This document shows, one piece after another, positions 1-11,770 of a DNA stretch of 11,770 nucleotides. The notes beneath the pieces are model-generated. The model made no database searches, had not been told where the DNA came from, and saw only the letters and a list, made by a program, of their open reading frames with translations. The stretch is from UHGV virus genome UHGV-0308383, one strand, 5' to 3'. The DNA is from a virus. The position numbers and the translations under genes were made by a program. The number at the start of each line of letters is the position of its first letter. Position 1 is the stretch's first letter.

Positions 1-101
1 ATAAGACCTTTCTACAAAGATTCCTTCAAGTGGTTCTTTACCATTTTCAACTTCTCTGTTATGCCGTACTGCAAAGATGATTTGTTCGAACCAGTCAAAA
101 T
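1..101 (-). repeat. Direct repeat: exact 101-bp copy of 819..919 (internal part of CDS 585..1004); a coding-orientation gene fragment running off the left window edge
   Basis: Base-by-base identity of 1..101 with 819..919; identity breaks at 102 versus 920. Minus-strand translation would repeat the peptide FDWFEQIIFAVRHNREVENGKEPLEGIFVERSY. Confidence 0.85.
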
Positions 102-212
102 ATCAACCCTAAGAGACCGAGTAAAGGTGTTTGTATAAAAATCACAGGTCATGAAGAGTATATCTCAGTGGATGACTTTAGTGCATTCTGTAGTGGTTCT
201 TGTGTCTTTAAT
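100..212 (+). repeat. Inverted repeat: exact 113-bp reverse-complement copy of 597..709 (3' coding end of CDS 585..1004)
   Basis: Reverse complement of 597..709 equals 100..212; identity breaks at 99 and at 213. Confidence 0.85.
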
Positions 213-353
213 GGTTTTCACTATGATATCCGAGTTTACCCAATCAAGGGTGATGGTATCATGATGCAGGTATTCGATAATAACAATGGATTTACTCATT
301 TTTATCAGACAACCAAGTCATCACTGAAAACAGTTCTGGAAACACTGATTTAA
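102..353 (+). other. Start-less alternative C-terminal cassette: re-encodes the last ~37 codons of CDS 585..1004 (INPKRPSKGVCIKITGHEEYISVDDFSAFCSGSCVFN), then a unique 46-codon tail (GFHYDIRVYPIKGDG...TVLETLI) ending TAA at 351..353
   Basis: Open frame from 81 to 353 with no in-frame ATG until 262; the track's 168..353 ORF begins with GTG. The shared part is identical to the inverted repeat. Confidence 0.5.
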
Positions 354-364
354 AATATCTTAAG

Positions 365-388
365 AGCCTCCTTAATTGGGGGCTTTTT
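365..388 (+). terminator. Rho-independent terminator-like hairpin (AGCCTCC / GGGGGCT, one G-U pair, 6-nt loop) followed by TTTTT
   Basis: Stem 365..371 pairs with 378..384, T-run 384..388, directly after the cassette stop codon. Confidence 0.5.
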
Positions 389-510
389 ATTGAGTAAAAT
401 TTACGAAATTTATATTTTTTATAAAATTTATCGGTTGTTCCAACCTCTGGGTCACCATGATATGTGAACAAAATATCTAACCTTCTTAACAGCCTTCTTA
501 ATCTTACTCT

Positions 511-537
511 CTATATAGTTATATAGTACTATATAGT
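511..537. promoter_or_regulatory. Cluster of AT-rich palindromes: CTATATAG (511..518) and the perfect 14-bp palindrome ATATAGTACTATAT (521..534); candidate protein-binding site
   Basis: Exact dyad symmetry seen in sequence; lies in the intergenic region between the cassette and the 3' end of CDS 585..1004. Confidence 0.3.
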
Positions 538-584
538 ATCTTAGTAACTATCTAGTGGTCTTAATAGCCATCTGTATAGCCCTT

Positions 585-1004
585 CTAAATAGCCCTATTA
601 AAGACACAAGAACCACTACAGAATGCACTAAAGTCATCCACTGAGATATACTCTTCATGACCTGTGATTTTTATACAAACACCTTTACTCGGTCTCTTAG
701 GGTTGATATCTTCCATCACAGACATACTCTGTCCACCAAGAGAGACCATAGTGACCACTTTACGGTTCTTCTGTCTAAAGTACATCTTAACTTTCTGCAA
801 AGTGTCTTCATAGAACGGATAAGACCTTTCTACAAAGATTCCTTCAAGTGGTTCTTTACCATTTTCAACTTCTCTGTTATGCCGTACTGCAAAGATGATT
901 TGTTCGAACCAGTCAAAATTTTCTTCGGAGAGTGCTCCACGAATATCATTCCAGTCAAGGACTAGGTAGTTACCTTCAACTTCTTTTAAGTTATCTTTTT
1001 CCAT
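585..1004 (-). CDS. Hypothetical protein (139 aa from the ATG at 1002..1004; the track's 585..1049 ORF starts at a TTG); its 3' end is duplicated in inverted orientation at 100..212
   Basis: Long ORF ending TAG at 585..587; first ATG lies 13 nt downstream of the stop of the preceding gene, whereas the TTG start would overlap that gene by 32 nt. Confidence 0.7.
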   Translation of the reverse strand: MEKDNLKEVEGNYLVLDWNDIRGALSEENFDWFEQIIFAVRHNREVENGKEPLEGIFVERSYPFYEDTLQKVKMYFRQKNRKVVTMVSLGGQSMSVMEDINPKRPSKGVCIKITGHEEYISVDDFSAFCSGSCVFNRAI

Positions 1005-1017
1005 AGCTATCACACCA

Positions 1018-1482
1018 TTATCGTAAAACTTGGTAAGCTGGTACTGCAAACTTGTTGCTATTGTTCCTAATAAGGTCTTCTTCTGTTACTAAGAATGTAA
1101 TCCCACATAAGTGCGTATAGTGGCTGTCATACTCGAATATTTTAAGTAAGTATTTACCATCATGGTAGACAGACTCTACTACACCTTTTGCAACAATCTT
1201 TCCAGTCTTGAAGTCTTTAAGAGGGTATGTATTACCAACTTTAGGGACTGTTTTCACTTCAGGTTCTTTTAGCTTTTCGCCAGCTTCTACATCACCTAGC
1301 AAGTGAGAACTTTCAAACGCTACATATTGCATATAAGCTTCTGAGCATTCCCAGATAAAACAATGTACAAGAACCTTAGCAGCATGTCTTGAGCAATTCA
1401 ACTTATCACAAATTTCTGTGTACATCTCATCTTTAGTTGAGTTGTTAAGCATTGCTTTTTGAACTACTTCTTTAATTTTCAT
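1018..1482 (-). CDS. Hypothetical protein, 154 aa
   Basis: ATG at 1480..1482 preceded by GGAGAG; 11-nt overlap with the stop of the upstream gene. Confidence 0.7.
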   Translation of the reverse strand: MKIKEVVQKAMLNNSTKDEMYTEICDKLNCSRHAAKVLVHCFIWECSEAYMQYVAFESSHLLGDVEAGEKLKEPEVKTVPKVGNTYPLKDFKTGKIVAKGVVESVYHDGKYLLKIFEYDSHYTHLCGITFLVTEEDLIRNNSNKFAVPAYQVLR

Positions 1483-1900
1483 AAGCTCTCCGAATAACCC
1501 TATTAAGCATCTCTAAAGTCAGCTTTCCAGATTCTAAATGCGGCATAACAAGCTTTAAAGCTTTTTCAACATCATGCACAACAGCTATTATACCTTCTTC
1601 ATAGGCTTCTACAAGGATATCTTTTACGTTTTGTTGGTTATCTTTTTGTGGTATTGCTAGACGCATATTAAACTCATTTGCTTGAGGGTGGTCACTACCA
1701 CGCCAGTAACCATCTTTGTTAAAGCTGATGTAGTCACCGTGGTAAAAGTGTACACCATTAGCTTTAAACTTCTCCAGCACAAGGCATTGAATTGGGTATT
1801 CAGTATTCCACTCCCTGACTCCTATAACCTTCACTGTTGCGATGTACTCCTGTGTTTTTGCATCTATGATGTCAAGTTCTTGACCAGCTATGATTTGCAT
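1472..1900 (-). CDS. Hypothetical protein, 142 aa
   Basis: ATG at 1898..1900 with GAAGGTAG Shine-Dalgarno upstream. Confidence 0.7.
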   Translation of the reverse strand: MQIIAGQELDIIDAKTQEYIATVKVIGVREWNTEYPIQCLVLEKFKANGVHFYHGDYISFNKDGYWRGSDHPQANEFNMRLAIPQKDNQQNVKDILVEAYEEGIIAVVHDVEKALKLVMPHLESGKLTLEMLNRVIRRAYEN

Positions 1901-1953
1901 ATTCGCTACCTTCTAAGTTTCTACAAAGGGGCTATCAAGTAACCCCTAAGTTA

Positions 1954-2178
1954 TTACTCAGACTTTTCAGTCTTCTTATCAGATTTCTTACTAGTCTTCT
2001 TCTCAGCCTTCTGCTCAGGTTCTTTCTCAGGAATTGCCTTGATAACCATATCAAGAAGCTCTGATAAGTCACTCTTCAGTAAAGTAACAGGCTGCTCATT
2101 GTAGAAGTTTTTGTCAAGATAAACTTTGAACTCTTCTATAGAAGGAAATCCAAAAATTGGTACAGGTGTCTTAATCAT
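1954..2178 (-). CDS. Hypothetical small protein, 74 aa, with a Lys/Glu-rich C-terminal tail
   Basis: ATG start; C-terminus EPEQKAEKKTSKKSDKKTEKSE. Confidence 0.6.
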   Translation of the reverse strand: MIKTPVPIFGFPSIEEFKVYLDKNFYNEQPVTLLKSDLSELLDMVIKAIPEKEPEQKAEKKTSKKSDKKTEKSE

Positions 2179-2254
2179 TACTTAGTCTCTCCATAGGCAT
2201 CTTTCAAGATTGCCTTGTTAATCATTTCAGCGATTGCAAAACGAACACATACAG

Positions 2255-2788
2255 CTATAATTGTAGGTTGCATTCTTTACTTACCTCTTCAAGTTTAACC
2301 TCAGAGTCCTTAAGTCGTTTCTTATGAACTCTGAATCTCATTAGTGAGATGATGATACCAGCTAAAGGAACAGCATACAAGTACCAAACATCATAGACCT
2401 TTGCGGTAATCTGTGTAATGGTTAAGTCTTGAGCTATGTAGCTGATTGATGATACGGCTATCAATGTTGCTAAGAAGAAAACCAGTATCATAGCAATATT
2501 CAGACAACCTCTTGCATGGTATTCATGCTTAATGCACTTATTCTTTTCGTCAACAACTCTGTTGTAGTCGTTTGTAAAGTCTCTGTAGAAAGCTTTCAAG
2601 TACTCTTGATTGTAACCTTCAAAACAACCTGTACCGTACCAATAATCACCACCAAAATGTGCTATGATACCAGTATCTCCATTTGGTTTAGTTACTCTTA
2701 AAGAGACATGATGACCAGTTTTCTGGTAGTCTATCTTGTATCTTTCTTCAAAAATCATTTTCCAACCCCTCTCAATCGTTTGTTCCAT
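2255..2788 (-). CDS. Membrane protein, 177 aa: ~100-aa N-terminal soluble domain, two predicted transmembrane helices, charged C-terminal tail
   Basis: Hydrophobic stretches IAMILVFFLATLIAVSSISYIA and WYLYAVPLAGIIISLM followed by RFRVHKKRLKDSEVKLEE. Confidence 0.65.
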   Translation of the reverse strand: MEQTIERGWKMIFEERYKIDYQKTGHHVSLRVTKPNGDTGIIAHFGGDYWYGTGCFEGYNQEYLKAFYRDFTNDYNRVVDEKNKCIKHEYHARGCLNIAMILVFFLATLIAVSSISYIAQDLTITQITAKVYDVWYLYAVPLAGIIISLMRFRVHKKRLKDSEVKLEEVSKECNLQL

Positions 2789-2973
2789 TCAAGGTCAACA
2801 AGTCTTTGCAGGACTTTACCTCTAGGTGTTACACCTTTTAAATCTGCATCATAACAATGGTAAAAATCACCTTCAGCATGTCTACCATAGCATTTCCTGA
2901 TATTCTGGCTTCTACGATATTGTTCTAATAGAGACAGCTTGTAGTAATCTTCAACTGTAGTTAACTTTTTCAT
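2755..2973 (-). CDS. Hypothetical protein, 72 aa; 3' end overlaps the start of 2255..2788 by 34 nt
   Basis: ATG at 2971..2973 with GGTGAG upstream; basic, Cys/His-containing product. Confidence 0.45.
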   Translation of the reverse strand: MKKLTTVEDYYKLSLLEQYRRSQNIRKCYGRHAEGDFYHCYDADLKGVTPRGKVLQRLVDLEWNKRLRGVGK

Positions 2974-3065
2974 TCTCTCACCATAGCGTTTCTGAACTGA
3001 CGTTGTGTTTCTCTTGTAACTTCATTTGGAGTGAGACCAGCTTTAGCCATATCTACTCTCCAGAA

Positions 3066-3097
3066 ACTAAAAAGGGAACTACCTCTCGATAGCTCCC
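3066..3097 (-). terminator. Rho-independent terminator-like hairpin on the minus strand (GGGAGC/GTTCCC stem, 12-nt loop) followed by UUUUU
   Basis: Stem 3074..3079 / 3092..3097; minus-strand T-run is the complement of 3069..3073; lies just after the stop of CDS 3123..3704. Confidence 0.45.
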
Positions 3098-3122
3098 ATC
3101 ATAGTTAATCTTGTATACTTGG

Positions 3123-3704
3123 TCAAGAGTATTTTTTAGGCAGTAATGCACTGCGCTTGTTACTCTCTTCACTCAACAGTGCGATAAAGTCATCACCTTT
3201 ACCTTTCCACGGACTGAATGAAGGGATATGTTCACGAATGGCTTCAATCACTGTCTTCAGTGCTGTATTTTTCATCCACCAATCAGAATCTGCTGATGCT
3301 ACCACGTAGTATGCACCTTCATCTGTCAGGATTGGTTCTGATATACATGGTGAAATCAAAGTAGTGATGATTGAACCATTATTCATATAATATGTGCGCT
3401 TCATAACCTTTTCAAGAAGCTTGTGTAGGTCACCAAACAGTGTTACAAGTTCTTTGTGGTCAATGTCTTTTTCAAGATTTGCACGATACTTCAACAAAGC
3501 TGCATCAACTTCTCTGTCATTGAACTTGAAGTATTGGACTTCATCAACAAGACAAACGCTGATGTTGTTAACGTTCATGGTCAACTTGCAAACTTTTGCA
3601 GGGGAATTGATGCTTGGTTGAAAAAGTGCTATACACCCTTCAATGTTTCCAAAATGTTGAACTAGTGTTACTTGTGGAGTGATAAGCTGTTGCTCTTCGG
3701 ACAT
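3123..3704 (-). CDS. Hypothetical protein, 193 aa
   Basis: ATG at 3702..3704; stop of the upstream gene overlaps the start by 1 nt. Confidence 0.75.
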   Translation of the reverse strand: MSEEQQLITPQVTLVQHFGNIEGCIALFQPSINSPAKVCKLTMNVNNISVCLVDEVQYFKFNDREVDAALLKYRANLEKDIDHKELVTLFGDLHKLLEKVMKRTYYMNNGSIITTLISPCISEPILTDEGAYYVVASADSDWWMKNTALKTVIEAIREHIPSFSPWKGKGDDFIALLSEESNKRSALLPKKYS

Positions 3705-4048
3705 TACAGTTTCCTCATTAAATACTTTTTAAGTTGTGTGTTAGGTTTCTCAAAAACTTCTATAGAAGATATCTTGACAGATTCACCTCGCATACCAGTA
3801 TGTTTGAATATGTAATACTCTAACATCCCTATGTACTTTGCTGGTAAGTCATGCTTGACATACACCGTTACAGAATCTTCAAATTCGACAACCTTCGTAC
3901 CATCTTTGTAGTTAAACTCTTTAGGATGTTTGTAGTTATCTATGTCGTACATTAAAAAGAGTCTTTTACGTTGTAAGTCAAGCTTATTTGTTAAAGACTC
4001 TTTGATATCTGAGAAGTTTTTGTAAACTGTGACATGGAGCTTACTCAT
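3704..4048 (-). CDS. Hypothetical protein, 114 aa
   Basis: ATG at 4046..4048; start-stop overlaps with both neighbours. Confidence 0.7.
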   Translation of the reverse strand: MSKLHVTVYKNFSDIKESLTNKLDLQRKRLFLMYDIDNYKHPKEFNYKDGTKVVEFEDSVTVYVKHDLPAKYIGMLEYYIFKHTGMRGESVKISSIEVFEKPNTQLKKYLMRKL

Positions 4049-4334
4049 CGTTAAACTCTCTGACGAAGAAATAGTTGACTTTATTATTACCTACCATAAG
4101 GTCAAAGCAGGTATTCTCAAAAGGTTTGTTGTAGGCATCGTATGAAACATATGGGTCAGCTACTTGCTTAGTGCTTAACTTCTTACTTGATGGATTTAAG
4201 AGGCCACCATACAGATTCTTGATAGCCTCTTCTACAACAGACCAGATGATTTCGTCAGTAATTTCTTCGTACAGGTCAAGTTCACGCTCTAGTGAGAAGT
4301 CACAAATAGGGAAAATAACCTGTACTTTACTCAT
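4041..4334 (-). CDS. Hypothetical protein, 97 aa
   Basis: ATG at 4332..4334; overlapping start-stop arrangement. Confidence 0.7.
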   Translation of the reverse strand: MSKVQVIFPICDFSLERELDLYEEITDEIIWSVVEEAIKNLYGGLLNPSSKKLSTKQVADPYVSYDAYNKPFENTCFDLMVGNNKVNYFFVREFNDE

Positions 4335-4729
4335 TAACGGATAACCTGTGTGACTTGAATTGCTTCAGTTACTGATAAATCACCTACTTTCTCTTCTTTG
4401 ATAAAGGTGAAGGTGAGTTCAACAGGTTCTTGCTCTTCTTGCTCAACTTGAATACCATTAAGCTCATCAAAGATTGATTGAGTTGTCCAGTCTTCTCCAC
4501 CATCTGGATAGTGGATTGCATAAAGAGGAAACTCTAAATTATACCAAGCAAAAACAGGGCAACCATCTGCATCATCTCGACATCTGTGGAGATATGTGTT
4601 TGTACCTTCAAAATGCAAATGAAGATTACCATTCTTCTCAAATAGAAGAGCATCTTGCAGGTCTAATTCTTCATTTTCACTGTAACGACTGACATCAACT
4701 TTAACGTGGATATGACTGCTATTATTCAT
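4334..4729 (-). CDS. Hypothetical acidic protein, 131 aa
   Basis: ATG at 4727..4729; 1-nt stop/start overlap with the downstream gene. Confidence 0.7.
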   Translation of the reverse strand: MNNSSHIHVKVDVSRYSENEELDLQDALLFEKNGNLHLHFEGTNTYLHRCRDDADGCPVFAWYNLEFPLYAIHYPDGGEDWTTQSIFDELNGIQVEQEEQEPVELTFTFIKEEKVGDLSVTEAIQVTQVIR

Positions 4730-5120
4730 AAAAACCTCTCTCTGCTTGTTCGATTTTTGCTCTTAAAACTTCACATCGTTCTATGTGATATCTGGCCTCA
4801 TGCTCATGTGTTGCCAAAGTCCTTTCAAGAACTGTTTTATAGTAACTCGCAAGCTGCTCTCTTGTCAAGGGGTGTTCTGAAATAATATCAAGTCCACTTT
4901 CACCAAGAGGGTTGAATTGTCCATGTTCATTGACATTGTAAGTCTCAAACTTGAACAGACCATTGTTCACAGACTCAATAGGTGACAGTTCAACAAGCTC
5001 TACAGTAAACCGTGTATACACCTTGTCACCTCTTGAAACCACATTGTTTCCGACAATGCGTACAAGCGAACCATTACGAGTGTACTTAAAAGTCCCAAAG
5101 TCACTAGCCCAAAGCTTCAT
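4722..5120 (-). CDS. Hypothetical protein, 132 aa
   Basis: ATG at 5118..5120 preceded by AAGGAGAAAACT, just downstream of the terminator at 5131..5161. Confidence 0.75.
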   Translation of the reverse strand: MKLWASDFGTFKYTRNGSLVRIVGNNVVSRGDKVYTRFTVELVELSPIESVNNGLFKFETYNVNEHGQFNPLGESGLDIISEHPLTREQLASYYKTVLERTLATHEHEARYHIERCEVLRAKIEQAERGFYE

Positions 5121-5130
5121 AGTTTTCTCC

Positions 5131-5161
5131 TTAGAAAATAAAAAAGGCTCCCGAAGGAGCC
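5131..5161 (-). terminator. Rho-independent terminator on the minus strand: GGCUCC-UUCG-GGAGCC hairpin followed by UUUUUUAUUUU
   Basis: Perfect 6-bp GC-rich stem (5146..5151 / 5156..5161) with a UUCG tetraloop; U-run is the complement of 5131..5145; directly 3' of the endolysin stop. Confidence 0.8.
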
Positions 5162-5171
5162 TATGAAGATA

Positions 5172-5636
5172 TTACTTTGGATATACACTGTCAAGATAAA
5201 TGTTAGCTTCCATTCTACGTCTATTTTTCAGGCCGTTTGAAGTGACCTTCTCACCTTTGACTGTAATCTTGTTCCACCACTGCATAGCTTCTGCACAACC
5301 TACCTTATTACCAGCATTGTGGCGCTTAATAAATGTAGAATCCTGCATAGCTGTGATACCAATGTTGTATGTTTCACTTACAAGTGCATCGAACTCATTC
5401 TGAGAGGTTGGAACCTTGATAGCTTTGTTCACTGCTGCAACAAACTTTTCAACATCTGCGAGAAGATACTGTTCAGCTTGTCCAGCCGTGATTTTCATAC
5501 CCATCTTAACAGGTTTTCCGTCAATACGGATTGTACCATACCCGATTGTTGGGATTCCGGCAGAGTCTTTGTAAGCCTCTAACTTCAGACCTTCAAAGAA
5601 CTTAATGGCTTCTAAGCCTTTTCTTGAGAGTTGCAT
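5172..5636 (-). CDS. Endolysin: phage lysozyme (glycoside hydrolase family 24, P22 gp19 / lambda R / T4 e type), 154 aa, no signal or SAR segment
   Basis: Motifs FEGLKLEAYKDSAGIPTIGYGT (catalytic Glu/Asp/Thr region) and GLKNRRRMEANIY are typical of this lysozyme family (recognised by eye); strong GGGGAGG Shine-Dalgarno; ATG overlaps the upstream stop (TAATG). Confidence 0.9.
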   Translation of the reverse strand: MQLSRKGLEAIKFFEGLKLEAYKDSAGIPTIGYGTIRIDGKPVKMGMKITAGQAEQYLLADVEKFVAAVNKAIKVPTSQNEFDALVSETYNIGITAMQDSTFIKRHNAGNKVGCAEAMQWWNKITVKGEKVTSNGLKNRRRMEANIYLDSVYPK

Positions 5637-6769
5637 TATGCCTCCCCTGTTGGGTTAACTGTAACTGTTGCCGCATTAGATGTTACAGAGCCACCTGCAC
5701 CAGTCACTACGCAAGTGTAGCTTCCTGCATCAGCAGCAGTTGCACCTTCTTTGGTGTAAGTTGCAGTCATTGCGTCTGGGATGTTTTCCTCACCCTTCTT
5801 CCACTGGTAACCTGTCGCACCTGTTGCCACAACGTTGAGTGTCAATGTCTCACCTTCAGTGATTTCTTGATTAGTTGGCTGTTGAGTGATTACAGGAAGT
5901 GCTTTAACGGTTACTGTTGCAGGGCTAGAAGTAACGGAACCACCTGCACCTGTTACAACGCAAGTATATGAACCTGCATCTGCTGGTAGTGCGCCAGACT
6001 TGCTATAAGTAGCGTTTGTAGCTGAAGGAATATTAGAGCCATCTTTCTTCCACTGATAGCCCGTTGCACCTGTGGCAGTCACTTCCAAGCTAATGTTGCC
6101 ACCTTCATTGATGGTCTGGCTAGAAGGTTGTTTGGTAATCACTGGTAAAGCGTTCACAGTAACTGTTGCTTCATCTGAGGTAACGCTTGTTCCAGCCTCT
6201 CCAGATACAACACAAGTGTATGAGCCAGCGTCAGAAGGTACTACAGATTGTTTTGTGTAAGTTGCAGAAGTGGCACTGGGGATATCCTCACCATCCTTCT
6301 TCCACTGATATCCAGTGGCGTTAGTTGCTAGAACACTTAGAGTAAGTGTGCCACCCTCATTGACTGTTTGTCCTGTTGGTTGCTGAGTAATTGCTGGTGG
6401 CTTAATAGCATCCTTCAGCTTAGCATTCAACATTGAGAATGGCTTCACTCTTGCCAGCCATTCACAGTAAATTGTGTCAACATCTTTACCGTTGATAATT
6501 GCATACTGTAAATCCATGAAGAAATCAGCAGTTCTCATCTGCGCGCCGACGCTGTAAAGGAGTTCATCACTAAATGGAACTTTGTAGTCTGGTTTGTAAT
6601 CAAACTTCTCAACTTCTGCAATATCAGCTTCAGGCCAATATGAACTATAGGTAAGTGGTAAAATAGCTTCTTGATATGTTCTAAAATCATATCTCTTACC
6701 AGCCTTTACATTTGCAATGAAGCCCTTTACAAATTCTTTGAAGTCTGGGTAAGTCTTTGCTTTAATCAT
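5636..6769 (-). CDS. Protein with three tandem Ig-like (I-set-like) domains at the C-terminus and an N-terminal domain paralogous to CDS 6766..7137; candidate virion-decoration or adhesion protein
   Basis: Three ~80-aa repeats with the pattern QP..Q...EG..L.L.V.ATGATGYQWKKDG..IP.AT.ATY.K.....ADAGSYTCVV.G.GGSVTS..ATVTV; N-terminal 130 aa aligns with 6766..7137 (MDLQYAI vs MDIQYVI, YWPEAD vs KWPEED). Confidence 0.85.
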   Translation of the reverse strand: MIKAKTYPDFKEFVKGFIANVKAGKRYDFRTYQEAILPLTYSSYWPEADIAEVEKFDYKPDYKVPFSDELLYSVGAQMRTADFFMDLQYAIINGKDVDTIYCEWLARVKPFSMLNAKLKDAIKPPAITQQPTGQTVNEGGTLTLSVLATNATGYQWKKDGEDIPSATSATYTKQSVVPSDAGSYTCVVSGEAGTSVTSDEATVTVNALPVITKQPSSQTINEGGNISLEVTATGATGYQWKKDGSNIPSATNATYSKSGALPADAGSYTCVVTGAGGSVTSSPATVTVKALPVITQQPTNQEITEGETLTLNVVATGATGYQWKKGEENIPDAMTATYTKEGATAADAGSYTCVVTGAGGSVTSNAATVTVNPTGEA

Positions 6770-7137
6770 TTCTTTTTAGCCTCTAAACGTGCGTTTAATC
6801 TAAAATAGCCTTTATGTTGTGGAGACACATCACTAACAACAATACCTTCAACTTTATAGCCCTTACCAATTACATACTGGATATCCATAAGAAACGTACC
6901 AAGCCCAACAATGTGGAACATCGGGTATAGTAACTTATCTGAATCTGGGAGTTTAATTTCTGGGTTATAGGCGGGTTGTTCGGCAGTTGGTGTAATATCC
7001 TCTTCAGGCCATTTACTCATTCTCCATGTTAAAGGTGATGCAATAACATCGTTGAGATTATATCTTTCACCATTCTCCACGGAGTGGATATAGGATTGTA
7101 GGAAGCAGTAAAAGTCTTTTGCACTCTTAGCCTTCAT
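6766..7137 (-). CDS. Hypothetical protein, 123 aa; paralog of the N-terminal domain of CDS 5636..6769
   Basis: ATG at 7135..7137 with AAGGAT upstream; ATGA overlap with the downstream start; clear paralogy seen by eye. Confidence 0.8.
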   Translation of the reverse strand: MKAKSAKDFYCFLQSYIHSVENGERYNLNDVIASPLTWRMSKWPEEDITPTAEQPAYNPEIKLPDSDKLLYPMFHIVGLGTFLMDIQYVIGKGYKVEGIVVSDVSPQHKGYFRLNARLEAKKK

Positions 7138-7147
7138 TAAATATCCT

Positions 7148-7176
7148 TATAAATAGAGAAAGGGGCATCAGCCCCT
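7148..7176 (-). terminator. Terminator-like hairpin on the minus strand (AGGGGC-UGAU-GCCCCU) followed by a U-rich tract
   Basis: Stem 7161..7166 / 7171..7176; minus-strand downstream sequence TTCTCTATTTAT; lies between CDS 7185..7775 and 6766..7137. Confidence 0.5.
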
Positions 7177-7184
7177 GTTTATAC

Positions 7185-7775
7185 TTAAGCTTTGGTCTTA
7201 AGTAGGTTCTTAAGTTTTTTGAGATTCATGCTCTCGTCAAACTTAAAACCAAATCCATTGACATAATCAATGAACTCGGATTTCTTACTCAGTGATAGTG
7301 CGTAACTCATATCGAAGTTATTACTTGTTTCTGCATCTGGACTAGAGTTCACATCAAATGAAATTTCTGTAGGCTCTTGCTTGCTACTTCTCATATTATC
7401 AATCAATAGACAGGTATAGTTTGCTGGATAGAAGTTAACACTACCATCAACATATCCATACTTGTTATTGTGAATAAGGCTGGAAAATACCTTAAGAAAT
7501 GTTTCTGATTCGTGGCATACAAGTTTGAATTGACTGCATTCTCCAAGAGCCACTAAAGAGTAAGGACTTTCACTATCAATGTCGTAGTTTGGGTTTGATG
7601 TTGTAACCGTCACACGCATCAGGTTATTTGCAATAGTCTTCTGCTTAAAAGAATTTTGAACATAGTGAAGACCTCTATCACACTGATTGACTAGCTCTTT
7701 AAGAAGGTCATTTGCATATGGTGAATTAATTGATACAGAGCCATCACTATTGTAATTAAAACTTACTGTTAACAT
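7185..7775 (-). CDS. Hypothetical protein, 196 aa
   Basis: ATG at 7773..7775 preceded by AGGAGA. Confidence 0.75.
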   Translation of the reverse strand: MLTVSFNYNSDGSVSINSPYANDLLKELVNQCDRGLHYVQNSFKQKTIANNLMRVTVTTSNPNYDIDSESPYSLVALGECSQFKLVCHESETFLKVFSSLIHNNKYGYVDGSVNFYPANYTCLLIDNMRSSKQEPTEISFDVNSSPDAETSNNFDMSYALSLSKKSEFIDYVNGFGFKFDESMNLKKLKNLLKTKA

Positions 7776-8002
7776 TTTTCAGTTCTCCTGCGATTTATAA
7801 TTTTGCTGCAATAGAGAAACGAAGTAAACTCACTGGAAGAAACCATTAAGTGTTGTTCACTAGATTGAGCCATTGCCCTGAAATACATTCCAGTCAAAGC
7901 ATCATAGTGACTATTCTTTCCAATTGAGGTTATATAGCCATGACTCTTTGCAGTTTGATATAAATCTATAATATCTGCGATTTCTAATTGGGAACTACAC
8001 AT
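7769..8002 (-). CDS. Hypothetical protein, 77 aa
   Basis: ATG at 8000..8002 preceded by AAGAGGA; overlaps neighbours by 7 and 19 nt. Confidence 0.55.
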   Translation of the reverse strand: MCSSQLEIADIIDLYQTAKSHGYITSIGKNSHYDALTGMYFRAMAQSSEQHLMVSSSEFTSFLYCSKIINRRRTEKC

Positions 8003-8145
8003 AGATAATCCTCTTGTCTTCTGTAATTTTGAAAGAACAGGTACAGACCAATTTCAGAGGATGAATAGTAGATTAACTCTACCCTTTTTGATTCCTTACA
8101 GTGATTGGTATTCTTACCTTTCTTCGGTTTATTTGATTTTCTCAT
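7984..8145 (-). CDS. Small basic protein, 53 aa (MRKSNKPKKGKNTNH...); first gene of the leftward operon. The track's 7984..8166 ORF begins at a TTG; the ATG at 8143..8145 has a much better ribosome-binding site
   Basis: AAGGAG lies 5 nt upstream of the ATG at 8143..8145. Confidence 0.55.
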   Translation of the reverse strand: MRKSNKPKKGKNTNHCKESKRVELIYYSSSEIGLYLFFQNYRRQEDYLCVVPN

Positions 8146-8190
8146 TAAGTCTCCTTTGTAGAACAAGGCAGACCTACAGCTTTAACTAAG

Positions 8191-8219
8191 ATGGTACAGT
8201 AATCCATACAACAAGTCAA
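8191..8219 (-). promoter_or_regulatory. Candidate sigma70-type promoter for the leftward operon: -35 TTGACT (complement of 8214..8219), 17-bp spacer, -10 TACCAT (complement of 8191..8196), T/A-rich UP-like tract upstream
   Basis: Minus strand reads CTTTTTTAACTTGCAATAGTTCTTGACT-N17-TACCAT; the GTTCTTGAC context resembles the plus-strand promoter at 10373. Confidence 0.35.
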
Positions 8220-8244
8220 GAACTATTGCAAGTTAAAAAAGTTG

Positions 8245-8281
8245 TTGACAAAGTACTTGACAAGGTGTAGGCTTATAAATA
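8245..8281 (+). promoter_or_regulatory. Promoter-like region upstream of CDS 8395..8766: tandem TTGACA boxes (8245..8250, 8257..8262) after an A-rich tract, and TATAAATA (8274..8281), which matches the phage T4 late-promoter consensus
   Basis: Motifs seen in sequence; spacing from either TTGACA to a good -10 hexamer is non-canonical, so the promoter class is uncertain. Confidence 0.35.
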
Positions 8282-8394
8282 CTTAGAAGATAACTTAAAA
8301 GGTTCCTCTAAAAAGGCTATTTAAACAGATATCTTTCTGGATATCTATCTTTTATCTTAAAAGCCTTTTAAGAGGTCTTATAAGAGGCATACCA

Positions 8395-8766
8395 ATGAAA
8401 AACAGAACAAACAAAGGCCAGTTTAAAAAAGGCCAGTCTGGTAACCCATCTGGAAGACCGAAAGGTTCACGTAACAAAAGCTCACTCGTAAAAGCTCAAC
8501 TGACCATTGATAATTCTGCTGAGTTCGCTGCAAAGCTGTTTGAGGCGATTGTTACAAGGGATGCGGCTAAGCTTGCAGAGTTCGGGTTAAACACAGATGA
8601 CGTAACCATCAAGAGTATGATTGAGGTCGGTAAAACTATCTTTACTCACTCAGCAGGTGAGATGAAAGCACTTGCAGCAGACACTAAGAAGACTCCTGAT
8701 AATGGTGGTCAACAACAGACAGATAACAAACCAACGTTCTCTGCTGTAGCGACTCTCAAAAAATAA
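8395..8766 (+). CDS. Small basic protein, 123 aa, with the N-terminal motif KGQFKKGQSGNPSGRPKGSRN (resembles the GNPxGRPKG motif of the phage DUF5681 family, from memory)
   Basis: ATG at 8395 with AAGAGG upstream; basic N-terminus, Gln-rich acidic C-terminus. Confidence 0.75.
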   Translation: MKNRTNKGQFKKGQSGNPSGRPKGSRNKSSLVKAQLTIDNSAEFAAKLFEAIVTRDAAKLAEFGLNTDDVTIKSMIEVGKTIFTHSAGEMKALAADTKKTPDNGGQQQTDNKPTFSAVATLKK

Positions 8767-8778
8767 TTTTAAAAGGTG

Positions 8779-8814
8779 TTGACAGACTCTACAAAGTTGC
8801 TCTAAAGTCTGTCA
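8779..8814 (+). promoter_or_regulatory. Candidate sigma70 promoter (A-rich UP, TTGACA 8779..8784, 18-bp spacer, TAAAGT 8803..8808) embedded in a perfect 9-bp inverted repeat (TGACAGACT 8780..8788 / AGTCTGTCA 8806..8814)
   Basis: Seen in sequence; located between the two plus-strand genes. Confidence 0.45.
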
Positions 8815-8847
8815 CATCAAACAACAAATGAGAGAAGAGAGTAAAAT

Positions 8848-10263
8848 ATGAGCGAGTTATTTAAACATGCGCACCTTCATGCAGGTCGAACTGAAAATGG
8901 TGCTGTAAACCATACTTCATCAATGTCTGCTCTGGTAGACTTCTACAAAGCCGCTGGCTCAAGCCGTAGCAATGTAGAAATCTTACCAGACCTGTTCTAC
9001 AAAGCTTTGCGTGAGGATGTTGATGTTGCAGTTCGTATTTTACTGCATATGCGAGATGTACGAGAAGGTATGGGTGAGCGTAAAGCTTTCAGAACTGTTT
9101 TACTTCAAGCAATCGAAGACAAAGTTTTAGAACCTACACAGGTACTTCGTATTATGGATAAGGTTGCAGAACTTGGTCGTTTTGATGACTTCAAAATCTT
9201 CGTAGGCACTCGTTTTGAGACAGATGCCTTCAAACATTTAGAAGCAGCGTTACTAGACCCTGCAACAGCAGGTTTAGCAGCCAAGTGGCTACCACGAGTA
9301 AAACCACGCCACAAACAGTTTGTAAAACGTTTCTGTAAGTTTGCAAACTTAAGCGAGAAAGAGTACCGAACACTGCTATCTGCACTGTCTGATACGGTTG
9401 AGCAAAAAATCTCTGCTAATGAGTTTGGTAAGATTGACTACAGCAAGATTCCTTCACTCGCTGCTGCACGTTACCAAAAACTCTTTAACCGTAAAGATGG
9501 AGAACGCTACAAAGCTTACATCGAGTCATTATCAAAAGGTGAGGCTAAGATTAACGCTGGTGCTATTTACCCATACGATGTGATTAAATCTATTAAGTAT
9601 GGTAATGCAGATGTTGCTAATGAACAGTGGAAAGCACTTCCAAACTGGATGGCAGAAGGTGAGAACATCTTGTGTATGACTGATGTCTCAAGCTCAATGT
9701 CTTGGGTGAATTTCGGTTCAATCACGGCTCTTGATATTGGTGTATCTCTTGCCCTGTATGTAGCAGAACGCAACACAGGCTGCTTTAAGAATGAGTTAAT
9801 GGTTTATTCAACAAACCCTCACTTCATCGAACTGAGTGGTGATTTACGAAACCGTCATCGTCAGGTAATGCGTTATACTGAATATGGTTCAACTAACTTG
9901 CAAGCAGCTTTTGACCGCATTCTTGAGACAGGTAAGAGAAACAACTTGACTCAGAAAGATATGCCAAGTAAGCTTATCATCTTCTCTGATATGGAGTTCA
10001 ATCAGGTTGACGGTGCAAATGGTTGTACAAACTTTGAAGCAATTCGTAGTAAGTACAAAAAAGCTGGATACGAAATGCCACAACTGGTATTCTGGTACTT
10101 AGCAAACCGTAATGGTACTTGCGAAGTGTCTGTTAAGGATAACGGTGTAGCAATGGTATCAGGGTTCTCTCCAGCCACTTTAAAAGCTCTGCTTGGTGGT
10201 GAGAAGTTTGACCCAACCAGCGTAATGCTCAAAGCAGTAATGATTGACCGTTACATCTGGTAA
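8848..10263 (+). CDS. DUF2828-like protein, 471 aa: N-terminal helical region with a TENGA...LVDFY motif and a C-terminal von Willebrand factor A-like domain with a MIDAS-type motif
   Basis: MIDAS-like D-x-S-x-S (ILCMTDVSSSMS) and a later hydrophobic strand plus SD (LIIFSDMEF); N-terminal TENGAVNHTSSMSALVDFY...LRED...ILLHMRDVREGMGERKAF resembles the DUF2828 family (recalled, not searched); AGAAGAGAG upstream. Confidence 0.85.
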   Translation: MSELFKHAHLHAGRTENGAVNHTSSMSALVDFYKAAGSSRSNVEILPDLFYKALREDVDVAVRILLHMRDVREGMGERKAFRTVLLQAIEDKVLEPTQVLRIMDKVAELGRFDDFKIFVGTRFETDAFKHLEAALLDPATAGLAAKWLPRVKPRHKQFVKRFCKFANLSEKEYRTLLSALSDTVEQKISANEFGKIDYSKIPSLAAARYQKLFNRKDGERYKAYIESLSKGEAKINAGAIYPYDVIKSIKYGNADVANEQWKALPNWMAEGENILCMTDVSSSMSWVNFGSITALDIGVSLALYVAERNTGCFKNELMVYSTNPHFIELSGDLRNRHRQVMRYTEYGSTNLQAAFDRILETGKRNNLTQKDMPSKLIIFSDMEFNQVDGANGCTNFEAIRSKYKKAGYEMPQLVFWYLANRNGTCEVSVKDNGVAMVSGFSPATLKALLGGEKFDPTSVMLKAVMIDRYIW

Positions 10264-10276
10264 AAAGTTTTAAAAA

Positions 10277-10310
10277 GGGTATTGACAATATGTTTAATAC
10301 CCTTTAATAT
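10277..10310 (+). promoter_or_regulatory. Near-consensus sigma70 promoter: A-rich UP, TTGACA (10282..10287), 17-bp spacer, TAATAT (10305..10310); the -35 region lies inside a 7-bp-stem hairpin (GGGTATT 10277..10283 / AATACCC 10296..10302) that may also terminate CDS 8848..10263
   Basis: Motifs and spacing seen in sequence. Confidence 0.55.
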
Positions 10311-10372
10311 GTTCTACATAGAAACGAAATGAGAGCTTTTCTAAGATACTGAAAAATATTTTAAAAAAGTTC

Positions 10373-10405
10373 TTGACAACCACTAAAAAATAATGTTAAA
10401 GTGGT
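10373..10405 (+). promoter_or_regulatory. Candidate sigma70 promoter for the tRNA cluster: A-rich UP, TTGACA (10373..10378), 18-bp spacer, TAAAGT (10397..10402); overlaps a hairpin (ACCACT 10379..10384 / AGTGGT 10400..10405)
   Basis: Same TTGACA-N18-TAAAGT architecture as the element at 8779; about 25 nt upstream of the first tRNA. Confidence 0.45.
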
Positions 10406-10427
10406 TACATAGAGTTTGAAAAGTTTA

Positions 10428-10505
10428 TCTCTGTTTAGCTCAGCTTGGTAGAGCGTTCCGTTTGGGGCGGTAAGGCCGGAGGTTCAAGTCCTCCAACAGA
10501 GACCA
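10428..10505 (+). tRNA. tRNA-Pro (anticodon UGG), CCA encoded
   Basis: Manual cloverleaf: 7-bp acceptor stem, D-arm GCTC/GAGC with GG, anticodon loop TTTGGGG (anticodon 10463..10465), T-arm GGAGG-TTCAAGT-CCTCC; one T-T mismatch in the anticodon stem. Confidence 0.8.
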
Positions 10506-10512
10506 AATTAAT

Positions 10513-10590
10513 GTTCCAGTAGACAAAATGGTAAAGTCACCACTCTTTCAAAGTGGATATCTGAGGGTTCAAATCCCTTCTGGAACGCCA
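10513..10590 (+). tRNA. tRNA-Glu (anticodon UUC), CCA encoded, discriminator G
   Basis: Acceptor GTTCCAG/CTGGAAC, anticodon arm CCACT-CTTTCAA-AGTGG, T-loop TTCAAAT. Confidence 0.75.
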
Positions 10591-10597
10591 GTTTTGA

Positions 10598-10670
10598 CAG
10601 AAGACCAATTACAGCAAACTTAATCTTATTCATCTGAAGGTAAATCGGACAAAGAAGAGATTTGGTCTGG
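10598..10670 (+). repeat. Inter-tRNA repeat module I: CAGAAGACCAA-TTACAGCAA...TTGGTCTGG with a 7-bp terminal stem (AGACCAA 10602..10608 / TTGGTCT 10662..10668)
   Basis: Shares 5' and 3' motifs and terminal complementarity with modules II-IV. Confidence 0.6.
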
Positions 10671-10681
10671 TCATTAAGAAT

Positions 10682-10758
10682 TGCGGGTATAGAGAAAGGG
10701 CGTCTCACATGTCTCATTAGCATGGTATCGGCAGGTTCGACTCCTGCACCCGCCTCCA
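10682..10758 (+). tRNA. tRNA with anticodon CAU (Met or lysidine-dependent Ile2), CCA encoded; noncanonical acceptor (T1-C72 mismatch or 6-bp stem) and U at position 37
   Basis: D-arm GAGA-AAGGGCG-TCTC, anticodon arm CATGT-CTCATTA-GCATG (anticodon 10715..10717), T-arm GCAGG-TTCGACT-CCTGC, then ACCCGCC-T-CCA. Confidence 0.55.
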
Positions 10759-10764
10759 ATTTTG

Positions 10765-10824
10765 CAGAAGACCGTATTCAGCAACAAAATACTTTTTGCG
10801 GATAAAAGAAAAAACACGGTCTGG
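10765..10824 (+). repeat. Inter-tRNA repeat module II: CAGAAGACCGT-ATTCAGCAA...ACGGTCTGG with a 7-bp terminal stem (AGACCGT 10769..10775 / ACGGTCT 10816..10822)
   Basis: Same architecture as modules I, III and IV. Confidence 0.6.
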
Positions 10825-10835
10825 CAATGTATTAA

Positions 10836-10912
10836 GGTTAGGAAGCACATAAGGTATGTGCGGTCGCCTGTTAAGCGAATGGCACAGGGTTCGAATCCCT
10901 GACTAACCGCCA
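10836..10912 (+). tRNA. tRNA-Asn (anticodon GUU), CCA encoded
   Basis: Acceptor GGTTAGG/ACTAACC (one G-A mismatch), D-arm GCAC/GTGC, anticodon loop CTGTTAA, T-arm CAGGG-TTCGAAT-CCCTG, discriminator G. Confidence 0.7.
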
Positions 10913-10920
10913 AATTAAAT

Positions 10921-11008
10921 GTGTCGTTATCCCGTAGATGGTAGCGGTGGGGACTGTAAATCTCTTGTCATTGAGACTCGGTAGGTTCGACTCCTACACG
11001 GCACACCA
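10921..11008 (+). tRNA. tRNA-Tyr (anticodon GUA), class II with a long variable arm, CCA encoded
   Basis: 85 nt plus CCA; acceptor GTGTCGT/ACGGCAC (one G-U pair), anticodon arm GGGGA-CTGTAAA-TCTCT, variable-arm hairpin GTC/GAC, T-arm GTAGG-TTCGACT-CCTAC. Confidence 0.75.
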
Positions 11009-11013
11009 ATAAA

Positions 11014-11091
11014 GGTTATGTAGTTTAATCTGGTTAAAATACTCCCCTGTCACGGGAGATGATGAGGGTTCAAATCCCTTCGTAACCGCCA
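11014..11091 (+). tRNA. tRNA-Asp (anticodon GUC), CCA encoded, discriminator G
   Basis: Acceptor GGTTATG/CGTAACC (one G-U pair), anticodon arm CTCCC-CTGTCAC-GGGAG, T-arm GAGGG-TTCAAAT-CCCTT. Confidence 0.75.
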
Positions 11092-11179
11092 AATTATAAT
11101 AAGTATTTCAAAATGATGTTTTGAGAGGGCTATTTAGCCCCTCCCTTAAAGAGTTCTTACGAGTATTCTTTAAAGGAGC

Positions 11180-11255
11180 GGAAGACCAAATTCAGCAAAT
11201 ATGTATGATATTTTCAAGCCAATTTAATTTTGAAAAAATTTAAAACTTGGTCTGG
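11180..11255 (+). repeat. Inter-tRNA repeat module III: GGAAGACCAA-ATTCAGCAA...TTGGTCTGG with a 7-bp terminal stem (AGACCAA 11183..11189 / TTGGTCT 11247..11253)
   Basis: Same architecture as modules I, II and IV. Confidence 0.6.
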
Positions 11256-11268
11256 CTCAACAAATTTA

Positions 11269-11401
11269 CAGAAGACCGTTTACAGCAAAAACTTAAACAA
11301 TCTATTTCTCCGGTAAAGAAAAGGCGAAGGTTCGATTCCTTCACTCGGCAGATGTCGAGTTGGTGTAATGGTAGCACTTAAGATGATAAACAACGGTCTG
11401 G
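11269..11401 (+). repeat. Inter-tRNA repeat module IV (expanded, 133 nt): CAGAAGACCGTT-TACAGCAA...AACGGTCTGG with an 8-bp terminal stem, enclosing split tRNA-like fragments
   Basis: AGACCGTT 11273..11280 pairs with AACGGTCT 11392..11399; same end motifs as modules I-III. Confidence 0.6.
11326..11377 (+). pseudogene. Split, circularly permuted tRNA-like remnant: T-arm plus 3' acceptor strand (GAAGG-TTCGATT-CCTTC-ACTCGGC) sits immediately upstream of the complementary 5' acceptor strand plus D-arm (GTCGAGT-TG-GTGT-AATGGTA-GCAC)
   Basis: ACTCGGC (11343..11349) is complementary to GTCGAGT (11354..11360) with one G-U pair; no intact anticodon arm found by eye. Confidence 0.4.
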
Positions 11402-11420
11402 TAATTATCTTTGTAGATAA
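11402..11420. repeat. 19-bp direct repeat AATTATCTTTGTAGATAAG (second copy at 11648..11666); near-palindromic core TTATCT-TTGT-AGATAA
   Basis: Identical 19-mers seen at both positions. Confidence 0.7.
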
Positions 11421-11422
11421 GT

Positions 11423-11503
11423 TATTAAGCTTACCTGTGAGTATGCGACCACAAAGGGTGGATGGGTAAATTCTAGATTTAAACCCAAAAAGGCACATCG
11501 CTA
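11423..11503. repeat. Left arm of a perfect 81-bp inverted repeat (partner 11690..11770, truncated by the window end)
   Basis: Reverse complement of 11690..11770 equals 11423..11503; identity breaks at 11504 versus 11689. Confidence 0.85.
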
Positions 11504-11566
11504 GTTAGAGAAACTGTTGAGTGGGTGTTTCCAGCCGCGCAGGTGTTTCTCAGTTAAGGGTGAATT

Positions 11567-11642
11567 TGGTAGAAGTGGAGGGATTCGAACCCATCGCCTG
11601 TCAGATTAAAAGTCTGCCGCATCACCATTCTGCTACACTTCC
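11567..11642 (-). tRNA. tRNA-like gene on the minus strand, anticodon UUU (Lys-like), CCA encoded; noncanonical T-stem (3 G-C pairs flanked by mismatches) and G1-U72
   Basis: Minus strand reads GGAAGTG-TA-GCAGAATGGTGATGC-G-GCAGA-CTTTTAA-TCTGA-...GGG-TTCGAAT-CCC...CACTTCT-A-CCA; the anticodon loop matches the tRNA-Lys pattern. Confidence 0.5.
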
Positions 11643-11647
11643 ATTAA

Positions 11648-11666
11648 ATTATCTTTGTAGATAAGC
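11648..11666. repeat. Second copy of the 19-bp direct repeat AATTATCTTTGTAGATAAG
   Basis: Identical to 11402..11420. Confidence 0.7.
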
Positions 11667-11689
11667 TACCCAGACTTGCTTAAGGTCTG

Positions 11690-11770
11690 TAGCGATGTGC
11701 CTTTTTGGGTTTAAATCTAGAATTTACCCATCCACCCTTTGTGGTCGCATACTCACAGGTAAGCTTAATA
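11690..11770. repeat. Right arm of the perfect 81-bp inverted repeat (partner 11423..11503); runs to the window end
   Basis: Exact reverse complement of the left arm. Confidence 0.85.

What the first reader, a model, noticed from the sequence alone, without database searches (positions are those of the whole stretch)
8395..10263. Two-gene rightward module: small basic protein plus a DUF2828-like vWA protein, next to the tRNA cluster
The 471-aa protein has a clear vWA/MIDAS signature in its C-terminal half and an N-terminal region resembling the uncharacterised DUF2828 family, for which I know of no established biochemical function. It is co-transcribed with a small basic protein carrying a GNPxGRPKG-like motif, is driven by strong sigma70-type promoters (so probably early-expressed), and lies directly upstream of the tRNA cluster. 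The helical-domain-plus-vWA layout is loosely reminiscent of Ro60-type RNA-binding proteins, which associate with tRNA-like noncoding RNAs; that parallel is speculative. An early role in host takeover, anti-defence or RNA metabolism is plausible.
Basis: partly seen in the sequence, partly recalled or inferred. Interest (0 to 1): 0.6.

Follow-up and report, generated by a model that had tools for sequence, protein, structure and literature searches.

The report
Phage Ro60-like protein with Y RNAs
This Felix O1-type phage encodes a ring-shaped Ro60-like RNA-binding protein, already shown in a near-identical phage to counter a bacterial defence, and the small structured RNAs that probably partner it lie unannotated between the tRNA genes next door; the small basic protein upstream is most likely a DNA-packaging subunit, not its partner.

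Summary
ORFs 8395-8766 (123 aa, Pfam DUF5681) and 8848-10263 (471 aa, DUF2828 + DUF7788, intact MIDAS) lie 166 nt upstream of a tRNA array in a Felixounavirus.

New here, as far as the searchable literature shows:
- **Partner RNAs.** Four unannotated RNAs sit between the tRNAs (E1-E4). Each has a covarying stem followed by a conserved UUNCAGCAA. E4 also carries a permuted tRNA-like module laid out like bacterial YrlA.
- **Spread.** A model of this RNA finds copies within 500 nt of the DUF2828 gene in 42 of 77 other phage loci, always on the gene's strand. It also finds them in mycobacteriophage Whirlwind, Listeria phage A511, a Staphylococcus phage and Cronobacter phage S13.
- **The small protein.** It accompanies DUF2828 only in Ounavirinae. 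Elsewhere DUF5681 genes abut the large terminase, so it is probably the small terminase subunit.

Verdict: a new variant of the Ro60-Y RNA system. The protein's identity was already known. The RNA class and the terminase reading appear new. RNA binding itself is inferred, not shown.

The parts
8395..8766 (+). 123-aa basic protein (DUF5681; GNPSGRPKG arm followed by two long helices). Probable small terminase subunit, not a partner of the Ro60-like protein.
   Evidence: Pfam DUF5681 E 2.3e-14 and phrog_4114. In 63 of 74 other DUF5681 loci a 385-450 aa ORF overlaps or abuts its stop codon. 40 of 45 such ORFs tested match Pfam Terminase_3. No DUF5681 homologue was found in about 75 non-Ounavirinae DUF2828 loci.
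8779..8808 (+). Promoter-like site (TTGACA, 18 nt, TAAAGT) between the two genes.
   Evidence: This is a consensus match only.
8848..10263 (+). 471-aa Ro60-like protein: N-terminal helical-repeat ring (DUF2828) plus C-terminal vWA domain with MIDAS (DUF7788). Orthologue of Bas63 gp130.
10282..10402 (+). Two promoter-like sites (10282-10310 and 10373-10402) ahead of the tRNA and Y-like RNA array. The first lies inside a 12-bp hairpin (10274-10305).
10429..11091 (+). Six tRNA genes (Pro, Glu, Met, Asn, Tyr, Asp) interleaved with E1 and E2.
   Evidence: ARAGORN and Rfam.
10595..10673 (+). E1, short Y-like RNA. It has an outer 4-bp stem, an AGA bulge, a 7-bp stem AGACCAA/UUGGUCU and then UUACAGCAA. 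It fills the spacer between tRNA-Glu and tRNA-Met.
   Evidence: Fold. R1 model hit of 27.3 bits. Conserved in JH2, five IMG/VR Felix-type loci and Bas63.
10762..10827 (+). E2, short Y-like RNA with the same architecture (stem AGACCGU/ACGGUCU, compensatory relative to E1). It fills the spacer between tRNA-Met and tRNA-Asn.
11176..11258 (+). E3, short Y-like RNA with a GGA bulge in this window.
   Evidence: Fold. Motif scan. Weak R1 hit of 14.9 bits, E 0.3.
11266..11404 (+). E4, long YrlA-like RNA. Order along the RNA: closing stem, UACAGCAA, variable hairpin, T arm (GGUUCGAUUCC), closed 7-bp acceptor-like hairpin, D arm (AAUGGUA loop), closing stem.
   Evidence: Fold. Permuted tRNA scan. R1 hit of 90.9 bits. 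Rfam sees only a partial tRNA at 11293-11343. Covariation in all four helices over 27 homologues.

Best explanation
The 471-aa protein is a divergent Ro60-type RNA-binding protein: a helical-repeat ring closed by a vWA/MIDAS domain. It belongs to the DUF2828/DUF7788 family, not the TROVE family.

Its probable RNA ligands are four small RNAs encoded just downstream among the tRNA genes. Each has a bulged helix whose 5' strand is followed by a conserved single-stranded UUNCAGCAA. This module takes the place of the Ro-binding module of Y RNAs. One RNA (E4) also carries a tRNA-like module in the permuted order of bacterial YrlA.

The RNAs are probably transcribed with the tRNAs from the strong promoters at 10282 and 10373. 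They would then be released by the host enzymes that trim the flanking tRNAs, because E1 and E2 fill the inter-tRNA spacers to within 3-8 nt.

By analogy with Ro60-Y RNA particles, the RNA would gate or tether the ring to another factor, such as a host exoribonuclease. The particle would then act on structured or damaged RNA during infection. The orthologue's measured phenotype is protection against the Ppl defence system.

The upstream 123-aa DUF5681 protein is most likely the phage's small terminase subunit. On this reading it has been separated from the large terminase by insertion of the Ro-like gene plus the tRNA and Y-RNA island.

Shown: the fold, the domain content, the RNA structure conservation, the gene-RNA adjacency and the terminase synteny. 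Taken from the literature: the Ppl counter-defence phenotype. Inferred: protein-RNA binding, the processing route, the effector recruited and the terminase function.
For: **Protein**
- The model is confident: pLDDT 89, pTM 0.89.
- The 12 best Foldseek PDB hits are all full-length Ro60 (Xenopus, human, Thermus phage phiLo, Deinococcus Rsr). TM-scores reach 0.66, and the vWA-only hits that follow have E-values above 1e-3.
- The MIDAS residues are invariant.
- Family members in mycobacteriophages are annotated 'Ro-like RNA binding protein'.

**RNA**
- E1-E4 share one architecture with compensatory stems.
- Permuted T arm, closed acceptor hairpin and D arm modules occur 29 times on the gene's strand and never on the other strand. 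Three of the 29 were tandem-tRNA or unconfirmed calls and several are duplicate loci.
- The 15 non-redundant copies aligned share a covarying closing stem and the conserved UUNCAGCAA.
- Model R1 gives 138 hits at E <= 1 in 78 sources, all on the gene's strand.
- 42 of 77 non-Felix loci have a non-tRNA hit within 500 nt of the gene.
- 55 of 101 non-tRNA hits lie in the 7.6% of flank bases nearest the gene (p = 8e-35). 22 of 42 loci with no tRNA at all still have one.
- 440 kb of control phage DNA without DUF2828 gave 2 weak hits.
- Long class: 94.6% of cells paired against 60.2% in shuffles and 36-44% when the partner is slid.
- Short class: 97.4% against 61.5% in shuffles.
- The same RNA lies beside the gene in Whirlwind (81.6 bits), Cronobacter S13 (70.7 bits), A511 (three tandem copies) and a Staphylococcus phage.

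**Small protein**
- In Staphylococcus phage S-CoN_Ph1 a bona fide Terminase_4 small subunit occupies the same position upstream of the DUF2828 gene, with the large terminase beyond a tRNA.
- In JH2 the large terminase and portal follow the tRNA array.
Against: - No binding, expression or processing data exist for E1-E4.
- Bas63 gp130 alone, from a plasmid or inside T7, rescues T7 on a ppl host. T7 has none of these RNAs, so the RNAs are not needed for that phenotype, or host RNAs can substitute.
- The protein fails the Pfam TROVE model and PDB sequence searches. Profile comparison with a true TROVE protein is marginal: probability 57%, 86 columns around the MIDAS motif.
- The canonical Y-RNA motif GNCGAAN0-1G is absent.
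- The covariation counts were made on hits chosen by a structure-aware model, so they lean towards pairing.
- About a third of DUF2828 loci gave no R1 hit, including Vibrio phages nt-1 and phi-pp2.
- E3 scores weakly in this window.
- For the terminase reading, the small protein matches no Pfam small-terminase family. Its model is poor (pLDDT 67) and its fold search is not significant. In this phage it is about 7 kb from the large terminase.
Confidence: 0.7

Rival explanations
1. One reading: the small basic protein and the vWA protein form a co-transcribed two-gene functional module that acts together early in infection.
For: The two genes are adjacent, on the same strand and 81 nt apart with no predicted terminator between them. 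The pair is conserved in 251 Felixounavirus records and in a lineage with only 47% protein identity (L005 and L012).
Against: None of about 75 other DUF2828 loci has a DUF5681 gene within 8 kb, and no protein family is a common neighbour (best is 16 of 75 loci). DUF5681 genes elsewhere abut large terminases. A promoter-like site lies between the two genes. gp130 works alone in T7.
Confidence: 0.1
2. The protein counters defence through protein-protein contacts, for example its MIDAS face binding Ppl, without any RNA. The neighbouring RNAs would then serve another purpose or none connected to it.
For: gp130 alone rescues T7 on ppl hosts. vWA/MIDAS domains are classical protein-binding modules, and the vWA-only fold hits include Ku80, midasin and integrins. 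The role of MIDAS in Ro60 itself is unclear (PMC12135203).
Against: It does not explain why a conserved structured RNA sits within 500 nt of the gene, on its strand, across phages of proteobacteria, firmicutes and actinobacteria. Nor does it explain why the whole Ro60 ring is conserved rather than just the vWA domain. The two roles are not mutually exclusive.
Confidence: 0.25
3. E1-E4 and their relatives are cis-acting elements rather than stable trans-acting RNAs. They could be operator sites in the gene's own mRNA for autoregulation, or processing and insulator hairpins of the tRNA precursor.
For: Many short copies lie 20-50 nt from the gene's stop codon or start codon, where UTR elements would sit. 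E1 and E2 fill tRNA spacers. They lack terminator U-tracts.
Against: In this window they are 330-1140 nt from the gene, behind two promoter-like sites, and flanked by tRNAs whose processing would free them. Several loci carry two to five copies. The long form keeps a complete tRNA-like elbow as in YrlA, which is a stable RNA (PMC4201824). An operator role would still imply binding by the protein.
Confidence: 0.15
4. The elements are decaying tRNA pseudogenes or selfish repeats within a tRNA array, with no function.
For: E4 contains tRNA-like arms. Rfam scores part of it as a weak tRNA. Homing-endonuclease genes insert in this region in some relatives.
Against: Compensatory changes keep all four helices. 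The non-tRNA motif UUNCAGCAA is conserved between phages whose proteins are only 29-45% identical. The elements occur where there are no tRNAs at all.
Confidence: 0.03

Closest known systems
Ro60 / Rsr (TROVE + vWA_Ro60) with YrlA-type Y RNAs, as in Salmonella rsr-yrlBA-rtcBA, Deinococcus Rsr-Yrn1-PNPase, mycobacteriophage Bxz1 gp220 and Thermus phage phiLo Ro60-Yrl1/2
   Same: - The same two-domain fold in the same arrangement and a MIDAS motif.
- The partner RNA is encoded within a few hundred bases on the same strand.
- The RNA is built from a closing stem with a conserved 5'-side motif, plus a tRNA-like module in the order variable hairpin, T arm, acceptor hairpin, D arm.
- Long and short RNA forms coexist, like YrlA and YrlB.
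- In Listeria phage A511 the gene neighbours RtcB and an RNA ligase, recalling the Salmonella operon.
   Different: - It is a different sequence family. Bxz1 gp220 matches TROVE (9e-50) and vWA_Ro60 (4e-54). This protein, Whirlwind gp55 and A511 gp178 match DUF2828 and DUF7788 instead.
- The protein is shorter (471 aa against about 530-550).
- The conserved RNA motif is UUNCAGCAA, not GNCGAAN0-1G.
- The Bxz1 YrlA is recognised by the model only through its tRNA-like part, at 26 bits.
- Here the RNAs are interleaved with tRNA genes.
Bas63 (Escherichia phage JohannRWettstein) gp130, a counter to the Ppl defence (PhageMaP preprint, bioRxiv 10.1101/2024.10.10.617714)
   Same: It is the orthologue: 97.0% identity and the same position between the DUF5681 gene and tRNA-Pro. 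Its similarity to Ro60 and a guess at Y RNAs are already in print.
   Different: The preprint suggested that some annotated tRNA genes might be Y RNAs. The candidates found here are not annotated tRNAs. They lie in the gaps between them, and in Bas63 they partly lie under two minus-strand hypothetical CDS.
Listeria phage CKA15_055 with nearby abundant non-coding transcripts (PMC12282133)
   Same: It belongs to the same protein family, at 29% identity to A511 gp178. It lies downstream of tRNAs on the same strand. The authors proposed Y RNAs. The protein was detected in purified virions.
   Different: The one abundant region whose coordinates are given (26,236-26,727) corresponds to a ROOL RNA, scored in the A511 sequence (coordinate correspondence). 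The three Y-like elements lie at 25,283-25,572, directly upstream of the gene.
Small terminase subunits (for the 123-aa protein)
   Same: The family's usual genomic position is overlapping the start of the large terminase. The protein is small, with a basic N-terminal arm and two long helices.
   Different: It matches no Pfam small-terminase family and gives no significant structural match. In this phage it is separated from the large terminase by the Ro-like gene and the tRNA array.

Membership tests
Ro60 / TROVE family | Sequence match to Pfam TROVE (PF05731) and vWA_Ro60 (PF25045) | tested here: not met
   There was no TROVE or vWA_Ro60 hit at E <= 1. The positive control, Bxz1 gp220, matches both. 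hhalign against gp220 gave probability 57% and E 1e-4 over 86 columns.
Ro60 / TROVE family | Helical-repeat ring followed by a vWA domain, in the Ro60 arrangement | tested here: met
Ro60 / TROVE family | MIDAS motif DxSxS...T...D in the vWA domain | tested here: met
   D279, S281, S283, T349 and D381 are invariant in 40 sequences.
Ro60 / TROVE family | Binds Y RNA and misfolded RNA | not testable with these tools
   This is inferred from gene-RNA adjacency only.
DUF2828 / DUF7788 family (phrog_850) | Matches to both Pfam models above their cut-offs | tested here: met
   DUF2828 scored 102.5 bits (cut-off 29) and DUF7788 scored 147.9 bits (cut-off 27.1). phrog_850 gave E 7.7e-183.
YrlA-type bacterial Y RNA | tRNA-like module in the order variable hairpin, T arm, closed acceptor hairpin, D arm, enclosed by a 5'/3' stem | tested here: met
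   E4 has this layout. All four helices covary over 27 sequences. The layout is as described in PMC4201824.
YrlA-type bacterial Y RNA | Encoded within 4 kb of the Ro60 gene on the same strand (the criterion of Chen et al. 2014) | tested here: met
   E1-E4 lie 332-1141 nt downstream on the + strand. All 138 model hits in related loci are on the gene's strand.
YrlA-type bacterial Y RNA | Conserved GNCGAAN0-1G motif near the 5' end | tested here: not met
   It is replaced by UUNCAGCAA. The true Bxz1 YrlA lacks that module when aligned to the model.
YrlA-type bacterial Y RNA | Match to a curated Rfam Y RNA model | tested here: not met
   No Y RNA family hit appeared at E <= 10. Only a partial tRNA was found at 11293-11343.
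Small terminase subunit (123-aa protein) | Gene immediately upstream of the large terminase | tested here: inconclusive
   This is true for the DUF5681 family at large: 63 of 74 loci, with 40 of 45 downstream ORFs matching Terminase_3. In this phage the large terminase lies outside the window, about 7 kb downstream in JH2.
Small terminase subunit (123-aa protein) | Sequence or fold match to a known small terminase | tested here: not met
   No Pfam small-terminase family matched. The model has pLDDT 67. The best Foldseek E-value is 2.6, and small terminases of G20c and P74-26 appear only at E 4-5.

The most novel reading that the evidence does not exclude
DUF2828 proteins and the CAGCAA-type Y-like RNAs form a second, phage-borne lineage of Ro-Y RNA particles, spread over hundreds of phage genera. 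The particle would work as a general counter-defence or RNA-surveillance device. The tRNA-like or A-rich RNA module would recruit a host enzyme, or act as a decoy for one, such as an exoribonuclease, a tRNA-processing enzyme or a tRNA-directed defence nuclease. Its placement beside tRNA arrays, and in two lineages between the small and large terminase genes with the protein packaged in virions in Listeria phage CKA15, would reflect delivery of the system at the very start of infection.
Probability: 0.3. Interest if true: 0.8.

Novelty: new variant of a known kind. Interest (0 to 1): 0.62.

Why it matters
Ro60 and Y RNAs are conserved from bacteria to humans, yet what they do in bacteria and phages is still poorly understood. 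Two recent papers, on Bas63 gp130 and Listeria CKA15_055, noticed a Ro60-like phage protein next to tRNA genes and guessed that Y RNAs must be nearby. Neither identified them.

The RNA class defined here names concrete candidates with a testable binding motif. It covers a protein family of thousands of clusters (8,815 representatives at 50% identity) and 710 sequenced phages. One family member has a genetically tractable counter-defence phenotype.

The work also suggests an identity for the unassigned small terminase of Felix O1-type phages, which are used in Salmonella and E. coli biocontrol. It flags mis-annotations too: over-long 'tRNAs' and spurious small ORFs that cover these RNAs.

Tried and rejected
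- **Rfam.** Searches at gathering and permissive thresholds found no Y RNA family in the window.
- **PDB sequence searches.** The single protein and the family profile both found nothing relevant.
- **Exhaustive profile search.** It showed the size of the family, but only the top 150 hits are listed, so it could not show whether TROVE proteins are reached.
- **NCBIfam.** No hit for either protein.
- **Exact Felix-type motif (GAAGACC...GGTCT).** It is confined to Felixounavirus. Other lineages needed the structure-based scan and the covariance model.
- **False positives in the permuted-tRNA scan.** Tandem tRNAs with similar acceptor stems (L032 and L066) were removed, and so was an unconfirmed call at the start of L085.
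- **Conserved protein partner.** A search among neighbours of DUF2828 genes found none.
- **Small protein structure.** Prediction and fold search were uninformative.
- **Link to the CKA15 transcripts.** I tried to equate the three Y-like elements of the Listeria phages with the highly transcribed region reported for CKA15. Its coordinates correspond instead to a ROOL RNA, scored in the A511 sequence.
- **Vibrio phages.** nt-1 and phi-pp2 gave no convincing RNA hit.
- **Supplements.** Those of Chen et al. 2014 are not held, so I could not check whether any of their 22 phages carry DUF2828-type proteins.
Full report
**What the window is.** The window is a Felix O1-type phage (Ounavirinae, Felixounavirus). 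Bases 8200-10400 are 97% identical to Escherichia phage JH2, and 251 of 253 matching phage records cover the region. A leftward operon contains an endolysin and a protein with three Ig domains. It meets a rightward unit at about 8200-8390. In JH2 the rightward unit runs: DUF5681 gene, DUF2828 gene, 26 tRNA genes, a few small ORFs, large terminase, portal.

**The observation.** Both ORFs are present as described.
- The small protein matches Pfam DUF5681 (2.3e-14) and phrog_4114.
- The large protein matches DUF2828 (3.2e-29), DUF7788 (3.3e-43) and phrog_850, which is labelled 'RNA-binding protein'.
- The MIDAS residues D279, S281, S283, T349 and D381 are invariant across 40 homologues with as little as 43% identity.
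- The tRNA array begins 166 nt after the stop codon.
- Three promoter-like sites with perfect TTGACA boxes lie at 8779, 10282 and 10373. The count of such sites is not above chance, and one lies between the two genes.

**The large protein is Ro60-like.** The AlphaFold2 model built on the family alignment is confident (pLDDT 89, pTM 0.89).
- Against the PDB, the 12 best Foldseek hits are all full-length Ro60 proteins: Thermus phage phiLo, Xenopus, human and Deinococcus Rsr. Matches to the vWA domain alone follow at E-values above 1e-3.
- By sequence it is a separate family. It has no TROVE or vWA_Ro60 hit and no PDB sequence hit.
- It shows only a marginal profile match (probability 57%) to Bxz1 gp220, which is a textbook TROVE + vWA_Ro60 protein.

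**Size and spread of the family.** The family has 8,815 representatives at 50% identity. Homologues occur in 710 phage records. These include mycobacteriophages annotated 'Ro-like RNA binding protein', and Listeria, Staphylococcus, Enterococcus, Campylobacter, Vibrio and Bacillus phages.

**Prior art.** The similarity to Ro60 has been published for this very gene. Bas63 gp130 is 97.0% identical and sits in the same position. A 2024 preprint reported three things about it:
- It counters the Ppl defence. Deleting it gives tiny plaques on ppl hosts, complementation restores them, and gp130 alone rescues T7.
- It lies upstream of tRNA genes, 'some' of which the authors suggested 'are possibly Y RNAs'.

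A 2025 paper made a similar guess for the Listeria phage CKA15 homologue and detected that protein in virions. I found no paper on DUF2828 function as such.

**The RNAs in this window.** Reading the tRNA array shows four repeats of one design.
- Each has an outer 4-bp stem, a 3-nt purine bulge and a 7-8 bp stem AGACCNN/NNGGUCU. The variable pairs of that stem change in a compensatory way between copies.
- The stem is followed by UNCAGCAA and a variable interior.
- E1 and E2 fill the Glu-Met and Met-Asn spacers to within 3-8 nt. Ordinary tRNA end-processing would therefore release them (inference).
- E4 (11266-11404) contains, in order, a variable hairpin, a T arm (GGUUCGAUUCC), a closed 7-bp acceptor-like hairpin and a D arm. 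This is the permuted tRNA layout that defines bacterial YrlA.

**The RNA class across phages.** The class is not specific to Felix-type phages. I fetched 80 viral contigs that encode DUF2828 homologues, most at 39-47% identity.
- Every tRNA found in them is on the gene's strand.
- A scan for a T arm, then a closed acceptor hairpin, then a D arm gave 29 hits on the gene's strand and none on the other. Three of these were later discarded as tandem-tRNA or unconfirmed calls.
- The 15 non-redundant copies that were aligned share a closing stem that differs in sequence but stays paired. The stem is followed by UUNCAGCAA and, on the 3' side, by UGAUA or UGUUA.
- A covariance model built from 15 of them (R1) found 138 matches at E <= 1 in 1.1 Mb, all on the gene's strand.
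- Many matches are short forms of 60-75 nt that keep the stem and motif but lack the tRNA-like part.
- 42 of 77 non-Felix loci have a non-tRNA match within 500 nt of the gene.
- 55 of 101 such matches fall in the nearest 7.6% of the flanking DNA (p = 8e-35). 22 of 42 loci with no tRNA at all still carry one.
- 440 kb of phage DNA without the gene gave two weak matches.

**Covariation.** It is strong in both RNA classes.
- Long class: 94.6% of cells are paired, against 60.2% in shuffles and 36-44% when partners are slid. There are 205 double changes against 57 expected.
- Short class: 97.4% are paired against 61.5%, with 99 double changes against 29.

These alignments come from a structure-aware search, so they lean towards pairing. 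The conserved unpaired motif and the position next to the gene do not depend on that.

**The same RNA in named phages.**
- Whirlwind: 100 nt after the gene, 81.6 bits.
- Cronobacter S13: annotated there as a 121-nt 'tRNA-Ser' and a 113-nt 'tRNA-OTHER'.
- A Staphylococcus phage: two copies just after the gene.
- Listeria phages A511 and CKA15: three tandem copies just before the gene.
- Bxz1: the canonical YrlA beside a true TROVE protein is detected only through its tRNA-like part, at 26 bits. The CAGCAA module is missing.

The two protein families therefore have related but distinct RNA partners.

**The small protein.** It is confined to Ounavirinae-type phages. A profile of the family found it beside DUF2828 in the Felix-type loci and in the 47%-identity lineage (L005, L012), but in none of the other loci. 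No other protein family is a regular neighbour of DUF2828.
- Distant DUF5681 genes overlap the start of a large terminase gene.
- In IMG/VR, 63 of 74 non-Felix DUF5681 loci have such a downstream ORF.
- 40 of 45 of those ORFs tested match Terminase_3, and others match T7-type terminase domains.
- In Staphylococcus phage S-CoN_Ph1 a Terminase_4 small subunit sits where DUF5681 sits here. It is followed by the DUF2828 gene, a tRNA and the large terminase.

The simplest reading is that the 123-aa protein is the small terminase subunit. The Ro-like gene plus the tRNA and Y-RNA island would then lie between the two terminase genes. Direct support is lacking: no small-terminase Pfam match, a low-confidence model and no significant fold match.

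**Mechanism.**
- Shown: a Ro60-fold protein with an intact MIDAS motif, and a conserved structured RNA class tied to its gene.
- From the literature: the orthologue protects against Ppl and does so alone in T7.
- Inferred: the protein binds E1-E4 through the bulged stem and the CAGCAA motif. The RNAs are cut from the tRNA precursor. As in Ro60-Y RNA-PNPase particles, the RNA gates or tethers the ring to another enzyme.

The T7 result means either that the anti-Ppl effect needs no RNA, or that host RNAs can serve. The RNA-free rival therefore keeps real weight.

**Verdict.** The finding is real, and its speculative core (Ro60-like, linked to tRNA-like RNAs, anti-defence) is right. The protein's identity is already known. 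The two-gene module is probably not a functional unit. The added value is the RNA class and the small-terminase reading, so I rate it a new variant of a known kind, of moderate to high interest.

Noticed in passing
window 11423-11770: The right end of the window folds back on itself. Arms 11423-11503 and 11690-11770 are 100% complementary (81 nt, 186 nt apart), and the second arm runs to the last base. tRNA-Lys(UUU) at 11567-11642 is on the minus strand, whereas in JH2 it is on the plus strand. From about 11567 onward the window is the reverse complement of the normal JH2 order, after about 63 nt with no JH2 counterpart. This looks like a fold-back assembly artefact rather than a simple inversion.
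   Followed up: partly
window 5636-6769 (- strand): A 377-aa protein with three eukaryote-type immunoglobulin domains (Ig_3 5e-33, Ig_2, I-set) lies in a stretch of raised G+C (0.44-0.47 against about 0.37). The equivalent gene differs in length between relatives: 211 aa 'tail protein' in JH2 and 461 aa 'immunoglobulin-like domain protein' in Bas63.
   Followed up: partly
L091 (Listeria phage A511) 3465-4016: A ROOL RNA (Rfam RF03087, 87.5 bits, E 9e-18, just under the gathering score of 99.1) lies behind a strong promoter, between tRNA-Pro and the Ro-like gene. Its position matches the most highly transcribed 'non-coding region' (26,236-26,727) reported for phage CKA15, which that paper did not identify.
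   Followed up: partly
L095 (Cronobacter phage S13) 6896-7138: Features annotated as a 121-nt 'tRNA-Ser' and a 113-nt 'tRNA-OTHER' just after the DUF2828 gene overlap a Y-like RNA hit of 70.7 bits at 6942-7071 and are probably mis-annotated. A second, weaker hit (35 bits, 7149-7294) lies just beyond them.
   Followed up: yes
L178 (Bas63) 4577-4851: Two small minus-strand hypothetical CDS (bas63_0137 and bas63_0138) lie in the E3/E4 region. bas63_0137 overlaps both elements, and bas63_0138 lies just beyond E4. They are likely spurious calls.
   Followed up: partly
L096 (Staphylococcus phage S-CoN_Ph1) 4348-11428 and L001 (JH2) 9196-18362: Two unrelated 88-kb phages share the same gene order: small terminase (or DUF5681), Ro-like gene, tRNA(s), large terminase. 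In the Staphylococcus phage the large terminase is also split by a homing endonuclease.
   Followed up: partly
L091 (A511) 4305-4375 and 7809-11455: Rfam finds a tRNA (52.5 bits) inside the CDS annotated 'ribosome associated inhibitor A; zinc finger domain'. Downstream of the Ro-like gene lie an RtcB-type 'tRNA splicing ligase', an HD phosphohydrolase, a 'tRNA amidotransferase' and an RNA ligase. Together these form an RNA-repair neighbourhood.
   Followed up: no
Related Felixounavirus records (one search hits H53-H60): Several relatives carry an HNH homing-endonuclease gene inserted within the 820-bp stretch that holds E1-E4, which splits the match into two pieces.
   Followed up: no
window 11125-11147: A G+C-rich hairpin (GAGAGGGCUAUUUAGCCCCUCCC) lies between tRNA-Asp and E3. 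It has no U-tract, and the terminator scan did not call it.
   Followed up: no
L002 (143-kb phage contig) 1-5566: Upstream of the DUF2828 gene lies an NAD-salvage cluster (NMN transporter, NadR-like, PRPP synthetase, NAPRTase). Downstream lie several Y-like RNA hits (two strong long-form copies), 14 tRNAs and an IS605 OrfB/Cas12f-like TnpB gene.
   Followed up: no

What the first reader, a model, noticed from the sequence alone, without database searches (positions are those of the whole stretch)
8779..10405. Sigma70-like promoters with UP elements whose core is embedded in perfect hairpins
Three plus-strand elements share an A-rich tract, then TTGACA, then a 17-18 bp spacer and a -10-like hexamer (TAAAGT, TAATAT, TAAAGT). 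In each the core overlaps a perfect inverted repeat of 6-9 bp (8780..8814, 10277..10302, 10379..10405), so the -35/-10 region can fold back on itself. This could combine termination or RNA-processing signals with promoters, or form operator sites for a phage regulator.
Basis: seen in the sequence. Interest (0 to 1): 0.45.

Follow-up and report, generated by a model that had tools for sequence, protein, structure and literature searches.

The report
Phage promoters overlapping RNA stem-loops
Three strong host-type promoters in a Felix O1-like phage each overlap a hairpin that can form only in RNA read through from the upstream gene, the same promoter-plus-stem-loop design already described in T4-like phages.

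Summary
The window is a Felix O1-like phage (Felixounavirus, 97% identical to phage JH2). Three plus-strand elements share an A/T-rich UP-like tract, TTGACA, a 17-18 nt spacer, TAAAGT or TAATAT, and ACAT at the predicted start. P3 matches the UP-element consensus perfectly. Each overlaps an inverted repeat: 9 bp in P1 (13 bp when extended), 10-12 bp in P2 and 7 bp in P3. P1 and P2 are improbable by chance and conserved across three genera. P3 is marginal.

All stem variants keep pairing through G:U on the plus strand. P1 arm positions outside the hexamers vary far less than its loop. Every hairpin ends at or before the predicted start site, so only read-through RNA from upstream can form it.

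The arms differ completely between elements, which rules out a shared operator. The closest known kind is the PeSL (promoter-early stem-loop) cassette of T4-like phages. P2's stem even has the A3G3-loop-C3T3 form of the nt-1/KVP40 type. The related JH2 genome carries many more such composites, including the unexplained 57-bp repeats reported for Felix O1.

Function as a terminator, attenuator or 3'-end stabiliser is inferred, not shown. Verdict: a new member of a known kind, of modest interest.

The parts
8395..8766 (+). Upstream gene (DUF5681 protein). Its stop codon lies in the A/T tract of P1.
   Evidence: ORF list; Pfam DUF5681, E 2e-14.
8755..8778 (+). P1 A/T-rich UP-like tract (AAAAAATAATTTTAAAAGGTG).
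   Evidence: 2 mismatches to the UP consensus; conserved in relatives.
8779..8808 (+). P1 core promoter: TTGACA, 18-nt spacer, TAAAGT. Predicted start is A8814 or A8816 within ACAT.
   Evidence: The hexamers are conserved in 31 genomes (one variable column of 12) while 13 of 14 loop/spacer columns vary.
8775..8818 (+). P1 stem-loop. Core arms 8780-8788 / 8806-8814, outer arms 8775-8779 / 8814-8818, 17-nt loop holding the spacer and the first bases of the -10.
   Evidence: dG -15.6 kcal/mol, z -3.5. 98.6% of cells paired across 11 distinct relatives, with pair types GU/AU/GC at one position.
8848..10263 (+). Gene flanked by P1 and P2 (DUF2828/DUF7788; annotated elsewhere as vWFA or 'RNA-binding protein').
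   Evidence: Absent from Kolesnikvirus and Hafnia phage relatives.
10262..10281 (+). P2 A/T-rich tract. It begins one base before the end of the stop codon TAA (10261-10263).
   Evidence: (repeat family D6).
10282..10310 (+). P2 core promoter: TTGACA, 17-nt spacer, TAATAT. Predicted start about 10316-10318 (ACAT).
   Evidence: Invariant hexamers in 31 genomes.
10274..10305 (+). P2 stem-loop of the A3G3...C3T3 type. Its left arm takes in the first four bases of the -35, and it ends at the first base of the -10. Followed by a weak U-rich tail.
   Evidence: 12 pairs, dG -13.5, z -3.4. 100% of cells paired; variants are UA->UG and GU->GC only.
10308..10320 (+). Small second hairpin TATGT-tct-ACATA over the 3' part of the P2 -10 and the predicted start. 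Invariant, so uninformative.
   Evidence: RNAalifold consensus.
10350..10371 (+). P3 UP element. It matches the consensus perfectly and in the expected register.
   Evidence: 0 mismatches at 10352-10368.
10373..10402 (+). P3 core promoter: TTGACA, 18-nt spacer, TAAAGT. Predicted start about 10407-10409, 20 nt before tRNA-Pro.
10378..10406 (+). P3 stem-loop. Arms 10378-10384 / 10400-10406 (7 bp), 15-nt loop. Weak.
   Evidence: dG -8.5, z -1.3. Variants AATCACT and AACTACT keep G:U pairing. The Mooglevirus clade breaks two pairs and gains AACACTA-aaaaa-TAGTGTT in the spacer.
10429..11091 (+). tRNA array (Pro, Glu, Met, Asn, Tyr, Asp) downstream of P2 and P3.
   Evidence: ARAGORN; Rfam.
5145..5194 (-). 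Composite of the same kind on the minus strand: TTGACA-N17-TATCTT followed 3 nt later by the terminator hairpin AGGCTCC-ttcg-GGAGCCT and a T-run.
3074..3126 (-). Second minus-strand composite: TTGACC (contains the upstream stop codon TGA)-N17-TATGAT, abutting a 10-bp terminator hairpin and T-run.

Best explanation
P1, P2 and P3 are composite regulatory cassettes of a Felix O1-like phage. They work like the PeSL (promoter-early stem-loop) elements of T4-like phages.

The DNA part is a strong promoter for host sigma70 RNA polymerase. It has a UP element for the alpha subunit C-terminal domains, a consensus -35, a 17-18 nt spacer, a TAnnnT -10 and an ACAT start region. P1 drives the DUF2828 gene. 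P2 and P3 drive the tRNA array in tandem.

A stem-loop is superimposed on each promoter. Its 3' arm ends at or before the start site, so the promoter's own transcript never contains the whole hairpin. Only RNA initiated upstream and reading through can fold it. In that RNA the hairpin marks the 3' boundary of the upstream unit. It could do this by terminating or attenuating transcription, which is most plausible for P2 because of its U-rich tail. It could also act as a barrier to 3' exonucleases or as a processing site, which is more plausible for P1 because it has no U-tract. Either way, neighbouring transcription units are insulated within about 60 nt of intergenic DNA.

Shown here: the sequence anatomy, its improbability by chance, conservation of the pairing, and recurrence of the design in the genome and in other genera.
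Inferred: promoter activity, the position of the start sites, and what the hairpin does to RNA.
For: - Promoter hexamers are enriched: 6 matches against 0.8 expected.
- P3 matches the UP consensus perfectly.
- Hexamers are conserved across Felixounavirus, Suspvirus and Mooglevirus relatives (0-1 variable columns of 12) while the spacers diverge. P1's spacer changes from 18 to 17 nt.
- The repeats are improbable: P 0.015 for P1 and 0.003 for P2; fold z -3.5 and -3.4.
- Pairing is kept in 98.6% and 100% of cells.
- All 7 transition polymorphisms at Watson-Crick pairs are G:U-compatible on the plus strand (binomial p about 0.008).
- Plus-strand fold energy is more uniform than minus-strand energy across variants.
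- P1 arm columns outside the hexamers vary in 5 of 18, against 13 of 14 for the loop (Fisher p 3e-4).
- The Kolesnikvirus counterpart of P1 has the same geometry with partly different arms, ACAGATAC/GTATCTGT.
- In JH2, 8 of 24 promoter-like windows fold with z < -2, against 6.7% of control windows (p 1e-4).
- At least 6 near-identical TTTACA-GGGGCTTA...TAAGCCCC cassettes lie in the JH2 ORFan region.
- The published PeSL description matches: AT-rich tract holding the stop codon, sigma70 consensus, stem-loop in any of five positions, G-T pairs, A3-4G3-loop-C3T3-4 stems.
Against: - No pair shows a change on both sides, so formal covariation tests are uninformative.
- Part of each arm is a promoter hexamer and would be conserved anyway.
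- P3's repeat is within chance (P 0.14, z -1.3) and is not kept in register in Mooglevirus.
- P1 and P3 have no U-tract and have long loops of 15-17 nt, so they are poor intrinsic terminators.
- In Felixounavirus proper, P1 folds slightly better on the minus strand.
- Sense strands fold better than antisense in 60% of random windows, so part of the strand bias is background.
- The literature searches found no transcript-end data for this phage group.
Confidence: 0.6

Rival explanations
1. The palindromes are DNA operators. A dimeric phage or host regulator binds the two half-sites that straddle the -35 and the -10/start region and switches the promoters off.
For: The repeats overlap the polymerase contact regions, which is where repressors usually act. 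How this phage shuts off early transcription is unknown.
Against: - The arm sequences of P1, P2 and P3 are unrelated, and other promoters of the genome carry still other arms.
- The position of the repeat relative to the hexamers differs between P2 and P1/P3.
- Half-site spacing is long and variable, with 12-17 nt between arms.
- Variants are strand-asymmetric (G:T on the plus strand only), which a duplex-DNA reader would not favour.
Confidence: 0.05
2. Together with the upstream A-tract, the hairpins are intrinsic terminators for the minus strand. On that strand the stem is followed by a U-run, and they would stop antisense transcription entering from the right.
For: On the minus strand the P1 and P2 stems are followed by T-rich runs, the complement of the UP tract. 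In Felixounavirus proper, P1 folds to -17.2 on the minus strand against -14.3 on the plus strand.
Against: - All genes and tRNAs to the right are on the plus strand, so no minus-strand unit needs terminating.
- Every G:U variant becomes a C-A mismatch on the minus strand.
- Minus-strand energy drops to -5 in one P2 variant and to about -11 for P1 in the diverged relatives L019, L020 and L022, while plus-strand energy holds.
- The A-tract matches the UP consensus in the correct register.
Confidence: 0.08
3. Chance, or a by-product of promoter sequence. TTGACA and an AT-rich spacer easily give short repeats with no function of their own.
For: P3's 7-bp repeat has P = 0.14 and z -1.3. No double-sided compensatory change was found. 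Many promoter-like sites in JH2 have only 4-6 bp repeats.
Against: - P1 and P2 have P 0.015 and 0.003.
- The arms outside the hexamers are conserved while the loops diverge.
- Hairpin enrichment among promoter-like windows of the genome has p 1e-4.
- Orthologues in other genera have the same geometry with different arms.
Confidence: 0.12
4. The hairpins act in DNA, not RNA. Supercoiling extrudes a cruciform, or a hairpin forms in single-stranded DNA. This sequesters the -35 and the start site and leaves the -10 in a loop, coupling promoter activity to DNA topology.
For: The geometry recurs with unrelated arms: the left arm abuts the -35, the right arm abuts the -10/start and the -10 lies in the loop. 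The surrounding sequence is AT-rich. From general knowledge, phage N4 virion RNA polymerase uses supercoil-extruded promoter hairpins.
Against: - Loops of 12-17 nt make cruciform extrusion very costly.
- Plus-strand G:T variants imply A-C mismatches in the partner hairpin.
- The Felix O1 genome paper found no phage-encoded RNA polymerase.
- The plus strand is the non-template strand, so a single-stranded form could not be transcribed.
Confidence: 0.04

Closest known systems
PeSL (promoter-early stem-loop) cassettes of T4-like phages RB49/phi1, T4/PST and KVP40/nt-1 (Arbiol et al. 2010, PMC2839356; Comeau et al. 2014, PMC4122927)
   Same: - The AT-rich tract upstream of the -35 holds the stop codon of the upstream gene.
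- The promoter is near-consensus sigma70 with a ~17-nt spacer.
- A stem-loop with G-T pairs is superimposed on the promoter in variable positions.
- P2's stem is A3G3-loop-C3T3, the nt-1/KVP40 consensus.
- P1 is followed by a Shine-Dalgarno sequence and an ATG.
- Related cassettes are repeated in the ORFan region of the same genome, and homology with relatives breaks at them.
   Different: - The host phage belongs to Ounavirinae (Felix O1-like), not Straboviridae.
- The stems of P1 and P3 are AT-rich with 15-17 nt loops rather than G-tract/C-tract stems.
- P2 and P3 lead into tRNA genes, not ORFans.
- The P1-P3 region is conserved in 252 of 253 close relatives, so it is not hyperplastic within the genus.
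- Terminator and promoter activity and recombination mini-circles were shown for PeSLs. None of these was tested here.
Rho-independent (intrinsic) terminators
   Same: A hairpin immediately 3' of a stop codon. P2 is flagged by the terminator scan and has a weak U-rich tail, UUUAAUAUGUUCU.
   Different: P1 and P3 lack a U-tract and have long loops and few G-C pairs. The phage's clear terminators, such as GGCTCC-ttcg-GGAGCC-TTTTT, look quite different.
UP-element promoters such as E. coli rrnB P1 and strong early promoters of phages T5 and T7 (UP consensus recalled from general knowledge, Estrem et al. 1998)
   Same: An A/T tract at about -38 to -59. P3 matches AAAWWTWTTTTNNAAAA exactly, and all three have a consensus -35.
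   Different: The -10 hexamers are 4 of 6 (TAAAGT, TAATAT). Superimposed hairpins are not a feature of those promoters.
Phage T7 early-region RNase III processing hairpins (general knowledge)
   Same: Intergenic hairpins in read-through early RNA that define and stabilise mRNA 3' ends. The ~20-bp, two-part cassettes of the JH2 ORFan region resemble them in size.
   Different: The P1-P3 stems (7-13 bp) are shorter than typical RNase III substrates. T7 sites do not overlap promoters.
Phage N4 early promoters (hairpin promoters for the virion RNA polymerase; general knowledge)
   Same: An inverted repeat lies at a promoter.
   Different: N4 hairpins have 5-7 bp stems and 3-nt loops, and a phage-encoded polymerase reads them on the template strand. 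Here the loops are 12-17 nt, the hexamers are sigma70 type, and the Felix O1 genome paper found no phage polymerase.

Membership tests
PeSL (promoter-early stem-loop) cassette | Sigma70-like -35 and -10 boxes about 17 nt apart | tested here: met
   TTGACA-N17/18-TAAAGT or TAATAT at all three sites. Hexamers are conserved in 31 genomes.
PeSL (promoter-early stem-loop) cassette | [quoted passage not shown] | tested here: met
   The stops at 8764-8766 and 10261-10263 lie in the A/T tracts of P1 and P2. P3 has the tract but no upstream ORF.
PeSL (promoter-early stem-loop) cassette | A stable stem-loop superimposed on or adjoining the promoter, in one of five positions | tested here: met
   P1 and P3 run from the -35 edge to the -10/start. 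P2 runs from upstream of the -35 to the -10. dG is -15.6, -13.5 and -8.5. P3 is weak.
PeSL (promoter-early stem-loop) cassette | Stem of the G-tract/C-tract type (GN-loop-CN, or A3-4G3-loop-C3T3-4) | tested here: inconclusive
   P2 is AAAGGG...CCCTTT, which fits. P1 and P3 are not of this type. The JH2 ORFan cassettes are GGGGC...GCCCC.
PeSL (promoter-early stem-loop) cassette | Shine-Dalgarno sequence and start codon of the downstream gene at the 3' end | tested here: inconclusive
   P1 is followed by GAGAGAAGAGAG and the ATG at 8848. P2 and P3 lead into tRNA-Pro, not an ORF.
PeSL (promoter-early stem-loop) cassette | Repeated in the genome and concentrated in hyperplastic ORFan regions, next to indels | tested here: inconclusive
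   Met for related cassettes in the JH2 ORFan region. Only 30 of 254 relatives cover 80% or more of that region, and homology ends map to cassette-bearing intergenic regions. The P1-P3 region itself is conserved in 252 of 253 relatives. The P1-gene-P2 unit is missing only in other genera, and no recombinant junction was shown.
PeSL (promoter-early stem-loop) cassette | The stem-loop terminates or attenuates upstream transcription, and the promoter is strong in vivo | not testable with these tools
   This needs reporter assays or transcript-end mapping. The literature searches found no such data for Felix O1-like phages.
Intrinsic terminator | G+C-rich stem, short loop, U-tract directly after the stem | tested here: not met
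   Only P2 passes a lenient scan, with 3 G-C pairs and an 8-nt loop. P1 and P3 have no U-tract.
Shared operator of one regulator | A common half-site sequence at fixed spacing in all regulated promoters | tested here: not met
   The arms TGACAGACT, AAAGGGTATT and AACCACT are unrelated, and the gaps between them are 17, 12 and 15 nt.
UP element (alpha-CTD binding site) | Match to AAAWWTWTTTTNNAAAA ending about 3-4 nt upstream of the -35 | tested here: met
   P3 has 0 mismatches in the expected register and P1 has 2. P2 has only the proximal A-tract. The window holds 8 matches against 1.8 expected.
Any Rfam RNA family | Covariance-model match | tested here: not met
   Only tRNAs and chance-level matches appear in the window at E <= 1. 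Nothing lies at P1-P3.

The most novel reading that the evidence does not exclude
The recurring geometry may reflect a DNA-level switch. In at least ten promoters across three Ounavirinae genera, with unrelated arm sequences, the left arm abuts the -35, the right arm abuts the -10 and start site, and the -10 lies in the loop. A hairpin or cruciform extruded from supercoiled or transiently single-stranded phage DNA would sequester the -35 and the start site. Early promoter activity would then be tied to the topological state of the injected or replicating genome, rather than the hairpin acting only in read-through RNA.
Probability: 0.05. Interest if true: 0.7.

Novelty: new member of a known kind. 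Interest (0 to 1): 0.3.

Why it matters
The Felix O1 genome paper stated that it is not known how transcription gets past the phage's many terminators or how it is timed. It also listed 57-bp and 39-bp intergenic repeats without interpreting them.

Reading these and P1-P3 as promoter/stem-loop composites gives a concrete, testable map of transcription units. Each unit would end in the hairpin that also houses the next promoter.

It also extends the PeSL design beyond T4-like phages. That suggests the design is a general answer to the problem of packing insulated units into very short intergenic regions, and possibly a substrate for cassette shuffling.

In practical terms, P3 is a compact natural promoter with a perfect UP element and a perfect -35.

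Tried and rejected
- An Rfam scan of the whole window at E <= 1 found only tRNAs and chance-level hits, with nothing at P1-P3.
- RNAalifold and pair counting on P1, P2 and P3 alignments found no double-sided compensatory change. The shuffle controls were uninformative because only one-sided changes occur.
- The operator idea was rejected because the arms are unrelated.
- The minus-strand terminator idea was rejected on gene orientation and on the G:U direction.
- Strand bias of folding turned out to be partly background, since sense folds better in 60% of random windows. It is used only as weak support.
- Literature searches for transcript mapping or hairpin-promoter reports in Felix O1-like phages found nothing. 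Published promoter lists for Felix O1 and UAB_Phi87 do not mention hairpins.
- No close relative was found with the DUF2828 gene deleted by P1/P2 recombination; 252 of 253 keep it.
- The mini-ORFs starting ATGAGAG downstream of P1 and P2 were dismissed because the ATG is not conserved.
- PDB and NCBIfam searches with the DUF2828 protein gave no hits, so the 'RNA-binding / Ro-like' label could not be checked.
Full report
**Identity and layout**

The window is a Felix O1-like myophage of the genus Felixounavirus. Region 8300-10800 is 97% identical to Escherichia phage JH2, and 252 of 253 matching phage records cover at least 80% of it.

- Minus-strand genes, including the endolysin and a tail protein, fill 1-8166.
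- A divergent intergenic region follows.
- On the plus strand lie a DUF5681 gene (8395-8766), a DUF2828/DUF7788 gene (8848-10263) and a tRNA array starting with tRNA-Pro at 10429.

**The observation**

All three elements are as described.

| Element | -35 (TTGACA) | Spacer | -10 |
|---|---|---|---|
| P1 | 8779-8784 | 18 nt | TAAAGT 8803-8808 |
| P2 | 10282-10287 | 17 nt | TAATAT 10305-10310 |
| P3 | 10373-10378 | 18 nt | TAAAGT 10397-10402 |

- They also share ACAT(A/C) 5 nt after the -10, the likely start region.
- TTGACA-N16-18-TANNNT occurs 6 times in the window against 0.8 expected; no shuffle of 200 reaches 6.
- The UP-element consensus (recalled from general knowledge) matches P3 with no mismatch and in the right register, and P1 with two mismatches.

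The inverted repeats are real.

| Element | Left arm | Right arm | Length |
|---|---|---|---|
| P1 | 8780-8788 | 8806-8814 | 9 bp; 13 bp with one bulge when extended by 8775-8779 / 8814-8818 |
| P2 | 10274-10283 | 10296-10305 | 10 bp perfect; 12 bp with G:U |
| P3 | 10378-10384 | 10400-10406 | 7 bp |

**Chance**

- In AT-rich 60-nt windows of the JH2 genome, a perfect repeat of at least 7, 9 or 10 bp (loop 3-30 nt) occurs with probability 0.14, 0.015 and 0.003.
- RNA folds give -15.6, -13.5 and -8.5 kcal/mol, with z-scores of -3.5, -3.4 and -1.3 against dinucleotide shuffles.
- P1 and P2 therefore stand on their own. P3 does not.

**Comparative evidence**

I compared 30 related genomes with the window: 27 viral contigs plus annotated Felixounavirus and Mooglevirus records.

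- The hexamers are invariant or change towards consensus. P1's spacer shortens from 18 to 17 nt in diverged relatives.
- The loop and spacer sequence is almost completely replaced.
- For P1, arm columns outside the hexamers vary in 5 of 18 cases. Loop columns vary in 13 of 14 (Fisher p 3e-4) and flanks in 22 of 31.
- Pairing is kept in 98.6% (P1) and 100% (P2) of cells.
- One P1 pair appears as G:U, A-U and G-C in different lineages.
- No pair changes on both sides, so classical covariation statistics say nothing.
- All seven kinds of transition at Watson-Crick pairs give G:U on the plus strand, never A-C. The expectation is one half each, so p is about 0.008.
- Plus-strand fold energies are steadier across variants than minus-strand ones.
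- Sense strands fold better in 60% of random windows, so strand bias is only weak support.
- Together these results point to pairing in plus-strand RNA.

In P3, the common variants AATCACT and AACTACT keep G:U pairs. The Mooglevirus clade breaks two pairs and gains a new 7-bp hairpin inside the spacer.

**Geometry**

In all three elements the 3' arm ends at or before the predicted start site. The promoter's own RNA therefore cannot form the hairpin. Only RNA started upstream can: from the DUF5681 promoter region for P1, from P1 for P2, and from P2 for P3.

**The same design elsewhere**

- In Kolesnikvirus phages the DUF5681 gene is followed by TTGACA-gatac...GTATCTGT. This is an 8-bp repeat in the same position as P1's, with partly different arms.
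- A Hafnia phage has P2's left half (AAAAAGGGTATTGACAA) without the right arm. It has another hairpin with the -10 in its loop instead.
- In JH2, 8 of 24 promoter-like windows fold with z < -2, against 6.7% of control windows (p 1e-4).
- One JH2 example is TTGACA-AAGGGGCT-ttga-AGCCCCTT-TAGAAT between rIIA and rIIB.
- Another is a 16-bp terminator hairpin that swallows a whole TTGACA-N18-TAGGCT promoter at JH2 18925.
- At least six near-identical cassettes, TTTACA-a-GGGGCTTA-N11-TAAGCCCC, lie in the JH2 ORFan region. They have P1's geometry: the left arm follows the -35 and the right arm begins at the end of the -10.
- These cassettes are the 57-bp direct repeats that the Felix O1 genome paper listed without interpretation. 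That paper did not list P1-P3 as promoters and said regulation was unknown.
- The window itself holds two more composites on the minus strand, at 5194-5145 and 3126-3074. In each, a consensus-like promoter abuts a canonical terminator so that the start would fall inside the stem.

**Comparison with known systems**

The closest match is the PeSL cassette of T4-like phages. It consists of:

- an AT-rich tract holding the upstream stop codon;
- a sigma70-type early promoter;
- a stem-loop with G-T pairs placed between, over, upstream or downstream of the boxes.

For PeSLs, terminator and promoter activity and a role in gene shuffling were demonstrated.

- P2's stem is the A3-4G3-loop-C3T3-4 form reported for nt-1/KVP40.
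- The DUF2828 homologue of the KVP40-like phage ValKK3 is itself preceded by a promoter-hairpin composite.
- The JH2 ORFan region is hyperplastic. Only 30 of 254 relatives cover most of it, and homology ends fall at cassette-bearing intergenic regions.
- The P1-P3 region is stable within the genus. The P1-gene-P2 unit is absent only from other genera, and no junction proves recombination.

I therefore file P1-P3 as working like PeSLs and as probable members of the kind. The functional features and the shuffling feature remain untested.

**Rivals**

- A shared operator is excluded because the arms are unrelated.
- Minus-strand terminators are unlikely, given gene orientation and the direction of the G:U changes.
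- Chance remains possible for P3 only.
- A DNA-level cruciform switch is not excluded. It is disfavoured by the 12-17 nt loops and by the strand asymmetry.

**Verdict**

The elements are a new member of a known kind, in a phage subfamily where I found no published description of such cassettes. Interest is modest.

Noticed in passing
window 10594-10673, 10761-10827, 11175-11258, 11265-11404: Four spacers between tRNA genes share a bracket of the form NNNN-A-GAA-GACCnn ... nnGGTC-T-G-NNNN. Both parts of the closing stem covary between copies. The outer part reads TGAC/GTCA, TTGC/GCAA, GAGC/GCTC and TTAC/GTAA; the inner part reads CAA/TTG or CGT/ACG. The last copy encloses a T-arm-like GGTTCGATTCC. 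These could be degenerate tRNA-like or processed small RNAs, or a miniature repeat element. The copies are conserved in relatives.
   Followed up: partly
window 11423-11503 and 11690-11770: A perfect 81-nt inverted repeat at the very end of the window brackets a minus-strand tRNA-Lys (11567-11642). In relatives the tRNA array continues on the plus strand. This looks like a fold-back assembly artefact at a contig end.
   Followed up: no
window 5145-5194 (-) and 3074-3126 (-): Consensus-like promoters (TTGACA-N17-TATCTT and TTGACC-N17-TATGAT, the latter holding the upstream stop codon) lie directly against canonical terminators. The predicted start falls inside the terminator stem. This is another form of promoter/terminator overlap.
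   Followed up: partly
window 8236-8275 (+): The divergent intergenic region carries a double -35-like motif, TTGACA-aagtac-TTGACAAGGTGT, after an A-tract. The same TTGACA-N6-TTGACA arrangement is seen in the two other divergent or early regions of JH2 (JH2 35525 and 87277). TTGACAAGGTG also recurs at other JH2 promoters.
   Followed up: no
L034 (JH2) 889-980, 1690-1774, 2758-2849, 3363-3457, 3716-3804, 4186-4273: Near-identical ~90-nt intergenic cassettes lie in the early ORFan region. Each has TTTACA, a GGGGCTTA/TAAGCCCC stem around a TAAAGT-type -10, and an outer stem AAAGTACTTTA/TAAAGAGCTTT (about 20 bp in all, the size of an RNase III substrate). They correspond to the uninterpreted 57-bp repeats of the Felix O1 paper, and homology with relatives breaks at them.
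   Followed up: partly
window 8848-10263; L037, L038, L039, L042: The DUF2828/DUF7788 gene (annotated 'RNA-binding protein' or vWFA) sits directly before the tRNA array. It is missing from Kolesnikvirus and a Hafnia phage, and it has a homologue in the KVP40-like Vibrio phage ValKK3. PDB and NCBIfam sequence searches gave no match, so the RNA-binding (Ro-like) label remains unverified.
   Followed up: partly
L037 3925-3997 and L038 3913-3983: In Kolesnikvirus, a tRNA-like gene that ARAGORN reports with a two-base anticodon lies between the P1-like and P3-like promoters, where Felixounavirus has the DUF2828 gene.
   Followed up: no
window 8827-8850 and 10329-10352: Seven-codon mini-ORFs starting ATGAGAG follow P1 and P2. 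The first overlaps the DUF2828 start codon (ATGA). The ATG is replaced by ACG or shifted in several relatives, so these are probably not translated units. The conserved part is GAGAG.
   Followed up: partly

What the first reader, a model, noticed from the sequence alone, without database searches (positions are those of the whole stretch)
10598..11401. Family of four hairpin-bounded repeat modules between the tRNA genes
Four elements (10598..10670, 10765..10824, 11180..11255, 11269..11401) share the 5' motif (C/G)AGAAGACC(A/G)(A/T)-(A)TT(A/C)AGCAA and the 3' motif (T/A)(T/C)GGTCTGG, and their ends base-pair as 7-8 bp stems. Compensatory changes are seen: AGACCAA/TTGGTCT in I and III versus AGACCGT/ACGGTCT in II and IV. 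Co-variation that keeps pairing argues for a conserved RNA structure: precursor-processing signals, small stable RNAs, or miniature mobile inserts. A related AGAC...GTCT hairpin occurs at 11670..11686.
Basis: seen in the sequence. Interest (0 to 1): 0.6.

Follow-up and report, generated by a model that had tools for sequence, protein, structure and literature searches.

The report
Phage Y-like RNAs with Ro60-like gene
The four hairpin-bounded repeats are small structured RNAs, one of them a rearranged tRNA look-alike, from a large unrecorded family that is always encoded beside a phage protein shaped like the Ro60 RNA-binding ring, so they are most likely that protein's RNA partners.

Summary
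Four modules share AGACCRWWTWCAGCAA (4 matches, 0.01 expected by chance) and close with 7-8 bp stems.

The window is a Felix O1-like phage (Felixounavirus). The gene just upstream (8848-10263) is DUF2828+DUF7788 by Pfam, but its confident model matches only Ro60/TROVE rings in the PDB.

Around about 160 homologues only 33-48% identical, the same RNA design sits next to the gene on the same strand. These come from viral contigs, bacterial and archaeal assemblies, and Listeria, Staphylococcus, Campylobacter and Mycobacterium phages. The design is (A)G + a 7-bp stem whose sequence differs everywhere + UUACAGCAA + variable cargo + the complementary stem + G.

Module IV carries a circularly permuted tRNA-like cargo (V hairpin, T arm, closed 7-bp acceptor stem, D arm), the layout of bacterial YrlA Y RNAs. 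A model trained only on non-Felixounavirus examples finds it at E 5e-10.

Best reading: these are Y-RNA-like partners of a divergent Ro60, cut out of the tRNA-cluster transcript. Processing signals and mobile inserts are not supported.

No Rfam family reaches threshold. A 2024 preprint only guessed that "some tRNAs" downstream of this gene are Y RNAs.

The short modules also resemble Dictyostelium Class I RNAs (same UUACAGCAA, stem, CUG). That link is unproven.

The parts
8848..10263 (+). Gene for a 471-aa Ro60-like protein: helical ring plus vWA domain with a DVSGSM MIDAS motif. Proposed protein partner of the modules.
   Evidence: Pfam DUF2828 (E 3e-29) and DUF7788 (E 3e-43), no TROVE match. 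AlphaFold2 model with 103 sequences has pLDDT 91.4. The 12 best PDB matches are all Ro60/TROVE, E about 1e-8, TM 0.41-0.67 over the full length (0.55-0.67 for all but D. radiodurans Rsr 2nvo). Homologues are in 710 phage records.
10282..10402 (+). Two sigma-70-like promoters (10282-10310 and 10373-10402) in front of the tRNA/module cluster.
   Evidence: Each matches the consensus at 10 of 12 positions. The number found equals the shuffle expectation, so this is only a consensus match.
10596..10672 (+). Module I. Core 10602-10668: stem AGACCAA/TTGGTCT, UUACAGCAA, small internal hairpin, 3' G. It lies between tRNA-Glu and tRNA-Met.
   Evidence: Model R1 23.6 bits, E 0.0015. Rfam RF01414 19.7 bits.
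10763..10826 (+). Module II. Core 10769-10822: stem AGACCGT/ACGGTCT, AUUCAGCAA. It lies between tRNA-Met and tRNA-Asn.
   Evidence: Model R1 25.5 bits, E 0.0006. Rfam RF01414 24.0 bits, E 0.06.
11178..11257 (+). Module III. Core 11183-11253: stem AGACCAA/TTGGTCT, AUUCAGCAA, A/U-rich internal hairpin.
   Evidence: Conserved in nine Felixounavirus loci. Not reported by model R1 even at E <= 10 in the window search.
11267..11403 (+). Module IV. Core 11273-11399: 8-bp stem 11273-11280 with 11392-11399, (U)UACAGCAA 11281-11288, and a tRNA-like cargo in permuted order.
   Evidence: RNAfold gives a five-way junction. ARAGORN calls tRNA-Thr(ggt) once the two halves are rejoined by hand. The Rfam tRNA model matches 11293-11343 at 22 bits. 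Model R1, trained on non-Felixounavirus modules, matches end to end at 54.1 bits, E 5e-10.
11305..11321 (+). Module IV 'V'/anticodon-like hairpin: UUUCU-CCGGUAA-AGAAA. The loop has C where tRNAs have U33.
11326..11342 (+). Module IV T arm: GAAGG-UUCGAUU-CCUUC.
   Evidence: (D1).
11343..11360 (+). Module IV closed acceptor-like stem: ACUCGGC-AGAU-GUCGAGU, 7 bp, no encoded CCA.
11363..11377 (+). Module IV D arm: GUGU-AAUGGUA-GCAC.
11665..11686 (-). Cargo-less mini-module ACAGACCUUAAGCAAGUCUGGG. It is on the - strand only because this end of the window is folded back.

Best explanation
The modules are non-coding RNAs of the Y-RNA kind, and they are the RNA partners of the Ro60-like protein encoded just upstream (8848-10263).

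Each RNA has two parts. The first is a constant protein-binding module: the 5' and 3' ends pair in a 7-bp stem whose sequence is free to vary. It starts (A)G and is followed on the 5' side by single-stranded U(U/A)(A/U)CAGCAA and on the 3' side by an unpaired G. The second part is a variable cargo. In modules I-III the cargo is a short hairpin. In module IV it is a tRNA mimic with the order V hairpin, T arm, closed acceptor stem, D arm, as in bacterial YrlA.

Inferred steps:
1. The RNAs are transcribed with the tRNA cluster from the promoters at 10282 and 10373. The enzymes that trim the flanking tRNAs then release them; I and II lie 7-11 nt from tRNA ends.
2. The Ro60-like ring binds the stem plus CAGCAA, as Ro60 binds the conserved 5' strand of Y RNA stems.
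3. The cargo tethers or gates. The tRNA-like domain of IV would recruit a tRNA-recognising host factor or an exoribonuclease, or act as a decoy. [quoted passage not shown]
4. The resulting particle adjusts RNA decay or repair in the infected cell and contributes to the counter-defence role reported for the orthologous Bas63 gp130.

Shown here: the family, its structure, its co-variation and its strict linkage to the gene. Inferred: binding, processing and function.
For: Protein:
- Confident model (pLDDT 91.4) whose 12 best PDB matches are all Ro60/TROVE.
- Annotators already call homologues 'Ro-like RNA binding protein'.

Linkage:
- In 74 viral loci with proteins 39-48% identical, 60 have at least one module within 1.5 kb on the gene strand. 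Density is 0.45 per kb, against 0.05-0.10 per kb elsewhere or on the other strand.
- 60% (106/177) of CAGCAA sites near the gene on its strand have a fixed-register 7-bp partner, against 12-16% inside the gene (either strand) or far from it on the opposite strand, 25% near the gene on the opposite strand, and 29% far from it on the gene strand, where further modules lie.
- In 80 loci from bacterial and archaeal assemblies the figures are 101/320 on the gene strand against 10/210 on the other; 55 loci are positive.
- The design is also present next to the gene in Listeria, Campylobacter, Staphylococcus and Mycobacterium phages.

Structure:
- In 97 distinct module ends all 7 stem pairs change on both sides (274 cells), while CAGCAA is invariant and the 3' G is present in 93/97.

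tRNA-like cargo:
- Model R1, built from 12 non-Felixounavirus modules, finds window IV at 54.1 bits, E 5e-10, and II and I at E about 1e-3.
- 81 of 81 R1 hits in 1.17 Mb are on the gene strand; 12 of the 81 are the training sequences.
- Rfam YrlA gives sub-threshold matches (26-43.5 bits, search-wide E as low as 2.4e-6) to the long modules of distant loci.

Precedent:
- YrlA RNAs lie within 4 kb of Ro60 on the same strand, have the order V-T-AS-D, and M. smegmatis YrlA with a 7-bp acceptor stem is cut by RNase P and receives CCA (PMC4201824).
- Thermus phage Ro60 binds two adjacent Y-like RNAs (PMC12135203).
- Bas63 gp130 is Ro60-like, lies directly upstream of the tRNAs and counters the Ppl defence (bioRxiv 10.1101/2024.10.10.617714).
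Against: - No expression, end-mapping or binding data were available.
- No Rfam family reaches its gathering score. YrlA gives no match at all in the window at E <= 10.
- The conserved motif (CAGCAA) is not the GNCGAAN0-1G of YrlA, and the protein does not match Pfam TROVE.
- Folding energies are ordinary.
- The 100% pairing in the co-variation table is by selection, because stems were used to pick the modules. The unbiased support is the enrichment by position and strand.
- gp130 alone, expressed from a plasmid or from T7, restores plaquing on Ppl hosts. The RNAs are therefore not needed for at least that phenotype.
- Module III is not recovered by R1.
Confidence: 0.8

Rival explanations
1. 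The modules are structured RNAs that work on their own, for example as tRNA-like decoys for anticodon nucleases or other RNA-targeting defences. They sit beside the Ro60-like gene only because both belong to the same early 'RNA toolkit' region, without forming a complex.
For: Module IV mimics a tRNA. gp130 works against Ppl without the modules. The loci are rich in tRNAs, and an RtcB ligase gene is nearby in a Listeria phage.
Against: The constant part of every module (stem + CAGCAA + G) is kept across proteins only 33-48% identical, in phages of unrelated hosts, and always on the gene's strand within a few hundred bases. That is the pattern of a co-evolving partner, as for Ro60 and YrlA. A decoy role would explain only the tRNA-like cargo, not the short modules.
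Confidence: 0.1
2. The modules are spacer structures that guide processing of the polycistronic tRNA precursor, for example as RNase III or RNase E entry sites. This was one of the first reader's options.
For: I and II sit 7-11 nt from tRNA ends, and all four lie inside a tRNA cluster.
Against: The same design occurs next to the gene with no adjacent tRNA (Staphylococcus and Mycobacterium phages). Most tRNA junctions in this and other clusters have no module. The invariant single-stranded CAGCAA and the tRNA-like or 225-262-nt cargos are not explained by a cleavage site.
Confidence: 0.05
3. The modules are miniature inverted-repeat mobile elements, or remnants of them, that have inserted between tRNA genes.
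For: They have short terminal inverted repeats and several copies per locus. Spacing between modules II and III differs among close relatives.
Against: The 'terminal repeats' differ between copies and co-vary as RNA pairs, including G-U pairs. Copies are confined to one locus and one strand. No repeat of the flanking sequence of the kind a target-site duplication would leave stood out when the ends were read. An internal motif conserved across phages of different bacterial phyla points to selection on the RNA.
Confidence: 0.03

Closest known systems
Bacterial and phage Y RNAs of the YrlA type with Ro60/Rsr (Rfam RF02553; Chen et al. 2014, PMC4201824; Thermus phage phiLo Ro60 with Yrl1/Yrl2, PMC12135203)
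   Same: - Encoded next to a Ro60-fold gene on the same strand, usually several per locus.
- The 5' and 3' ends pair, with a short conserved single-stranded motif beside the 5' strand.
- Modular cargo. One member per locus is often a tRNA mimic with the order V, T arm, closed acceptor stem, D arm.
- Processed from a common precursor in M. smegmatis.
   Different: - The protein is a divergent clade: Pfam DUF2828+DUF7788, no TROVE match.
- The motif is U(U/A)(A/U)CAGCAA at a fixed 3 nt from a 7-bp stem, followed by a 3' G, not GNCGAAN0-1G.
- Rfam scores stay at 26-43 bits against a gathering score of 69, with no match at all in this window.
- Many members are only 50-65 nt, and other cargos are 225-262 nt.
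- Here the RNAs are interleaved with true tRNA genes.
Dictyostelium Class I RNAs (Rfam RF01414; Kjellin et al. 2021, PMC7919456)
   Same: - About 60 nt and A/U-rich.
- A 6-7 bp terminal stem in which the structure is conserved but not the sequence.
- The motif (CC)UUACAGCAA directly 3' of the 5' strand.
- (A)AG at the start and CUG at the end.
- RF01414 is the only family outside tRNA and YrlA that repeatedly matches the short modules (19.7-30.7 bits).
   Different: - All matches are below the gathering score of 41.5. Scores of 25-27 bits also occur by chance in whole eukaryotic genomes.
- The stem-to-motif spacing is 1 nt shorter in the phage RNAs.
- Class I RNAs are eukaryotic, dispersed, have their own DUSE promoters, and their one proven partner is an RRM protein (Rnp1A).
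- Whether Dictyostelium has a DUF2828 protein could not be tested here.
Circularly permuted tRNA genes (from my own knowledge: red alga Cyanidioschyzon merolae, some archaea) and two-piece tmRNAs from permuted ssrA genes
   Same: In module IV the 3' part of a tRNA-like cloverleaf precedes the 5' part, with the acceptor ends joined by a short loop.
   Different: - The break lies between the D arm and the anticodon arm and is bridged by the family's own terminal stem.
- The anticodon-like loop has C33, and there is no encoded CCA although all six neighbouring tRNAs have one.
- Bacteria are not known to have the splicing-endonuclease route that matures permuted tRNAs.
- The same layout in YrlA is a mimic, not a decoder.

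Membership tests
YrlA / Y RNA (Ro60 partner) | Encoded within a few kb of, and on the same strand as, a Ro60 (TROVE + vWA) gene | tested here: inconclusive
   Met for position and strand: 335-1140 nt downstream, same strand. The neighbour has the Ro60 fold but matches Pfam DUF2828/DUF7788, not TROVE.
YrlA / Y RNA (Ro60 partner) | 5' and 3' ends pair into a stem carrying the GNCGAAN0-1G motif | tested here: not met
   The terminal stem is present and co-varies. The conserved motif is CAGCAA in all 97 distinct module ends selected on that core. cmscan lines CAGCAA up with CGGCGAA but with mismatched pairs.
YrlA / Y RNA (Ro60 partner) | tRNA-like domain in the order V, T arm, closed acceptor-like stem, D arm | tested here: met
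   Met for module IV only. The order is as described in PMC4201824.
YrlA / Y RNA (Ro60 partner) | Reaches the Rfam RF02553 gathering score (69 bits) | tested here: not met
   No match in the window at E <= 10. Related modules in other loci score 26-43.5 bits.
YrlA / Y RNA (Ro60 partner) | Physically bound by the Ro60 protein | not testable with these tools
   Needs immunoprecipitation or a gel shift.
Dictyostelium Class I RNA (RF01414) | Short terminal stem plus the 11-nt CCUUACAGCAA motif next to its 5' strand, AAG start and CUGU end | tested here: inconclusive
   UUACAGCAA (9 of 11) is identical in I and IV; AAG and CUG are present. The spacing is 1 nt shorter, and the RNA ends are not mapped.
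Dictyostelium Class I RNA (RF01414) | Reaches the Rfam gathering score (41.5 bits) | tested here: not met
   24.0 and 19.7 bits in the window; at most 30.7 bits elsewhere.
Dictyostelium Class I RNA (RF01414) | Eukaryotic gene with an upstream DUSE promoter element | tested here: not met
   The context is a phage operon with sigma-70-like promoters.
tRNA (circularly permuted gene) | All four arms with tRNA geometry once the halves are rejoined | tested here: met
   ARAGORN calls tRNA-Thr(ggt) on the rejoined sequence. I chose the junction by hand.
tRNA (circularly permuted gene) | Canonical anticodon loop (U33) and a usable CCA end | tested here: not met
   The loop is CCGGUAA, with C at position 33. 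The acceptor stem is closed by AGAU with no CCA, whereas the six neighbouring tRNAs encode CCA.
Miniature inverted-repeat mobile element | Dispersed copies on both strands with target-site duplications | tested here: not met
   Copies occur only at this locus and on one strand. All 81 model hits in 158 loci are on the gene strand. No repeat of the flanking sequence stood out when the module ends were read.

The most novel reading that the evidence does not exclude
The stem + UUACAGCAA + CUG RNAs may form one ancient family that goes with DUF2828-type Ro60-like proteins wherever those occur. On this reading the Dictyostelium Class I RNAs, which are abundant, developmentally regulated, of unknown mechanism and reported as unique to dictyostelids, are its eukaryotic members, either inherited or acquired from bacteria or phages. 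That would predict a Ro-like protein partner for Class I RNAs, and perhaps similar RNAs in plants. Plants have DUF2828 genes, and one Arabidopsis candidate scored 40 bits with the Class I model.
Probability: 0.2. Interest if true: 0.9.

Novelty: new variant of a known kind. Interest (0 to 1): 0.7.

Why it matters
**Partner RNAs for a large, almost unstudied protein family.** DUF2828/DUF7788 occurs in 710 of about 50,700 phage records and in many assemblies. The literature library holds no functional study of it; only five papers mention the name in passing.

**A wider Ro60/Y-RNA field.** It extends well beyond the roughly 5% of bacteria and few phages with a recognisable TROVE gene.

**Concrete RNAs for a known phenotype.** In Felixounavirus the orthologous protein counters the Ppl defence. 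The authors could only guess that some downstream "tRNAs" are Y RNAs.

**A simple searchable signature.** It should let thousands of such RNAs be annotated, and it would remove spurious ORF calls laid over them.

**Modular design.** A constant handle carries cargos that range from a 20-nt hairpin to tRNA mimics and 250-nt domains. This makes the family a natural system for asking what Ro-type rings are tethered to.

**The Dictyostelium Class I resemblance.** If real, it would give a testable partner for a long-unexplained eukaryotic RNA class.

Tried and rejected
- **Ribozymes and other known RNA families.** Rfam at gathering and at E <= 10 gives only tRNA-type, YrlA and Class I sub-threshold matches on the modules.
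- **Single-sequence structure prediction of the protein.** It failed (pLDDT 44.6). It was repeated with an alignment.
- **Sequence-only searches of the PDB.** Neither the protein nor its profile found anything. The Ro60 relationship is visible only by fold.
- **MAFFT alignment of whole short modules.** The 3' stems were misaligned. I replaced it with end-anchored 35-nt constructs: 22 nt around CAGCAA plus 13 nt around the 3' stem.
- **A general outer helix beyond the bulged G.** Rejected: only about 45% of cells pair, which is chance level. The 3-bp outer helix is a Felixounavirus feature.
- **cmscan's alternative pairing of CAGCAA with the 3' CUG (YrlA stem 1).** Rejected: 2 of the 6 pairs are mismatched, and it competes with the co-varying 7-bp stem.
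- **Avesson 2011 and Aspegren 2004.** I tried to read them for the other Class I-binding proteins and for sequences; neither is held. Sequences came from the supplement of Kjellin 2021 instead.
- **A DUF2828 protein in Dictyostelium.** I could not reach eukaryotic DUF2828 proteins with the protein tools, because only the best 120 hits are listed and all are phage-like.
- **The Bas63 record.** Guessing its accession returned a different phage. That gp130 is the orthologue rests on the preprint's description.
Full report
**Where the window comes from.** Region 10280-11503 is 95-99% identical to about 125 Felix O1-like phages (Felixounavirus) of Escherichia, Salmonella, Shigella and others. ARAGORN finds tRNA-Pro, Glu, Met, Asn, Tyr and Asp on the + strand at 10429-11091, and a tRNA-Lys on the - strand at 11567-11642. 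In reference phages the tRNA-Lys is on the + strand. BLAST shows that window 11566-11770 is the reverse complement of the sequence that normally follows 11503. The last 270 bases of the window are therefore a fold-back, closed by an 81-nt perfect inverted repeat. It is either an assembly artefact or a snap-back molecule. This does not touch modules I-IV.

**Checking the observation.**
- AGACCRWWTWCAGCAA matches four times, all on the + strand, with 0.01 matches expected by chance.
- The closing stems and the AA/TT versus GT/AC exchange are as described, and RNAfold closes I, II and IV with exactly these stems.
- Beyond an AGA bulge, each module has a further 3-bp helix that also differs compensatorily between copies (GAC/GUC, UGC/GCA, AGC/GCU, UAC/GUA).
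- Folding energies are unremarkable (z -0.65 to -2.14), so thermodynamics alone would not have flagged these elements.
- All nine other Felixounavirus loci examined keep the modules.

**Inside module IV.** Between the closing stem and the motif on one side and the 3' stem on the other lie four elements:
- a 5-bp hairpin with a 7-nt loop (11305-11321);
- a T arm GAAGG-UUCGAUU-CCUUC (11326-11342);
- a 7-bp hairpin ACUCGGC-AGAU-GUCGAGU (11343-11360);
- a D arm GUGU-AAUGGUA-GCAC (11363-11377).

This is a tRNA cloverleaf in circularly permuted order, with the acceptor stem closed by a loop. When I rejoin the halves, ARAGORN calls tRNA-Thr(ggt). The Rfam tRNA model matches the anticodon-like and T arms at 22 bits. 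The loop has C at position 33 and no CCA is encoded, unlike all six neighbouring tRNAs, so this is a mimic rather than a decoder.

**The neighbouring gene.** ORF 8848-10263 on the same strand matches Pfam DUF2828 and DUF7788, not TROVE. Sequence searches of the PDB find nothing. With a 103-sequence alignment AlphaFold2 gives pLDDT 91.4. Its 12 best Foldseek matches in the PDB are all Ro60/TROVE proteins: Thermus phage phiLo Ro60, Xenopus and human Ro60, and Deinococcus Rsr. They match at E about 1e-8 and TM 0.41-0.67 (0.55-0.67 for all but Rsr) over ring and vWA domain; the next matches are isolated vWA domains. Homologues occur in 710 phage records, in Felixounavirus, Mycobacterium (annotated 'Ro-like RNA binding protein'), Vibrio, Listeria, Staphylococcus, Campylobacter, Enterococcus and Bacillus phages.

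**Do the RNAs follow the gene?** I fetched 80 viral contigs around homologues; 74 have proteins only 39-48% identical.
- A simple scan for CAGCAA preceded by a stem whose complement lies downstream finds the same design beside the gene on its strand in 60 of the 74. The consensus is (A)G, a 7-bp stem, U(U/A)(A/U)CAGCAA, variable interior, complementary stem, then G. Density is 0.45 per kb, against 0.05-0.10 per kb elsewhere or on the other strand.
- In a fixed register (stem at -10 to -4 from CAGCAA), 106 of 177 CAGCAA sites near the gene on its strand have a 7-bp partner. Inside the gene (either strand) or far from it on the opposite strand the figure is 12-16%, near the gene on the opposite strand 25%, and far from it on the gene strand, where further modules lie, 29%.
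- The design is also present directly beside the gene in Listeria phage LMSP-25, Campylobacter phage F371, Staphylococcus phage S-CoN_Ph16 and Mycobacterium phage Finnry. In the last two no tRNA gene is adjacent.
- In 80 loci from bacterial and archaeal assemblies (proteins 33-42% identical; Lachnospiraceae, Chloroflexota, Akkermansia, Prochlorococcus, a Pacearchaeota bin and others), 101 of 320 sites on the gene strand qualify against 10 of 210 on the other strand. 55 loci are positive.

**Co-variation.** I anchored 97 distinct module ends on CAGCAA and on the 3' stem. All seven pairs show changes on both sides (274 cells, 30 extra pair types), while CAGCAA is invariant and the base after the stem is G in 93 of 97. 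The 100% pairing is by construction, because stems were used to select the modules. The two unselected flanking positions pair at chance level. The independent evidence is the enrichment by position and strand given above.

**The tRNA-like class.** Modules of about 105-140 nt in many loci have the layout of window IV. Rfam's YrlA model gives sub-threshold matches to them: 26-43.5 bits against a gathering score of 69, with search-wide E-values down to 2.4e-6. I built covariance model R1 from 12 such modules, none from Felixounavirus.
- R1 finds window IV end to end at 54.1 bits, E 5e-10. By skipping the cargo it also finds II and I at E about 1e-3.
- Over 1.17 Mb of loci, searched on both strands, all 81 hits at E <= 0.01 lie on the gene strand. 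12 of them are the training sequences.
- Other cargo classes exist in the same handle. There are two groups of 225-262 nt with their own conserved sequences, and one module that carries an un-permuted tRNA.

**What is known.** Ro60 proteins bind Y RNAs. Bacterial YrlA RNAs lie within 4 kb of the Ro60 gene on the same strand, carry GNCGAAN0-1G near the 5' end, and contain a tRNA-like domain in the order V, T, closed acceptor stem, D. M. smegmatis YrlA, which has a 7-bp acceptor stem, is cut by RNase P and receives CCA. That survey covered only genomes annotated with a TROVE protein, including 22 phages (PMC4201824). A Thermus phage Ro60 binds two adjacent Y-like RNAs and host PNPase (PMC12135203).

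For Felixounavirus itself, a 2024 preprint shows that Bas63 gp130 is structurally Ro60-like, lies directly upstream of the tRNA genes and counters the Ppl defence. It works even alone from a plasmid or from T7. The authors suggest that 'some tRNA genes are possibly Y RNAs' (10.1101/2024.10.10.617714). The library holds no paper that describes the modules or a DUF2828-linked RNA, and no Rfam 15 family covers them.

**Interpretation.** The modules are Y-RNA-like partners of a divergent Ro60.
- The handle (stem, single-stranded CAGCAA, 3' G) is the likely protein-binding site.
- The cargo is the effector part.
- They are probably released from the tRNA-cluster transcript by the tRNA-trimming enzymes, since I and II lie 7-11 nt from tRNA ends.
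- IV, with its 7-bp acceptor stem, may be cut by RNase P as M. smegmatis YrlA is.

Binding, processing and cellular role are inferences. That gp130 alone defeats Ppl argues that the RNAs serve another, or an additional, function.

Membership of the YrlA family fails on the motif and on the Rfam score, and the protein fails Pfam TROVE. I therefore file this as a new variant of the Ro60/Y-RNA kind, not as YrlA.

**The Dictyostelium resemblance.** The short modules repeatedly give sub-threshold matches to Rfam's Dictyostelium Class I RNA model (19.7-30.7 bits against a gathering score of 41.5). Class I RNAs are about 60 nt, with a 6-bp terminal stem of free sequence, CCUUACAGCAA beside its 5' strand, an AAG start and a CUGU end. 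They are reported as unique to dictyostelids (PMC7919456). Real examples read GUUGACCUUACAGCAAACC...CGUCAACUG and GGUCGUCUUACAGCAAUC...GAAGACCUG, next to phage AGGUUCCUUACAGCAAAC...GGAACCUGG.

The spacing differs by one base, and scores of 25-27 bits turn up by chance in whole eukaryotic genomes. I could not test whether Dictyostelium has a DUF2828 protein. I keep this as the most novel reading, at about 0.2.

**Rivals.**
- Processing signals: rejected, because the modules follow the gene and not tRNAs.
- Mobile elements: rejected on strand, locus confinement and RNA-type co-variation.
- Free-standing decoy RNAs: this remains possible for the cargo but does not explain the conserved handle.

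Noticed in passing
window 11504-11770: The end of the window is folded back. 11566-11770 is the reverse complement of what follows 11503 in reference phages, so tRNA-Lys appears on the - strand, and an 81-nt perfect inverted repeat (11423-11503 with 11690-11770) closes it. The 62 nt at 11504-11565 match nothing in the reference locus. This is probably an assembly chimera or a snap-back molecule.
   Followed up: partly
window 11665-11686 (- strand): ACAGACCUUAAGCAAGUCUGGG is a module reduced to its handle: a 4-bp AGAC/GUCU stem, a CUUAAGCAA loop and GG. In reference phages it lies on the + strand just upstream of tRNA-Lys. It looks like a collapsed fifth copy.
   Followed up: partly
window 11240-11498 (- strand ORFs); L002 2463-2720: Relatives annotate a 'hypothetical protein' (AYO145A_047, similar to wV8 gp048) on the opposite strand right across modules III and IV. 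This is probably a spurious gene call over non-coding RNAs.
   Followed up: no
window 10682-10758 and 10921-11008: The tRNA-Met and tRNA-Tyr called by ARAGORN do not reach the Rfam tRNA gathering score. Tyr is annotated as a pseudo-tRNA in some relatives, so both may be atypical phage tRNAs.
   Followed up: no
L085 928-1479 and 5308-6455 (Listeria phage LMSP-25): A ROOL-like RNA match (88.5 bits, gathering score 99.1) lies 1 kb upstream of the Ro60-like gene, and an RtcB-type 'tRNA splicing ligase' gene lies 1.3 kb downstream. This recalls the rsr-yrlBA-rtcBA operon of Salmonella.
   Followed up: no
L012 2840-3064, L040 3409-3659, L055 3066-3318; L017 5471-5721, L036 4793-5032, L047 5404-5633, L065 5754-5936: The same stem + CAGCAA handle carries much larger cargos (about 180-260 nt). 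They fall into at least two groups with their own conserved sequences, and their nature is unknown.
   Followed up: no
L063 3734-3833: Here the cargo of a module is an ordinary, un-permuted tRNA (Rfam tRNA 52.9 bits at 3753-3824) enclosed by the handle.
   Followed up: no
Kjellin et al. 2021, Supplemental Table S4: An Arabidopsis locus (ath_can_1, UGUUUUCAUUACAGCAAUC...GAAAACUG) scored 40 bits with the Class I model and was dismissed there. Every paper that mentions DUF2828 proteins is about plants, apart from one tardigrade study.
   Followed up: no
window 8848-10263 and alignment A2: The protein family has invariant basic motifs (RDVRGGxGER near residue 69, AKWMPR near residue 145) in the ring half and a DVSGSM MIDAS motif in the vWA half. 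The basic motifs are candidate RNA-contact sites.
   Followed up: no

What the first reader, a model, noticed from the sequence alone, without database searches (positions are those of the whole stretch)
11269..11401. Split, circularly permuted tRNA-like remnant inside an expanded repeat module
Within module IV a T-arm and 3' acceptor strand (11326..11349) lie directly upstream of a complementary 5' acceptor strand and D-arm (11354..11377), separated by 4 nt. This is the reverse of normal tRNA order, as in permuted tRNA or two-piece tmRNA genes. It could be a relic of tandem tRNA duplication and deletion, or a functional permuted or trans-assembled RNA. The whole unit is closed by an 8-bp stem (AGACCGTT / AACGGTCT).
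Basis: partly seen in the sequence, partly recalled or inferred. Interest (0 to 1): 0.65.

Follow-up and report, generated by a model that had tools for sequence, protein, structure and literature searches.

The report
Phage Y RNA with tRNA-like domain
The "permuted tRNA remnant" is real but is most likely the tRNA-mimicking half of a Y RNA, a small non-coding RNA that partners with the Ro60-like ring protein encoded 1 kb upstream in this Felix O1-like phage; three shorter sister RNAs sit among the neighbouring tRNA genes.

Summary

It is not a decaying relic. Across Ounavirinae the acceptor helix keeps pairing through three compensatory double changes. The same topology recurs beside homologous genes in unrelated phages, always on the gene's strand.

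That gene (window 8848-10263, DUF2828+DUF7788) has a Ro60/TROVE fold; the top 12 PDB matches are all Ro60. Ends in a stem followed by T, closed acceptor and D is the defining architecture of bacterial YrlA Y RNAs, which have been described as resembling "circularly permuted tRNAs". Rfam's YrlA model matches the homologous elements in other phages at E~1e-5, below its gathering score, and does not match the window copy.

All four window modules share a terminal stem plus a UUACAGCAA-type motif (UUCAGCAA in II and III). This motif is conserved family-wide and differs from YrlA's GNCGAA. I read it as the binding module for the Ro60-like protein.

A 2024 preprint noted that Bas63 gp130 is Ro60-like and guessed that Y RNAs hide among the tRNAs; none was identified. 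Verdict: a new variant of a known kind. Transcription and binding are inferred, not shown.

The parts
8848..10263 (+). Gene for a 471-aa Ro60-like protein (helical ring domain plus vWA/MIDAS domain), the proposed protein partner of the RNAs
   Evidence: Pfam DUF2828 + DUF7788. PHROG 850 'RNA-binding protein'. AF2 model pLDDT 86.8, pTM 0.87. The Foldseek top 12 PDB hits are all Ro60/TROVE, E 1e-8 to 2e-6, TMq 0.41-0.66. Invariant D279-V-S281-x-S283 MIDAS motif. 4 of 30 relatives weakly match Pfam vWA_Ro60. The Bas63 ortholog gp130 is reported as Ro60-like and a counter to the Ppl defence (10.1101/2024.10.10.617714).
10282..10402 (+). Two sigma-70-like promoter matches between the Ro60-like gene and the first tRNA; possible start of the tRNA/Y-RNA transcript (weak evidence)
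   Evidence: TTGACA-17-TAATAT at 10282-10310 and TTGACA-18-TAAAGT with TG at 10373-10402. The number found is not above the shuffle expectation.
10598..10670 (+). Module I: short Y-RNA-like element (terminal stem AGACCAA/UUGGUCU plus UUACAGCAA motif, no tRNA-like domain)
   Evidence: Repeat families D2 and D9. R1 model hit 30.8 bits, E 1.6e-4. Fold. Conserved in all Ounavirinae checked.
10765..10824 (+). Module II: short Y-RNA-like element (stem AGACCGU/ACGGUCU plus UUCAGCAA)
   Evidence: Repeat families D2, D3, D6 and D8. R1 hit 33.3 bits, E 3.7e-5. Fold.
11179..11255 (+). Module III: short Y-RNA-like element (stem AGACCAA/UUGGUCU plus UUCAGCAA)
   Evidence: Repeat families D2, D3 and D6. Fold. 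Not reported by the R1 model at E<=1 in the window; an equivalent hit in Moogle L005 1117-1193 scored 25.9 bits.
11269..11401 (+). Module IV: long YrlA-type Y RNA candidate, made of the binding module plus a tRNA-like domain (the finding)
   Evidence: Fold. Covariation. R1 hit 147 bits.
11273..11288 (+). 5' strand of the terminal stem (11273-11280, AGACCGUU) followed by the conserved motif UACAGCAA (11281-11288)
   Evidence: Across 54 full-length family matches the consensus is A-G-stem-U-W-C-A-G-C-A-A: U 48, C 47, A 42, G 52, C 48, A 49, A 43 of 54.
11305..11321 (+). Variable ('V', anticodon-arm-like) hairpin UUUCU-CCGGUAA-AGAAA
   Evidence: Loop length and sequence vary among relatives, and pairing in the alignment is 83.8%.
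11326..11342 (+). T-arm GAAGG-UUCGAUU-CCUUC
   Evidence: Invariant in the 16 Ounavirinae variants. Covaries across the family at 99.5% paired.
11343..11360 (+). Acceptor-like 7-bp hairpin ACUCGGC-AGAU-GUCGAGU; a possible RNase P site lies between 11353 and 11354
   Evidence: Three pairs show changes on both sides and 99.1% of cells are paired. Mooglevirus variants carry G-CCA-AACA in the loop.
11363..11377 (+). D-arm GUGU-AAUGGUA-GCAC, preceded by U8-G9 equivalents at 11361-11362
   Evidence: Invariant stem in Ounavirinae. Covaries across the family at 92.9% paired.
11392..11401 (+). 3' strand of the terminal stem (AACGGUCU, 11392-11399) plus the conserved GG tail
   Evidence: Family-wide, all 8 stem pairs show compensatory changes. 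The conserved ...C-U-G end is shown.

Best explanation
Window 11269-11401 encodes a YrlA-class Y RNA. It is a small non-coding RNA of about 130 nt built from two modules. Module 1 is the 8-bp stem formed by its 5' and 3' ends plus the adjacent single-stranded UUACAGCAA motif. Module 2 is a tRNA-like domain in 'circularly permuted' order: variable hairpin, T-arm, closed 7-bp acceptor-like stem, D-arm.

I propose that module 1 is the docking site for the Ro60-like ring protein encoded 1 kb upstream (8848-10263). The three shorter repeats (modules I-III) carry only module 1, so they would be YrlB-like sister Y RNAs for the same protein.

The RNAs are probably transcribed with the tRNA cluster and cut out of the precursor. 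The ribonucleoprotein would then use the tRNA-like domain to engage a factor that recognises tRNA shape. Known bacterial Ro60-Y RNA complexes tether PNPase in this way. In Felixounavirus Bas63 the orthologous protein counters the Ppl anti-phage system.

Because the acceptor-like stem has the full 7 bp, RNase P may open it, as shown for M. smegmatis YrlA. That would give a two-piece RNA with a tRNA-like 3' end. Mooglevirus copies already encode CCA at that position.

Shown here: the sequence architecture, covariation, gene-RNA co-occurrence across phages, and the Ro60 fold of the protein. Inferred: transcription, protein binding, processing and the effector.
For: (1) Architecture: the MFE and centroid folds give terminal stem, V, T, AS and D. 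This is the same order as S. Typhimurium YrlA (AC 15-27/83-93, T 33-49, AS 50-64, D 67-81; 10.1101/312249).

(2) Selection on structure within Ounavirinae: 16 distinct variants are 95.7% paired versus about 48% when the partners are slid. The acceptor helix has 3 pairs with double changes (UA/AU/CG, GC/UA, GU/UG/UA).

(3) Partner gene: the top 12 PDB fold matches are all Ro60, including a phage Ro60. The MIDAS motif is invariant.

(4) Generality: a model trained only on Ounavirinae found 63 matches at E<=1 in 75 unrelated loci carrying the gene plus the window, all on the gene's strand. Many are tRNA-like versions with E down to 3e-13. Many others are 56-68-nt stem+motif versions 20-40 nt after the stop codon. 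In that alignment 28 of 29 pairs show compensatory changes and 91% of cells are paired versus 39-46% when slid.

(5) An independent strict scanner gave 9 hits on the gene strand, 0 on the other strand, and 0.1 expected.

(6) Rfam's own YrlA model matches the homologous elements in L051, L044 and L077 at 39-42 bits, E 7e-6 to 5e-5. In L044 and L077 the match spans the full model length; in L051 it covers model positions 24-84 of 114.

(7) The UUACAGCAA motif is conserved next to a stem whose sequence is free to vary.

(8) Literature: Y RNAs lie near and on the same strand as Ro60, and the 7-bp-AS YrlA is cut by RNase P and gains CCA (PMC4201824). Bas63 gp130 is Ro60-like, and its authors suspected unidentified Y RNAs among the tRNAs.
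Against: There is no expression, end-mapping or binding data. Rfam YrlA does not match the window copy even at E<=10, and its matches to homologs are below the 69-bit gathering score. YrlA's GNCGAA(N)G motif is absent. The protein has no sequence-level TROVE match. The family alignment A4 was fitted to the model, so its pair counts lean towards the structure, and it includes a few tRNA-pair false positives (for example L089 969-1085 and L062 5435-5519). Two natural isolates (FG1m, ESCO45) have lost module IV yet keep the gene and modules I and II, so the tRNA-like RNA is dispensable at least in some hosts. Module III was not detected by the model in the window.
Confidence: 0.75

Rival explanations
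1. It is a tRNA-shaped RNA that works without the Ro60-like protein. It could be a processing or punctuation signal that recruits RNase P or other tRNA enzymes to cut the long tRNA-cluster transcript. It could also be a free decoy that soaks up host tRNA-targeting defence nucleases. The shared stem+motif would then have some other role, such as an RNase site.
For: It lies inside a tRNA array. T-arm plus a 7-bp acceptor stem is the minimal RNase P substrate (established knowledge; the M. smegmatis YrlA precedent is). Mooglevirus copies carry a tRNA-like G-CCA-spacer junction. Deletion variants keep the protein without this RNA.
Against: The stem+motif module occurs immediately after the Ro60-like gene's stop codon in many phages that have no tRNA genes within 4 kb, such as L070, L052, L048, L047, L055, L045, L057 and L093. 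That ties the module to the gene and not to tRNA processing. Most homologs cap the acceptor stem with tight GNRA-like loops (GAAA, GUAA), which are poor RNase P sites.
Confidence: 0.12
2. It is a non-functional relic: two tandem copies of a tRNA gene that lost the 5' part of the first and the 3' part of the second.
For: The de-permuted sequence is a good cloverleaf (tRNA-Thr-GGU by ARAGORN). The Mooglevirus linker G-CCA-AACA looks like an ordinary tRNA-tRNA junction of this cluster. A tRNA origin is plausible and is also suggested for YrlA.
Against: Compensatory double substitutions keep all 7 acceptor pairs across three genera. The T- and D-arms are 100% conserved where overall identity falls to 72%. 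The breakpoints are identical in every genome. The same topology occurs in unrelated phages with unrelated sequences. The element is framed by a covarying terminal stem and a conserved motif.
Confidence: 0.04
3. It is a true permuted tRNA gene whose transcript is circularised or ligated and then opened at the acceptor stem to give a working tRNA-Thr(GGU), as in Cyanidioschyzon merolae.
For: The 3'-before-5' order is present and all four arms exist. The SUSP2 and Sf13 variants have a canonical CUGGUAA loop.
Against: The anticodon-like loop is 6 nt in many Felixounaviruses, reads CAA or AUG in others, and is unrecognisable in Mooglevirus. The window copy has C, not U, at position 33. The breakpoint at 26/27 has no bulge-helix-bulge; the closing helix is a plain 8-bp stem separated from the arms by 24-nt and 14-nt single strands. 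Bacteria have no known tRNA splicing endonuclease (established knowledge; also noted). Homologs in other phages lack an anticodon arm altogether.
Confidence: 0.03
4. The modules act as DNA: small inverted-repeat mobile elements or recombination sites that shuffle tRNA cassettes. Module IV would be one that captured tRNA fragments.
For: The modules have terminal inverted repeats and are interspersed among tRNA genes. Deletions in FG1m and ESCO45 end in or next to modules.
Against: Stem sequences differ between copies and between phages but stay complementary, G-U pairs included. That points to selection on RNA pairing, not on a transposase-binding end. All 63 model matches are on one strand. 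There are no target-site duplications or transposase genes.
Confidence: 0.03

Closest known systems
YrlA (Y RNA-like A), Rfam RF02553; bacterial and phage Y RNAs with a tRNA-like domain (Chen et al. 2014, PMC4201824; Wang et al. 2018, 10.1101/312249)
   Same: The 5' and 3' ends pair in a terminal stem. A T-arm, closed acceptor-like stem and D-arm follow in that order, which is the 'circularly permuted tRNA' layout. The T-loop (UUCGAUU) and D-loop (GG) are tRNA-like. The RNA is encoded within a few kb of, and on the same strand as, a Ro60-fold protein. It is accompanied by shorter sister RNAs that share only the protein-binding module, as with YrlB. The 7-bp acceptor-like stem matches M. smegmatis YrlA, which is cut by RNase P and receives CCA.
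   Different: The conserved motif beside the stem is UUACAGCAA, not GNCGAA(N)G. The window copy does not score with Rfam's YrlA model, and its homologs score below the gathering threshold. The partner protein belongs to a different sequence family (DUF2828/DUF7788) and is recognisable as Ro60 only by fold. The RNAs are embedded in a phage tRNA array, with four paralogs. An extra anticodon-arm-like hairpin is present in Ounavirinae. Some copies encode CCA in the acceptor loop.
Thermus phage phiLo Ro60 with Yrl1 and Yrl2 (PMC12135203)
   Same: A phage-encoded Ro60-fold protein (among the top structural matches) with two adjacent Y-RNA-like genes on the same strand. It is proposed to hijack host PNPase as a counter-defence.
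   Different: The phiLo RNAs were picked by their CGAA motif and stem-bulge-stem shape and lie upstream of the gene. No tRNA-like domain is described for them in the passages read.
Permuted tRNA genes of Cyanidioschyzon merolae, green algae and Thermofilum pendens
   Same: The 3' part of the tRNA is encoded before the 5' part. [quoted passage not shown]
   Different: Those have a bulge-helix-bulge splice signal, are circularised by the splicing machinery and become decoding tRNAs with a conserved anticodon. Here there is no such signal, the host has no such enzyme, and the anticodon is not conserved.
Two-piece (permuted) tmRNA
   Same: It is a permuted tRNA-like gene in bacteria and phages whose product can stay as two base-paired pieces after processing. 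One relative's locus (L069) carries such a tmRNA a few kb away.
   Different: There is no tag reading frame, no tmRNA pseudoknots, and no match to the tmRNA models.

Membership tests
YrlA / Y RNA | The 5' and 3' ends form a terminal stem, and the distal domain has T-arm, closed acceptor-like stem and D-arm in that order | tested here: met
   Fold, coordinates, pair counts. The order is the same as in the S. Typhimurium YrlA crystal structure description.
YrlA / Y RNA | Encoded near (<4 kb) and on the same strand as a Ro60 ortholog | tested here: met
   The gene at 8848-10263 (+) ends 1.0 kb upstream. Its Ro60 fold is shown. The same linkage and strand were found in unrelated phages. Caveat: the protein is Ro60-like by fold, not by sequence.
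YrlA / Y RNA | Conserved GNCGAA(N0-1)G motif near the 5' end (the proposed Ro60 contact) | tested here: not met
   The motif is absent. UUACAGCAA occupies the equivalent position and is conserved family-wide. In the Rfam alignment the YrlA 5' motif region aligns poorly.
YrlA / Y RNA | Scores at or above Rfam RF02553's gathering threshold (69 bits) | tested here: not met
   There is no YrlA match in the window at E<=10. Homologous elements in L051, L044 and L077 score 29.6-41.9 bits, E 7e-6 to 0.025.
YrlA / Y RNA | Bound and stabilised by the Ro60 protein; carries tRNA modifications (TruB, DusA) | not testable with these tools
   This needs RNA immunoprecipitation, EMSA and modification mapping.
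Ro60 / TROVE protein (partner) | Helical-repeat ring domain followed by a vWA domain with a MIDAS site | tested here: met
   Full-length Foldseek matches to Xenopus Ro60, D. radiodurans Rsr and phage phiLo Ro60, TMq 0.41-0.66. The invariant DxSxS motif and a conserved T and D are shown.
Ro60 / TROVE protein (partner) | Sequence match to Pfam TROVE (PF05731) | tested here: not met
   Only DUF2828 and DUF7788 match. 4 of 30 relatives weakly hit vWA_Ro60, best E 0.002. There are no PDB sequence hits.
Permuted tRNA gene (C. merolae type) | The 3' half lies upstream of the 5' half, and the de-permuted sequence is a cloverleaf | tested here: met
   ARAGORN calls the de-permuted window and SUSP2 variants tRNA-Thr(GGU).
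Permuted tRNA gene (C. merolae type) | Conserved 7-nt anticodon loop and anticodon, giving a decoding product | tested here: not met
   The loop is 6 nt in many Felixounaviruses. The anticodon is GGU, CAA or undefined among close relatives.
Permuted tRNA gene (C. merolae type) | Bulge-helix-bulge motif at the paired termini for the splicing endonuclease | tested here: not met
   The termini form a plain 8-bp helix with long single-stranded linkers.
Two-piece tmRNA | Recognised by tmRNA models; contains a tag reading frame | tested here: not met
   ARAGORN and Rfam report no tmRNA in the window.

The most novel reading that the evidence does not exclude
The Ro60-like protein and its tRNA-shaped Y RNA form a phage counter-defence particle. 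In this reading RNase P opens the 7-bp acceptor-like stem. The RNA gains, or already encodes, a CCA end. The resulting two-piece tRNA mimic, held on the ring protein, then acts as a decoy or tether for a host immune effector or RNA-decay enzyme that recognises tRNA ends. That would explain how gp130 neutralises the Ppl system, and it would define a widespread, previously unrecognised Y RNA class with its own binding motif (UUACAGCAA) in large phages.
Probability: 0.15. Interest if true: 0.85.

Novelty: new variant of a known kind. Interest (0 to 1): 0.55.

Why it matters
Ro60-Y RNA particles are conserved from bacteria to humans, yet their effectors remain poorly understood. This analysis links a large family of phage proteins of 'unknown function' to a specific, easily recognised RNA partner family with a new conserved motif. 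The protein family is DUF2828/DUF7788, with more than 2,300 relatives and 588 loci confirmed in IMG/VR.

It supplies candidate Y RNAs of the kind the Bas63 study only guessed at. That makes the anti-Ppl activity of gp130 directly testable at the RNA level. It also corrects a recurring mis-annotation, the 129-nt 'tRNA-Thr-GGT' and the small hypothetical ORFs laid over these RNAs. Finally, it gives a covariance-model seed for annotating these RNAs in phage genomes.

Tried and rejected
- ARAGORN and Rfam at gathering thresholds see nothing at 11269-11401. Only a weak partial tRNA hit appears (22 bits).
- Weak Rfam 'Dicty Class I RNA' hits on modules I and II (20-24 bits) were judged chance resemblance of a stem-closed small RNA.
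- Sequence searches of the protein against PDB chains, by phmmer and by profile, found nothing. Only the fold search was informative.
- A sigma-70 promoter reading of the TTGACA/TTTACA at module starts was considered and dropped. There is no consistent -10, the flank is A-rich in other phages, and the promoter scan finds none at the modules.
- A helix CUUAA/UUAAG (11293-11297 with 11379-11383) that would mimic an anticodon stem is not conserved in SUSP2 or Sf13, so it is not claimed.
- Pairing between the 3' end of one module and the 5' end of the next was rejected, because the variable stem bases covary within modules and not between them (sequence).
- The supplement of Chen et al. 2014 with the phage list is not held. 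I therefore could not check directly whether any Ounavirinae were in their set. Passages in PMC12135203 name mycobacteriophages, CcrColossus and Bacillus phage G.
- No second covariance model was built.

Full report
**What the window is.** The 11.8-kb window comes from a Felix O1-like myophage (Ounavirinae, Felixounavirus). Positions 10400-11503 are 97-98.6% identical to KhF3, JH2, LTH02 and many others. ARAGORN finds six tRNA genes on the + strand between 10429 and 11091, all with encoded CCA, and one on the - strand near the end. Four repeated 'modules' of the form CAGAAGACCnnn-UnCAGCAA...nnnGGUCUGG lie between the tRNA genes at 10598-10670, 10765-10824, 11179-11255 and 11269-11401. The finding concerns the last and longest.

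**Checking the observation.**
- T-arm: 11326-11342.
- 3' acceptor strand: 11343-11349.
- Linker AGAT: 11350-11353.
- 5' acceptor strand: 11354-11360.
- D-arm: 11363-11377.
- 8-bp closing stem: 11273-11280 with 11392-11399.

RNAfold's minimum-energy and centroid structures both contain exactly these helices. They also contain a further hairpin, UUUCU-CCGGUAA-AGAAA, at 11305-11321. With that hairpin the element is a complete tRNA circularly permuted between positions 26 and 27. When I rejoined the two parts in tRNA order, ARAGORN called it tRNA-Thr(GGU).

The folding energy alone is not unusual (z = -1.47), so the case rests on comparative evidence.

**Not a relic.** I collected 16 distinct variants of the element from Felixounavirus, Suspvirus and Mooglevirus genomes.
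- The T-arm and D-arm stems are invariant even where overall identity falls to 72%.
- The acceptor-like helix exists in three states, each fully paired: ACUCGGC/GUCGAGU, ACACGUU/GGCGUGU and ACCCUUC/GAAGGGU.
- Three of its seven pairs change on both sides, and 99.1% of cells are paired. For the whole structure, 95.7% of cells pair, against about 48% when the partners are slid.
- A decaying pair of tRNA fragments would not keep this pairing.

The anticodon-like loop, by contrast, is not maintained. It is CCGGUAA here, CGGUAA (six bases) in many Felixounaviruses, CUGGUAA, CUCAAAA or CUAUGAA elsewhere, and unrecognisable in Mooglevirus. So the element is selected as a folded RNA, but not as a decoding tRNA.

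**The neighbouring gene.** The ORF that ends about 165 nt before the first tRNA gene (8848-10263, 471 aa) matches Pfam DUF2828 and DUF7788 and PHROG 850 'RNA-binding protein'.
- Sequence searches against solved structures find nothing.
- A confident AlphaFold model (pLDDT 86.8, pTM 0.87) has as its 12 best PDB matches only Ro60/TROVE proteins over their full length: Xenopus Ro60, Deinococcus Rsr and Thermus phage phiLo Ro60, E 1e-8 to 2e-6. Isolated vWA domains follow.
- The vWA MIDAS motif DxSxS is invariant in the family.
- Four of 30 relatives weakly match Pfam's Ro60 vWA model.

Ro60 proteins bind Y RNAs. Bacterial YrlA Y RNAs have their ends in a stem and a distal domain ordered T-arm, closed acceptor-like stem, D-arm (PMC4201824).

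**Does the link hold outside this phage group?** I fetched 75 IMG/VR loci from unrelated phages that encode 39-47%-identical relatives of the protein. In 27 of the 60 loci scanned, the gene lies directly upstream of a tRNA cluster on the same strand.

A strict purpose-built scanner required a T-arm, then a 7/7-bp hairpin, two bases, and a D-arm with GG. It found nine elements in eight of these loci, all on the gene's strand and several capped by GAAA or GUAA. It found none on the other strand or in reversed sequence, against 0.1 expected after shuffling the sequence downstream of real T-arms.

Their flanks show the same plan as the window element. A 7-8-bp terminal stem has a different sequence in every phage but is always complementary. 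It is followed immediately by UUCAGCAA, UUCCGCAA or UACAGCAA.

A covariance model built only from the Ounavirinae alignment then found 63 matches at E<=1 in these loci and the window, every one on the gene's strand.
- They fall into long tRNA-like versions (E down to 3e-13) and short 56-68-nt versions. The short ones consist of the stem, UUACAGCAA and an A-rich loop.
- The short versions typically start 20-40 nt after the gene's stop codon, in phages with no tRNA genes nearby.
- About 21-23 of the 75 loci have a full-length match at E<=0.01, and about half have one at E<=1.
- A few matches are tRNA-pair false positives.

In the model-derived alignment, 28 of 29 pairs show changes on both sides and 91% of cells pair, against 39-46% when slid. 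This alignment is fitted to the model, so these figures lean towards the structure. The consensus next to the stem is U-W-C-A-G-C-A-A, with 42-52 of 54 sequences at each fixed position.

**Independent recognition as YrlA.** Rfam's YrlA model (RF02553) matches the homologous elements in three of the unrelated phages at 39-42 bits, E 7e-6 to 5e-5. Two of these matches (L044, L077) span the full model length and the third (L051) is partial. These scores are below its 69-bit gathering score. The alignment fits the T-AS-D core and not the 5' motif. The window copy itself is not matched even at E<=10. The tRNA-like domain is therefore YrlA-like, while the presumed protein-binding module is different.

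**Interpretation.**
- Module IV is best read as a YrlA-type Y RNA.
- Modules I-III are best read as short YrlB-like Y RNAs.
- All four carry a common docking module, the terminal stem plus UUACAGCAA, for the Ro60-like protein.
- Two sigma-70-like promoters lie between the gene and the first tRNA (weak evidence), so the RNAs are probably made as part of the tRNA-cluster transcript.
- By analogy with known Ro60-Y RNA particles, the tRNA-like domain would engage a factor that recognises tRNA shape. PNPase is the precedent.
- Because the acceptor-like stem has seven pairs, RNase P cleavage and CCA maturation are possible, as in M. smegmatis YrlA. Mooglevirus copies and one copy in L098 encode G-CCA-spacer at exactly that place.
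- None of these steps is shown here.

**What is already known.** The PhageMaP preprint (10.1101/2024.10.10.617714) reported that gp130 of the Felixounavirus Bas63 is structurally similar to Ro60 and counters the Ppl defence system. [quoted passage not shown] No RNA was identified.

Searches of the held literature found no description of these RNAs or of the UUACAGCAA motif. Phage Y RNAs are known only for TROVE-annotated proteins in other phage groups. I therefore rate this a new variant of a known kind. It has a known architecture and logic. Its binding motif is new, its partner is a sequence-divergent protein family, and it sits inside tRNA arrays.

**Evidence that tempers the claim.**
- There are no expression or binding data.
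- Two natural isolates (FG1m, ESCO45) have deleted module IV, and module III with it, while keeping the gene and modules I and II. The tRNA-like RNA is therefore accessory.
- Module III was not picked up by the model in the window.

**Rivals.**
- Ro60-independent tRNA-shaped processing signal or decoy (0.12). The short modules sit tightly against the gene in tRNA-free contexts, which argues against this.
- Relic of tandem tRNAs (0.04). This is contradicted by the covariation, although a tRNA origin is likely.
- Genuine permuted tRNA-Thr gene (0.03). This is contradicted by the unstable anticodon loop, the absence of a bulge-helix-bulge and the lack of the required enzymes in bacteria.
- DNA-level mobile element (0.03). 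This is contradicted by strand bias and by covariation that includes G-U pairs.

**Side observation on the window itself.** Positions 11501-11770 are the reverse complement of the true downstream sequence (99.3% to KhF3). This creates a perfect 81-nt inverted repeat that runs to the last base of the window. It is a fold-back chimera at a contig end. It puts tRNA-Lys(UUU) on the wrong strand and does not touch the finding.

Noticed in passing
window 11501-11770 (with 11423-11503): The last 270 bases are the reverse complement of the genuine downstream sequence (99.3% to KhF3). This produces a perfect 81-nt inverted repeat ending at the window's last base and places tRNA-Lys(UUU) on the - strand, whereas it is on + in all relatives. 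It looks like a fold-back chimera at a contig end, with a CTA microhomology at the junction.
   Followed up: yes
window 11403-11421 and 11647-11665; KhF3 L002 3507-3525 / 3633-3651: In the genuine arrangement, AATTATCTTTGTAGATAAG has an inverted partner just before tRNA-Lys, enclosing about 107 nt. This is a long 19-bp hairpin directly after module IV and may be another structured RNA. In the window it appears as a direct repeat because of the chimera.
   Followed up: partly
L070 5394-5457, L048 5405-5471, L055 5412-5474, L057 1530-1593: The short stem+UUACAGCAA modules of other phages carry two or three further AAGCAA repeats in their A-rich loop, which may be additional protein contacts.
   Followed up: no
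L069 243-707: A phage locus with the Ro60-like gene also carries a permuted two-piece tmRNA about 3.3 kb upstream (ARAGORN tmRNA*, tag ANTNFALAA; Rfam tmRNA_permuted 71.7 bits).
   Followed up: no
L003 560-688 (Escherichia phage ASO1B); also REP7, REP8 records: Public records annotate a 129-nt 'tRNA-Thr-GGT' (tRNAscan-SE) across modules III-IV. Other records lay small hypothetical ORFs over the modules. These are likely mis-annotations of the Y-RNA candidates.
   Followed up: partly
window 10682-10758 and 10921-11008: tRNA-Met(CAU) and tRNA-Tyr(GUA), both called by ARAGORN, do not reach Rfam's tRNA gathering score. Relatives annotate the Tyr gene as 'pseudo' or 'tRNA-OTHER'. They may be unusual or degenerate tRNAs.
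   Followed up: no
L115 (Salmonella phage FG1m) 2330-2600; L116 (Escherichia phage ESCO45) 2350-3000: These natural deletion variants have lost module IV and module III but keep the Ro60-like gene and modules I and II. ESCO45 retains only the last ~30 nt of module IV, fused after tRNA-Tyr.
   Followed up: yes
L040-L099 (IMG/VR loci): In 27 of the 60 loci scanned, from unrelated phages, the DUF2828/Ro60-like gene lies immediately upstream of a tRNA gene cluster on the same strand. This gene-order association goes beyond Ounavirinae.
   Followed up: partly
window 5636-6769 (-): A 377-aa ORF with three tandem immunoglobulin-like domains (Pfam Ig_3, Ig_2, I-set), probably a capsid or tail decoration protein.
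   Followed up: no
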